A stretch of DNA of 64,000 nucleotides from Prorocentrum cordatum (taxonomy: Eukaryota), in the NCBI GenBank assembly GCA_963575745.1, contig CAUYUJ010000270.1:1-64000 (forward strand), given 5' to 3'. Below the pieces are notes generated by a model. It did not search any database. It was not told where the DNA came from and saw nothing but the letters and a program-made list of their open reading frames with translations. Shown here piece by piece: positions 1 to 64,000 of the stretch. The number at the start of each line of letters is the position of its first letter. Position 1 is the stretch's first letter. A program made the translations under genes and the position numbers.

Positions 1-761
1 CCTCCTCCTCCTCCTCCTCCTCCTCCTCCTCCTCCTTCTCATCACCATCCTCCTCGCCTTTCTTCCTATCCTCAATTCTCCTCCTCCTCCTCCTCCGCCT
101 GGTCCTCCTCGACTCTCCTCTCCCTCCACCCGCCGCACTTTTCGCCTTGGGGGGCCCCTGCAGCAATTGACACCCCCCGCAAAAGTGGAGCCCAAATGGG
201 GCTCGAGCAGACAGGGTCGCCGATGCAGCGACGTCGGGGTGGAGACCATCGGACTCCAGATCGCGCAGCGTCGCCGATGCAGCGGCGATGCGGCTGCAAT
301 CTCTGAGGCCTGGAGCTCCTTCCCCCACCCCCGCACCAGCGCGAGGCTGTGGCGCAGGCCGCCCGGACCGGAGCCCCGCAGCAGCGCAAGCTGCCAGGAG
401 GAGGAGGAGGAGGAGGAGGAGGAGGAGGCGGAGGATCTCTCCTAGCACGAGGGGCGGCAGGAAATGGGTGGGCTCAGCGCAGCAGGCGCGCACGCAGCCG
501 AGTCCTCCTGGCGCCGGGGGCGCCAGTGCATCGAGGAAGGCGCACGGCGGAGGGGCGGAGAGCAGGTGCACGCAGCACACCTCGGACCCCCCCCCCTGCG
601 CCATCCAATGACCCCCCTCCCAGACATCCGACAGCGTGATTTTCGATAGCCTGCGGCCCCAACTGCTGCCCTGGAGGTATGTCCGTGTCCGAGAGCCCCT
701 CAGCCCGATGACGGCACCCAGAGGCCGAAAGCAAAGAAAACCGCCGCGAGAGGCTGTCGTT

Positions 762-815
762 GAGGAGGAGGAGGAGGAGGAGGAGGAGGAGGAGGAGGAG
801 GAGGAGGAGGAGGAG
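762..815. repeat. (GGA)n microsatellite
   Basis: Uninterrupted gag/gga run. Similar tracts occur at 1-100, 396-428 and many other places. Confidence 0.95.
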
Positions 816-1189
816 GCGCAGGGAGAGAAGAAACTCAATTGTGCACATACGCCGATCCTGTGCGGGCCCCTCCTGGGCCCATGGCAGAACAGGTGCACAT
901 GCCCTCCTGACCTTGCCAGGGGCACTGCGCACCGGATGGGCGGGGCCAGATCCAGTGCATGTGCACATCTCGTCGAACGAAGAAGCGCTGATATCTGGCG
1001 TCGAGAAAACAATCAGCAGTGGAAAACCATCGCCGTCCCCATCTCTCATCTGCATCCCTCGACCAAGATTCATCTGCGAGGACCCTGGGGCCCGAACCCT
1101 GGGGCCCGACACCAGGCGAAGACGCCCGAGGTGGGACAAAAAATGCAGCGTCCAGATCTCCCAGGGAAAGAGGAGCGGTCGCGGCGGGG

Positions 1190-1315
1190 GCGTCCATGGA
1201 CATGGTGCACAGCGCCCGCGAGCACTCGCGGCCGCCGAAGAGGTGGTACGGCCCCGGCGGCGAACGGCCGTACATGTCCGGGCGGCTGCTGACGTCGTAG
1301 ACACGCCCGCAGAAG
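1190..1315 (-). CDS. Exon of cytochrome b5-like heme/steroid-binding (MAPR/Dap1-type) protein
   Basis: Translation SFCGRVYDVSSRPDMYGRSPPGPYHLFGGRECSRALCTMSMD matches the MAPR core (G.VYDV....YG..GPY..FAGRDaSRAL..MS). It is preceded by a ctcAG acceptor. Remaining exons are uncertain. Confidence 0.8.
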
Positions 1316-1355
1316 CTGAGGGCGCCGGCGCGGTCGGCGTCGTCGTCGCCAGGCG

Positions 1356-1938
1356 AGGAGGAGGAGGAGGAGAAGGAGGAGGAGGAGGAGGAGGAGAAGG
1401 AGGAGGGAGAGGAGGAGGAGAAGGAGGAGAAGATAGAGGAACGAGGAGGAGGGATACGGAAGAAAGAGAGGGAGAGGCAGGAGGAGGAGGACGAGGAGGA
1501 GGAGGAAGAGGAGGAGCAGAAGGAGGAGAAGGGGGAGAGGACAGGGATGAGGAAGAGGGAGGCGGAGAGAGAGAGAGAGAGAGAGATGCCCTTTACTCGA
1601 CGATGGAGCGTTTGTGCTGGAAAAAGGCGTGGTATTCCATATTCAGCAAGACCGACGCAGGACCCCACAAGGTCCATATTCTCTCTCGGCGGCGCATCTA
1701 GGGCACAATCGACAGCGCTGCTCGGGACGGAGGGGGAGAGGAGGGAGAGGAAGGGGAGGAGGAATGAGGGAGAGAGGAGAAGTAGAGGGAGAGAGGAGAG
1801 AGAGAGAGAGGGAGAGAAGATGAGAGGGAGAGGAATGAGGAGGGAGCGAGGGAGAGAGGACAGACAGGAGGAATGAGGAAGGAGGGAAATGAGGAGAGGG
1901 GGAGAGGGAGAGAAGGGAGGGAGGGAGAGAGGAAGGAG
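1356..1938. repeat. Purine-rich (GGA/GA) low-complexity tracts
   Basis: Nearly pure G/A sequence with a short unique island at about 1586-1725. Confidence 0.85.
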
Positions 1939-2129
1939 TGGCGGTAGATTTCCTGTTTCTGGCGGTGGCTCCCCCCCCGTTAGTACGCGTGTGAGACATG
2001 GCGGTCAGGTTCTAAGATGACAGGAGAGAGCCGCTTCTTAGCCAATCCCGCTGCAGAGTGCGCAAGTCACGCTGCTACCGTACGGGACGCTGAATAAGGA
2101 ATGAAGTCCCTTCGGGGCACCAAGAGCGC

Positions 2130-2168
2130 CTGGGTGAAGAACAGCGCCACCAGGAACCATGGAATGAC
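2130..2168 (-). CDS. Possible 39-nt hydrophobic exon (VIPWFLVALFFTQ), perhaps the N-terminal anchor of the b5-like gene
   Basis: tgtAG|GTC...CAG|GC boundaries and 13 hydrophobic codons. The link to the b5 exon is inference only. Confidence 0.3.
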
Positions 2169-2754
2169 CTACAAACCTGCAACACTCCGCGACACTTCAC
2201 GCAAGCTTTACCGACCTCCCATCGCCCAAAATTTCAATGTTCACTTGTGCGCGCGCTATGCGTTCCGGAATCAGCATTGGATTTGGGGGTCTGGGGAGGA
2301 TCCGACGCGGCGTGGGAAACATCTTGCGTTAAGCTTCGCGGAATGGGTGTAGGGAGCAGCTTATTACTGCATGCGAACTGAGATTGCTTATTAGCTACTC
2401 CTGATTTCAGCGTCTTGACTGCAGTTGTGAATTACTTGCTGGTGCCGCTGATAAGGTCGGACGACAGGCGGGGAAGGCAACGGGAACGCAACTGGTTTTC
2501 CCGGCGCCTCGCGGCGCCGGGAGGCGTCAGTGACATCGAGGAGAAAGGCGCCCGACGGTGGAGACCGCACCAACTGCAACCGGCTGCTCAACCTTTAGCA
2601 ACCGACTGAAGGCCGGAATTAATGCACATGGTAGCCAGCGTGGACCCCGCCCAAACGGTGACATCTTGCAAGATACGCAGAGCAGTCCATGTGTGCGATG
2701 AGTGTGCTGCAAATCTAGGTTGTGTAATCGATGTGGGGCAATACGTGCGGCGCC

Positions 2755-3030
2755 AAGCAATGCGAGCCAATGGCATTCAAAACGGTGCAACGCAATGCAA
2801 CGCAGTGCAACGCAAACCAATACAAGGCAATACAAGGCAAGGCAAGACAAAGCAGCGCAAACCAATGCAAGCAATTTACTGCGATGCAAAGCAATGGAAA
2901 TCAATGCACAGCTAAGCACAGCCAAGCACGACAATGCAAAGCAGTGCAGCGAAGCACGGAAGAGCGATGCAGAGCAATGCGGAGCAACGCAAAGCAGCGC
3001 GAAGCTTGCGATGCGAACAGGGGGCAGTGC
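2755..3030. repeat. Degenerate pentamer repeat (GCAAT/GCAAC/GCAAA)
   Basis: Repeated gcaa-N units. Confidence 0.8.
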
Positions 3031-4382
3031 AACGAGGGGGGGTTCGAGGCGGGGATTCGTCTGTATCCACCGCCTGGGAAAAGACGGCCCAGTGCTCCAG
3101 CGGGCAGCGGATCAGGATCCCTCTTGGCACCCGGGTGCCCGAATCTATATGCACGTCCAACGCCTATCGAGGCCTCCGAACATCGATCCTCCAGGCGGTG
3201 GTCAACGCGGGATGACGATTAATTAAAGAAATGGGAGAGAACGATTCAACACATAGTTTTCTGCTATTTCTGCATAACTTTCTGACTGGAGGAGAACGAT
3301 AAAAAAATAGTTTTCCAGCCCGCGGCCGGCTTTTTCTAATCGTCATCCGGGGCGCCGCCGCGTGAACACGACCCCCGGTCATTTATTAATCGTCATCCTC
3401 CATTACTGGTACTGTACGTCCTCCTTGGAGGCGTGCGTCCGACCGGGACATCTGGTACACCGATCTCGAAATGCAGCCGGACGTCTGATCAAGCAAATCA
3501 TCCTTCAAGAGATCACGGCCAGCTTCCCAGAGGCTTCTGGTGGAAAGACCCCTGGGCCAATTTCTGCTGTGAAAATCCCCGGCTCTCAAACGGGGGGGGG
3601 ACTGCAGCGGGGCAGCTGCGACGGACGGGCACGGGGCCGCCGGGCACGCAGAGGGGCCTCCTCACCGAGGACTGTCCTTTGGAGCCACCATCACCCCCAA
3701 AATAGCCGCCGAAATCCTAAAGACTTGCGTGGACATTTTTTATTTTTTGAGAGCATGCCGCGCTGGGCGCGCAGGCCCGCCTTCCACGCCCCTCGCGAGT
3801 ACCCAGCTTGAGCTAAACATCCCATGTCTATAGCCATCATCACCGCCAGTACCGAAGATAACCAATAGTATAGTCACCGTCGCGGTGAGTACACATGCGA
3901 CCATGGCGACCACCTCTGATCTGCACAATTACAGCATCAATCAAATCGTCCACCGCACTCACGGGCCCCACAAACACCTCGAACCAAATGCAGCGTCATC
4001 ATCGCCACCGCCGCTGCTCGCCATCGTTACCACGGGACCCAGAACAATACAAATCATGCTCGGCGGCGGGGTTCTCCAAACGAACCCTTGACAGCACGGG
4101 CGGCTGCAGCGCGACGAGACATTCAAGTGTAGCAACACAGACCCTCGCCATTGCCCGCGACGAACTGGGGCGCCCCAGCGTAACGCCAAAACGACCCCCG
4201 TAACGCGCGCGTTGAAGGCTGGGGCCATGAAATAATCAAGGCCGCGCAGTCTTGGGAACATATAGAATCAGATAGTGCCACATGAGGGCTCCTGGGAGGC
4301 AGACAGTGACGCGCAGGGCTATGTAGTGCCAATCAGACCTAAACAACGCTATATGGTAGAACATTGGATACTCCCAAGGCCA

Positions 4383-5300
4383 TCCTAGAGCCCTCTCGGG
4401 GCCCTCCTGGGGCCCTCTTGGGGCCCCCGCGGTAGATCATCTGAAACGGCCGCTTCAGATGCTCTACTGCGGCGGGCGCTCGAGGCTCTCTTGGCCCCCC
4501 CCCGGGACTTGTCTCGGCGCCTCTGGGGCCCTCCTGGAGCGCTCTTGGGGCCCTTTCTGGCGCCCCTGGAGTTTCGGGGCCCTTCTGGCACCCTCCAAGG
4601 GAACCCGTGGTAGAGCGTCTGAAATACCAGCGTCAGATGCTCTATCGCGGGCGTGGTTCTTAGGGCGCCCCGCGCCCCCCCGAAACTCATCTTGCGGTTG
4701 TCTAGAGCCTTCCTGGAGCGATCTCGGGGCGCTTTTCGTCTCTCCTGGAGCCCTCTCGGGGACCTCCTGGCGCCGTCGCGGGGGTCCGCGGTAGAGAATC
4801 TGAGATTGCTGTTTCAAATGCTCTACCGCGGGGGCCTTGTCGGGGCGTCTTGCGCCCCCAAAGGGTTGTCTCGGGGCCCCGAGGGCCCTCCTCGTGCCAT
4901 GTCGGGGCGCTCTCGGGCCTTCCTGGAACCCTCTCGGGGCCATCTTGACATTGTCATGGGGCCCCCGCGGTGGAGCATCTAAAACGGCAGTTTCAAATGC
5001 CCTACCGCGGGGAGGGGCTGTCGGGGCCCTCTTGGGCCCCCCAAGGGCTTGCCTTGGAGCTCCTGGCGCCCTCCTCGAACGCTCTCGGCCCCCCCCATGT
5101 TTCGCCTCTGGTGACCTCTCGGGGCTCTCCTGGCACCCGCCAGTGCGCCCCTCGGAAGACCATCTCAAACGATTGTGTCAAATGCTCTACCGCGGCGGGG
5201 GGCTCTTGGAGCGTCTTGCGCCCCCCAGGGCTAGTCTTGGGGTCTCGGGGGCAACGCGGCGCTCTCGCAGAACACCCGAGGGCGTTTTTGAAGCGTTCCT
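4383..5300. repeat. ~180-bp degenerate tandem array, each unit with a ~46-bp hairpin (CCGCGGTAGAGCATCTGAA..TTCAGATGCTCTACCGCGG)
   Basis: Hairpins at about 4427, 4605, 4786, 4965 and 5149. A related copy lies at about 13120-13700. Confidence 0.85.
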
Positions 5301-6467
5301 GAGCAACCCAACCACGAGTTGCAATGCCTACTGGACTTCAATACCCAAATACGTTGAGAAGGCAAGGCCCGAGGATTGAACACATCACATAACCATGTAA
5401 CGCTGCTCTCCGATGGCTTCCGTGGCCTGAACGCCCGCCCCGCGTGGCCCCGATAAATCAAACAATGCTCCGGGATGCCCTGCGGGGAGGCCACGCAGGC
5501 AAACGCCGCGGACAATTTCTACACTCTCCTGCGATTTAAATTTCCAGCGTCGGTCGGTCGGGAGTTGTTCGGAGATGCACCCTCGCGGCCCCCGAAGGCG
5601 TCCAAGATGAATCCGAGGCCCCAAAACAACCCAGGAGGCTTCAATGTCTCCCGTTTGTGAAATCAACGCGGCCCTGGTGGCCCCCAGCCAGCGTCCACAA
5701 CGGCAAAAAGACTGCCCCACCATGGCCCAAAGACCGCTCCATGACGACCGCTGCGCGCCACCAGACGGCCTGGCCAACTCCCGCGACCCGTAACGATCCT
5801 CGCGTCGGGACGCCAAGAATACCGCAATGGGCCCTCGCAGAACCCAAAGAGAGCCCCGAAAACACCTCTGAAAGGCTTCTGACGGCCCGAAGACGATCCA
5901 ACATACTCACTAATACGCCTGCCTTGCAACAAAACGCCTGGCAGCTAACACGCCGAGACATCGATGCAGCATCATGTGTTCCTCCTCCTTCTCGTCTTGC
6001 TCCTCCGCTTCCTCGTTCTCACTCGCGCCCTGCTCCTCCTTGCTCTCCTCGCCCTCCTCCTCGCCCTCTCTCCTCCCTCCACCTCCCTCCTCACTGTCAC
6101 CCTCGTGATCATCTCGCCTTTTTCTCCTGGTCGTGCTTCTGGTCCCCCACTCCCCCACCCCCATTTCCCCCGTGCTCCTCGGTTGCCACCCCATCCCATG
6201 GGGTCTCGGAAACGGCACGACACTGTCGCGAATATCCTTTTGCACTGGGTCGGAAAAGTGGCGCAAGCCTAACAAATACGGAAATGCGGAACCACCGCGC
6301 ACGACAACGAGCCTACGACAGCACAGAGCCAGCGACGATTGTGATCCGCCCCCAGACGACCAGCAGACTGGACGGATATGTTTTTTCACTGAAGCTTGAA
6401 GGAGCTCGCCCCCTGGAGCCGCGGTCATCGACCACTGACCGCGCTAGCCCGCGAGCGCCCCTGCATG

Positions 6468-9400
6468 CTATCGCTGACCTTTGTGGCCAGCCGCGCCCCA
6501 GAAACAGTTTGAACTGCGATCCCCACCCCATTCGTGTTCCCCCCTCCCTCCTGCCCCCGCCCCCGTCCCCAACTTGGCCTGGACGGCCTCGACCTCCTTC
6601 TTAGAAGCGCCGCTGCCTAAACTAGGGGTCCAAGCAGCCTTCTTGCCTGCAGGCGCCAGGGACGCCGTGACCAGTTTAGCCTCTGACCCGCTCGGGGCCT
6701 TCGAGCCCGCGGCCCTCCCTTTCTTAGAGGGAGGGCCGCTCCCGGCATCCCCGTCCTGAATAGCCTTGCACGACATCAGCTCAGAACTCCTACGTTTGAC
6801 GCGGTCCTTGATGCTGCTGTTGAGTTGCTCCTGCTCAGCAGGGGTGAGCAGCCACTTAAAACTACGAAGGCGATGGGCGACGGCGCCGATGTCTCCGCCA
6901 TCGGCGACGAGTTTCTGGAAGTCGGCCCAATCCTGCTGGCAAGCGTCCCGACCGACAAGATCCTTCTTCTTGAATAAGCTGGGGCCCTTCTGGACCGCTG
7001 GCACCGCGTAGAAGAATTTCGCGCGGTCCGCCACCTGGGAAAGCAAGGGGCTGGACATGGGCGCGATGTCGCCCGGGCCCTCGCCGTCGAGGATCATGGT
7101 CAGGAAATCCACTGCGCCTGTGACCTCCTCTCGAAAGGTCTTCGAGAGCGCGAGGCAGAGCCGGCCCTTGCAATCCTGCCTCAGCTGCCCGATCGCACCC
7201 TCGAGGCCCGCGAGGTCTTTGGGGCTCTGCTCGCTCGGCATCAACCCCAACGCACCCTCCGAAAAGATGCGCTCGCCGACAGCCTCTGCGTGCTGCATGG
7301 CAAACGAGACCTCGTGGACGAAATCCGGGCACATGCGGATGCACTCCGCCTTGTGCTTCGCCACCGAATCCCTCATTTCGGCGAAAGTCAGCGCGACGGA
7401 GCGGGGCATGAGCGAGATGAGGGCCCCCCTAGCGTTCTTGTTTTTCTTCAACACCTGCATCGGGACCTTCACCGTCTCAGGCACGCCGGGGATTCGGCCC
7501 TCACCCCCCCAAAGAACCTCTTCCCGCGGGAGCCTCGGGAGCTCCAAAATGTTCACAGCGATGCTTTTGACACGAGCAATCAGCCGGAACCAGAAGTCGT
7601 CTCGCAGGGACGCCAGCGTGACCTTGCAGCGCTCCATCAGGAACTCGTGATTGCACTCCTTTCCCGCACGTGATGGGGCGACTTCGCGAGTCACCCCGCC
7701 GCGCAACAAACGCAGAACAATCGCAAAACGCAACAAACAACCACCAACGACCCTCGTCTCCGCGAAACTCGGCCCGGGTCCGATAGTAGATTTGCGGAAC
7801 CTTCGAGTAGCGAAAGGTTGAGGCGCCGCACCAAAATCGATGCCGTTGGCTGTTGGTGGTTGGTTGGCGCAGAGTGGTGCGTGGTGTTTTCTTTTTTGCG
7901 CGTTCTCGTTTCAATGTCATTGTGCGTTGCGTCGTGGTGGATTTGCGTGGCGTTGCGTTGCTGTTGATTCGTGTTGTCGTTCGTGCATGGCGTCCTTCTG
8001 TTTCGTGGTGTCGTGGTATTCTAATGTGACGCGTGGTGTCGCCGGTTGGTGTCGTTGGATTGATTCGGTTGGGGAGCGTCGTTTCGTTGCGTAACATCGT
8101 TTTGTAGTGTGCTGCAGTTGTTTGTTTCTGGTGCATTGTGATTCGCTCGTATTGTGCGGTGCAGTCCTGTTGCGTACATGGTTACTGTCGCTGGTGTTTG
8201 GTAATGTTTTATTGTTCTGCGTCGTCGGTTCCATGCCGTTGCGCGGCGCCCCCCTCCGCAAACACAAACGGCTTTGCGCCGGCCGTCTGACCCCCGCCAA
8301 GCGGCCCGCGCGAAAACGCTTCGTCTTCCCAGAACACAGCCCCCCGAGGCCGTCTCGGACCCCTGTGCGGGCCCTCGGGAGGGACCCCGGAAAACCCGCC
8401 CTGGGCGCCGAGGGCAACTCTGGATCCGAACCCGAGACCCCTGGCAACCGACAGGCGCGTCCGCGCGGGCAGAGGACGCGCAGGCACGCGAGGCTCGATG
8501 CACCCATCCCGCCGCAAGCCGCCTCGGGACAGGCGGCGGGGGGTGCCCCCGCGCGCCCCACCCAGGCCCCCGAGTTGCCCCGTTGGGAAATGGCCCGCTG
8601 GGGGCCAACCCATCCGACCTTCGATTCTACCTGCCAGAATCAACCCGGGCGCGAGGACGCGGCCCAAAGAGGAGAGCACGATCCACCTATCGCACTCCCC
8701 TTGGCGCCGCAAAGCGGCACCCCTCGCGAACAAGAGTACGAGGCATGGCAGGGCGCCACATTAACGACAGCAGGAGTAGCGACATCCAGACCAGGCAACA
8801 GCGACCTCTCCTTCTTCTGGTACGTCTTGAAGCCGAAAACCGCCAGGTCCCGCATCTCCGCATCCATGAGGTTCTTGAACCCTGCGAAGAATCGCGCTGA
8901 TGCCACCCCCAATGCCCGCACCTCCCGGCCCCTGCCCTGGGCCCGTTCCCGCGGCCCTCCCCCGCCCTCCAAGAGCAGCCGGAAAGAGACGTCATCGCGG
9001 AAAGGGGGCAAGAAAAGGGACTGTCTGCCCGATGCCTTCCAGCTCCGTGTCAGCGTAGTCGTTGTGCTCCAGCTCGTCCAGCATGCTCTCGCAATTGGCC
9101 GTGAAGAGGTCGTACTTCATGTCGCCAGCCTCAGCCCTGTAAAGTTCAATCCCGATTTTCGTGCCCAAGAGTTCTTGCACGTCCTCGCGGGCAATCGCCC
9201 GCGCCGCCTCCAGGGCCACCTCCGCGCGCTCCATGGAACCTTCGTCGCAGAAGAGCCGCACGTGATCATCGAAGGCCCTCAAGACGTACTGCCGCTGGTA
9301 ACCCTTCGCGAACATGTCGCGGATGGCCTCCACGAGAATCGCCTCCATGGTCTCCTTGATGGCACCCCACACGTCCTGGAACTGCGAATCCAACGAGTTC

Positions 9401-10047
9401 GAACCAATATGCCCCAAGATCGCTAAGCACATCGCCCGGCTCTGGGCACGGCGGACGACCACGCCCTCTCGGGACTCCCCCAGTAACACAAGCAACGTCG
9501 TGCGATCCAAGGCCTTCGAATGGCGAAGGTAGCTCTCTAAGGCTTCGCTGCTCCTCGAACCTTTCGACCTGTCATGAGCCAGAGCCAAGGCATCAATCAA
9601 GTCCTGCTCAGGATCCGCGTCCTCCGTCGGGAGAGGCAGGTTGCTGAACATCGGGCTGGTCAAATCAAAATCATCATGCATCTTTTTCCAAAACTCCGTG
9701 CTGATGTATTTGTTGGTGCCTTGGAGCCGCGAGAGCTCATTCTCAACCACCGTCTGCAGCGTGAGTCTGTCGGCCCGGCGCCGCGTGCGAATGATGATCT
9801 GATCGTAGCTGCTGAACTTCCCCTCGATAGCCCTGGACGCCTTCTCCTCCAAGTCCCGTTCCTTGCTGCGCTGGCTCAGCACCCTGCTCTCAGCGCGCGC
9901 CACCTTGTCGTGCTGGGGTGTCGAAGGCGGGGCAGGGTCGACCGTAGTTTTGTGGGCGGACGCTGGCTTCGGCATCGCCTTGGCCTTGGCGCCAACAACC
10001 CGCTGGGGAGCGGCGGCTTGCTTCATGGGGCTCTTCTTGGGAGCCAT
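6468..10047 (-). CDS. Uncharacterised ~757-aa protein, 3 exons (10047-9036, 8881-8811, 7658-6468)
   Basis: Three long, non-low-complexity ORF segments join in frame: ...DTELEG|FKNLMDAEMRDLAVFGFKTYQKK|ECNHEFLMERC... Introns are GC..AG (9035-8882) and GA..AG (8810-7659). The protein starts MAPKKSP. The last ~100 nt may contain another intron. Confidence 0.7.
7845..8230. repeat. G/T-skewed low-complexity tract inside intron 2
   Basis: Almost A-free gttgt/gtcgt-like sequence. Confidence 0.7.
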
Positions 10048-10599
10048 GCCGAGCGCGGGACTCGGCGCCCAGAGGCCCCCCCGATGCACCCTGCAGGTCC
10101 AGAACAAAATGTTGCTGCAGGAGTCGAAGACGGATGGGGGACCAAGCCAAAAAAAAGAACGTGGGGCGGAGAAGAGAGCTGCATAACTAGAAGAGCTCAT
10201 GGTCCGACTGAGCTCCCGTGAACTCCATTACTGCTCCGAGAGGGCCCTGAGGGGTGGTAGCAAGCATCACGCCAAAATTCGTTAAATGGAATTTGGCCAG
10301 GTGCTCACCGAGCCGGTCTTGGAAGGCCCGAGAAGTTCACGAGGAGATCCGAGACATCTCCACAAGAGCCCGAAGGTGGTCCCAACAAGGGCCCAAGAGG
10401 GCCCGCCCGAACCGTACGATATCTTTGGGTCTCAAGCCACAGCGATGTCATGACAAAATCGTGTGGTATGGCATCGTTAGGTCTGGGTCCACAGGGTACC
10501 ATATAGTCTGGGAGCGGCCCCAAGAAGGCTCAGCAGGGCCCGAACAAGTCCCCAGAAGGGGCCCCAGACGGGCCCAAGAGGGCCCCAAGAGAGCCCAAA

Positions 10600-11500
10600 G
10601 ACTTTAACAGTTTTAACGCAGACGACCTCCTTATTGGAGAGCGTGCTGTGTTAAATGTGTGTTTAAGTTTGAGCCCTCTTGGGAATCTCTTGGGCCAGTC
10701 TTGGGCCCGAGTGGGGGCCCTGTTAGGGCCCTAAAATGTACCCGCGAGGCCCAAGAATTCAACACACATTTAACACAAACCACCCTCCTTATCGGAGAGC
10801 GTGCTGTGTTAAATTTGCGTTACATTTTGGGCCCTCTTGGAGCCACCTTGGGGATCTCTTGGGGCCCTCCTGGGCCCTGTTGGGGCTCTGCTGGAGCCCT
10901 CCAGGGGTCCTGGAAGGCCCCCAAAATGGCCAAGACTCGAACACAAACTGCGCACAAACCGCCTCCTTGTCGGAGAGCGCATTGTGTTAACTGTTTAGTT
11001 TTATGTGTGTGTGTGCGGGCGGGATCGAGCGGGATTGACATGGGAGGAGGTCGAGGAGTATGCCGGGGATTTCTGCTGGGGTCTCCTTGTTACTCCCTCA
11101 CTTATCGACCAAAGCTGTTGACAGCTATCTCGTGGAATGTTTCGCGGGGTGTCTCATGGAAGTGCCCGTCGCCCAATGCGGTGTCGTGAAAACGTTTCAA
11201 TGCATGCGGCTCTATATCCCTTTCCGGGTTAGTGGGTCTATCATGTTTCTAACGGATTAGAAACATGTTGGGCTCCATCGCCAGCTCCACCTTAAGGAAG
11301 GCGAGTAGGTGATGGATGAGATGGGGCCAACATGTTCTTAACGCAATAAAAACATGTTGGGCCCCATCGCCATCTGCACCGTGGTCTCCACCTCGTCTGC
11401 GGGATCCCTCCGGGGGGCATGAGAGACCCCAAAAATGGCAAATATTTTAACACATTTAACACAAACCGCCTCCTTGTTATAGAGCGTGTCGTGTTACAGT
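10600..11500. repeat. Dispersed hairpin motif TTAACAC..CTCC-loop-GGAG..GTGTTAA in a GGGCCC-rich repeat
   Basis: Copies at about 10603-10665, 10759-10815, 10940-10995 and 11446-11500. Confidence 0.7.
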
Positions 11501-12004
11501 GGAATTATGGTTTGGGCCCTCTTGGAGCCAAAATGGGGCCCTCTGGGGGCCCTCCTGGGCCCTCTTGCCACCCGGCGGGGGACCTCTTGAAGCCCTCGTG
11601 GGCCTTCTTGGAGCTCTCTCGGGGCCAGCAGACGGAGGGGTCCAACTTGGCCACTCTTGGGGCTCTATTCTTGGCACTATGGGGGTCCTCTCGGAGCCTG
11701 AGCGGTTGCCTCCTTGAGGGCACTGGAGCCCAGGGACTGTACTTTCCTCGGGTCCGCGACATCATTTAGCGCACTCTGTGTCCCCAGCGCTCTTGTAACG
11801 AATCTTTGGCGGAAGCTAGTCGCAGACAAACGAAATTGTTACGTGAGGCCGCCTGCAGCCCAGAGCGCTGATAAGACAAAGCTTATCTATGAAATGATAA
11901 GTACATGTCTCGCAGCCCCCAGGGGCCCGAACTTCAACCACCCTCTTGGCGCCATCTTGGAGCACTCTTTGGGCCCTCTTGGCGTCCACGGAGCCCGCTG
12001 TGCC

Positions 12005-12625
12005 GAGAGCCACCGCCAGCCATTGTCAACAGTTGTCGCAAGCAACGCCGCCGAAATCGCCGCCGAAATTGCCGCCGAAATTGCCGCCGAAATCGCCGCC
12101 GAAATCGCCGCCGAAATCGCCGCCGAAATTGCCGCCGAAATCGCCGCCGAAATCGCCACCGAAATCGCCGCCGAAATCGCCGCCGAAATGGCCGCCGAAA
12201 TCGCCGCCGAAATTGCCGCCGAAATTCCAGATTGCGCCGCCGAAAAGAGGCTGTACTTGACCCTGGCGTTGACGTTGCGCCTGTGCGTGCGGGGTTGCCA
12301 CGCTTACCAAAACAGCGATTTCCCTTGAGAGTGGACAATGGAAATTTCGGTGGAAGAATTTCGGCGGTGATTTCGGCGGCAATTTCAGCGGCTATTTCGG
12401 CGGACCTCGTGCAAATTTCGGCGGCGATTTCGGCGGCTATTTCGGCTGCGATTTCGGCGGCGATTTCGGCGGCGATTTCGGCGGCGATTTCGGCGGCTAT
12501 TTCGGCGGCAATTTCGGCGGCAATTTCGGCGGCAATTTCGGCGGCAATTTCGGCGGCGATTTCGGCGGCCACTTCGGAGATCTTGCTCTTGACAGCTGTC
12601 GGTCAATGTTGCGGGGAGCTCCCAT
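12005..12625. mobile_element. Foldback-type element: two inverted arrays of a 12-bp unit (GCCGCCGAAATC) around a ~100-bp spacer
   Basis: Array at 12046-12245 and its reverse complement at about 12340-12578. The outer flanks are also inverted: cattgtcaacagttgtcgcaagcaa versus revcomp cattgaccgacagctgtcaagagcaa. Confidence 0.7.
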
Positions 12626-13119
12626 CACTCCGCGGTGGTACGGGGTCGATGCGTCGGGCACGCCCGCGCGGGCCTTCAAGGTTGCACGGTCGCTAATGGG
12701 CTTGTCTCGCGGCCCAAGTAGCACGATAGACAACCCACGATGCGACATACATAGGAAAGTGAGGTCGACAACCATCGAGGACTTCCGAAAGCGGAAATCA
12801 TCGAAGATCGAACGGTTCACACGTTGTCAGAAATCAAGGCTCGGGCGTGAGTTTCCCAAAGGATGAGTGGGAGGGGAGAAGGCGGAAGGGAGGGAGTTAG
12901 GGACGGACTTGGTATGTAGAGGGCTGGGAAGGAGTGGATGGACGTTCTTGGGCCTCTCAGGGGCCTCTTTGATAAGCATACCGGGCCCTCTTAGGGCCAT
13001 CCTTGAGACATGGGGCGTGATACAGGGGGCTCCTTGGGGGGCTTCATGGTCCCCCCCGGGGGTCGCCTTGGGGCCTCCGAAATTCCCTTGGGGCCCTGTC
13101 GGGGGGCTCCCGAACACCC

Positions 13120-13700
13120 ATGAAACCCTTTTGGGGCCATGCTGGCGCCCTCCAGGGGCCCCCGCGGTAGAGCAGCTAAAACGGCCGTTTCAGATGCTCT
13201 ACCGCGGAGGGCTCTTGGGGCTCTCTCGGGCCCCCTCAAGGCTTGTGTTGGGGTCTCCGGGACTCTCCTGGAGCGCTCTAGTGGCGGCTCTTGGGGCCCC
13301 CTGGAACCCTTTTGGGGCCATCCTGGCGCCGTCCAAGGGCCCCCGCGGTAGATCATCTGGAACGGCAGTTTCAGATGCTCTACCGCGGGGGGGGAGGGGG
13401 CAGCATGGGCCCCCCATGGATTGTTTTGGAGTCTCCTTGACCTTTTTCGGAATCCCCTTGAAGCCCTCAGGGGCCGCCTTGGAGCTTTCTTGAGCAATGT
13501 GACCAACACTTGGAACGTCTGCCTGGGCTTATCGAGTTCATTGAATGCGATAAGACCCGAGGTTTCAACACCGCAGAGACTTTGCTGGAATATTATTGTG
13601 AAGTCTTCGGGGCCCTCTTTGAATTCAAAACTCCCGCTTGGGTCACAAGACATCCCAAGAAAGCTCCGAAGGGACCCGAAGGTCCAAGTCCTTCCCCCTA
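13120..13700. repeat. Second, diverged copy of the 4383-5300 hairpin-array repeat family
   Basis: Same hairpin at about 13162 and 13343 (~180-bp spacing) and a similar downstream segment (ttcttgagcaa...). Confidence 0.75.
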
Positions 13701-14735
13701 CATGGGGCTCCAAAGAGAAATCCAAGACGGCCCGGAAGAGGGCTCGAAAACGGCATCGGAAAAAGGGCCAGACGACCCAACAGCGCCACACTACGTCAAA
13801 GACAGCGCCAGGATGTTTCAAGAGGGCCTCAGGAGGCCCCCAGGGAAATCCAAAGGACCCGACCAGAGCCCCAAAGCAGCCCCAAGACGGCACAAGAGAG
13901 ACCTTCCCCTGTGTTCCCCACGTAGTTACCCTCACGGCCGCAGGAGCACGCAGTCCAGCAAAGCGACCATTCCTGGGGCCGCGCCTTCCCAGCGAGGGCG
14001 TGGACCCCGCCCTCAGCACCGAAAGCATCATCACCTCTTCTTCCTCACAGTCCTCCCTCCCGCCTTCCAATTTGTCGGCCTTGCCCCCGCCATGGCCCCA
14101 ACCGTCAAATCCACTACAAGGGCGAATAGGGCAGGGAGGAAGATGAGAGAAATGAAGAGGAGCAGGAGCGACGACCAAGGTGAGCAAGAAAGGGGGGAAG
14201 GAGGAGAGGCAGAGGAGAGCACCGCACGAAGCGCATGCCAAATCGCGAGCGGTGAGCGGCCCAATACTGAAGAATTCGCCTGTTCGGGTCGGTTTTGCGG
14301 GCCGGCTGCCCCCTCCGAGGGTCCACATCGAATCGCGCCCCCTCGGCCCCCGCGAGCGCCCACGGCACTGACCAAAGACAGCGGGGGCAAAACAATTCCA
14401 GGAGAAACGCCGGCGACCGAGGGACAGGATGCCAATCGCCCGCGCGGCGCTAGGCGGTAGAAAGGCCTCCCCCGTGGAGTCGGAATGTGGTGCCCCCCGA
14501 GACGAACAACCAGCAAAGCGAAGCCGTGTGTGTGGCCACGTCCGCAGAGCGGCCGCCTCTCTTAGATATGTAAGCGGACCGCTCTCGCCAAACCAACCTG
14601 ATCATTAGTGCACCGCTGCCGCCACAGCTGTCGCCAGAGGGACCCCTGTCGCTTCCACCGGCTGCCGCATGGGCGACGCGAGCGGCACTGAACCTGGAGA
14701 TTTTCTTTGCGGGCGCAGCGAAGAACGGCGATCAA

Positions 14736-17700
14736 TCATTCCTGGGTTCCACGAGGCCTCCAACGCCTCATCTCCAGAATCCTGGCACATGTATCGCTGT
14801 CGATGGGCACGCTCATGGCCCAATCAACCCACTCCGGGTCCTCGGTGTATGAGTCCAACTGCTCACGGGTATAAACATGTTCCAGATCGCTACCGGCCTC
14901 CAGCCAAAGTCGATACAAAAAATTGCCACGACGCACCCATCCTCTGGCGAGCTGAACAGCGGCATGCTCAGTATATCTAGTAAATTTGAAAGAGTACTTC
15001 CGTTGAAAGCCAAATCGGACGCACCACCTCTCCGCCAGCGCGCGGTTCAAGCAAGCCGCGCAATCTGTCGGCACCCCAAGGTTGGCTTCCGTCCAGGCGC
15101 CCCCAGGGATCTTCAAATAGAAGAACTCCTCGTCACCATCAGCCCCCTCGTAAAGATCCCTTTTCTCCTGGACGGCCTCCCACACGGCCTCGGCGTCGAC
15201 CTCAGCAGCATCGTCGCCAGCAGGCTCGTCGGCCTCGGCGGGGCCACCGCCGCGGGCGTTGGCGGGCCCCCGCCGGTGGCCATGTTGACGACGCCGTTCC
15301 TGGATCATGTCGGCCAACTCCTCCCTAGAGAGCCAGGGGAACTCTTCCGCGAGACGGTCGACAACGGCAACTGCGATGCGGGCATGCCTCGCCTCCTGTG
15401 GCGCCCTCTCTCGGAGCTGATTGGCCCAGGGTGCCACGTACTCGTCGAACTCCTGAAACTCCGAATGGACGACGAGGCGGCTGCCTTGCCAGACCACCTG
15501 CACGACGCCGAAACGAACGCCATCTCGGCATAGACAGGGGACGGCATGAGCTGCCACATAATTCATGTCGTGCCTGTAGGCAACGAAACCAAACTGCGAT
15601 CGGATGTCATCTACAGGCAAGACGCCTACGGCAGGGCAAGCGTCGTCCCGCGTTAGCTCTAATAACTGGACGCCGAGGGGTTGCTGGGAGCAGACAGTGA
15701 CATACCATATACAAACTGGGAGCTCCTCCAAACTCTCTGCGGCATCTGGAATGGGCACCAAGGCGGCGCCGACAAACCTGTCCCGACCGCCTGCGACCAC
15801 GGGCACCCACCACGGGAGCTGGGCGGGACGCCTAACGAAAGTCTTCGCCTTGTCCTCGATCGCCCGTTGCAACTCCGGGTCTGGCGCCACGGGGGCCCTG
15901 GCGGATCGTTCGCAGATGTCGTGCACGAGAGCTGATTTCGACCGCATGTCGTGGAAATTCGTGGTCATGCGTTCCAGCGCCTCTTCCGTGAACGTCATGG
16001 CCGAGAGCTTGTTCGGGTGGGAACTAGTGACGATGGCAGGGCCATCGCATGGGGGTTCCAAGTCCGCTTCTCGCCTCTTGCGGACCAGCTCGCCGAGATC
16101 GGCCTCCAATGTCGCCGCGAGCTGATCGCGCTCCTGCACCCGTCGATGTTTCTCTGCCTCTGCCGCGCGCCCAAACACGAGCTTTCTCCGCGACTGGCAA
16201 AGACGCGTATCGGGCGGAGTGCTCGGCGATGCATCTCTTGCGAACACGGAGAGCAGCCGGAGTTGAGGCGTCCATCCCCACGCATGCCTCGCGGATCAAC
16301 TCGCGGCAATACTCCTGAAAGACGGGGCCCCGACCGAAGAAATCGTCGGCAATTGGCAAATTCCGAGCCCGCTGACGCGAACGCGCCCCCGTCGCTACCC
16401 TACGTTTGCGGGGGGGGGGGGGGGGGGGGGGGGGGCAGGCAGGGTGGAAGGAGGCATCCTGGTCGGGGCGGAGGGTCGGACCAACCAGGCGGCACGGACG
16501 CGGGCGGAGCAGGGGGGAGAGGTCAGAGGCGGCCAACGAGCGGTTGGGCGGGCCGACGGAGCACTCCACGCAGGGCGGAGGCGAGGGCGAAGGCGCTTGG
16601 GGCGCGGGGAGGCATTCATTTCAAGAGGCAGAGGCCGAGGCAAGCATGCAAACCGAAGGCGGGCAAAGCCTCGGCTACGGGGAGGCAGGCAAATACAAAG
16701 GCGCGGGAGGGCGAGGGCACGGGATGTCGCTCCCAGGGACTGGCCCTGTTTGCGACTTCTTACTAACGATCTGTTCGGCGGGGCCCCAGTCCTGCAGTCC
16801 GGAATACAACGTGGGCCTCCCTCGCAACGCCTCGATGCGAGCCCTGAGAGCCATCTCTTTGGCTAGTCCTCTTGGCTGGGCAAAACACGGGGCAGCCTGA
16901 GCCAACAAAGCCCGGTGGCCCAGCACGCTGGCGCCAATTCGATTGTGATATTGTTTCACAATCGCGCCTGCGCCATGAGCCTTCTCGACTAAGCACGTCG
17001 TGCAAGGGGACTCGCGCAACAGCGCCAGGGAGCGGGCCACGACCGCCACGGGGAGAAGTCCCGAATCCAAGCATCGGCGGATTTTCAAGCTACTCGTGTC
17101 CAGGTCCGCTGCGGGGGCGGCACCCAATGCGTCCAACTGCGCGCGGATGTTGCCCTGGGTCAGACACAACGGGAATTGCTCGAGATGGCAAAACGCATGT
17201 TTCCACAAGTAACCGTTCATGTTGTGCACTGCCTGCAAGGTGAGGCCCCGCAAGGTGGGGCCAGATTCGCCTGCGAGCTGGCCAAGGGCGCTCCACGTAT
17301 CGAGGTGCAAAGATTCAACCCATGTGGTTTTATCTCTGCATAAACGCTTGAGTTCAGCGCCGCGCTTGAGGAATCTGTCGTCCTGCATGACTTCCAAGTT
17401 GAATGCCTCACAAGGTTGCGCGGCCACAGCGGCCACGACGAGATATCGCAGATGGGGCCTGCCAATATTGGAGAAACCGCCCAAATGATATGTGCACAAG
17501 CCATCCCGCTTGTACACTAAATCAACCAAAACGGGCAAGCCAACGCACATCGATCCGAGAAACAGCCGGCATGACGGCCCAACGCCAGCCCACCTCGTCT
17601 CCGAAAAAGATTTCCACCGGAGGAAGTACATGATGGTTGACGCCAAAATGCCGCGCCAGTCCCGGTGGCCCCCCAATCTCTGCGAAACACGAAGGATGGA

Positions 17701-18585
17701 AGCTTGTTGGTCGAATCGTGGATCTACTAGCATGACATCCTCCATCAGTGTCTCCGGCACCCCCATCACCTCCCAGAACTCCTGGCGACGAGCCAACTGT
17801 TCGGGAGGGTCTTCGAACACCACGTGGGCAGAACACACAAACTGGAAGACAACTTGGAAAAGCTCGTTGGATGTATCACGGCAAGATTTAATGCCGATGT
17901 GGATGTCATCCAGGAGTTGTTTTGTGCTGACCTCCGACATCCCCCACGATATCGCGCTGCTTGCAACGTGCGCGATGCACCTCATGCCAAAGAACCAATC
18001 GCTTAATCGTAAAGGATGGTGTGGATCAGTTGACACGGAGGGGTCGTCCAGGGCGTCATAGAACAAGTCGCAGCGCGCCTCCATCCTGCGAGACATGCCA
18101 GCGAAGTGCAGGCCGTCTTGAAGAACAAACGTGATAACAACACCGTCGTGGACGTGTTGGCGGAGTGTCTCCTCGTGGTCTACAGCTGCCTGGAGCATGT
18201 GCCATCCGGTTTTGCCCTGCCCGAGCCCTCTCGGGGCCTCGAACCGCATGGCTGATCGAATCTCCCCGCTGGGAGAGATGGTCTTTACGATGCTTTTTTC
18301 GAGGAGGAACTCGGCGCGTACGCGCCCAGTTCGCCTCAGAACGTGCTCACCCAACAACGCTGTTTTCGAGTCTGATATCTTGCACCCCCATCCGTCCGAC
18401 ATGTACGTCATAAGGACGGGCCACTTGGACATGCGAGCTACCTGGAATAGTCGATGCACCTGTTCCTCGGTCTCCTGTTTGAGCACGCTGCACGCTACCC
18501 AGGCGTCGCGTCGGTCGCTCTTGCAGTGCATAGCGGACGGCCTCGCGAGACGCCTGACGACATCAGAGATGCACTCTGGCTCCAT
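14736..18585 (-). pseudogene. Divergent hAT-like DDE transposase (~1120 aa) with C-terminal HMG-like and AP2-like segments; one intron, one +1 frameshift
   Basis: hAT-ordered motifs: YMSDGW (D-x-W), VLQDG, CIAH (CxxH), SETRW, TTCLVEKAHG (position of the catalytic E). Exon 1 is 18585-16792 and exon 2 is 16314-14736. There is an extra A at about 16183-16185 (GAGAAAGCTC versus in-frame GAGAAGCTC). Confidence 0.7.
16315..16791 (-). mobile_element. Introner-like intron (GA..AG, 477 bp) with terminal inverted repeats, inside the transposase
   Basis: 5' GACTGGGGCCCCGCCGAACAGATCGT versus revcomp of the 3' end GACGGGGCCCCGACCGAAGAAATCGT. CAGGA is duplicated at both junctions. Removal gives YSGLQ|EYCREL in frame. 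Confidence 0.75.
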
Positions 18586-21559
18586 CAGCGTTGGTCCGAA
18601 GAGACAAACAACAGACAAGAGAGAGAACAAAAGAGGAGGATGCGGGCGCCCTCGAGCCGAAAGGGCAACGGAAAGAAGATGGCGAGAATGACGCTGATAC
18701 CAATACGAACCCTGGCATTAGGAAACGAACGCAATTAGATCAGGAATGCTTATGGGAGCTCAGCTGACCCCTCGTTTATCGAAATGGGGCGAGGCGGGCT
18801 TGGGCGCCCTGGGGACAGCCAGCGGGGCGCGACCTCGGCTTCACGACACTCCCTGGTACCTGCGAGGCTGCGCGGTTGCGTGCCCCCCAACCCTCAACTC
18901 CCGAGCACCAAACAAAAAGCACCGCGAACGCAACATCGAAGAGACTCGGACGCCTGAGGGGTCCTGGAGTGGCTAGACGCTCAGCATCCAAAGTACATCG
19001 ATGCGGAGACGCCAGCAGCAGCCCGAAACCACAGCTCTTCGTTGGGCTTACGCGTTCGCACTGGGATGATGCTGGGGGTGGGGGTGGGGTAAAAACAATA
19101 GCAGCAGCAACCACCGCAGAAGCAGCCAGGGGACTCGGGACGCCTGGACCAGGAAGGGTCGGACCAAGAGAAACCACGCGGGAAGGAGACGCGAGGGGGC
19201 AAGAGCGCAGAGAGCCTGCTGAGCTCGAGTAGGAGAGAGAAGAGGAGGAACAGCAGCAAGGGCAATGGCAGCGCACGCAACACTACATAGCGAGCCCGGC
19301 GACCCTCGCCACATGAAGGCTCCGCTGCACTTTTCTCGGGGGCCAGAGGCCCGCCCGTCGACGAGGGTCCCCCTCCAAGGAGGGGCAAGGGAGAGTGCCG
19401 CCGCGGGCGAGCAAGGGCTGACGACATCCTGAATTCGTCCATGTATCGCCCCCCCCCGCCTCATTCCTCGACTTTTCCCGCCCTCCTCGGTTCATGGCTG
19501 CTGAAAAAAATCGTTCGGAGCGGGGTGTCCTGTCAAATTCGCGCCGCGCTCTGGTTGTTTGGGTTTCTCGTGTTCTTGATAAGTCATGGGTTTTCGAAAC
19601 ATCCCTCGGAATGACCCCCATGGGCAGCTACCTCGGAGTGCCGTGTATCCGATTTGGGGGGCAAACGCAAGTTTTTGTTTTCCGCATCTCGGTCTGAATG
19701 CACTGTGGGCCCTTGATGCGTGCTTTGGGCGTTGTCGCATCATGCGGCCTGCCCTGGAGGGGGCCCCCCGTCCTCTGCGCCTCCGCTGCCTCCTTGCCCC
19801 TCCCTCTTCCAGTCGTTTTCGCCCACCCCTTTCAGCACCCCCCAACGCCATTCCTGCTCCCCCATGGACCCCCGTGCCCCGACCCCTTGGACCGAACGCC
19901 TGCCTGGCCCCCCGCCCGCCCCACGCAGCGAGAACATTGAGGAGAGGAGGAGCTAGAAGGGTTGCAGGGCGAATAGAACGAGCAATGGACGAAAACAACG
20001 AGGAGGAGGAGGAGGATCATATTTTCCATTGAGGAACCCAGCGCTGCGCATGCTCTCTGACAAGCACAACGCCGCCCATGACCTTCCCCGCGCATGAGCA
20101 GAAACTCTCTGTTCACTTTCGCCTTTGGGACGGCCATGCGGCGGTGCCGACGGGCGCGGGCGAGCCATCGCAGAGGAACGCCGAATCAAACTCCAGCGCG
20201 CTCGCTGGGCCCCGCTCCCCGTCGGTGTTCCAGCCGGAGCGCGCCCGCCGCGGCAGGGCGCAAGGTTCTGCCGCGCGAGCGGGGTGATGCGCCAAAACCT
20301 TGACATCGGCGCGCCAGCGCCAGCTCCCCGCGCAAACGCCAGCCGAGACCCCGCAGCACGACGACAACCCACCCCCTACAGCAGGGCCATAACCCTGCCG
20401 ACACAGAACGAACGGCGCCTCTATCCCCCACGCGCGAACGCTTGCAAGCGCGCGCAAGCTCGATACTGATCAGGGCGCTGACCCAGCCCATGCGCAAGTT
20501 GATGAAACAGTGCCCGCATCAAGGTGTCGGCCTAGGGCTGACACCTGGGCGCCGCCCCTGCTCCTACGGCAAGGCAACGATTCAACAACGCATGCCAAAG
20601 CGGCGACCCCGACCTTGCAACCCGGCGCTTGCAGTCCCCGCAACGGGGTGTCAGCCCAAACGCTGCGCCGAGGCGCCGAAACAATCCGCACGGCGGCGCG
20701 CGACGCCCATCCCCAATCACCAGAGCGCCACCCGAAGCACTGCAGAAAAACACCAGCCTGGCCCGCGCAGCAAAAAGCCAACGCAATCAAATTCGCACGC
20801 CGCGTGGACCTCGCCCACAAGCACATGCGAACAAGCTCGCGGAACGGGCCACTTGCGCGTGATAGCATGCGTAATGTGAGAAGTGAGCGGCGCGTACTCT
20901 GTGAAGTTAAATGCACTCTAGCATGTACTAGCCAAACCACCGCACGGCAATGCGCGCCTGCACAACGAAGTAAGCAAACAAAAACTGAAAAACAACGCAA
21001 TTTCGTTTGGAATGGATTTCGGCGCGCTCCCCTTTTCGTCTCCAAAGGAAAGGCCACTATGAAAACGGCAGTTGTGCAGTGGGAGGAGGAGGAAAAGTAG
21101 GCAGGAGAGGTCCGCCTCACCTCCCTCCTCTTCCTCCTCCCCCTTCGTCGTCCGCCTCCTCCTGCTCTTCCTGCTGATGCTCTTCCTCTTCCTCGTTCAA
21201 CAAGCTGCGGCTCTCTATCCGCTTCGCACCGAACGTTTTCGAAGCATGATTTTTTGCCCCCGGGTTTCTTTCAATCTCTTTCGTCAAGAGCTCTGGGTTA
21301 GTTGGATTTGGAGACAACGGAATTCGCCACCCAGCCCGACCGCTGGAATGGCCGAGACAACAAACCCCGCGCGCAGCGTTCCACCAATGAGGGGGGAGCA
21401 AACGCGTAAGGTTTCGGTGGGGATCGCTCGAAGCAAAATATATGTTTCCATACGCGGTCCTGCAATCCCGACCCTTTCCGCGGGACCAGCTTGTCACTCT
21501 GAGTCGTCTTGTTGACGGTCCCGGGGCCGACCTGATACCTTTTGCCCCACGCCAGCAGG

Positions 21560-23851
21560 TCTGGGGCTGATGCCCTCCGAGCACCCACTGGCAGTCGGGC
21601 GCCAGCCCGGCCACGCGCAGCGGCTCCAGCGAGAGGCCCTGCGCCCGCGCGGCCTCGAGGGGCACCAGCGCGCGCGCCTCCTCGGCCCTCTCGCGCGAGC
21701 AAACGGGCCCGTGGACGCCGAGGCCGTTGCGGAGACGGGAGGCATCGAAGCCCTGGAGCTCGAGCTCCGCGACCCGCACGAGCGAGCCGGCCTGCAGGCG
21801 CTGGACCCTGCGCCTGTGGACCTCGGAGTGCCGGACGTGCCGATCGACCTCGTTCGTGAGGATGCTCCTGCGCAGAAGGCGTCTGTACGCCACAGGCTCT
21901 GGCCAGGGCCACGCTGGGCCCTTGCATGGTGCATGCCCCTCCTGGCCGAGCCCGGAGGGTCTGTCTATACACAATCGTGGGGCCCAGGATGGCCCTCGCC
22001 AGGCATGGCGGCGGTGTATAGATGCCGTCTGCGGAGCTCCAGCTCTTGCTGCACAAAGAACAGACGAAATCGCGGGCGCGCACCTGAATGAATTCGTCGC
22101 CCGGCTCGGACAGCGCCACTATGCGACGGATCGTCTCCAATGGCAGCCGCGGCAGCACGCCCGCGGGGCCAGGCCGACTGCGGACCCGCATATATCCCAG
22201 CACCATTACCACCGCATACCTCCGCTCGAAGTAAGGGTTGATGTGATCGCAGCCCGCGCATACCCGCGGCAGCGCCTTCGACCTCTCCGCTTGCGATTGA
22301 GAGAACGCCTCCCTGGGCTTCGGCAGCCCGCAACGCACGCAGAGCAGCGTCTCCGCGGTGCAGACCCGGCATCGGCGCTGCCCACGTGGGCGCATCATCT
22401 GGCTCTTAGCGAACCCGCTCAGCGGCAGCTCCGACCCGCAGCCGCTGCACGGCTGCGCCACGCAATCGTTGCACCGCCGCACCAAGTGGGCGGCAGCCGT
22501 GTCCTCCGCAACGCTGACCGTCGCGGACTTGCGGAACTGGTACCGACCGAACATGTTGAGCGGCAGCGTGCGCCCGCAGGCGCCGCAGAGGTACGTCCTC
22601 GTGCCACCGAAGTCCCGGCTGCCCGCCGCCCCAAGCCGCGCCCCGCAGCCCCGCACCGTGTCGTCGTCGGCCCCGTCGCGCCCTGAAATGGCAGGGAGAG
22701 CTCTATGAACTGCGCCTGTTCCCCTCCCCCCCCGGCCCTGCCGGCTGCAGCTAGACGCGCGATGTGCGGTTAAATTTGCGCCCTCGAGCTCCGGGAAAAT
22801 GAGAGGAGTTCTGGAGGGACGGAGGGAGAGGGCAGGGGGGAGGAGCGCACGCTTGTCCTCAAGCCCTCGAATCGCGCACCTCCCCTACCCCTCAAGAAAG
22901 TACGGTGCACAGAATTTCCTGGTGCCGGCCTAGGCTGCCGTCGCCGCCCTGAGGCAACGGCGCCGCGCCAGCGGAGGTGACGGGCGGCGGCGCGAACCCC
23001 TGGGCCTGGCCGCCAACTGCGGCGCGGGCACTGGCTCTGGCTGGCCCCGCGGGGGCAGGGGGCTCCACGACAGAGGGCGCCGTCGTCCCTGTGGACTGGT
23101 CCAAGAAGCCGTACAGGTGCACCAGGGGGCAGCTGCAGAAGCCAGCCCGCCCTGCTTGGGCGCACAGCGTCTTGGAGCAGCCCCCGTCCTGCATCAGGCA
23201 CCACCGCAGCGAGCCCGCCGCGGCCTCCTCCAGCAGCTCCTCCGGCCGCGCGATGCCGCAATTGCCCAGGCGCAGGTACACCGGCGCGTGGCGCCGCTGC
23301 CGCCGGACCCACATCGGGTACTGGGGCAGGCCCACGAAGCTGAGCAACAGACCAATCACCGCCTCCCGCTCGCGGAAGGCGTTGTTGGTCAGGTGCACCT
23401 CGCGCAACTGCCCCGGGTACGACCTCGCGAAACCAGCCAGCGCAACCAGCGCCGCATCCGTGAGCAGGTTGAAGTGTGCCTTCAGCACCAGTGGACAATC
23501 CAGACCCAGCTTGGACCAGGCCCTCAGGATGGAGCGAAACCCTGCGTCCGATACGGCGTTGTGCGAGAGGTCAACGTCCGCCTGGCGGATCGAATAGCCG
23601 CTGGCTATGTGGGCGCGAACGCGCCGGGAACACGCTGCGGACCACTGGCGCGCCGCCGCGTCGTCGAGGCCACAGCCAGCCAGCCGTGCCACGAGGTGCC
23701 CGGTCGCCGCATGGATCGTGGTACGGCGCTCTGCCTCATCCAAGGCTGCACGCGGATCTGCCTCCCGATCCTCGGCGTCGCGGTCGCGGTCGCCGTGACG
23801 GCAGTCGGCGCCGCCTGCTGGGGTCACGGCCTCGGCCCCAGCGGCCGCCAT
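21560..23851 (-). CDS. LRR (RNI-like) + three Stc1-like Cys4 zinc fingers + matrin-like C2H2 protein; at least 3 exons (23851-22948, 22682-22040, 21867 onward); 3' end uncertain
   Basis: LRR-like: VDLSHNAVSDAG, LKAHFNLLTD, EVHLTNNAF, LRLGNCGI. Three CxxC..P...F...Q..CxxC repeats. FVCSLCSKSW|SILTNEVDRHVRHSEVH. Introns are GC..AG and GA..AG; the first donor is one of several possible sites. Confidence 0.75.
21868..22039 (-). mobile_element. Introner-like intron (GA..AG, 172 bp) with terminal inverted repeats
   Basis: After GAG, the 5' sequence CTCCGCAGACGGCATCTATACACC matches the revcomp 3' end CTGCGCAGAAGGCGTCTGTACGCC. GGAGC is duplicated at the junctions. Confidence 0.75.
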
Positions 23852-23980
23852 CTGGCTCGGAAGCCTGCCGCTGCAGCTGCTGGGGCCCACTGCAAGGGAC
23901 GGCCCCGCTCGAGCCTAGATCGGGGGGCACCTCGGGCCCCGTAGGACCCGCCGTCTGTACGATTACAACCAGATGTCTTC

Positions 23981-24879
23981 TTTTTCCCAATCATCCTGTG
24001 GTGTTGGGTCCTCGTTTTGAAGAGACGGTGCCCCGCGTTCTCCTTCTTCCTCCTTCTTCCTCCTTCTTCTTCCTCCTCCTCCTCCTCCTCCTCCTCCCTC
24101 CTGCTTCCCATGTTTGCCACTGCCCTCCGCATGCCAATCCCATTTCGGCGCACCCCTCACAGGGTTCGTGGCCCCAGAGGGAGCTCCACCGAAGGCCCCA
24201 GTGGCAGCGTTCGCATGCAGTTCCACCCTCATTTCGGCTCACCCCTCACAGGGTTCGTGGCCCCACAGGGAGCTCCACCGAAGGCCCCAGTGGCAGCGTT
24301 CGCATGCAGTTCCACCCTCATTTCGGCGCACCCCTCACAGGGTTCGTGGCTCCATAAGGGGGCTCCACCGAAGGCCCCAGTGCAGCGTTCGCATGCAGTT
24401 CCACCCTCACTTCGGCGCACCCCTCACAGGGTTCGTGGCCCCACAGGGAGCTCCGCCGAAGGCCCCAGTGGCAGCGTTCGCATGCAGTTCCACCCTCATT
24501 TCGGCTCACCCCTCACAGGGTTCGTGGCCCCACAGGGAGCTCCACCGAAGGCCCCAGTGCAGCGTTCGCATGCAGTTCCACCCTCACTTCGGCGCACCCC
24601 TCCAAGGGTTCGTGGCCCCACAGGGAGCTCCGCCGAAGGCCCCAGTGGCAGCGTTCGCATGCAGTTCCACCCTCATTTCGGCGCACCCCTCACAGGGTCA
24701 GTGGCCCCATAGGCAGCTCCACCGAAGGCCCGAGTGGCAGCGTTCGCATGCAGTTCCACCCTCATGCGGGGCACCCCTCAAAAGGTTCGTGACCCCACAG
24801 GGAGCTCCACCGAAGACGGTACTCACAAGTGCGGCACTCACAAATGCATATGGTTGGGTCCTTCGCCAAGTTCATTTTT
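23981..24879. mobile_element. Non-autonomous DINE-1/Helentron-like element with an internal ~89-bp tandem array
   Basis: Order: T-run, CCCAATCAT..GTTGGG hairpin, conserved core, (CCT)n, ~7.5 units of 89-90 bp (24141-24820), ATGGTTGGG, T-run. Same architecture as 58791-61299. Confidence 0.6.
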
Positions 24880-27424
24880 GGTTGTTTATCTACATGTACC
24901 TTGATGCTGCAGATGTGAACATCGCGTGTAGAACTAAGGAGACTTACGCGTTTATTCCTGCAGAAGCAGATGAACCAAACGACTTCGGTTGTAACACTTC
25001 CGCAGAGCCGCCACCGATACCCTCCACGACTAAAACCGATTAGGAAGGTCATCACCAATTAGATCTGCAAAACACCACGCGCAGCTCCCTATGGGGCCAC
25101 GAGACGCTGTACTGGGTGTGGCGGACGCGGGCACCTCCACTGGGGTGTAGCGGTTACGCGAAGCGTTCTCATCGAACGAACAACATTTAAACACCGACAT
25201 TGAAAGGCATTCATTGTACCAGGCTATTGAATTACTTCCGTGAAGACCGCTCCACACTGCAGTCCTCCTGACAATTTGCCACAGGCACTTGACTGCAACT
25301 TCAGTCTTAAAGCACCACTGCTCATCGCCCTCCACAGGCGTCCGGGGCCTGAATCGGACCGAACCTACAAGAAACCATTGGACTTCACACTTGGGGGGAG
25401 AGCCAGCTTCATCCTTCACAATGCTGCAAACTCCCAAAGACTTCAATACACAAAAGCCTGCCGACGAACTCTTCCACCCAAAGTCCTCTCGCCGCGCGCC
25501 GACACTGTCACACCTCGCCAGCTGCTCGGAAATAAACTCCTGAATGTCTGCGGTGTGGCCATCATGGTCTGGGAAGGCCGAGTGAGGCCAGATTCACCGG
25601 CAACTCCACCGACCACTCCCTGCTGGGTTCCGCCGAAAACTCCCGGCAACTCCACCGAAAACTCCACTCGGGCAGTAGCATCGGGCATGGCCTGCTGGGC
25701 TGCACCATGGGCATAACGCTGATAATGAGGTCGCCGAGGTCGCCCCCCAAGTGACAAAAGTCTGCCTCGCCGACCAGCGGCAACGAGCAAATGGAGAACG
25801 CACGGGCGTCCCCGCGGTGGCCGTCCTTGTGCGTCCGAGGGGCCGCCGGCGGACCCGATAGAAACAGGAAGGGCGACGGGGGGGTCGGCTTCGAAGGGGA
25901 ACTGTGGGACCCCCATGCGTTCGCGAAGTCGCCAAGGTCATCCCGAGGCTGTCTGGCTCGACGAAGACGCGCGTGGGCGGTTAGAACGTTGCTGATGCCG
26001 TTATCGCTGAACTCGTCTGCTGTCTGCTGCTCGACCGTGGAGACTCGGTTGTCAAGGGCTGGCACACGTTACGCCGATGCATCAAGACGCTGAGCAATAA
26101 CCAACTCCGCAATACAAAGCTTGGCATGCAACTCGGACGTTGTGGTACTCTCGGAATGGAGGTTGGCAGTGGTCACGTCAACGTGATCACGAAGTGCAGG
26201 TCGTCACGGAGCTGGTGATCCGTAGTCCCATGTGCCTCAGTGGCAGAAGCTGCCGTAATGTCAAGATCTCGTCGTGCAGGGCCCTGACAGCAGCAGCGCC
26301 CGTATCACTGATGCTCACGAGCCGCGCCTCCATGGCGAGGAGGTTGTCGTGCAGCGTCTGGGTGGCAGTGAAGTCGGCACTTCGGTGTGACTCCACAAGG
26401 CCAACGTGATATTGGACCTCGTTGAGGAACGATCGATCCTGGGCGATCCTACCGTCGACCAGGGCAGGAGCACGCTGGATCTCTTGCCTAACGTTGGTTG
26501 CCTGTGTCAAGTGATCGGCGACCGTGGCAGCAAGACCTGGCAACTGTTGGGTCGTGTAAATTTCAACCTGGTCTCTGAGTTCTGCCAAATCGCTGGCGGA
26601 GGGCGATACTCGAAGCGCGATGTCGCGCCGCGGGTAACTCTGCCGCGAGCGCCTATGGGAGGGGCTGCGACTATTGTCCGTGCTCTGGGACTGGAGGCGA
26701 TGCCGCTCGGGGGTTTTTCGCTGCGAGATCGTCCTAGTACGGTCCCCAATTGCTCGCACGTGTTCGAACACAGGAACCGACGTGGGGCTCATAGGGTGTC
26801 TGGCGTCCCGGCGGCCGTGTAGCGCAGAGGCGCTCGTAGGAGACGTTTCGTCCGCGCCGCCGCGGGTGCTCCCGCCGGCGAAGGTTGGAGAAAAAGGCGC
26901 AATAGTTCCCACCGGCGACGGTTCTGAACGAATGTTGGCTTCATGTGACTGAGCGGTCGACCGAAAGCTGGGTCCAAACCCTGGGGTGAACGATTGCGCC
27001 GGCACGCAAGATTGGAAACGGTCCATGTCATCCTGCTGCGCACGTCGAAGCGCGGCTTCGAAGCGCGCATCGGCGTGGCCGTCTCCTGGTATTGGGGATT
27101 GCGGCATCACTTCCTGTCCCACAGCCCTCTCCGTGTCGTCGCGACGCCCGCGCACCATCGAAGAGCCACCGCGCATAGAGGCACTGGTCCCCGCAGGGTC
27201 CAGCGTCATGCGCGAGGCTCAAAAGCGGCGCGAGGTGTCGCAACAGAGAGCTTCATGGAAGAGGCTGATAACCTGTGAACGGAGGTTAACGACCAATGAG
27301 CCGAACCTACCGTGGAGTCTGTAGGTAGACGACGATACGGAGAAACAGTGAGTCTCTATTGTCCATGCGCCCGTGTGAACAGACGCGCGCAAGATGTCCA
27401 ATACCTGAGCCGAAATGATAACAT
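24880..27424 (-). mobile_element. Decayed 5' part of a LINE-like retrotransposon (ORF1 remnants)
   Basis: Frameshifted ORF pieces (26187-27209, 25562-26065, 25030-25446) with an RS-rich segment and coiled coil, organised like ORF1 of the 33339-38315 element. SL-like motif at the 5' end. No RT motifs are retained. Confidence 0.45.
27404..27424 (-). other. Degenerate DinoSL relic
   Basis: Minus strand TGTTATCATTTCGGCTCAGG versus DinoSL CCGTAGCCATTTTGGCTCAAG; only the 3' core matches. Confidence 0.45.
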
Positions 27425-27574
27425 GATAGATAGATGGAATAAGGGAGATGAGCAGTCTTCACACACGAGGACCGTCACAAGGGGGTCGTGGAAGCAGTCC
27501 GGGGCCCCGGTCCCGCCATGAAGCGTCGAGGCAGTTGTTGTTCGGGCCCCAGGCCTGCCCCCCGGGGAAATGCA

Positions 27575-27624
27575 TATATATGTACATATATATGTGTGTA
27601 TGTGTATATGTATATGTATGTATG

Positions 27625-27680
<56 letters not shown>
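27575..27680. repeat. (TA)n / (TATG)n microsatellite
   Basis: Direct observation. Confidence 0.95.
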
Positions 27681-27684
<4 letters not shown>

Positions 27685-27685
27685 A

Positions 27686-27712
27686 CTAGAACCATCGCGC
27701 GCTTCGCGCGCG
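27686..27712 (-). mobile_element. Helitron-type 3' terminus (GC hairpin + CTAG|T)
   Basis: Minus strand: CGCGCGC-GAA-GCGCGCG ATGGTT CTAG|T, next to (AT)n. The 5' end was not identified. Confidence 0.5.
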
Positions 27713-28001
27713 CTCAAGTTCTAGCTAGGCTTGATAGGCGAACTCATGTAATATCAGGTATTCAACGATTCGGGGCCCTCAAATGCTTCCTGGGTTTTTG
27801 GGGGGTCTGAACGTGGTCTGTTCTGCAAGAGTAGACTGTGGGCCAAACTTGGACAAAAGAAGGAATTGTGGGATTTCCATAGTTTTCCAGATCATCGGCG
27901 CTGTTCGGCGCTGTTTTTCCCCATATCCTAAGATGGGGTTCTTGTTAATACTTGGACGCCTCCTACTGCCTCTCCCTCCTCCTCTTTCTTCCTCCCCTCC
28001 T

Positions 28002-28340
28002 CATACTCAGACTTACTCATACTCAGACTTACTCATACTCAGACCTACTCATACTCAGACTTACTCACACTCAGACATACTCATGCACAGACTTACTCAT
28101 ACACAGACTTACTCACACCCAGACGTACTCATACACAGACTTACTCATACCAGACTTACTCATACACAGTATTACTCATACTCAGACTTACTCATACCCA
28201 GACGTACACATACACAGACTTTCTCATACACAGACCTACTCATACCCAGACTTACTCATACACAGACTTACTCATACACATACTTACTCATACTCAGGCA
28301 TACTCATACTCAGACCTACTCATACTCAGACTTACTCAAC
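28002..28340. repeat. 16-bp minisatellite (ACTCATACTCAGACTT)n
   Basis: About 20 degenerate units. Related tracts at 46396-46570 and 47560-47630. Confidence 0.9.
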
Positions 28341-28356
28341 ACACATCAGATTTGGA

Positions 28357-29461
28357 GGATGTCTCAAGCGGGGCGCTGGTTTCAGCACCCCTAAGGGGAG
28401 CCGCCAGGGGTGGTTGCACGGGCTCGTTCGCGGCCATTTTGTGGGGATGTCTCAGGCGGTTTGCTTGTTTCTGGGCTCAACATCCTTCGCTTGGAGAGCA
28501 GATTGTGAGGATGTCTCAGGCGGGGCGCTGGTTTCAGCACCCCTAAGGGGAGCCGCCAGGGGTGGTTGCACGGGCTCGTTCGCGGCCATTTTGTGGGGAT
28601 GTCTCAGGCGGTTTGCTTGTTTCTGGGCCCAACATCCTTCGCTTGGAGAGCAGATTGTGAGGATGTCTCAAGCGGGGCGCTGGTTTCAGCACCCCTAAGG
28701 GGAGCCGCCAGGGGTGGTTGCACGGGCTCGTTCGCGGCCATTTTGTGGGGATGTCTCAGGCGGTTTGCTTGTTTCTGGGCTCAACATCCTTCGCTTGGAG
28801 AGCAGATTGTGAGGATGTCTCAGGCGGGGCGCTGGTTTCAGCACCCCTAAGGGGAGCCGCCAGGGGTGGTTGCACGGGCTCGTTCGCGGCCATTTTGTGG
28901 GGATGTCTCAGGCGGTTTGCTTGTTTCTGGGCCCAACATCCTTCGCTTGGAGAGCAGATTGTGAGGATGTCTCAGGCGGGGCGCTGGTTTCAGCACCCCT
29001 AAGGGGAGCCGCCAGGGGTGGTTGCACGGGCTCGTTCGCGGCCATTTTGTGGGGATGTCTCAGGCGGTTTGCTTGTTTCTGGGCTCAACATCCTTCGCTT
29101 GGAGAGCAGATTGTGAGGATGTCTCAGGCGGGGCGCTGGTTTCAGCACCCCTAAGGGGAGCCGCCAGGGGTGGTTGCACGGGCTCGTTCGCGGCCATTTT
29201 GTGGGGATGTCTCAGGCGGTTTGCTTGTTTCTGGGCTCAACATCCTTCGCTTGGAGAGCAGATTGTGAGGATGTCTCAGGCGGGGCGCTGGTTTCAGCAC
29301 CCCTAAGGGGAGCCGCCAGGGGTGGTTGCACGGGCTCGTTCGCGGCCATTTTGTGGGGATGTCTCAGGCGGTTTGCTTGTTTCTGGGCTCAACATCCTTC
29401 GCTTGGAGAGCAGATTGTGAGGATGTCTCAGGCGGGGCGCTGGTTTCAGCACCCCTAAGGG
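28357..29461. repeat. 152-bp tandem repeat, ~7.3 nearly identical copies
   Basis: Unit starts at 28357, 28509, 28661, 28813, 28965, 29117, 29269 and 29421; only rare substitutions. Confidence 0.95.
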
Positions 29462-29789
29462 CATATGCACATATGGGAAGCTCCAAAGCTACCACGGGCT
29501 GACAAGGGGAAGGCCTGGCAGCTGAGGAGGGGGGATGAAGAGGAAGAGGCTCGCATTCAACCATACTCAAAGCTCACTCTGACTCATACGCAATCACTCG
29601 CATTAGGGGTCACTCGTCTTCGTCGGCCCTGTCGCCCACGTGGACGCGCTATTGTAGTCGACCGCTCATGAACAGATGCTCACCACGGCATGACATAAAA
29701 CATGAGATGCACATATGGGGATCTCCACGCAGTGAGTAATTGTTTGTGCCTCGCGGGTTTTGTTAGCCGGGCCCCTCAGGGGTGTGGGA

Positions 29790-30780
29790 TCTTCCAGACC
29801 CCCATTGGGGTTCTGGAGGCCTCCTGGAGGCCTGGAGAGCCGTCGGAAGGGTGTCTCGGGTTGCGCGGGAGCGTGTTGGGCTGTTCTTTACGTTTTGGGG
29901 GCTCCTTGGAGTCGTTTTGGTCTGTCCTTGGGCGTCTTGGGGCCCCCCCGGGAAGCCGGGAGGCGCGGTACCGGCCAGATGTCAGGGGATGTCTGGGATC
30001 TCCAAGTAGGAGTCCATTTTGAGAAAAGGAATTCTGGGAATTCCCGTTTCTTTCAGAATCCTCGATCTTCGAGGGTTGGAAGCGGGAAAACTTGAGAAAG
30101 CGAAAAACATTAGAAAAACCATTGGAAATCAACGATTGTACCCTCTTTGGGCTCTCTCGGGACGGCTCTCGCAGCTCTATTGGGCCGTTCTTGGAGCTTC
30201 GTTGGGGTCTTTTTGGAGCCTCTCAAGGATCGGGGGTGTGTTGGGGGCCTATGGGGGTCCCAGAGCCTCTCGGAGGTCTCTGAAAGCCTCCTGCTCCCGC
30301 TCTTGGGCCCATCTTGGGCCTGTTCTGGGGTGGTCTGGGGCTGTCCTGGGCGGCTCTTCGGCAATCTTGGAGCTTTCTTGGCCCGTCTTGGGGCCGTCAT
30401 GAGGGTCCCTTGGGTGTTGGGGCGGTCTTGGGAGCCTCTTCGGCGATCTTGGACCGTTGGAAACCCGAAAACGCGAGAAGCCAAAACCATTGAAAAAATG
30501 ACAATCGACGATGTTGTCCTCTTCGGGCCGTCCCGGGACGCCTCTCGGACCTCTCTTGGGGTCTCTTGGAGGCCACCTGGGAGCCTCGAAAGCTGTCGGA
30601 AGGCTGACTTGGGCTGCTTGGGAGCGTCTTGGGCCATCCTTTCGCATTCTGGGGGATCCTGGGAGGCGTCTTGGGCCCTCCTGGAGCGTTGTGGAGGCTC
30701 CCCGGAAAGGCTGGGGGAGCGGTACCGGGAGCGTCCCCGAGATGTCACGGGGAGGTTTGGGACCAGGGGCTGGGGGGGGG
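29790..30780. repeat. Dispersed TCTTGG/GGGCC-rich repeat family
   Basis: Opposite-strand relatives (CCAAGA-rich) at about 38400-38590 and 45390-46180. Confidence 0.55.
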
Positions 30781-31569
30781 CGGTATTTATAATACATCTA
30801 TATATGTGTATACACGCCATGTGTATGCCATATGCCCACAGCAGCATACGTGGGAATCAATAGGAAGCGTGGAGGCCGAGGGGGGGCGATCTATTTTTTC
30901 ACACACACACACACATATATATATATATGAAGACAGCAGGACCCCCCTCGAGGCCCACGTGTGGATCGAGAAGATGAAGCCAGAGGTCTCAAGACTGGAC
31001 CACAAGGCTTGCACACGCAATAGTCTGAGGGCATTTGCGACAGCAGCCGCTAGTACGTGGCACAGACTATCGAGGCACACCTGTTTCGTTTTGGTCTGGC
31101 CATCGAGCCCGTCAAGCTGATCGTGCCAGTAAAGGTGCAGGTCCCCCTCGTCGCACATTTTGCGGGCTCCCGGCACCGCAACCAACGTTGAACCCAATAT
31201 AAGCTTAACGTGAGCACGCCACGGGGAACGCAACCGCAGTGCTCGATTGCACATGACTGACACGAGCTGAGCTGCCACAGAGGCTTGCCTGACACAGGGA
31301 ACCAAAGAGAGAAAAAGAGAGAGAGAGAGAGAGAGAGAAAACGAGAGAAAGAACTGCGCCGCCCACGGAGCGCACGGAAAAGCTTTTGAAAGGGCCTCGG
31401 GCGGAGAATACGTCGCTGGCCTGCGACGATGCCCCCCCCATCCCTGACACTGAAATCACATGACCGAAATCCACACTGGATCTTCATCACACTGCCGCGG
31501 GCACCTCCAGGGGCACGCACGGGCGGGCGGTGCCCAGAAGCTTTGGCTGTGGGCCAGGCGAGGCACGAA

Positions 31570-31925
31570 CAGGAGGAGCCAGTGAAGGCACAGGCTGCCA
31601 CCGCCGGCAGGGGGACGAGCATGTTCGATTCCGCGCCCATGCCAGCTGCGTGCACGAAAGTTCGTTTCGGCGACTGCGTGCCGCGCTCGAAGCGAGGGGC
31701 GCCCATGCCTGTGCGCGAACTCTTCGCCGCCCCGGAGAAGCGCGAAGAGCTCGAGTGCAGTTGGCTCGACGATGAACCGTTCGCGGACCCAGAGTGTTCG
31801 CACTGCGAAGCCCCTGCGCTCTCGACGCACTTCGCCAAAATCACGCATTCCGTGAAGGTCCGCCAATTCGCCAGGGCCGCCCTGGACGGGCCAGGCCTCG
31901 AGAAGGTCTCCGCGGCGACCGCAGG
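31570..31925 (+). CDS. Possible exon of an unknown protein
   Basis: Protein-like composition (EEPVKAQ...MFDSAPMPAACTKVRFG...FAKITHSVKVRQFARAALD) with cAG|G and AG|G flanks. No recognisable domain. Confidence 0.3.
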
Positions 31926-33559
31926 GACCCATGCGGCCCCGCGCCGAGCTCGAACCAAGGCCTGGTGCGCAGGGGGGGGCAGCCGGAGAGCGCGCGCCGC
32001 ACTGCGGCCACTGCAGCCACACGGCGCCGCTGGCCCACGGGAGTGGGAGCAAGTCGGGCCGCCTGCGGCGCCTCCCACGGGACGGTTGCACGGGCAGCTG
32101 CCGCCCAAAGACCTGGAGGCTGACGCGCCCTGGCATTGCGCTCTGCATGCGAATCGAGGCGCAGGGGCGGCTTTGTACACAACGGCGGGAAGACCAGGAA
32201 CATCCCGATAGCGTCACCGAGTCAGCCCTGCGGGGCTTCCAGCCCAAGAGGTCTCCAAGATCGCCCCGAGTAGCCTCCGAGGCCCCCAAGATGGATGCAA
32301 TATGCTTCCAAGACGGCCCCAAGAGGGCCCCAACAAGCTCGCCACTTCAAGACCGCTGAAGCAGTACGATGCAGGGAGCGGGACAGCGGAAAATAATCCC
32401 ACCAGCCCTTTTAAGGCGCGAGTGGTTTAGAGCGCTTCCTCTTCCAACCTCATTCTTCCCCTTCGGGTTGATCACTGTTCCCTATAAATGGACACAAATC
32501 CCCTACCTGGCCGGCAGCCAACCCGGAACAACGAGGACCCCATGAGGGCCCCCCACCCACCATCCATGTCGGAAAAATAATGCAAATTATACTTCGGGGC
32601 AAAGTCTGGAGTCATGGTCGTGAGGCCTGCGAGCTCTTTGTTTTGTTTTTGGACAGGGACGGCGAGGGTATCAGCATATCGCCTGCAGTGTGCAGGGCTA
32701 CCATCTCTGACAGAAAAACAATACAAAATACATCTCGCGGCGAAATCTGGATCGCGCGCGGCCACCGCGCAATCACTGTCAAGTGGTGGCGTATGGCCTG
32801 ATGTGCGCAGGCCCACCATACGCATTGATGGGCATGGGTTTTCGCCATGGATGGTGAGGGCCGACATGTTTCCCGATGTGTGCTGTCACGTGCGCAGGCG
32901 CACCTGACACATTCAGCACGTGCCCCGAACGAGGCGCACCTGGCACGGCTCGAGTATGCGGCGCACCTTGCGCACGCGGAGGCACGTGGCGCATCTGGCG
33001 AACCAGGCGTGCCTGGCACGCTCGGGCCCAAGGGGTGCCTGGCGCGCGTTGCGCGCCTGGCACGCGTGGCGCACCTCGCACCAGCGTCGCGCGCATGGGA
33101 TCGGTTATGGTTCCCGGTGGCTGCCCATCCAAAGACGACCGCTGAACATGCTGAGGCTCGGGTATTACGTATGTGGTGGGAGGGCGGGTGGGAGTGAACG
33201 AGACGGATTGCTATCTAGGAGGGTGTCTTGACCCCTCCCCCTAGCCCCTCCCCTGGACCTGGACGGGGCGCCCCGCGACCCACTAGAGCGCCCGAGAAGG
33301 CCTCGGCGAGAAGGCGCGCGCCACTGATGTCACCCATGTTTTTTTTGTAAAGCCAGCCTGGCCGCCCCAATTGTTTGTTCTTGCACGGGTGTGCTCGCGC
33401 ACGCCCATTCGCCATCTCGCTGCGAGACGGCGCTCGAGAGAAGGACAGGCCACTAGTCCAGCGGCCTCGCGAGCGGTCCTGGCGGCCCCCGCCAAGGGTG
33501 GCAGGCGCCCCATCCAGGGGCAGCAACTGCTCCCTGCACACGGGAGGAGGAAGAGGAAG

Positions 33560-36500
33560 GAGAGAATAACACAGCCGCCTGTTTACTCCAGGCAGAAACC
33601 ACCGCACGGCGGCGACGACTCGTAACTCTGAGGCGAGCTTCAAAGCGTTGCTGGCAAGTGCCTGGGATGCCCTGACGGCGACAGTTATGAAGAGCAACCA
33701 AGGCATCAACACAAGCGGCATAGCACATTGGAAGACATTGATGATGGTGAAAGCATGAGGAAGGGAAGGGGCCAGGGCGAACCCTCAGGAAACCAGGGCG
33801 AGGAGATAAATAGAGGTCCAAGCCAATATCTGAACAGAAGCCAACCGAGGACAACATACAGAGTGTTCAACGCTATCAAGATCACCCTCACCAAGTGCTG
33901 GGCATCCCCGGGCACAACCTGCAGGGCTATATTTATATCGCTTGGTGGCGCAGAGACCGCGGCGCAGGATGCGCATGGCTCCCACGAGCATATACGGCTG
34001 AGTTTTCAGGTGCACGAAATACGAGTTAATCCAGAACCGATCCATGCTGCGCGGTGAAATCTCTGGGAACCATGCTGCAACTCGACGAAAGAGCGTCCGA
34101 CGAGGGCCCTCGTTGGAAGGGGGGCCCTCGACCATCAGCTCGTAAAGGCGAGCTTGAAGACGCGGCAGATCTACGCTCGCACGTGATGGGATAGCGTAAT
34201 ACCATTCATACAGACTGTGCATAGAACAGAGGAAACCCGGCTTCCAGTAGCCTCCTCTCATCCTGACAAAGACATGCTCTGGATGATCCTCAAGAGACCG
34301 AAGATGCTCAAAAACAGCGCCTATCCCATCATTCTTAATCAAATATCGGATACACGTCGCTTTGGCCAGGCACAGCAGATCTTGAAACCCGACGGGCAGG
34401 TGAAGCCTGCGCAACTGCGCGCAGAAAGAGTCAGAGAAAGACTTGCGAGGCCCTGCCGCGTCACTCTGAACACCGCTGCTGCTCTCGTAAGCCCCAGGCC
34501 AAGCTGACGAATGATGCCTGCACGGGGCCTGAATTTCCGGAGGGCCTCCGACCACGCGTGACGGTGAGCCTGCGGGCCTATGAAGGCCCCGAGACACTTC
34601 TCGCTGTCGACAACCTGAAGCAACCTGTAGTCACCCTGCAGAGCAGCAGTCGAACCGCGCATCAGGCCTAGCCCGAGGTTGCCTCTGATGAGCACCTGGC
34701 ATTCCTTAAAGTTCAAGGCGAGTCCAGCAATCGGTTCGAGAGGCTGAAGGGTTCGAAGAACAGGGCCCAGGGACGAGGAAACACGCAGAAGCCCAAAGCA
34801 AAAATCATCAGCATACGCAAGCGTACGATCGATATGACTGCTGCCTTTCGCCTTGACCCGCCTGAGTAGCGGACCCACCGCCTGCGCGAAAGGGGGCGTG
34901 CTGGACGGACACCCTTGCTTGACCCCAGAGCCCATGATCATCTTCCCGAACCGCCTTCCTCCCAGCACCACAGTGGCAGTCTGCTCCTGATAGAGCAGCA
35001 TGAAGAAAGAGACGACGGCAGAGCTGATCCCCATCTCGCTCAGCACGCGCAACAGCCAAGGAATCGCCAGCGACGGAAACGCTGCGCAGAAATCGGTGAG
35101 CAATAGGCAAGCTTGCTCATTCGCCAAGACATGTTGTTCTAGAGACCAAGCCTCTGCGTCGACGATGTAAGCGATCATGCCCCGATGCTTTAAACGCTTC
35201 TGGTCAGGGGAAACAATCTTCGAAACATTTTCCCCCAATGGAATAGATGCGGCCCCAGCGAGAATCTTGATGTCCGTGTTTGACATACCTAGAGTACGTG
35301 TTTCTTTGGGGCCTCTGGAGACCTCAGGACCACTGTCACGAACATCAGAACCTTTAGGGGGGACAACCATGAGGCTGTGACGCATGTCAGGCGGCAGAGA
35401 CTCGATATTCACATTAAAGAGACAGAGATAAATCTCATAAAGAGCGCGCGCGGCAGACGGCGCCGACCAAGCTCCATACGGGGCGCCGTCTGGTCCGGGC
35501 ATGCCAAAAAAACTGCGCATAAGTAAGCTGCCAAACTTCAGAGAGCAGCTCTGGGACCTTCTGGATGCGCGCAGACACCTCAGGCCACAGAGACCTGTCT
35601 AGAGCCTTCGGAGAGAAAACCTCGGACCAGTAATCCTGGGGAACCTGAGCAGACTCTTCCAGGGAGGGGCATGGACTACCATCAGCATCGCACACACGTC
35701 ATATGCGTACGACTCCGAAAGCGCCTCCAAAGCTCCGGATACCTCTAAACCCTGGCCTGGTTGTTTTTCTTCGTCTTGGGGTCCGCCTCAGAGTTTTCAA
35801 TTTCCATGTTCTCCTGGTCACGCAGCTGCATCTGGACGCACCGAGTGAGAGCACACAGGCCAGCGACGTTCGTGCACCTAAGGTTCGTCATGTCGAAATT
35901 CAGGCCAAGGGTAGGATAAGCCTTAAGCGCATCCACGATCATCCGATCCCTCCCAAAACTCCACCCTCTCAGCGCATGCATGGCCCAGTGATGCTTCAGC
36001 TCTAACGTGGTAGCTGGGATCGTATTGGTATACTCCCGAACGTGCTTCATGGTGACGAACATGCATGACTTAATCGTACTAAGACGCCCCAAGACAGATA
36101 AATGCAGGCAATCGTGATCTAGTTCGGCAATGAGCTGCCCTAGGTTGATCAGGATGCTTACATATATGCTTGGGGCTCGTGGGGAACTCAGCAGACGGGC
36201 AGAAGGGGGGGAACAGAGCAAATATCGGGATGTGGTCGCTCGGAGACTTAGGCATGGGCTTGCCAATCACCCCGCTGCGGATATCATAATCTCTCAGAAT
36301 GGCCTGCGGCAGGGGCGCATGCATTCTGTCCAACCGAGAAGTGCGGACGACGATGCCGCCACGAAGCTCCCCCCCGCGCGACGCATTCCTGAAACGCAAG
36401 CAACCGTTGGAAACAATATGTGATAGAAGCGCGAATGAGGGCGGCCACCACATAACCATCCACTGCCGTCGCCCTTCATCCCCCCCCTCCTCCTCTAAAG

Positions 36501-37062
36501 CAAAGTTGAAGTAACTTATGAGAATACGGTGTGAATTGTGCGCGGCGTCGTAAACAGAGCGGGCCGCCCTCAACACTGCCGGGTAAACCGCGAGCGTGTC
36601 ACTCGTGTTGGGTAGGTGGACATTGAAAATCGTGAGGTTACCTGCAGGGCCCGGACAAGTAGTCTGAAGAACCCGCCCCGTAACCAACCCATGATGATGA
36701 ACAGTGGCGAACTGCTTCCTGACCTGAGGGGCCAAGACAGTGACCACCCCGCCTTCGCCTTGAGAATCCTCAGACATAGAGAAAACGATGTCGCGCCCAG
36801 GACGGGGCCCATCCAGCTCCCTGGGGAGCTCTCCAATATCACCAACGTGACCGTGAGCTTCCTGCCCGCAGACAATCTGAAACTTCCGAGCGAGGGATGA
36901 GAATGACTGATACCTAGCACCAGCGCGCCAGGAGGCCTGGCGGACACCGCAAAAAAAAACCGCGAGTGTTCCAGCTGCAGATTGACAAGGGCTCAGGAGG
37001 GGTGAAGGGTAGATAATTGGAGGGAGGAGGAGAGGAACTAGCATCACCAATGTCGTTCCCAA
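33560..37062 (-). pseudogene. LINE ORF2: APE endonuclease + reverse transcriptase + C-terminal Cys/His motif, multiple frameshifts
   Basis: APE: SWNTRG, CGQEAHG, NVHLP, SRLDRM, SDHIPI. RT: PGPDG, SNTDIKIL, TDFCAAFPSL, GVKQGCPSS, AYADDF, LALNFKEC. C-terminus: CARGC..DSVEHSVCCP. Confidence 0.9.
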
Positions 37063-37140
37063 GACAGCTAGAGCGCGATGGGGGCAAACAGGAGTCGCCC
37101 CGTGGCGGCCGAAGGCCGCTCAAGCGGAAGACAGCCTGCT

Positions 37141-38264
37141 TCAGCGCCTAGAGGACTGCCGGAGCTGGATGGCGGCGGCCTCGCGGAAGGCCTCAGCGTG
37201 CCGGTGGATCCCGAACTCCCTGGGGGCATCGAGCTCGAGCTCCATCTCGATCTTGTGCCCGTCGTCCGCCGTGCGCAGCTGCGCGAGCGAAACTGGGTCG
37301 TCCTTCCTCCTTAAGGTGTAGGTGCAGCCACCGAGCCCGTTGCTGAACACGTCATATCCACGGGGCTTGATCAAATCCGCCATCGCGGCCCTGACCTTGC
37401 CCATAGAAGAAATAATTGGCGATGTGTGGTGCCCGCATCACGGCGAACACGAAGTGCCAGTGGCGAGCTTGAAAGTGGATCAGGATACTGAATCGTAATC
37501 GATGAATGGCGCTCCGTAGGTGCGAACCTCTGGCGAACAGCTTCGCCAACTGCACGTAAGGTAGTGGCAAGCACCCGCCGTGGAAATCCAAGGATGAGCA
37601 GCTTCGTGGCGTTGTCCTGGCTCTTCTCCGTGGCCGCGGTGCGCTCGCTGATGCTCGAGCGAACATCCCAGGGCGGCCGAGAAAGCTTGTCTAGCTTCTC
37701 CTCAATGTATTTAGTCTTCTCCTGAACTGATGAAGGGATCGACGACGTCGCGTCCGTCATGTCAATCGAGGTCGGCGTCGGCGTGCTCAGGCGCTCGCAA
37801 GCTGCAGCCTCGAAGCCGTCCATCCGTTCCTTCAGGGCCGTGAACGCGGCCGCGTGCTCTCCCTCAATGTGCACCATGCGCGAGTGAATGTCGTTGCCCA
37901 TCGTGTGAATCGAGGATGTGAGCTGGTCGCATCGGAGCTGCGTCAAGCCCATCTGGTTCTTAATCTTGGCGAGATCGTTCACTGAAACCGATACCTGACG
38001 AGAAAGACCCTGCAGCGAAGACATAATCATATCAAAGTTGGAATCCTGGCTTGTCTGACTAGGACGGCACCTCTCACGCTCAGAACGACTCTTCGATCGG
38101 GATGAGCAGAAGGAAAAACTGCGGCCATCGGGCGATCGCGGCACTCGCGGGCTGCGACGGCGCTCTCCATGCTCTCGCATCTGGGCGGCTGTGTACTGGG
38201 AGGTAGGGAAAAGGACGGATATGTGCAGAAAGTCACCTCGAGCCTCCCCGTCGGCAGCGACCAC
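37141..38264 (-). pseudogene. LINE ORF1 (RS-rich, coiled coil, RRM-like KLLILGFP), frameshifted near the C-terminus
   Basis: ORFs 37371-38264 and 37141-37404 lie directly upstream of ORF2. Confidence 0.7.
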
Positions 38265-38293
38265 GTTTCAAACCCCAGGGCACAGGTTTGAGT

Positions 38294-38315
38294 CTTGAGC
38301 CAAAATGGTTACGGA
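38294..38315 (-). other. Dinoflagellate spliced-leader (DinoSL) sequence
   Basis: Minus strand TCCGTAACCATTTTGGCTCAAG versus DCCGTAGCCATTTTGGCTCAAG, one mismatch. Confidence 0.92.
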
Positions 38316-41300
38316 TTGATTTCGCCAATGTTTTGAAGACATGTTGGCCTCCTGGGGGGGGCTCTGATGAACTACCACCCCTTCTCTGATCAAACTCCTC
38401 CAAGATGGCCCCAAGATGGCATCCGAGGCTCCCAAGAGTGCCTCAAGAGGGTCCGAAGAAGCGCCACGGAGGCCCCAAGAGGCCCCCAACAGGTTCCCAA
38501 GGGACCCTCAACAGGCCCCAAGGGGTTCCCTCGAAACACCTAAGACGCTCCAAGTGCCTCCAAGGACCGCCAAGAGGCCCCCAAGACGTTGGGGTACGAC
38601 AGCTTCCCCAACCGTTTTTGTTCCACTGCATGCCCCTCCACATCCCTGATCAGGGCAACTCTCCTGGGCATCGCTTCTGGATGGAATGGTGGCGTTACGC
38701 GGAACGTCTATATAATATTCACACTGTTGACGACGAAGTCGTGGACTGAACTGTGGACACAGAGAGGGCGGAGCGTACCACTGGCAGGAGTAGGTGGATA
38801 CTCGCTCTGTTATGAAGTAGAGCCGGCCAGGTAGGGAGAAGGGGATGGAGAGGGGAGGAGAGAACAAAGGATGATGAGGGGAAGGGGGGAAGGGAACGGA
38901 ACGCTCAAGCTCTTTCTCCTCTGATCGAGTTGATCGATGCAGGACGAGGAGGAGGAGGGAGAGGCGGGTGTAAATGCGGAGGTGGTGCAGGGGGATGGGG
39001 AGGAGAAGGCAACATTGGGGAGATGGACGATGTGAGATCCTCAACGGGGGGGGGCGATCATGAAAGCACGTCCAAAGAGGAGGGGCAAGGACAGAGGGGA
39101 CGGTGGAAGAGGAAGAGGGAGGAAGGCACGAATGAGGAGGGAGGCTGGTAAAGAGGGAGGCCAGCGGCCATCCATGCCGCCCGCGCGGCAAGCAACGACA
39201 CCCCCGCGAGCGCGCCCGCCAACACCATGGCCCGCAATCTTCCCGAGACCGGCACCATTTGCGAACAGAAGCCATCATGCCAAGCACATCTCGGGCCGGA
39301 TGGACACTATCTGCCGCTGCTGCGGCCAGACAGAAGCCATCAAAACAAAAGTAGCTCGAGCCGAATGGCAGGATGGCCGCAATATGTCGCCGCTGCTGCT
39401 GCTCCTCCTGCTTCTCCTCCTCCTCCTCATACTCCTCCTCCACCTCCTCCTACACCTCCTCTTCCTGTTCCTCCTCCTCCTCCTCTCCTCCTCGTGTTCC
39501 TCCTCCTCCTCCTCCTTCAATCCCTGACTCCCGCCCTGCCCCTCCTCATCCTCGAGGCTCCCATTTAGGCTCCGTGCCCCCGTGGGGGCGGGGGGGGCGA
39601 TTCCATCTGGCCCAGTCGCCAGCTGCCCACGGCGCGGGCGCTGGTGCATCTGCCGCGATACTAGGCGAGCGGGCCAGATTTCGCCCCCCCGCACAAGTGG
39701 GCTCGCTGTGGGGGGAGCGTCGGCGAGGCAGGTCATCCGCCTCGACACGGCCAAGAGACTCCTTCGCCAGCATCACGGCGAGTATCACCATAGCGTCGTC
39801 ATGGCGCAACCCAGCGGCGCAGGTAGCGGCGAACCTGCAGGGCCTCCACGGGCGAAGCCGCAGGCGAGTGGCCCTGGCAGTGCAAGGCCAGCAAAACTTG
39901 TGGATTCAAGAACAACTTTGCCACGAAGATGACGTGCTGGAAGTGCGGGCGCGACAAGGACGGACGACCAGCGCAGATCTAATACCTCGTCGTCGAGCTG
40001 TCAAATCTCTGTGACGTCTCCAGTATGACGGCTCCAATGAGGGCATGCAGCTCGCCTCCGCGGCCTTGGCCGAGGCTGAACAGGCCGAGGGCGACACCAT
40101 GGCACCAGAACATGTCTTGCGGAGCCCGCTGGGCAAACTAAAAACAAAAAGAGTCGGAGAGATCGAAACAATCTGGACGACAGCATCGTCCACAAGCCCC
40201 GGGCCGCACGTGCCCGGCAGACCTTCCACGCAAAGCGGGAAACGCCGCAAGCTAAACAGGGGCGGTGGGATACCCCCCCCTGGAGGTAACCCTGGAGGGT
40301 GGTCCCCGTGGTCCTCGGGGCGGAAAGCCCGTTGAGTGAGAGCCAAGGCCTCCTGTGCACGATGGAACCTGTCAATCAGCGGTGCTGACTGTTCCTGTAT
40401 CTGTTGAATGGATGTCACCAGCTGATTGGCGCGCTGGCTGAGCGCTTGAATGCTGTCAGAACGATGCTCCGCGGTCAAATGGTTGTTCAAGATCGATGTT
40501 TTCTTTGTTTTGGTTGCCGTTTCTCTCTGTTTTGTGGAATTTTGAGCCGCCGTTGTCCTTCCATTCTTTTAGTTTTCGATGCGTTTTCGATACGTTTCCA
40601 GCTGCCCCACAAACGCCGATCATAGTAGAAACGAATCGTTGTTTATGTAAAAAACTGTGTGCTACCGTTTTGCTTCCGTGTTGGTCGACCGCAACCAGTG
40701 AAGATGAACACGGAAGAAAAACACGCCCCAAGCGATGTTTAAGACAAAGCCCCCTGGTGGATGGAATGCAGGCCCAAAGTCCCCAGTGGGGAGGGACGTC
40801 CAAGGCCGTTTAGCAAAGGCCGGTTATCGGGTCCGGGTGTTTTTTTCCTTCCTGGTCGTGAAACTAAACAAATGAGGCCATAACCTCGAGATGCTGCACA
40901 GTGTGCATGTGTGGCATGCACGCGAGGCACCTAAGGAGGCCGGGGGGGGGGGGGGCCTGGTCGGCCTGGTGGCATGAAGCGCTGCGGTGGGGGGTTGGGT
41001 GTGCGGCAGCAGTGGCCAGCCTGGCGGGTTGGGGCGGCGGGGCCAGCTCCCGGTGGGGTCCATTCCTCGACCCCTCGCCTACCATGCGCAGGTCCTCTTC
41101 CAGATTGGGTTGGGAGGTAACACTGTCATCGGTGCGTCCATCAGGGGTGCGACCAATCTCAGTGGGGGGGCAATGCAGAACGACCAGATGGTTCAAGAAC
41201 GTGCTTACGTTGATGCTGACACATCCCACTAGCACATGGTCCATGAATTCCTAACAAAAGCGTGTTGCTGCAATCAGGCGAACAGCCCTACACAACTCAA

Positions 41301-43838
41301 CTTTAGACTACCAAATATTATTGTTTGTCAACATCGGTAAATCTATCGCCGCCAATATGTTGTGCCGTGTCACCTTTCAACCGGGCAACCCTCTGCCAAT
41401 TACAGACACGTGCGCCTGGCCAGTGTGGAAGTCCGAGGCAATAATGGGCGAAGAGATGTTTCAAGGACACTCTACAGCATCTCGATTCCCAGGATGACAT
41501 GAGAAACTGCACCAGCGACCCAGCTGCGTGGCGCAAATTCGTAATTTATAATGTGTGCTCCCCGCCTTGTCCTCCTCCTCCTCCTCCACGTCCTCGTCCT
41601 CCTCCTCTTCCTTGTCCTCCTCCAGCTCATTCCAGAGAGATGTCTGCGGACTAAGGGCTTCTTTTCTTCTGTCTGCGCCGCCGCCGCAGCTGCAAAGCTG
41701 AGGCTCCACCGTGTGCGCGCTATGTTTTTGCGCTCAGAACCACAGACGCGCAGACGATCCGCCTTCTAACCTATCCCCAGACACCTCCAGGGATCCATCC
41801 TGGACAAATGTTCGAGCTATGTGCAACCGTGGCCATGGGAGCTCCCCAGGAGGCCTAAGAACCTGAACGGTGTCAAGCAGCCCAAGAACATCGGAGGCCA
41901 CCCCCTTCGCCCTGCCCCCTCAGAGGCACCACCAATACCGATGCCCCGTGGCAAGAACATGGGATCCGCTTGGCGCGCCACGATCTCCGAGGCTCATGTT
42001 CTGTCCCCGGGCTCTGCGGCGCGCGCGCGTCGCAAAATCGAACCAGCTGCTACGTTGAAAAAGTTGGCACGGCCGATACCACCGCCCTCGTCCAGGAGGA
42101 AGCCAAACTATACACCTGCACCGATCCAGGCCAGGACCACCGCCCAGGATCGCCCCGCAGGCTTGGCCAGGAGGGCGTATGCGCTGACCCTGGGCACAAG
42201 ATGGGAATGACCAGGATCAGTGTGCGGCAGATTACTGCCGTGATGGAGTCGGGTCTGGTGACTCTGGTGTCTGGCACCGCGCGAGCCGTTCGACTTCGAA
42301 AGATCTCCGCTCCTGGAGGTCCCCGGAGGCTCTCGACTCCATCTTTGGCACCGGTTTCTGTTTGCCCAGGGAGGGTGCTCAACCTGGATCGCCCGCGCTG
42401 GCGTCGCCGCCGCGCCGAGATGGCGCGAACCTGCCGCAGGCGTATGACTGGCGTCCCCCGATCATCTGTCCTTCGACTTTTGCTTCTTGTCCTTCTTCGT
42501 GACCTCCGGAACGCGCGAAGGGTAAGGCGACCACACGGAGGGCAAGGCATCACCGGCGGTCGGCGGTCGCATCGGCGTCGCAAGTCCGCCCGCTCTCCAC
42601 ACCCGCACCTCCGACGTCGTAGCTGCTGCACGAAAGGGGGACCCAGGCCCCAAGGCCTGTCAAAACCCCCTCGTGAAAATTGTCACAACGTGGGGTTTTT
42701 GATGATTTGTGATCTGTGGATGCCCTTACCAGGCACAAGGGTAAACAAAACCAGCTCGGGATAAGACATGCAAACATCCGATGTTTTGATTTGCCGCAAA
42801 AGGGGTTCCTGAAGTCCAGCCCTTCCACCAGGGCCAACTTTTCAACCTGAGTCCTGTTACGGACGGTCCAGGAATCCCAAAGAAAAGAGGCCCACCCAAA
42901 ACACTCAAAATCGCCCAAATCCCTCCTAGCCCCTCGCCGTTGCCTCCTGCCCCGCCCCTTCCCTGCTTCCCTACCTCCAGCAACGTCATAATTCCCACTA
43001 ACCGAAGATGGGACCCTTGCTACTCCTCATGCGCTACGATGTGGTTCTTGTTACTGATGCGACGCCCCCGCCTCCTTTTCACACACCGTCTCCCTCGCAC
43101 CTTCACACTCATCGCAGCATAGTCAGACTCAGGTCCAATCGTACTCAGCTTAGTCATAGCAGTGCTTTCCCACATTCGGTTACTTTTTTCACGATTGGGC
43201 CCCCTCATATTCCGATTCATTCTTTGGAATGGGCAACATGCTACCACAACTGGCACCGAAACACGGATGCCGCCACGCGCCGGAAAATTGTATAAAAGGC
43301 GTCGGGGTGAGGTCGGCGAGGTACGGCACGAGCGAGACAACGGTTGTTCTTGAAACCCTTTGTATTCCTCACCAAGCGTCCCACGCCGGATTCCCACCAG
43401 CGCTTGGGAGTGCGCGCCGTGACAGCGGACGTCGTGCTCGGGCCGACCCGCGGCTGCTAGAAGTCCGGACCCCCCGCGGAATGCCCAGCACACTCAAGAA
43501 TCAATGCTACACTCGACGCTTCGGCTATTGGTGACCGGTTTGCGAGCCAGAGTTATGCCAGGCAAGCAAAGGACGCCTCAGAAGCCGACCTGCTATACGC
43601 AAGCTCGCAAAGAAAAGAGGCCTGGAAGACAGCATTCTGACACCATGAGCGGCCCGTGACAATGATTGCCGAATTACTCCCGCGCGTGTCGGGGGAGGAG
43701 GAGGAGGAGGAAAAAGAGGAGTACAAGGAGGAACTTTACTTGCTGGTGTCATGGGTGGGACACGGCGGACATGATAACGGGAGAGATAGCAAGGCGCAAG
43801 TTTTTTCCCCCTTCAATACATGGCTTGTCGCGTGCACA

Positions 43839-43861
43839 CTGTAAGCCAGAATGGCAACGGG
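43839..43861 (-). other. Degenerate DinoSL relic
   Basis: Minus strand CCGTTGCCATTCTGGCTTACAG, matching DinoSL at 16 of the first 19 positions. Confidence 0.55.
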
Positions 43862-44476
43862 CGCGCACGCATGCTCGTATTCGAATCGGGGCTACTGGAC
43901 AATGGAAAGTGCCCCTGGGTACCACTCAGGCCACAGAGGACCACCCGCAATGAGGTGCCAGAGCGTTCACCACGGTACATCAGCAGGGGACGCTCGGCAC
44001 AGCTCACTCACGGCTCAGGAGCCTCAGTCCGAACGGAATGTCGTGAACCCTGCAGATCCCTGTCCGCTCGTCGTGGTCAGCGCGCACATGGGATGAGCTG
44101 ACCATGACCAGGGTCGTGGATCGTAGCAGCACCCCACAACAGGGAGAGCATATGGACAGGCTCCTTAGCCACATGCGGCATCGACCAGCCGATGTCGACT
44201 TACAGCCAGGAGCAGGGCACAGCTCGTGGGGGCCCGAAACAGACCGTGCACGGCGTGCGCTCACGTCGCGGCGCTGGTCGCGCCTGCCAAGCAGGCGCGT
44301 CTGCATCCTGCACGCTGCTGGCTTTGGCGCTAGCCTTCGGCACCCTTTTGTGAGTAGATACCGGCAGGCGTAGCTGGCCGTTGCGGCGGTTGCGTTGCTG
44401 CGCGTCTGGAAAACATCCGCGCGCTTTGCTTCGTACGCGCAAACTCAGTTCGTCGAGTTGTTGGCGGCAATGTCAC

Positions 44477-44523
44477 AAGCGCTAGCAACTAGAGACACAT
44501 TGTGTCTCTAGTTGCTAGCGCTT
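44477..44523. repeat. Perfect 47-bp palindrome (23-bp arms, 1-nt loop)
   Basis: aagcgctagcaactagagacaca-t-tgtgtctctagttgctagcgctt. Confidence 0.95.
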
Positions 44524-45475
44524 ACAAGTCACGGCTGTTGACTTCCCGTGCGTTGGTACGGTGAATGCCGAGCGGCGCCGGCGCGGCGCGTGCTCTGGAT
44601 GCAGCCATCAGCATCGCAGTGTCGCCGGTGCCTGCCTCGGCTGTTCGTAGCTGTCCCAGCAACGGCAGCGCAGCGTGGCCAACGCGCCAGGCCACCGCGA
44701 TGCATGCCGCCTAATTTGTTGGGAGGCGTGGGCGGCCATGCAACGCTGACCTCTGTGGTGGCGTGCTGCCGCGACGGCGCCTCGTAAGTACTGCAGGCGG
44801 CGCTGACATGTCGAAGCCAGCGACTTGCTCGCAGCACCTGTCGAGTGCTTGGCGCGTTGTGCCCGCCAAAGCTCCGCGACGAAGACTTTCATGCTTTTGT
44901 CCACGTGGCGCCAATCTATTGAGGGGTGAGGAGGCCCTTGCAGTTGACTGGGAGGCTGGCCAGCTTCTGGTAGGGCACGGCTTCCTGATGGTGTTCGTGT
45001 TGAACACGGTCTGCGGTGAGCACTTGGTCAGGTCGCCCTTGTGGTGATTGTCGTAGCTTAGTCGCCAAGTCCACTGTAAGCAGGCTCAGACATGCTCAAC
45101 CCCACCGGCATGTGCCGATGGCTGTCAAGACGCTCCTGTCCTCATGCTGCACAGCGCATCCAGGAGAAGATGCTGTGTCAAGTGGAGGCGCGAACATTTG
45201 CGATCGATCCGCGGCAGGCCCGGCGGGATCCGCGCTGCTGGCGGCCGCGCGGTGGAGCCGGTGCGACCAGCTGCTCTTGCCCAAGAGGTGGAATCGCGCG
45301 CAACCACGGCCGCGTAGCGCTGCGAGGCGTTGCTGGGCTAATGGCAGTGAACCTGGTGGCCGACGTCACTTGGCGGAACAAATCCCCCAACACGGCTCAA
45401 GATGGTCTCCAAGAGTGCAAGATGACTCCACAATTCGCCCAAGATGATCCAAGATGGCCTCCAAGACCGCCCAAA

Positions 45476-45646
45476 TCGGCGGTGCACAAACCTCCCTTTA
45501 GTAAACCTCCCCTTAGCGAAAACGGCCTGGGACCGAAACCGACGGACCTGGACCTGCAAAAATGACGGCCGCGACGCCCTCTCGCGAACCGAAAACGGCC
45601 AATTCACTAATCGACGTGTCAAGGTAGGAGGTCGATCCACCTCCGA
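45476..45646. mobile_element. Small MITE-like insertion
   Basis: 20-bp imperfect TIRs (tcggcggtgcacaaacctcc / revcomp tcggaggtggatcgacctcc, 15/20) interrupting a CCAAGA-rich repeat. No clear TSD. Confidence 0.4.
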
Positions 45647-46395
45647 CCATGAGAGTCCGAGATGCCTCCAAGTCCGCCCAAGAGGCCGCCAAGACGGCCC
45701 AAGATGGCTCCAAGACGCCCCCACGATGCTCCAAGACAGCCCAAGAGGCCTCCAAGAGGTATAATGTTCCTGAGGTGTTGATGGATCTCATCATTTGATT
45801 ATTTTCGGCCTTCCGACGGCCCGAAACGGCCCAAGAGCCTCCGAAAAACGCCCCAAGACCCCCCAAGAGGCCTCCAAGATGGTCCTAGAACGGCCCAAGA
45901 GGTCCCCAAGACGGCCCCAAGAGGGCCCCAAGACGGCCCAAGGGCCTCCACGACTCCCAAGGTGGCCCCCAAGACGGCACTGGAGCACTCCAAAAGGGCC
46001 GCAAGTCGGCCCAGAGAGGCCCCCAAGACGGCTTCCGACGGCGTCAGACTGGCCAGGAACGCCTAAAGACGGGCAAAGAGGCCCCCGAGAAGCCCCCAAA
46101 GGCCACCAAGATGCCCAAGGAAACCCTCGCAGAGGCACCTTCCAGGAGGCCCCAAGAGTGTCCCCATAGGCTCCCAAGATGCCCCCTCCTCCTCCTCCTC
46201 TTCCCCCTCCTCCTCCTCCTCTTCCTGCTCCTGATCTTCCCCGCCATCCTCCCCCAAGTGTTTCCCGAAAAGTTTCCACAACGGCTGGGGAACACACGGT
46301 CAGATAGCCTGGCAGAGCTCTTGCCACAACGCTCGGCCACATGGGCGATTCCAAAAGGCAGGTGGGCGGCAGTGATTCGCCGTAGGCGTCTTCGA

Positions 46396-48830
46396 TGCTC
46401 ATACTCACTCATACTCAGAACCTCACATTCAGACTCACTCACACTCACACCCACGCGCTCAGACCACTCATACCCAGACACATCCATACTCAACTTATTC
46501 ACAACTTGCCCACACGCTGCCACTCTGATTCAAGCCCACTCGCACTCGTTCCTCACATTCACTCAGACTCGCCCAGGCTCACCGCGATGTAGCAAGCGTG
46601 GCACTTGACCACCCCAACGAGGAGCAACCAGGCAGGGGGAAACTTGCCCGTTCGAGCAAGGCGCTCGTGTTGCGCCGCCGACGTCTTCCTTTTCGGAGCC
46701 CCATGATCGCCGCGATGAAGCAGACAAATCGTATGGCCCCATGACCACCGCGATGCAGCAATCTTACCACTTGAGCACCCATCGGAGGAGCCGCCAGGGA
46801 GGAGGTTCGCTGCCCGTTCGCGGCCAATGTGTGGGGACGTCTCGAGCGATCCGCTTCGTTTCGTACCTCCGACTTCTCTCCTCACATAGCCCAATGATCA
46901 CCGCGATGAGTCAGGCATAGCATCTGGGCGCCCAAAGGAGGAGCCGCCATATTGAGGGGATGTCTAAAGTGGGTGCTTGGTTTGTACCTCCAACTCCTGC
47001 CTCTCGAAGGCCTCATGACCACCGCGAGATAGCAAGCCTAGCACTTGGGCCCCACAGGGAGGAGCGGCCAGGGGGTGTTTCACGTGCCCATTGGCGTCAA
47101 TGGTGTGGGGATGCCTCGAGCGAGATGCTGGTTTCGAACATTCGGATCCTGCCTGCCGAGAGCATCGCGAGTACGACGATATAGCGGGCACAGCAATCGG
47201 GGGGGATTTCACTTGCGGGATGCCCAGAGCGAAACGCTGGTTTTAGCACCCCCGATTCCTCTCCTGCCAGAGCCCAACGTGATCACCACGATGTAGCGGC
47301 GAGATCCCTTGGGCACCCCAAGGGAGAGCCGCAAGGGGGGTAGCATACGGCGGCAGAGAGAAAACAACATGCGGCGGAAGACATAAAGCAGAGAGGATTG
47401 CTCATACCCGGAGTCGCACATATGCCGTCTTCCTCGAGCTCAGAGTTCACGCAACTTACTCGACCTTCGATGCCAGACAGTGAGAGGGACATACGGGCGT
47501 CGAATAATCAATGTGATGCCTCCGCAACCCACCTCCTTCCTCCCTCCTCCTCCCCCTCCTCACTCACTCAGACTCACTCATATTCAGATTCACTGACACT
47601 CCGACTCACTCACACCCAGACTCACTCAGAGCGAGGCGCTCGTTTTGCATACCCGACTCTCTTTCAAGATCTCCACGACCACCGCAATATACAAATCATC
47701 TGGGCACCCTAAAGAGCCGCCAGGGAGGGGGACACTTGCCCGCTCGCGGCTTCAATGGGGGATGTATCGAGCCAGGCGAACGTTTCGATCCCTCCGACTG
47801 CTCTGCTCTGAGAGCTTCATGATCCCAGTTATGTGGCAGGCGCCACAGTTGGGCACCCAATGGGGGAGCCGCCAGGGAGGGGGGCACTTGCCCGCTCGCG
47901 GCCACTTTGTGAGGATGTCTCGAGCGAGGCTCTCGTCCTGCACCCTGGGCTCCTCCCTTTCGGGGCTGCTTCATGATCACCGCGGGATATCAAGCATAGA
48001 ACATGGGCGCCCAAAGGAGGAGCCGCCAGGGATGGGGTACGTACTAGTACTTGCCAGTCGGCGGCCAGATTGCGGAAATGTCTCGAGCGAGGCGCTCGTG
48101 TTGCACCCCCTGGCTCCTCTCGCTTCGCAACGTGACGTTCAACGCGGGAATCAGACAGGGCACCGAGAGGCCGCCAGGGAGGGGAAACATTCCCCGTTCA
48201 CGGCAAGGTTGTGGGAATGTCGCGGTCGGTTCGCTCGCTCGGCGTCCTTGACGCATCAGCTTTGCGAGTGCCGCGGCCATTGCGATGTAGCACGCGTGGC
48301 CCCTGGCCACTCCAAGGAGGAGCCGCCAAAGAGGCGGGCCATTGCCCGTTCGCGACCATGTTACGGGGATGTCTAAGGCGAGGCACTCGTTTTGCTCCTC
48401 CGACCGGTTTTTTTTGTTCTCAGAGCTCAGAGTCTCATGATCACCACGTTGTAGCCACCGCTATATTTGGGCACCTTCAGGGGACGGGGAGGAGGGCACG
48501 TGCCCGCTCGCGGCCAAAGTTTGTGGGAATGCCTGGAGCGAAACGCTGGTTTGGGCAGCCCCGACTCCTCCCCCGCCCTAGCCCCGTGATCACCGCGAGG
48601 TTGCAGGCATATCACCTGGACACGCCAGGGGGGGTACGACCAAGGAGTGTTACACTTGCCCATTCGCTCGAGCTGGGGACGTCTCAAGCGAAACGCTGGC
48701 TTCGGCAACCCCGACTCCTCTCCTTTCAGAGGCCCAAGGTCACCCCGATGTTGCAAGCAAAACAATTGGGCACTCCTCGGGGGAGTCGCCAGGGAGCGGT
48801 CAGCCGTCTCAGGGTAACTACTCTCCTACT
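46396..48830. repeat. Diverged relative of the 28002-29461 composite (ACTCA minisatellite + units with GGAGCCGCCAGGG / GGATGTCTC / CGCTGGTTT motifs)
   Basis: Shared motifs recur in the same order, with heavy divergence. Confidence 0.65.
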
Positions 48831-50619
48831 CAGACAACGACAGCATGAAATGCCAGGAAATAGAATGCACACATGGGGCTTCCCGCCTCGATGATAGTTT
48901 CACAACGGGAGGTCCAGAAGCTCTCGTCCCTCCTCTTCCTGGAAAAGGGAAGGGGAGAGGGGGGCTCCTCATTCAACCTGCCGCTTCCTGCTTCCACACC
49001 CTGCCTCCTGCATACATTCCTATTCCTTATCGATAGTTCCTTCCTGTCGCGCCTCGAGGCGTGACTACAGGGAGTGCCGGGTACTTCGCCGGAGAATTCG
49101 GCACCATGTATAATCCTTTAGCTAACCCGTCTCAAGAATTTCACGGACCAGGGCGGGCCGTTTTCAAGATGCGGCTCTCGCTTTAAGCGCCGCGCAGATT
49201 CGTTTGTAACATTTGGCCGAGCGCGCGTTCACTTTAAGCGGACACGAAAGCTTCACGGATGGAGGGCGTTTCGTTTTCAAGGTGTAGCTCTCGCCTTGGC
49301 GCTCTCAAAGTTCGTGTGCTGGCACGATGACGGGCTGTGAGCGCGCACCAGCCGCTTGGACTTGCAGTGTTGAGGTCCCAGACATGGTGTCTGGTGTGTT
49401 TCAGAACCGTCCTGATGCAATCGTGACGGTGGCTCGCGGCGTTGATGAAATCCCAGAACTGGTGTTCTGTCGCAGCTTGGGATTATCAAACTGATGTCTA
49501 CCAAGGGTGCGTTTCCTGCAGTGAAAAAATTGTTGTGGACGGCCATGAAAAAAGGACCTTGGGGGAAGGGTGTATTGCAAAATCGTTGGTTCATCTTGGG
49601 TTTGCACTGGTCCTCCTCCTCTTCCTCCTCCCCCTGTTTCCCTCCTCCTTCTCTTCCTCCTCCTGCTCCTCCGGCCCTCCTCCTTCTCCTTCTCAAACGT
49701 TCAAGCGCTCACAGTCCAAGTCGACCAGGAGCCCAATTTGAACACACCAACGATGTCATCACCCCCCAACCGTATCAAAAGCACCTCAGACCCTGGAGAG
49801 CCAGGAGCAACCGAGACGGCGCGGGAATTGTGATTCAACGGGGTGTCGAAGTGGCATGCCAGGGCCAAAATGGGTGAGTTTTTGTTCATTCGCTCCTGGC
49901 ACAGTGCCCCACCAAATCGGAAACAAGTATTTGAAGGAGCTGCTGCTGGCTCCTCCCCCATTCCTTTTCCTTATAAATAACTCCTCCCTGTCGCACCCCC
50001 AGACGTGTCGGTAGGGCGGGCTGGGCGTTTCGCCTGAATCTCCCCAGCCACTTGCGATCCTGACGCTTGAAACGCGCAACAGTTTGGAACATGGAGGGCG
50101 GCACGTCTTCAAAATGTGGCTGTCGCCTTATCGCCCCGCTCATTCGTCCTAGAATTCCGCAGCAGTTTCAATGATGGAGGGCGGCCCGCCATCAAATAGT
50201 GGATCCCGCCTTCGCGTCGACCGCATTCGTCTTTGAACATTGCAAGATTTTCAAGGATGGACGGCTGTTTTTTCCCTTTCTCGAAATGTCGTTCTCACCT
50301 CGGCCCGCGAACAATCGTCTTACAGGTTGCAACAGCTTCAAGGGTGGAGGCCGGTTCCCTTTTCAAAATGTGGCTCTCGCCTTAGCGCCGCGCAAGGTCG
50401 TTCTAAACAATTGCACCGGTTCCGCGGAGTCGCTGGGATCATGTTTTGGCACGATTTGACACTGTCTGCGCGCAAGAGCCACGTCGATTCGCGGTGTTGA
50501 AATCCCAGGAATGGTGCTCTGGCACGATTTATGACCGTCAGAACGCATCAGTCACTGTCACGTTCTAAGAACTTCCCCAATCAGAGTTGCCTCTGTAGGG
50601 GTCCTAGCGGATATAAAGC

Positions 50620-51859
50620 TGAGGTGAGGTGAGCGGCCGATTTCGGTGGCCGGGGCCGGGTGCCCGGGTGCCCGGGGGTTCCCGGGGGTGCCCGGGTGCC
50701 CAGGTGTGTGGCCGATTTCGGTGGCCGGGGCCTGGTGCCCTGGTGCCCGGGGGTGCCTGGGGGTGCCCGGGTGTCCAGGGGTGCCCGGGTGCCCGGGGTA
50801 CCCAGAAGTGCCCGGGGGTGCCTAGCCCAATAGCCCTATATCCCTATAGCCTAAGCCCAATCGCCATATATCCCTATAACACTATAACCCTATAGCCCTA
50901 TAGCCGTACCTATACGACCACCCTTCGGCCCTTCGGGTGATAACGAGGTTCGGGGGGGGGGGGAACCAACGTCTCACTCGATCGGTCTCACTATCGATCT
51001 CAGTATCGATCTCACTATCGGTTTCGCTCGATCGATCTCACTCGATCGATCTCAAAATCGATCTCACTCGATCTATCTCATTCGATCGATCTCACAATTG
51101 ATCTCACAATCGATCTCACAATCGATCACACAATCGATCTCACACTCGGTCTCAATATCGATCTCACTATCGATATCACAATCGCTCTCACAATCAACGT
51201 CATCATCATCAACATCATCAACATCATCATCATCATCACCAACACCGTCATCATCATGAGGACACCGTCATCATCATCATAAACATCATCATCAACGTCA
51301 GCATCATCATCGGGACGACACCATCATCATAATCACCATCATCATCTCATCATCAACATCATCATCATCATCATGATCATCATCGGGACACAGTCATCGT
51401 CATCATCAGCAGCATCATCATAATCATCATCATAATCGGGACACCATCATGATCACCATCGTTCTTATCATCAAGATTATCATCAACATCGTCATCATCC
51501 TCGGGACAGCGTCATCATCATGATCATCATCATCATCATCGACATCATCATCATCAACAACATCATCATCATCGGGACACAGTCATCGTCATCATCAGCA
51601 GCATCATCATGATCATCATCATAATCGGGACACCATCATGATCACCATCGTTCTTATCATCAATATTATCATCAACATCGTCATCATCCTCGGGACACCG
51701 TCATCATCATGATCATCATCATCATCATCATCGACATCATCATCATCAACAACATCATCATCATCCTTGGGGCACCATCATCATCATGAGCAACATCATC
51801 ATCAACATCGTCATTATCATTATTATCATCATCGGGACACCATCAGCATCACCATCATC

Positions 51860-51891
<32 letters not shown>

Positions 51892-52880
51892 AATCATCAA
51901 CGGGACACCATAATCATCAACATCATCATCAACATCATTATCGCCGGGACACCATTTCCATCAACATCATCATCACCAACATCATCGGAATCATCATCAT
52001 CATCGGGACACCATCATCGTCATCATCATCCACATAATCATCATGAGCATCATCATACACATCATCGGGACACTATCATCATCATCGACACCATCATCAA
52101 CATCATCATCTTCATCGGGACACCATCATCATCACCTCATCATCATCATCATCGTCATCATCATCATCATCATCATCGTCATCATCATCAGCATCTCATC
52201 ATCATCGTCCTCGCGGGACACCGCGGGACACCGGCGGGACACCGCGGGACACCGCGGGAAACCGCGGGACACCGCGGGACACCGGCGGGACACCGGCGGG
52301 GCCCCGCGCCCCGGATGAGAAACATTTGGTCCGGCCGCGCCTCAGCCACAGGAGGACACCGCGGGACACCGGCGGGACACCGCGGGGCCCCGCAAGAGAA
52401 ACATTTGGTCCGGCCGCGCCTCGGCCACAGGAGACTTTTTCTCGCCCGCCCACGCAGCTTCGCCTCGCACGCACGGCACGCACGAACACGAAACCGAAAC
52501 CGATTTCCCGGTGGGGGGCTCGCCGTTCCACTTCGATCTCACCCCCTCACCTCCGATAGCCCTATAGCCCAATAGCCCAATAGCCCAATAGCCCCATAGC
52601 CCCATAGCCCCATAGCCCCATAGCCCTATAGCCCTATAGCCCTATAGCCCTATAGCCCCATAGCCCTATAGCCCTATGGTCCTAAAGCCCTATAGCCGTA
52701 TATAGCCGTATATAGCCCTATAGCCCTATAGCCCGAATATCCTTATAGCCCTTAGCCCTATAGCCCTATAGCCCAGTAGCCCTATAGCCCTAAAGGCTTC
52801 TAGCCCTATATCCCTATGGCCACATCGCCCTATAGCCCTATAGCCCCATAGCCCTAAAGCCCTAAAGCCCCATAGCCCCC
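50620..52880. repeat. Composite minisatellite block: (GTGCCCGGG)n, (ATAGCCCT)n, (ATCGATCTCACW)n, (CAT)n punctuated by CGGGACAC, (CGGGACACCG)n, (ATAGCCCY)n
   Basis: Segments at about 50630-50820, 50822-50910, 50970-51195, 51200-52210, 52213-52390 and 52555-52880. Confidence 0.9.
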
Positions 52881-55800
52881 CAATAAATTCTGATTGGGTT
52901 TTTTCTCTGGTATCATGCGTTTTTATATGGTTTAAGATAATTAGACGGTTGTCGTCCCAAAGGGCGCATCCCAACTTGAAAACACATTCTTGTAGGGATT
53001 TATGGAAACTGATCTTAGAGGGATAGATTATTGCAACATCGTTCGTGGGTCTTGGGTTCAAACAGGTTCTCCTCCGCTTCCTCCTCCTCCTCCTCCTCCT
53101 CGCCCCCCTCTTTCTTCACACCGCCTGCATCGGCGGGGTAGAAGTAGAGCCAAGAATCAGGCCGCAGGACTGGCGGAGGGTGGTGTGGGGAGGCCTGGGC
53201 GCCCAGGCCCCCTCTGGGGAGGCGACCCTGGCAGGTAGGTCCGGGTTCCCCCCCGTGCCAGGCCCCCTCGGCATGGCGTCCCCAGGCCCCTCGCCTGGTT
53301 CCCCGTCCGCGCAGGGTCGCCGTCGCCCGCAGGGTGCGGCACCCACCGCCTATATCAAGGGTCTGGCGGGTGCAGTGTACGGGAGCTCGTCTGCTGTCGT
53401 AAGGGCCACTGGCCCCCAGGGCGGTGCGCTGCACCTTCCCGTGCGGCCCGCACCGCCTTGGGATGTTTTGGCCCTGGCTGCCCTAGTGGGGGCTGCTGGG
53501 CCTGCTTGGGGCTACCGCGGCGCAAGGCCCTCCAACTTGGGGCTCGACCTTGTCCTCGAGGGGGCTCCTCGGGTACGGGTGGCAAGGGCTCACGCCGTCG
53601 CCCCGCGGGCAATTTAAGGCTCCATCGAGCTCACGAAGCTTTGGACGTCTTCTCCGTATTATCCGAGTCATCATCCCTCTTCACCCTCTTCCTCTTCCTC
53701 CTCCTGCTCCCTCTTCAACCTCGCGGCGTCCCCTTCCGACGCATCGAGCGCGATTTGGTACCAACCCTCACAACGTCCCCGCGACGTCTGTGGGGCTCCT
53801 GACTTCGATTTCGACAACGGCATTTGCGAGCCCCACTTCTGCTGTGCCGCCCGCGACCGCGCCTCTGTAGTTCACTCGCGAACTGCTGAATGATTTGGTT
53901 ATTTGGCTCCTCTACCTTTTCCTCCTCCTCCTCCCCCTCCTCCTAATCCTCCCTCCTCCTACCTCTCCTCCTCCTCCTCCTCCTCCTCCTCCTCCTCCTC
54001 CTTCTCCTACGTGATGTTCTTTATGGCTTCGGAGGTGTTCCAGGGTGTTCGAATGTGTTCGAAGATGTTGAGCAGTTTCCATCTGTGGCTCGGAAGGGGG
54101 ACGGAGTCGTTGATGTGGCGTCTGTCTGGCCTCCTCCTCCTCCTCCTCCTCATCCTTCTCATCCCGCGCCCTGTTAAGGGACTGCCAGAGCGCCCGTAGC
54201 TCTCTCTTTCAACATCTCTAACACCTCCCTCATTCTTCCGTCCTCCTTCATCTTCCCTCCTCCTCCTCCTCCTCCTCCTCGGACCGCTTGAGGCACCCCC
54301 TGTACCCGAACTGTGCAAACAATCATATGCTGAGAATGATGCGTGGCGTGATCTATTGTGAAAGATATGGAACACATGCAACTGTTGCAACTCAGATCTG
54401 AGCAACGTGCAAGGCTATTGATCGTCCTCCTACGACAACTGGTAAGGAGGTGTTGTTCCGCTAGTATCGGGAGCTCTCCCCACATGTGGTGGGACATTCC
54501 TCCTTATGTGATTTTGCAATGTGCCCAGGCTTGACCTGGTCTCCACGGGTTCCCGAACCAAACCAGATCCTCTCCTTCGAATCGACCTGCATGTCTGTCT
54601 GGGAGCGTGTCCTGACCACGATCTCGAGACGGACCCACACGTGGCGACGATGACCCAGACTACCCCCTCTTCCTCCCTCCTCTCACCACTCATCCTCTTC
54701 TTCATCCTCCTCCCTCTTCCTTCATCCTTCAACTCTTCCTTCTCCTCTACCTCCTCGTCGGCGTGGAGGAGACGACGCAGAGGAGGACGTCGGGGGGGCA
54801 CTGGGGAACGGCGGCGCCGCCTCGCGCTGCTTCATGTCGTAGAACTTCTTGCCCAGGAACACGAAAATGGCCAAAAGAGGGATACCAGCGATCAGGCCTC
54901 GAGCGGGTAGAGAAGGAGGAGCGAAGGGGATGTCAGCGGTTTGTCCCTGGGAGGGAGAGAGAGAGAGAGAGAACAACAACAAAGAGGGGGGATGAGAGGG
55001 GGACGACACAAGGAGGACGAGGACGGTGAGGCCGCGGATGAGGAAGGAGGGAGGGAGGAAGGGAGCACAACGGTACAACCACATGATGAGGAAGGAAAGG
55101 AGAGCGAACACATAACATGCAGGAGGATCCTCCTCCTCCTCCTCCTCCTCCTCCTCCTCCTCCAATCCCCTTCCATATGAACACCTTTCGTAACACCACT
55201 CTCGACGTGTTGGTAGGGCGGGCCACCAGGAGTTTCGCCTGAGACTTCCTCGCCATCTGTGCTCCTGAACGCTTGAAGAAATCGTCGAGGCTTGACATGA
55301 GCCGATGCGGCGCGCACCAACTCGCGGTCCGTGTCTGGGTACGTTGCCCTGCAGATGGCAGGGCCAGCGCCGCAGAAGCGAAGCATCCCCTGGCCTACCT
55401 CCGCCCCGCTAAGACTTTCGCCGAAGCTGCCGTGCTGGCGGATCCCCTCGACGTCGCCCACGAACCCTGCCCCTGCGAGGCAACCGTCGAGGCCGCAACT
55501 TGTGAACGTGAGGCCGTCGGCCCTGCCACCCAGCAGCACGAATCTCCCGCGGAACAGGGCGCCAAATTCGATAGTGTCGCTCGTGCGATGCGACCCTCCA
55601 CCACGGAGCCCGCGGGACGGCCCTTCCTGCCCCTCCCGTGCCTGCCTTTCCTCTTCCGCGGCAGCGCCGCCTCGAGGCGCTCTTGGCGCGGCCTGGCGGC
55701 CAGGATCCTGATGGATCCTGATGGGCTCCGCCGGGCGACTGCGTCCGCTCGGAGTAACGTCGCGCGCCGCAAGTCGATTCAGTCGTCGGGCCTCGAAACT

Positions 55801-57151
55801 GGTCGAGGGCATGCTCCTCGCAGGCGCCGCCACCTCTGACTCCACCTGCAGAGGTGGACCCTCGGGCCTCGGCGGCGCCGCCCTGGACGCCCTTGCCTTC
55901 CCCGCGGACGCCCGCCGCAGCCAGACCACGAGGCGGGCGGGCGTTTCTCCGATCTTGAGAGGGGTGAGGATTAAGGCGGGACTGAAACAGGGGCGAAACA
56001 TCGCCGTGGAATCGGCGATGCATCGCCGATAGATCGGCGATATGCCCACGATAGCGAATCCGCACGATCCTGGGCGGGGTTGGGCTATCGGGCCCCTAAC
56101 ATGCGGTTATCGGGGTCAATGGGCGAGGGTCGATGCATCACTCCCTGAGAGTTGCCCCCCCGTACCGTTGCCCCTGACCTCGTGCCCGCTCTGCGAGCGG
56201 CGTCACAGGAAGGCACGCGCCTCGCCCCACGCACCTCTCGGGGAGGGGGTCCCTTCCCCGCGCCTCCCGCCCTACGGGGAGGGGGCCCTCACGCCCGCGG
56301 GGGGGCGGACCCAGGGAGCGTTGAGGCCGCTCTGGCGCGCACGCCTCTCTGTTCTTCTCTTGCGGAGCCTAGGACACACACGGTCTCGGCCGATCGCGCT
56401 CGACCATCTGGGGGTGTGGCACGGATGGGCCCTGTCACGATTGAGACTTGAGCGTCGCGTTCTGGAGAGGACGACTGGGAAGCGCCTCGCGACCCACAAG
56501 CACCTCCTGCCCCCAAGCGCCTCGTGGAATGGACCACGCTTCGCGAGACGGGCGGCCAAGTGAATCTGGGGAGCCCCCCCCCCACCTGACCGATGCCCCT
56601 CGGCCTGGCGCCGCTGGCCGCTCGCGCGGCTCGACCTCCACCGCGGCCCTGCGGGGCAGCCCTTCTTGCGCCCCCCCCCGCGCCTGCCCTTCTTCTCAGG
56701 TGGTGGCGCCACGTCTCCCTCCGACTCCACCTGTGGAGGCAAGCTCGAAGCGTGGGGTCTGGGCCGTGCGCCGTTCCCCGCGGCCGACGTTGCCCCTCGC
56801 CCTGGCCTTGGGCACTGCTCGGCTGGCGGACGCCGAGCCCTTGACCAGGCGGGGAAGAGGAGGGGCGCTTCCTCCAGCTTAGCCAGTATGAGCCAAACTC
56901 GGGCCCGGACGGCTACGGAAAAGCCGTCGCGCCCAGACGGCTACGGAGAAGCCGTCGCGCGCTCACCCCTTTTCCCCCCCAAACTCGCGTACACAGTCCC
57001 ACCCCGTCTCGCTCCTGATCCTCAAGATCATGAGCCTCCTCATTTTCCTCGGTCTCGGTTATCGCATTCCCCCTCGCGCTCGGCGCGAGCCACGAGGAAC
57101 GCGCATCAGCACACAACCACCAGCGCCCTCGTGCGCACCGGCTCGGATGGC

Positions 57152-60100
57152 TTATCTGCAGGGCACGAACGACGCGTGCAGCACGCAGCCGCGGCTCATC
57201 TCGAGCGTGCGCCAGCAGTCCCCGGAGGAGGCCAGCCACGCCCTCACCGTACCGTCACCAGAGGCGGTAAGCACCTGCTGCCCGTCGGGCGAGAGCAGAG
57301 GAACAGACGACGGCACAGACATACAGTTCGGGAGGTACAAAGACACATACGATAAGAAATCGTGCTAAAGGAAATCTTGGGACACACTCTTCGTCGATCT
57401 TGCAGGGTCCTCAGGTGCCCCGGAGCTTCTGTGGGCCCGTGGAACCATCTGTGTGTTGGAAACTTCATTGGTGTACCTGCTGGCAGGTCGATGTCCTATG
57501 CTACGCACCTATGAAGGCCTTCAACTTGTCACCAACACAAAAACTGGAGGTTGCCTCCATCGGGGAATCATGATCCTAGATGTTTTATTCGGTGGTAATA
57601 TTTGGGCCACAGAAAGAGCCAGAGTATTACTATCACCCTCAAGTCCAGAATCATCTTGCCTCGGAGGAGGCAGGCGCCGATGTTGGCTTTGATGCCAACC
57701 TCTAGGCCTCCCAAGGTACGCGCGGATGTCTTGGGTCATCGTTTCGCCCGCAAGGTCAGGGGGCATCTGGCTCCGAACCTATTCATCCGCGCGTGCCTCC
57801 AACGTTCATATTTATGCCGTCTTCTGATCTTCTAGAGAACACGGCGGAATACACGTCACTGTCGCACTCGAGCGTCCCCGTGCACTCCCAGGACTCCTCG
57901 GGAGAGGCTAAGTACACTTGAAAGCCCATCTGATGGAGCCCCTTGCCTCCAGCCAGGCCTGCTCCATCCAGACTCATAGCGTCGCCCGGGAAGAGGCTGC
58001 GTCCAAAAAGAGATCTACCAGATGGAGCCCCTTGGCTCCGCCTGGACTTGCTCCAACCAGCACCAGAACTCCGACGTCGATGCATCCCACCCTGAGCCCC
58101 TCCCTCCCGCACGTTGCCCCTTGGTCTTCGAGTCATAGCTCGGCTCTCGGGCGGCGGTTCGGGACGATCGGGGAACCCGCAGAACGCTGTCGGCGCGGCG
58201 CAGCTGCTGTAGAACATCCCGAGGCCGGAAGAAATCGCTGAGAACCGACGAAAACCTCGAACCTCGAACCCGAAGCTTCGAACCCGATCGTTCTTCTGCC
58301 CCAGTTCTCAACAACCTATCTCTCCCTAACGCTGCCCCTGAAGACTTGGCGTCGCCCGAGGCTCCATGGACCAGAGCCTCGCCGTGCAGTCCGCGGAGGC
58401 GGTGGCGGCCTGAAGACCGCCGGGGGAGAAGACGGCCCACTGCACGCCCTCCTGGTGCCCCTCCAGCGTGCGGAGGCACTCCCCCGAGGAGGACGACCAG
58501 ACCTTTCTTCGGCGGCGCGCCCACCCCTGGCATCCTCTCACTGGGAGCAAATCACGACAGAAAATGTTTGCTCATTTTCGGACTCCGGAGGCCTTCGCCG
58601 GGCCTTGGGACCGTCAAAAAACGACTCAGGATGGATCACTGGTCCCAGGGAATGGGTCCAGGCCTCTGGCGAACCACGGTGTGAAAGAAACACGACGTCG
58701 AATGTCCGGGCAGAGAGGAAGGCAGAGGGGGCGAGCCTTCTCCGAAAGTTCAGAAGGCCTCCGGCCTTCTGAGGCGCTTTCTTTTTTATGTTTTTCCCAA
58801 CCATCCTGTGGTGTTGGGTCCTCGTTTTGAAGAGACGGTGCCCCGCGTCTCCTTCCTTCCTCCTTCCTCCTCCTCCGCCTCCCTCCTCCCCCTCTTCCTT
58901 GCGTTTCACCCGCCCAGTACAGCGTTTCGTAGCCCCATAGGGAGCTCCGCCGAAGGCCCCAGTGCTGCCGCCCGCATGCGTCCCGCACACCCAATTCGGC
59001 ACACCCCTCACACGTTTCGTGGCCCCATAGGGAGCCCCACCGAAGGCCCCAGTGCTGCCGCCCGCATGCGTCCCGCACACCCAATTCGGCACACCCCTCA
59101 CACGTTTCGTGGCCCCATAGGGAGCCCACCGAAGGCCCCACACCGCATGCGTCACACGTTTCGTGGCCCCATAGGGAGCCCACCGAAGGCCCCAGTGCTG
59201 CCGCCCGCATGCGTCCCGCACACCCATTCGGCACACCCCTCACACGTTTCGTGGCCCCATCACATCGCAGCGGCACACCCCTCACACGTTTCGTGGCCCC
59301 ATAGGGCCCCACCGAAGGCCCCAGTGCTGCCGCCCGCATGCGTCCCGCACACCCAATTCGGCACACCCCTCACACGTTTCGTGGCCCCATAGGGAGCCCC
59401 ACCGAAGGCCCCAGTGCTGCCGCCCGCATGCGTCCCGCACACCCAATTCGGCACACCCCTCACACGTTTCGTGGCCCCATAGGGAGCCCCACCGAAGGCC
59501 CCAGTGCTGCCGCCCGCATGCGTCCCGCACACCCAATTCGGCACACCCCTCACACGTTTCGTGGCCCCATAGGGAGCCCCACCGAAGGCCCCAGTGCTGC
59601 CGCCCGCATGCGTCCCGCACACCCAATTCGGCACACCCCTCACACGTTTCGTGGCCCCATAGGGAGCCCCACCGAAGGCCCCAGTGCTGCCGCCCGCATG
59701 CGTCCCGCACACCCAATTCGGCACACCCCTCACACGTTTCGTGGCCCCATAGGGAGCCCCACCGAAGGCCCCAGTGCTGCCGCCCGCATGCGCCCCGCAC
59801 GCCCAATTCGGCACACCCTCACACGTTTCGTGGCCCCATGGGTTCCCGGGAAGGGAGCCCCACCGAAGGCCCCAGTGCTGCCGCCCGCATGCGTCCCGCA
59901 CGCCCAATTCGGCACACCCCTCACACGTTTCGTGGCCCCATAGGGAGCTCCGCCGAAGGCACCAGTGCTGCCGCCCGCATGCGTCCCGCACACCCAATTC
60001 GGCACACCCCTCACACGTTTCGTGGCCCCATAGGAGCTCCACCGAAGGCCCCAGTGCTGCCGCCCGCATGCGTCCCGCACACCCAATTCGGCACACCCCT

Positions 60101-63039
60101 CACACGTTTCGTGGCCCCATAGGGAGCTCCACCGAAGGCCCCAGTGGCGGCGCTCACATGCGCATGCGTCCCGCACACCCATTTCGGCACATCCCTGACA
60201 GGTTTCGTGGCCCCATCATCCACCGGAGGCCCCAGTGGCGGCGCTCACATGCGTCACCCACACCCACCCAATTCGGCACACCCCTCACACGTTTCGTGGC
60301 CCCATAGGGAGCTCCACCGAAGGCTCCAGCGGCCGCGCTCACATGCGTACCCGCCACCCATCCCAGCACGCCCCTCACAACAACAGGTTTCGTGGCCCCA
60401 TAGGGAGCTCCACCGAAGGCCCCAGTGGCACCGCCTGCATGCGTCACCACCCGCACCCAATTCGGCACACCCCTCACACGTTTCGTGGCCCCATAGGGAG
60501 CTCCACCGAAGGCCCCAGTGGCGGCGCTCACATGCGCATGCGTCCCGCACACCCATTTGGGCACATCCCTGACAGGTTTCGTGGCCCCATCCACCGGAGG
60601 CCCCAGTGGCGGCGCTCACATGCGTCACCCACACCCACCCAATTCGGCACACCCCTCACACGTTTCGTGGCCCCATAGGGAGCTCCACCGAAGGCTCCAG
60701 CGGCCGCGCTCACATGCGTACCCGCCACCCATCCCAGCACGCCCCTCACAACAACAGGTTTCGTGGCCCCATAGGGAGCTCCACCGAAGGCCCCAGTGGC
60801 ACCGCCTGCATGCGTCACCACCCGCACCCAATTCGGCACACCCCTCACACGTTTCGTGGCCCCATAGAGAGCTGCACCGAAGGCCCCAGTGGCGGCGCTC
60901 ACATGCGTCCCCGCCACACATCCCAGTACACCCCTCACGCGCTTCGTGGCCCCATAGGGAGCTCCACCGAAGGCCCCAGTAGCGGCGCTTACATGCGTCT
61001 CCGCCACCCATCCCGGCCCCCCCCCCCCGCAGCAGCATCATGTTTCGGGGACCCATAGGGAGCTCCACTGGAGGCCCCAGTGGCGGCCTGCACATGCGTT
61101 TCCGCCACCCATGTCGGCACGCCCCGCGCGTGTTTCATGTCCCCATAGGGAGCTTCGCCGAATGCCCCAGTGGCACCCATCTCGGCACACCCCTCACACG
61201 TTCCGTAGTCCTATGGGGAGTTCCATTGAAGATGAAACCCGCAGCTGCGGTACTGACAACTGCATATGGTTGGGTTCTTCGCCAGGCTAATTTTTTTTTG
61301 AGCTGCCTCCGAAGCCCCGCTGCCTTTTGGGAGGCCTGCCCCTTCTCACTCTTCCCCTCGGCGCGCCGACGACTTTCTACAAGAGCAAAACAGCTGGAGG
61401 AAAATCGACCGTCGGAGGTCCGCACGGTTTTCGTGGGTTGGCGCCGGACTCCCCCGCCCTGGCGCGGGAAACACACCAGGGGCGGCGCTGGAGGCGCCGC
61501 CAGGGGGCGTCCGAAAGTGTATGCTTATGTCTGTTGTTTGTTCCCAACTATCCGGTGCTGTTGGGTCTTCGCCTTGGATCCGCACCGCCGCGCCACGCCT
61601 CCGTCTTCTCCTCATCCAAATCTCTCTCCTCCTCCTCCGCTTATTCCGCCTCTCCGCATCTCTCTGTTAATTCTGCACGTTCCTCACACGCTTCGTGCCC
61701 CCATAGAGAGCTCCACCGACGGCCCCGGCGGGTGCGCTCGAATGGCGTCCCGCGCCCATTTCGGCACACCCCTCACGCGGATCGCGGCCCCATGGGACGC
61801 TCCACCTATAGCTCCAGTGGGTGCGTTCGCGTGGAATCCCCGCACCTGCTTCGGTACACCCCTCACGCGGACCGTGTGGCCCCAGGGAACTCCGCCTGCG
61901 GTCTCAGTGGGCTCCACCGCGTGCGGGCCCGCGCACATTTCGGCACACCCCTCAAGACGCGGACCATTGCCCCATGGTGAACTCCAATTCTGGCACACAC
62001 ACACACACTCTACTCACGCGGATAGAAGCGCCAAAAGGAGCTCACACTTCTGTCTCTTCGGGCGCCACCGTATGTGGCGGGCCCAAGCCCACTTCGGCAC
62101 ACCCCTCACAGGAGCGCGCCCATTCCGGTACACCCCTCACGCGGATCGTGGCCCTGCAGGGAGCTTAACCTGTGGCCCCAGTGTGTGCGACCGCATGCGG
62201 GGCAGCACCATGTCGGCACACGCGGATCGTAGCCCCAGATGGAGCTCCACCTGCGGCCTCACAACCGCATACAGGCCGGGCTCACTTCGGCGCACCTCCG
62301 ATGCGGACCGAGGCCTCACAAGGAGCCCCTCGCATACTAGCACGGGCTCAGTGGGCCTGGCCGCATGCGGGGCGTCGCCTGTTTTGCCCATTCCCCTCTC
62401 GCGGCGCGCAGTCCGCGGGGAGAGGGCCAGATCCTGCGCTACACGCAGCTGCAGAGAATTGGGCATCTCGCCAAACTAATTCTGACACACCTGGAATGAA
62501 TACGGGAAAGAATTGTACGATGCCCCAAAGCAAGTGTTGTCCAAAACCGACAGCGCCCGCTGTTGGGCAGCGGCCCGTGGTCCCAAATGGACAACTGACA
62601 ACGTCCGCGAACCGATCGCACCGATCATTTTCCCGTGGAGCCTTTGCCGTGCAGTCGTCGGAGGCGGTGATCACGTGCCGACCTCGTGGGGAGAATGCGG
62701 CGGAGCACACACCCTCGGCATGCCCCTCCAGCACGCGTAGGCAGTCCCCGCTGGGGGCGGACCAGAGCGTCGCCGAGCCGTCCGAGCAGGCCGTCAGCAC
62801 TTGCCGCCCATCGGGCGAGAAGGCCGCAGAGTTGACCACGTCGGCCCCGCCCCTGCCCAGGGTGCAGCGGCACTCCCCCGTGGCAGCGGACCAGATCTTC
62901 GCCGTTCCGTCGTCGGAGGCGGTGAGCACCTCCTCGCCATCGGGCGAGAACACGGCAGAGCAGACGCAGTCTGCGTGGCCGCTCAGCGTCCGCGAGCACT
63001 CCCCCGTGGCAGCACACCAGAGCTTTGCTGTGCCGTCGT
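57152..63039 (-). CDS. WD40-repeat protein, 3' exons (63039-62642, 58502-58365, 57896-57835, 57290-57152); 5' exons not resolved
   Basis: Repeated GH..V.SA.FSPDG..VLTAS.D.TAK.W motifs across the exons. In-frame joins: CTAK|VWSS, SM|ESWEC, VFS|PDGQ. Stop TAA at 57154-57152. Confidence 0.85.
57296..57834. mobile_element. 539-bp TIR element in the WD40 coding sequence with a 5-bp TSD and no canonical splice sites
   Basis: TIRs cagaggaacagacgacggcacagacat / revcomp tagaagatcagaagacggcataaatat (20/27). TSD gagag / gagaa. Confidence 0.7.
57897..58364 (-). mobile_element. Introner-like intron (GA..AG, 468 bp) with terminal inverted repeats in the WD40 gene
   Basis: After GAGC, the 5' sequence CTCGGGCGACGCCAAGT matches the revcomp 3' end CTCGGGAGAGGCTAAGT (14/17). 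GGAG is duplicated at the junctions. Confidence 0.65.
58791..61299. mobile_element. DINE-1/Helentron-like element with a long ~90-bp tandem array, inside a WD40 intron
   Basis: Same termini as 23981-24879 (CCCAACCAT...ATGGTTGGG, T-runs). About 25 units between 58920 and 61240, with a ~371-bp higher-order duplication around 60140-60900. Confidence 0.65.
61541..62370. repeat. Third, older copy of the same element
   Basis: cccaactatcc..gttgggtc start followed by diverged ttcggcacacccctcac units. Confidence 0.55.
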
Positions 63040-64000
63040 CTGAGGCGGTAATGGGGAGCAGAGAAAGCACACATGACCCATCCTTCGGGGATTGACGAAA
63101 CTGTCCCTGGCCCACGGTGTTCCAAGTTTTTCGCTCCATGTTGGAGCCCCATGGGGCCCTCCGAATCCTGGCAGGAAGGGATTGAGACGGGGGGGGAGGG
63201 GCAGGGGCGAAGGCGAGGGAGGAAGAGAAGGGAGAAAAAGGAGAAGGCGGAGGTGGACCCAGACCATCGACGACCAGAGTTGTCCGAGAGTCAGCGGCCC
63301 CTGGAATTTTCGCCGCTTCCCTGGAGACCAGCATTTCGTCCAACATCGTCCTTGATGGTCACGGCGCCCGACGGGGGCCTCCAGACGCCGAACACGGCGA
63401 ACATCCTCTGTCGCAGTTTCGGCTCGAGCAGAAAGAGCTGGGCCACAAGCGTCACCCAAGGGCTTCAAAGGTGCGTCCTGGCGAGAACTTCGAGGCGGTC
63501 GCCGGGCGGGAGGGGCCCCGGCAGACCAGCAAGGGCGAAATAGCCTCGAGGTCCCGTTCCTCCAGGACCCCCGTTTGCTGCGTTCTTCCAAGAGCGCGCA
63601 AGAGCGTCAATCTTCGATCATCGATGGACGGGGCGTCTACTCTCTACCTCGCCGATCCCCGGCTGCCCGATCCTCTGGCACAGATCGGTGCACATGCCTC
63701 CGTGGCCAAACCAAGGGGGCGCACAAACCGATCCTAGGCGCAGGGAAGGACCCAGCCAGGATCGGCAAACATGAGTGTAGATGACGTGCCCCAAATGTTC
63801 GGGATCCCCAAACGGTGCGGTGGCAGAGCGTGCGGTGACCTCGGGATCCCAAGTGGCCGTAGCGCACGGACGATTGGCCCTGCGCTGAGCCCGCTTCGAA
63901 ATACGTTCCACCCAAAAGACTGGCTTCCGAAACCTCCCAACGCCGATACAGTGCCCCCATGCCTCCAAAGACGGCCCCTGAGCATTGGCTACGATAACAC

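Follow-up and report, generated by a model that had tools for sequence, protein, structure and literature searches.

hAT transposons have short TIRs and an 8-bp target-site duplication (TSD). RAG1/2 and Sleeping Beauty are assisted by HMGB1, a cofactor that acts in trans to bend DNA. AP2 domains have also been described on the enzymes of mobile elements; Balaji et al. in 2005 reportedly found them on HNH homing endonucleases and at the N termini of lambda/Tn916-type integrases. In the literature searched, we found no DDE transposase fused to both an HMG box and an AP2-like domain.

In the window (i.e., the whole 64-kb stretch of DNA that was analyzed), a single minus-strand gene probably encodes a Hermes/hAT-type DDE transposase of ~1,123 aa with C-terminal modules, belonging to a dinoflagellate DNA-transposon lineage. 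The original prediction had likewise proposed a DDE transposon lineage with C-terminal DNA-binding modules, and this reading is supported by the fold of the core, the conserved D/D/E residues, and the HMG fold. Compared with hAT transposases (Ac, Tol2, and Buster), the protein has ~525 extra C-terminal residues, which comprise a predicted HMG box, a long helix, a domain of unnamed fold, and an AP2-like domain. Matches to the P element/THAP9, ISCth4 (IS256/MULE-like), Transib/RAG1, and Tn5 were clearly weaker than those to Hermes, and no P element GTP-binding insertion, THAP domain, or RAG-specific domain was seen in the protein. As with HMGB1 and RAG or Sleeping Beauty, an HMG box would work with a DDE recombinase; however, HMGB1 acts in trans, whereas the box here lies within the transposase polypeptide, in which bending is its presumptive role. 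Unlike the AP2 domains of transcription factors (ApiAP2 and AP2-ERF proteins) and ribosomal proteins (mL143 and mS130), the AP2-like domain here is joined to a transposase. HNH nucleases and tyrosine recombinases of mobile elements would share with this protein the use of an AP2-type DNA-binding module, but those are mostly bacterial or phage enzymes, and the partner here is a eukaryotic DDE transposase.

Gene structure and family

The gene extends from an ATG at 18585 to a stop codon at 14738 to 14736 and is interrupted by a single intron and a 1-base frame break; the corrected protein has 598 + 525 = 1,123 aa. It runs through two long minus-strand frames (16675 to 18717, 680 aa; 14736 to 16295, 519 aa) and a third frame (16024 to 16620) carrying EYCREL..EHSARYASLPVAEK. 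In a tblastn search, a 1,121-aa homolog (P0001) aligned to the locus as three pieces in collinear order (residues 3 to 600, 58% identity; residues 585 to 645; and residues 645 to 1119, 46% identity). The three frames therefore represent one gene. Uninterrupted homologs of 1,100 to 1,150 aa also aligned over its entire length, bearing out the earlier claim that two ORFs form one protein of ~1,120 aa; all of the motifs quoted with that claim (SDGW, QDG, CIAH, TRW, VEKAHG, and GGAWT) were present in the window.

Exon 1 (16792 to 18585, minus strand) encodes the 598-aa Hermes/hAT-like DDE transposase core, and exon 2 (14739 to 16314, minus strand) encodes 525 aa after removal of one base, with the stop codon next. 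The intron between them (16315 to 16791, minus strand; 477 nt, 69% G+C, including a stretch of about 30 C) was predicted from the sequence and the collinearity of homologs, and its donor is ambiguous. With GA at 16791, the GA..AG intron is exactly collinear with P0001 and other homologs, whereas the alternative, canonical GT donor at 16767 (16767 to 16315, GTTAGT..TTTCAG) would yield a product 8 aa longer. GA donors in dinoflagellates are reported in excerpts of PMC12584245. The gene structure at the locus is real and confirmed. It is far beyond chance, because the family profile matches 7,696, 4,978, and 1,851 clusters at E values of ≤1e-3, ≤1e-10, and ≤1e-30, respectively, the clusters being defined at 50% identity in a library that pools many species.

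The family is therefore very large; its members are marine plankton proteins without a Pfam name. No Pfam family reached its cutoff in the three frames of the window, the 17 members of alignment A1, or the 89 scanned relatives. Among the best 150 representatives, 96 have at least 1,000 aa, 94 of which start with M. A search for related loci with alignment A4 returned seven, five of which were true relatives; L006 and L007 were discarded (27% identity over 60 residues, on contigs of 73 to 76% G+C). The core motif of the spliced leader occurred at none of the seven loci. Elsewhere in the window, positions 38315 to 38294 match the dinoflagellate spliced-leader consensus at 21 of 22 bases, and this relic points to a dinoflagellate host.

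Transposase core and C-terminal domains

The predicted structure of the exon 1 product shows the RNase-H-like fold that had been expected, interrupted, like that of Hermes, by a large insertion domain made entirely of helices; the model's alignment to Hermes extends to its residue 609. Identity to Hermes is ~11%, and no hAT model of Pfam (Dimer_Tnp_hAT and related models) matched at an E value of ≤10 in any of the three sets scanned (window frames, A1 members, and relatives). The same three sets gave no match to zf-BED, and the N-terminal 55 aa form two helices in the model, at which most relatives also start; the protein thus lacks the BED finger of hAT enzymes, as first noted. Sequence searches of the PDB with the full-length family profile found no transposase, and those with the first profile returned two rows, both at chance level. 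In the ESM Atlas, exon 1 gave weak language-model leads to hAT clusters (scores of 0.82 to 0.83).

The D, D, CxxH, RW, and E motifs are all conserved in hAT order among 105 aligned relatives, so the hAT-like order recognized at the outset held throughout the family alignment. D64 (codon 18394 to 18396; MSDGWG, 18402 to 18385) lies on strand beta1 (residues 57 to 78 of the model), and D157 (codon 18115 to 18117; LQDGLH, 18123 to 18106) lies at the end of beta4, after strand 150 to 156; both are D in 105/105 rows. C203-x-x-H206 (CIAH, 17979 to 17968), with C and H each kept in 104/105, comes directly after strand 196 to 202 (beta5), which is followed by helix 204 to 215. Within the insertion domain, R331-W332 (17590 to 17595; SETRWAG, 17604 to 17584) has R in 105/105 rows and W in 92, with F in 12. 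After that domain, E534 (codon 16984 to 16986; LVEKAHGAG, 16992 to 16966) is located in helix 531 to 546 and is E in 104/105 rows, the remaining row being a gap. D402 is also conserved in 105/105. From motif order, we infer that D64 and D157 are the first and second catalytic Asp and E534 the catalytic Glu; the corresponding triad of Hermes would be D180/D248/E572.

In this scheme, the catalytic core spans the N-terminal 598 aa, is RNase-H-like, and has the helical insertion domain that characterizes hAT enzymes, with D64, D157, and E534 as the putative ligands of two metal ions. Hairpins on the flanking DNA, like those of hAT cut-and-paste transposition, would form with the help of the CxxH and RW positions (C/DxxH and RW being motif names of the hAT literature). 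The protein has C-terminal modules instead of an N-terminal BED finger.

The HMG-box-like domain begins 10 codons before the end of exon 1 (16821 to 16792), its main part lies at 16115 to 16314 (minus strand), and its helix 3 continues as a long helix ending near 16055. For the ~76 aa after the core, HMG boxes occupied ranks 1 to 26 of 48,161 chains, and the model has the L-shaped three-helix fold of about 70 to 75 residues. Pfam HMG models (PF00505/PF09011) had no match in the window's own frames; subthreshold matches occurred at the same site in 9 of the 89 relatives, the best being P0082 (E value of 1.6e-4, 22.5 bits against a cutoff of 25.4). Profile matches in the PDB to NHP6A (0.075), HMGB1 (0.16), PfHMG, and Maelstrom all fell at profile positions 587 to 662, and HMGB1 chains from RAG complexes (5zdz_N and 6oem_N) were among the subthreshold sequence matches. 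Judged from the predicted structure, the region directly after the core is an HMG box; the ranking and the colocated Pfam matches both uphold the HMG-box-like pattern first seen in the sequence. The box probably bends or binds DNA, like HMGB1 in trans for RAG, and the long helix after it may drive oligomerization.

Farther downstream on the minus strand, a conserved middle region (15470 to 15815) contains a PWW..R motif and a beta-rich domain of no recognized fold. It is followed by the EFPWLSxEEL motif (15315 to 15344), in which P925 and L927 are nearly invariant, and by a low-complexity linker with low pLDDT (residues 351 to 376 of the C-terminal model). The AP2-like domain (14864 to 15167, minus strand; FFYLKIPGGAWT .. 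RKYSFKFTRYTEHAAVQLARGWVRRGN) has GGAWT within 15125 to 15090 and RKYSFKFTRYTEHAAVQLARGW within 15002 to 14919. Its model is that of P0001, which is 46 to 47% identical to the window there (pTM of 0.52). The best fold matches of this model were ApiAP2 and AP2-ERF domains, including Toxoplasma mL143 and mS130 (chain identities from supplement file 5 of PMC11742926), and the pattern W..(K)SF...YG...A..LA fits AP2. The AP2 fold is a three-stranded sheet on a helix; the model has two extra helices between strands. By sequence, AP2 stayed below every significance threshold: PF00847 gave weak matches in 2 of the 89 relatives, both at the expected site and below the gathering score (P0021, residues 1001 to 1032, E value of 0.42; P0067, residues 1011 to 1037, E value of 2.6). 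The C terminus of the original prediction is thus AP2-like in its sequence pattern and may have an AP2-related fold, but it falls short of the PF00847 gathering score. A Foldseek search of the C-terminal model against the PDB gave nothing at an E value of ≤1e-3; Bet v1/START-like chains topped its rows, with a probability of about 0.1, and were rejected. The model had no meaningful match in the viral structure library, and the C-terminal 134 aa had no usable match in the ESM Atlas. The AP2-like domain probably recognizes specific sites, e.g., transposon ends.

Mobile element, host gene, or decayed copy

Most simply, the family represents the transposases of a DNA-transposon lineage that expanded in dinoflagellates; the gene structure, the predicted folds, the residue conservation, and the family size are shown by the analysis, and catalysis, DNA binding, and mobility are inferred. 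Somewhat unlikely, yet the strongest competitor, is a domesticated transposase, that is, an hAT-derived dinoflagellate host gene family that has lost its mobility and now serves at fixed loci, whether for DNA cleavage (nuclease), recombination (recombinase), or regulation through DNA binding, for which RAG1, Kat1, and the ZBED/DAYSLEEPER genes offer parallels. hAT transposons have TIRs and an 8-bp TSD, whereas none were found around the window's gene: the search gave one weak candidate (five shuffles gave one to four), and comparison of the two flanks produced no inverted match better than an E value of 1.6. Neither flanking inverted repeats nor a TSD were seen in three related contigs (L001, L002, and L005), and the 64-kb window holds no second copy of the gene. 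Domestication would also suit the spliceosomal-type intron, HMG and AP2-like domains typical of chromatin and transcription proteins, and a very uniform length of about 1,100 aa, together with the retention of every domain and of the catalytic residues even at about 20 to 25% identity. However, introns occur in transposase genes, as in Ac and the P element, and the diversity of the clusters is what one would sooner expect of mobile elements than of a single host function, although dinoflagellate gene families are also large and the library draws on many species. Strict D/D/E retention is compatible with the transposon and domesticated readings alike.

The frame break exists in the window, as had been claimed, but not as an extra A at 16183 to 16185; public DNA contigs place the change at 16175 to 16176 (minus strand). 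In a contig of run X1, 16175 is absent and 16176 is C>G, which restores the frame (..AEKARLGRAAEAEK..); a contig of run X2, from a different study, stops at 16174, and its loose end reads the same variant. A dead copy, in which the frameshift is true in the source strain and the family member at this locus is decaying as a pseudogene, is improbable. The window as assembled does contain the frameshift, and X1 may represent another strain or haplotype, because four further positions differ from the window. Nevertheless, the in-frame version occurs in two independent DNA data sets, the sole coding difference of X1 in exon 1 is synonymous, and apart from the single break, the 1,123 codons are fully open and align to P0001 without other defects. 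Most likely, the break stems from misassembly or from variation between strains, and the gene is therefore probably intact.

Two separate genes, or chance open frames of the kind common in G+C-rich DNA (the window is 60% G+C and has, e.g., a 536-aa frame at 12991 to 14601 without a family), are already refuted by full-length homologs in which both frames are joined in one protein.

Implications for dinoflagellates and their relatives

A bolder and rather doubtful extension is that the gene is the founding example of a superfamily-level, hAT-related lineage of eukaryotic cut-and-paste elements that has expanded massively in dinoflagellates and is common in ocean plankton, in which the BED finger was swapped for an HMG box and an AP2 domain. 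Since dinoflagellates are sisters of Apicomplexa, such elements might be the mobile source of the AP2 domains in myzozoan ApiAP2 factors and AP2-type mitoribosomal proteins, or the reverse.

Thousands of 50%-identity clusters have no Pfam name, yet a Hermes-like core is confidently predicted; a large block of "dark" genes of dinoflagellates and ocean plankton would thereby gain a name and a function that can be tested. RAG and some transposases recruit a DNA-bending helper of the host, and a built-in HMG box would show that such a helper can be fused to the enzyme. If the AP2 assignment is correct, a eukaryotic transposase from the sister group of Apicomplexa carries an AP2 domain, and phylogeny could then test the long-standing proposal of a mobile-element origin for ApiAP2 factors. 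If the elements are active, they would bear on the genome dynamics of dinoflagellates, among them coral symbionts and bloom formers.

Structure of the probable transposase gene

Three open reading frames on the minus strand, at 16675-18717 (680 aa), 16024-16620 (containing EYCREL..EHSARYASLPVAEK), and 14736-16295 (519 aa), were assigned to one gene because its closest relative, P0001 (1,121 aa), aligned to the window in three collinear tblastn pieces. On the same strand, P0001 residues 3-600 matched 18576-16786 (58% identity), residues 585-645 matched 16344-16174, and residues 645-1119 matched 16175-14751 (46% identity). The gene starts with the ATG at position 18585. In a word-indexed protein search, the first frame recovered 26 relatives, many of them 1,088-1,156 aa long and located on contigs of ~4-6 kb. 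All motifs quoted in the original prediction were found in the window, and its single protein of ~1,120 aa was borne out by the collinearity with P0001 and by the length of the corrected product (598 + 525 = 1,123 aa).

The one intron of that prediction is likewise probable here: exact collinearity with the homologues requires removal of 16791-16315 (minus strand, 477 nt, 69% G+C), which starts with GA and ends with AG. An alternative canonical donor, GTTAGT at 16767, is in frame and would add eight residues that are absent from every aligned homologue. We moderately favor the GA donor, because a spliced-leader match in the window suggests a dinoflagellate host and PMC12584245 describes GA and GC donors in this group. 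The intron also contains a run of ~30 C on the minus strand (window 16400-16452), at which short-read contigs break.

The reading frame is restored once a single base close to the end of the second frame is taken out. A surplus base had been anticipated, but as an A at 16183-16185; contigs from two public DNA sequencing runs, X1 and X2, place it at 16175/16176. In the X1 contigs, which cover 88% of the sampled words of the locus, base 16175 is absent and 16176 is changed from C to G. The contig from X2, a metagenome run of a different study, ends at 16174, and its loose end carries the same variant. This version reads ..PVAEKARLGRAAEAEK.. and equals P0001 in length there. Since contigs of both runs carry the in-frame version, the frame break in the window probably reflects either an error of assembly or variation between strains. 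X1, possibly but not certainly the source sample, showed four other differences from the window, the one in exon 1 being synonymous. X2 has a T-to-C change at 17132, which replaces D485 of the insertion domain by G. One X1 record runs from 17704 to 16453 and continues with 2 letters and then 30 bases equal to 15785-15756, with adapter-like letters at its start; the 16453/15785 junction may be a graph artifact caused by an overlap of k-1, or else come from a copy without 667 bases.

Hermes-like core and C-terminal domains

For exon 1, a structural model was predicted together with 104 relatives (pLDDT 96, pTM 0.91). In a Foldseek comparison of this model with the PDB, the hAT transposase Hermes occupied ranks 1-11 (E values of 1.3e-4 to 2.3e-3, probability 1.00), followed by the P element and ISCth4, and its secondary-structure elements follow the order of an RNase-H-like DDE core. 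The first strand carries D64, and D157 comes directly after the fourth (each D in 105/105 aligned sequences), C203..H206 lies after the fifth strand and before a long helical insertion (C and H each in 104/105), and E534 lies on the helix after this insertion (104/105). R331 (105/105) is followed by W332 (W in 92/105, F in 12/105), and D402, within a DDR motif, is invariant in the 105 sequences. The conserved residues stand in the order of the hAT motifs, and it is by this order that they are matched to hAT. Both the hAT-ordered motifs and the Hermes-like RNase H fold expected from the sequence were therefore found. A BED finger was absent from the N terminus, as had been proposed, the first 55 residues forming two helices in the model.

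The C-terminal part was modeled on P0001 (residues 589-1121), which there shares 46-47% identity with the window, together with 88 further rows, giving several well-predicted domains separated by disordered linkers (pLDDT 84, pTM 0.52). A predicted HMG box is encoded across the exon junction (16821-16792 and then 16314 to ~16115, minus strand). Pfam HMG_box and HMG_box_2 matched below the cutoff in 1/45 and 8/44 relatives, every time in this region (best for the relative P0082, with an E value of 1.6e-4 and 22.5 bits versus a cutoff of 25.4). The family profile A3 matched NHP6A (E value of 0.075), HMGB1 (0.16), a Plasmodium HMG protein (0.31), and Maelstrom (1.8) in the PDB, all at profile positions 587-662. 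The Pfam matches of these 9 of 89 relatives and the NHP6A and HMGB1 matches are sub-threshold but coincide in position, in keeping with the HMG-box-like pattern noted originally. The frame break coincides with the start of the third HMG helix, which extends into a helix of ~46 residues.

In the model, the last ~130 residues (pLDDT of about 95) contain three short strands (408-411, 428-433, and 449-453) with two short helices in between, and then a long helix (459-482). Their best structural matches among 48,161 chains were Toxoplasma mitoribosome structures. Supplement file 5 of PMC11742926 gives chains Xn and Yn as mL143 and mS130, both "AP2 containing," although the aligned ranges may or may not be the AP2 domains. 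PMC11652630, the source of 9G6K, describes four AP2 proteins in that ribosome, of which chain UG may or may not be one. The AP2 likeness claimed for this end may have a counterpart in fold; in sequence, Pfam AP2 matched the site in 2/89 relatives with E values of 0.42 and 2.6. An AP2-type fold appears somewhat more likely than not.

Possible mobility and surrounding sequence

The gene is probably that of a transposon, a reading whose weakest point is mobility. It draws on the fold, on catalytic residues that are strictly kept, and on a family of very great diversity; a domesticated transposase family would fit most of the same facts. A search of the flanks (12000-14736 and 18586-21500) for inverted termini of 12 bases accompanied by an 8-bp duplication gave one weak candidate, versus one to four in each of five shuffles, and the strongest inverted match of one flank to the other had an E value of 1.6. 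No second copy of the gene was found within the 64-kb window. Five related metagenome contigs were retrieved, one of which (L002) carries an intact 1,107-aa frame; no flanking inverted repeats were found in the three examined (L001, L002, and L005). L001, L003, and L005, which come from different assemblies, are mutually 95-98% identical. L001 and L005 lose all similarity upstream of L001:896 and L005:339, inside the coding region (~residue 49); an intron, a truncated 5' end, or a chimeric contig could account for this.

A 12-base tandem unit is arrayed at 12000-12230 and, in opposite orientation, at 12357-12628; together the two arrays make up a long, imperfect inverted repeat whose arms reach 215 nt (85-95% complementarity). 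Just downstream of the gene, at 13117-13436 and 4384-5250, dispersed repeats occur in copies with 74-84% identity, some of them in both orientations. A 528-aa frame at 21298-22884 (minus strand) has an Stc1 domain above the Pfam cutoff (PF12898, E value of 1.9e-7, 32 versus 24.8 bits). At 38315-38294 (minus strand), 21 of 22 bases match the dinoflagellate spliced-leader consensus, just upstream of a 298-aa frame (37371-38267, minus strand). The 16-base core had one match at ≤2 mismatches in the window, equaled in 3 of 100 shuffles. The arrangement resembles what a retroposed, trans-spliced mRNA would leave behind. Close by, another frame (34339-35598, minus strand) has a near-threshold RVT_1 reverse-transcriptase match (E value of 9.2e-7, 29.2 versus 29.6 bits).

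Family, architecture, and proposed mechanism

The A1 profile, built from 15 full-length relatives and two window pieces, was searched against 1.84 billion representative proteins and matched 7,696 clusters at E values of ≤1e-3, 4,978 at ≤1e-10, and 1,851 at ≤1e-30. Among the best 150 family representatives, 96 were at least 1,000 aa long and 92 fell within 1,050-1,210 aa. Members that were looked up bore no name beyond "hypothetical protein," and no Pfam family reached its cutoff in the window frames, the 17 A1 members, or the 89 scanned relatives. The core is hAT-like by structure, yet it lies outside all curated hAT sequence models. No description of a transposase that combines a hAT-like core, an HMG box, and an AP2-like domain was found in the full-text literature searched, Repbase and subscription journals apart. 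Of the "possibly undescribed" lineage, it is the domain architecture that was not found in print within this literature; the core itself is hAT-like by structure.

As proposed, the protein would work as a cut-and-paste enzyme of hAT type, in which D64, D157, and E534 carry out two-metal catalysis and the CxxH and RW positions help to form a hairpin on flanking DNA. The HMG box next to the core may bend the ends or the target DNA, and the long helix could aid multimer assembly. The AP2-like domain would provide sequence-specific recognition, as a substitute for the BED finger.

Follow-up and report, generated by a model that had tools for sequence, protein, structure and literature searches.

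A structurally full-length LINE copy from Prorocentrum cordatum with the dinoflagellate spliced leader at its 5' boundary

The locus described in the present study is an old, inactive and structurally full-length copy of a LINE of the apurinic-type endonuclease (APE) class, in which the 22-nt dinoflagellate spliced leader (DinoSL or SL) occupies the exact 5' boundary, inside the target-site duplication (TSD), while an A tail marks the other end and ORF2 can be mapped over its full length. We consider it probable, at roughly three chances in four, that this copy arose when a LINE RNA with a trans-spliced leader at its 5' end underwent target-primed reverse transcription.

Structure of the element

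All of the parts that the original prediction had listed were recovered on the minus strand (Table 1), in the order of TSD, DinoSL, 5'UTR, ORF1, an ORF2 of the arrangement APE-RT-CCHC (RT, reverse transcriptase), A8 tail and second TSD. The description of this unit as a complete LINE holds for its structure, which is full-length, but not for its reading frames, which are broken by frameshifts in both ORFs, by stops in ORF2 and by a deletion in ORF1; the intact open frames of an autonomous copy are absent, both ORFs being disrupted.

Table 1. Features of the LINE copy, listed from its 5' to its 3' end; positions are those of the window, the whole stretch of 64 kb that was analysed.
Feature	Position	Strand	Remarks
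5' TSD copy	38317..38334	-	AAAACATTGGCGAAATCA; 15/18 vs 3' copy; top flank 18-mer pair
DNA-encoded DinoSL	38294..38315	-	TCCGTAACCATTTTGGCTCAAG; 21/22; sole site in window
5'UTR	38181..38293	-	113 nt; begins ACTCAAA; in-frame TGA 38270-38268
ORF1, broken	37141..38180	-	ATG at 38180, stop at 37141; P. cordatum homologues
ORF2 APE domain	36136..36990	-	profile positions 18-280, iE 3.7e-27
ORF2 reverse transcriptase	34462..35704	-	RVT_1 E 7.8e-7; profile positions 433-852, iE 3e-89
ORF2 C-terminal region with CCHC-type motif	33582..34468	-	profile positions 880-1178
3'UTR	33347..33581	-	between end of ORF2 profile match and A run
A8 tail	33339..33346	-	last four A's may be TSD
3' TSD copy	33325..33342	-	AAAACATGGGTGACATCA; best flank 18-mer pairing with 5' copy

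The ORF2 profile, which was built from 34 full-length relatives containing both APE and RT, maps collinearly onto the copy over positions 18-1178 of 1182, the match falling into six frame segments (at least five frameshifts) with three stops inside the aligned segments. The endonuclease is situated N-terminal to the RT (profile positions 18-280 correspond to 36936-36136), and its motifs were read as CSWNTRG (36979-36959, in another frame), GQEAHG (36867-36850) and SDHIPIF (36240-36220). A Pfam search of the decayed copy itself returned no match to an APE domain; of 11 relatives scanned, 10 contained PF03372 as well as PF00078, and P0002 had RVT_1 only. Regarding the RT, the motifs GVKQGCP (34926-34906) and AYADDF (34818-34801), which contains a YADD-type active site, were readable, and the best solved relative was human LINE-1 ORF2p (E 1.8e-13). 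A C-x2-C-x13-H-x3-C motif, read by eye and without a model score, follows the RT at 33916-33848. The nearest protein relatives of the element are from Prorocentrum cordatum.

ORF1 is also homologous to P. cordatum gene models (E 3e-30 to P0002, and 51% identity to P0159), relative to which it has lost 32 codons by deletion, and it has one frameshift near 37400. In the AlphaFold model of a P. cordatum homologue, one long N-terminal helix is predicted for residues 2-86 (block-mean pLDDT 71-82), and the remainder is of low confidence (mean pLDDT 51).

The leader and the target-site duplication

The leader matches the DinoSL consensus DCCGTAGCCATTTTGGCTCAAG, as quoted in PMC7245778, at 21 of 22 positions, which agrees with the single mismatch that had been predicted. 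This mismatch is G7>A and falls within the internal AG of the leader. At a threshold of up to three mismatches, the window contains this match alone, and none of 100 shuffles contained any. The leader starts 135 nt before the ORF1 ATG and is read from the same strand, and the locus has the arrangement of a DinoSL-tagged retrocopy, namely, a DNA-encoded SL directly before a copied coding sequence in the same orientation.

Only the 22-nt exon of the SL is present, and the bases that follow it are ACTCAAACC. In SL RNA genes, the exon is followed by a GT-intron, GTACACATTGGG (PMC12584245), which is absent here after both the SL and the A tail; an Rfam scan of 32000-40000 detected no RNA gene. The first seven bases of the 5'UTR, ACTCAAA, weakly resemble the end of the SL, GCTCAAG (5/7). 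This was rejected as a 7-nt SL relict because a 5/7 match is too weak against a window background of 1.5% per position with 11 lengths tried. Two further candidates were judged to be chance: the 7-nt ACATTGG, which occurs in the 5' TSD copy as well as in the published SL-RNA intron, and 'VAILAQ' (P0137), the only apparent SL-derived peptide among 159 proteins of relatives, which lies within the ORF2 C-terminal region.

The SL and the element are enclosed by the TSD, and the A tail and TSD together are signs of the integration of a processed RNA. The predicted identity of 15/19 between the TSD copies was reproduced (38334-38316 vs 33342-33324). The best ungapped pairing is 15/18, with three mismatches and with four of the matches being A's common to the tail, and one extra A (38316) separates the 5' copy from the SL; the copies differ by about 17-21%. 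When the real 3' side was kept and random 5' sides were drawn, this score was equalled in 10 of 20,000 trials, and the score without the four tail-overlapping A's (11/14) was equalled in 62 of 20,000. When the two 400-nt flanks were compared, this pair alone scored highest of all 146,689 pairs of 18-mers, and it is located exactly at the junctions, which argues against a similarity no better than chance, an outcome that had been named as fatal to the prediction. Since the TSD is above chance at the junctions and the SL lies outside the context of an SL-RNA gene, the core of the original prediction, a template RNA that started with the SL and was copied to its tip, is supported for the copy examined.

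Origin of the leader

In the proposed mechanism, the endonuclease would have nicked a T-rich target, as suggested by the AAAA with which the TSD begins, the A tail of the element RNA would have primed cDNA synthesis, and the RT would have continued to the extreme 5' end of the RNA, namely, the 22-nt SL, which is separated from the ORF1 ATG by 113 nt. The simplest source of this leader would be the ordinary SL trans-splicing of a LINE pre-mRNA, as in other dinoflagellate nuclear mRNAs. The frameshifts and stops, the single SL mismatch and the divergence of the TSD copies may then be attributed to later decay. A Symbiodinium preprint, in which the functions of genes with DinoSL relicts and the functions of RT genes reportedly showed no overlap (10.1101/783902), was counted against the reading of this locus as an SL-bearing LINE.

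An RNA with the same 5' end may also be produced without trans-splicing in the generation concerned, if an ancestor acquired the SL once, the SL was inherited in the 5'UTR, and transcription started from approximately SL nucleotide 1 through an internal or SL-borne promoter. The geometry of the locus, with the SL at the 5' end of the RNA, fits this equally well. Song et al. (2017) proposed that TTTT/TTTG core-promoter motifs in the DinoSL relict enable retrogene expression (PMC5585692). Bins of giant viruses show a promoter-like motif that abuts an exact SL. However, the promoter activity is only putative, exact initiation at SL nucleotide 1 represents an extra assumption, and a single mismatch in 22 does not exceed what decay after insertion should have caused, given the divergence of the TSD. 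It is therefore simpler to suppose that the SL was canonical when the copy was inserted, and we regard an inherited leader as unlikely.

SLACS, CZAR and CRE of trypanosomatids and NeSL-1 of nematodes insert into SL RNA genes and have a restriction-like endonuclease after the RT, and the SL beside them is target DNA. Since non-LTR elements of this SL-gene-specific type are found in other lineages that use an SL, and the flanks are repetitive at this locus, the LINE may be supposed to have landed just downstream of a pre-existing SL, either in an SL RNA gene or in a retrogene relict. The likeness to these elements consists of a non-LTR element being physically joined to a spliced-leader sequence; in contrast, the SL here is inside the TSD, there is no SL gene, and an APE is positioned upstream of the RT, and none of the features of SL-gene-specific elements (insertion in an SL RNA gene, a restriction-like endonuclease without APE, an SL outside the TSD) was found. 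The lack of an SL-RNA intron after the SL or the tail, the occurrence of one SL per 64 kb without a tandem array and the absence of an Rfam RNA gene in the scanned region also argue against an insertion of this type, and, if one SL is assumed for every 128 kb of strand, the chance of a same-strand SL within 135 nt of ORF1 is approximately 1 in 1,000. The SL targeting of the NeSL or SLACS type that had been offered as an alternative is therefore unsupported, and the leader is very improbable as target DNA.

We attach equally little credence to a template-switch chimera, in which the RT jumped from a LINE RNA without SL to an SL-bearing RNA (SL RNA or another mRNA) in the manner of U6-L1 chimeras: template switching is known for LINE RTs in mammals and SL RNA is abundant, but a jump onto SL RNA should carry part of the intron whereas nothing of the SL RNA beyond the 22-nt exon is found, a switch to another mRNA precisely at the border of SL and 5'UTR is unlikely, and the LINE part is not 5'-truncated, the contigs of other copies reaching at least 38211.

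If the leader was acquired by the trans-splicing of the LINE RNA, as we prefer, the element may need no internal promoter and may be cut out of read-through transcripts by trans-splicing, as the original prediction had suggested. A bolder form of this idea, which we regard as possible but doubtful, concerns a family without a promoter of its own that would rely on read-through transcription in the unidirectional gene arrays of dinoflagellates; trans-splicing at the AG that ends the SL relict of a copy would excise and cap the RNA, giving a self-renewing 5' end, and the same machinery would be the engine of thousands of DinoSL-tagged retrogenes. In such a promoterless family, the leader would be both the 5' terminus and the re-entry signal, and, as a side observation, G7>A would remove a competing internal AG.

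Regarding other copies, a public DNA run contains multiple, diverged members of the family (interior word depth 4.6-42, contigs 0 to approximately 14% different), and the 5' limit of the contigs from other copies lies beyond the ORF1 ATG. In the same run, three joint forms (4 contigs) bring flank-like sequences together over 5,071-5,131 nt, all skipping the SL, and were counted as weak support, with low-complexity flanks and sides of only 21-29 letters. Repeats of the low-complexity flanks make up most of the joints and loose ends in this run. A comparison with an empty site is unreliable because the DNA on either side is of low complexity and extremely high copy number (word depth approximately 2,500-6,800). 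The joint 38315>38473 was rejected as a second copy; it has a 21-letter side and is probably an SL beside a similar low-complexity repeat elsewhere. Neither blastn nor the ORF2 profile detected a second copy in the window. An RT alignment scan of metagenome contigs yielded five loci of only 23-28% identity, none with an SL and none a close copy; TTTTGGCTGAAG in one of these loci (L005) was dismissed as ordinary coding-like sequence. The corresponding scan of viral contigs and prokaryote genome contigs revealed no relative, and an exact SL scan of IMG/VR gave 119 loci, 0 of which matched LINE ORF2. The one RVT_1 match in a giant-virus bin (G001) was also discarded: it lies in DNA of 18.6% GC, scores only 3 bits on the ORF2 profile and has no SL nearby.

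Relationship to known systems and significance

DinoSL-tagged retrogenes, which carry relict spliced leaders, have been described (PMC6050394, PMC5585692, PMC12014239). The locus shares with them a DNA-encoded DinoSL directly before a retro-copied transcript, that is, a trans-spliced mRNA that was reverse transcribed and then integrated; it differs in that the RNA copied is the bicistronic RNA of the retrotransposon itself, and in that a complete 22-nt SL is retained at the boundary together with an A tail and TSD. The retroelement behind DinoSL retroposition is treated as unknown in PMC6050394 and PMC5585692, and LTR elements are favoured by the former.

Human LINE-1 (ORF2p structures 8c8j, 8sxt and 8uw3) is similarly bicistronic, with an APE-RT-CCHC ORF2, an A tail, a variable TSD from an A-rich site and a long N-terminal helix in ORF1 (here predicted in a homologue), whereas its 5' end is set by a promoter inside its own 5'UTR and that of the present copy is the trans-spliced leader of the host. 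Trypanosomatid L1Tc/ingi elements are also LINEs in hosts whose mRNAs are all SL-trans-spliced; however, their Pr77 internal promoter is reported to yield abundant unspliced transcripts (PMC1874656, PMC8190864), so that they avoid the SL, and the LINE described here shows the opposite, an SL-bearing RNA. DinoSL is also carried by dinoRNAV transcripts and their endogenous copies (PMC10235124). These and the promoter and DinoSL cassettes of giant viruses resemble the present locus as parasite-derived sequences whose RNA or gene has the host leader at its 5' end, but they are viral, and the giant-virus bins hard-code the SL behind a viral promoter motif without a flanking TSD.

A search of the open-access literature found no LINE with DinoSL as its 5' end. 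Such a LINE is to be expected from the existence of DinoSL-tagged retrogenes, very many of which occur in dinoflagellate genomes. The locus is a molecular fossil of an APE-type LINE enzyme that copied an SL-capped, A-tailed RNA to its first nucleotide and integrated it with a TSD, and this makes an APE-type LINE a concrete candidate for the dinoflagellate retrogene engine. On the best reading of this copy, LINE mRNA enters the trans-splicing pathway in dinoflagellate cells. The SL may also be the regular 5' end of the RNA of this family, of which a single copy was examined, and, if so, LINEs would have a new means of setting their 5' end that dispenses with an internal promoter.

Structure of the insertion and its leader

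The features of the LINE copy and its surroundings are compiled in the table below. Its leader was compared with the dinoflagellate spliced leader (DinoSL) consensus given in PMC7245778, DCCGTAGCCATTTTGGCTCAAG. This leader (SL) site is unique on both strands of the 64-kb window when three or fewer mismatches are allowed, and no match occurred in 100 dinucleotide-preserving shuffles. The GT-intron of SL RNA genes, quoted as ACCGTAGCCATTTTGGCTCAAG-GTACACATTGGG in PMC12584245, was not found after the element SL, the next bases being ACTCAAACC.

Features of the LINE copy and neighboring sequences in window coordinates
Feature	Position	Strand	Remark
5' target-site duplication (TSD) copy AAAACATTGGCGAAATCA	38334-38317	minus	preceded by flank
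Single A between 5' TSD copy and SL		minus	sequence read
SL 22-mer TCCGTAACCATTTTGGCTCAAG	38315-38294	minus	21/22 identical to DinoSL consensus
Leader region between SL and ORF1 ATG		minus	113 nt
ORF1	ATG 38180, stop 37141	minus	
ORF2 remnants	down to about 33582	minus	
ORF2 profile match, split into six pieces whose frames alternate	36936-36136, 36131-35685, 35704-35510, 35535-34462, 34468-33659, 33722-33582	minus	
3'UTR		minus	roughly 235 nt, after ORF2 remnants
A8 tail	33346-33339	minus	
3' TSD copy AAAACATGGGTGACATCA	33342-33325	minus	repeats upstream 18-mer; sequence after A8 reads CATGGGTGACATCA...
GAGGCCCCCAA-like flank repeats elsewhere	32242-32335, 45660-45976, 30387-30438, 13066-13326		
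Stc1-domain ORF	21301-22884	minus	same strand as LINE
WD40-repeat ORF	62351-63358	minus	same strand as LINE
152-bp tandem repeat	28347-29461		7.3 copies, 99% identity; adjoins 16-bp array
16-bp repeat array	28000-28338		21 copies

The sole SL mismatch is a G>A change at SL position 7 (38309, minus strand), which converts GTAG to GTAA and abolishes the internal AG at which relict leaders are described as being re-spliced, relicts starting at CCATTTTGGCTCAAG in the dinoflagellate SL literature. This change may be plain decay; if it proves common to copies, re-splicing at the terminal AG of the leader would be favoured. The 7 nt that follow the SL (38293-38287, minus strand) read ACTCAAA and match the last 7 nt of the SL, GCTCAAG, at five positions, with both differences being G>A. 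As 5/7 or better matches occur at 1.5% of positions in the window, this heptamer could be a worn, truncated relict of an earlier retrotransposition cycle, or chance.

Target-site duplication and flanking sequences

The original prediction placed the SL inside the inserted unit, flanked by a duplication identical at 15/19 positions; this count is correct, and the best ungapped form is 15/18. Junctions were scored with a slack of 0-3 nt on the SL side and 0-11 nt on the tail side at lengths of 8-25 nt. With the real 3' side fixed, the observed score was reached in 10 of 20,000 draws of a random 5' side from the window, and in 62 of 20,000 when the four A's overlapping the tail were omitted (11/14); with the real 5' side fixed, it was reached by random 3' sides in 8/20,000 trials. 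Of the 146,689 possible pairings of an 18-mer from the 400 nt preceding the SL with one from the 400 nt that follow the start of the tail, the junction pair alone had the top score (15); the next unrelated pair scored 14 and lies within GC-rich low-complexity sequence. With three or fewer mismatches allowed, the window contains the 14-nt core of the TSD seven times, roughly as often as expected by chance, and this core does not form the unit of a local repeat. The duplication exceeds what chance would give, lies exactly at the position expected from target-primed reverse transcription and encloses the SL, as had been proposed. The two TSD copies differ at 3/18 positions and the SL from its consensus at 1/22, amounts of decay that are mutually coherent.

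Both flanks are GC-rich low-complexity repeats with a period of about 11. In X1, a public DNA sequencing run, word depth was 4.6-42 in the element interior and about 2,500-6,800 in flank bins 32800-33411 and 38308-38511 (high-copy flank noted to 38715). The locus itself is present in X1 as a 391-nt contig with 0 differences, together with diverged copies of the interior (e.g., 45 differences in 317 nt). Three joint forms (4 contigs) bridge flank-like sequence over 5,071-5,131 nt, and all skip the SL; as the joint sides comprise 21-29 letters of low-complexity DNA, the support that they lend to an insertion that included the SL is weak. Of the 67 long open frames examined with Pfam, the Stc1-domain and WD40-repeat ORFs alone were recognisable as host ORFs.

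Coding capacity, relatives and viral leaders

The copy, previously called complete, keeps a full-length structure but has lost its coding capacity, as indicated by the collinear but broken ORF2 and the damaged ORF1. A profile of 1,182 positions from 34 full-length relatives maps collinearly on ORF2 from position 18 to 1178, in pieces that contain three stops, and the start motif CSWNTRG of the apurinic-type endonuclease (APE) lies in yet another frame. Pfam recognised RVT_1 alone (E 7.8e-7) in the largest open frame, and a C-x2-C-x13-H-x3-C motif follows the reverse transcriptase (RT). Two Prorocentrum cordatum gene models, P0002 (E 3e-30) and P0159 (51% identity), are homologues of ORF1, which compared with them has shifted frame once, near 37400, and lost 32 codons; the AlphaFold model of an intact homologue was confident solely for a long N-terminal helix. 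In the P0159 model, an intact LINE ORF1 is joined at its N-terminus to about 110 unrelated residues, and the cluster table lists this exact protein sequence under two sources, Prorocentrum cordatum and Polarella glacialis.

An exhaustive HMMER search yielded 3,014 RT relatives at E <= 0.001. Pfam was applied to 11 relatives; 10 have Exo_endo_phos (APE) ahead of RVT_1, and P0002 has RVT_1 only. The best solved relative of the RT is human LINE-1 ORF2p (E 1.8e-13), which ranks above R2 proteins. The nearest match found, 60% identical to the RT of this LINE, is the transcriptome-derived EukProt protein P0001, filed under the green alga Pyramimonas sp. CCMP1952; it probably reflects dinoflagellate carry-over in that transcriptome and hints at transcription of a related element. 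The ORF2 profile detected no second element of the superfamily in the window, a metagenome contig scan for RT relatives gave five distant loci, none with an SL, and no RT relatives were found in viral and prokaryote collections.

The exact 21-nt DinoSL was found in 119 IMG/VR loci (L006-L124, e.g., L016, L025, L056 and L059) and 135 distinct contexts, with a LINE in none of these loci. Most are giant-virus bins, and 116/135 contexts are in loci with a GC content rounding to 0.1-0.2; L126, a piece of giant-virus bin G001, has 18.6% GC. An A precedes the SL in most listed contexts, and in one giant-virus bin the SL lies directly 3' of conserved AT-rich motifs (e.g., TTTTTATTTTTAAATATAAATTTTA or TTTTTATTATTATTTTACTAAACCA), an arrangement that looks like a promoter-plus-leader cassette hard-coded ahead of viral genes.

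Origin of the leader and implications

For this copy, we consider it about 75% probable that an SL-led LINE RNA was copied to its tip, and the SL/TSD geometry supports this central proposal of the original prediction. In the simplest reading, trans-splicing, as with other nuclear mRNAs, would have joined the SL to the LINE pre-mRNA at a site 113 nt ahead of ORF1, leaving the SL exon alone at the 5' end of the template. The element's own enzyme would have copied this RNA in cis, with the T-rich nicked target strand primed on the A tail, as expected from a TSD that starts with AAAA, and the cDNA extended to the first nucleotide of the RNA.

The main rival is an SL that is not added afresh in each generation but passed on as DNA, with transcription beginning at an internal start. 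That the SL belonged to the insertion target is disfavoured because the TSD encloses it and the SL exon is present alone, with no GT-intron next. This geometry also argues against the SL-targeted insertion suggested earlier, and the element does not belong to the SL-gene-specific SLACS, CZAR and NeSL clades, three generally known defining features of which were sought in it and found to be absent. A template switch from LINE RNA onto SL RNA is unlikely since the exon is followed by ACTCAAACC and not by the SL RNA intron.

Retro-copied genes preceded by DinoSL relicts are well documented (PMC6050394, PMC5585692, PMC12014239), and the element works like such a retrogene, with the retrotransposon itself as the parent gene. 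Song et al. (2017; PMC5585692) reported enrichment of the GO term 'RNA-dependent DNA replication' in DinoSL-tagged retrogenes, took it as a sign of active machinery and called the enzyme unknown; the review PMC6050394 favoured LTR elements. A Symbiodinium preprint (10.1101/783902) reported no functional overlap between DinoSL-relict genes and RT genes and concluded that the two processes are independent. No LINE with DinoSL as its 5' terminus was found described in the main texts of the openly accessible literature; the copy combines LINE integration with SL-tagged retroposition, each already known. The present results make APE-type LINEs a candidate for the engine that drives retroposition in dinoflagellates and suggest a LINE life cycle in which the 5' end is defined by trans-splicing.
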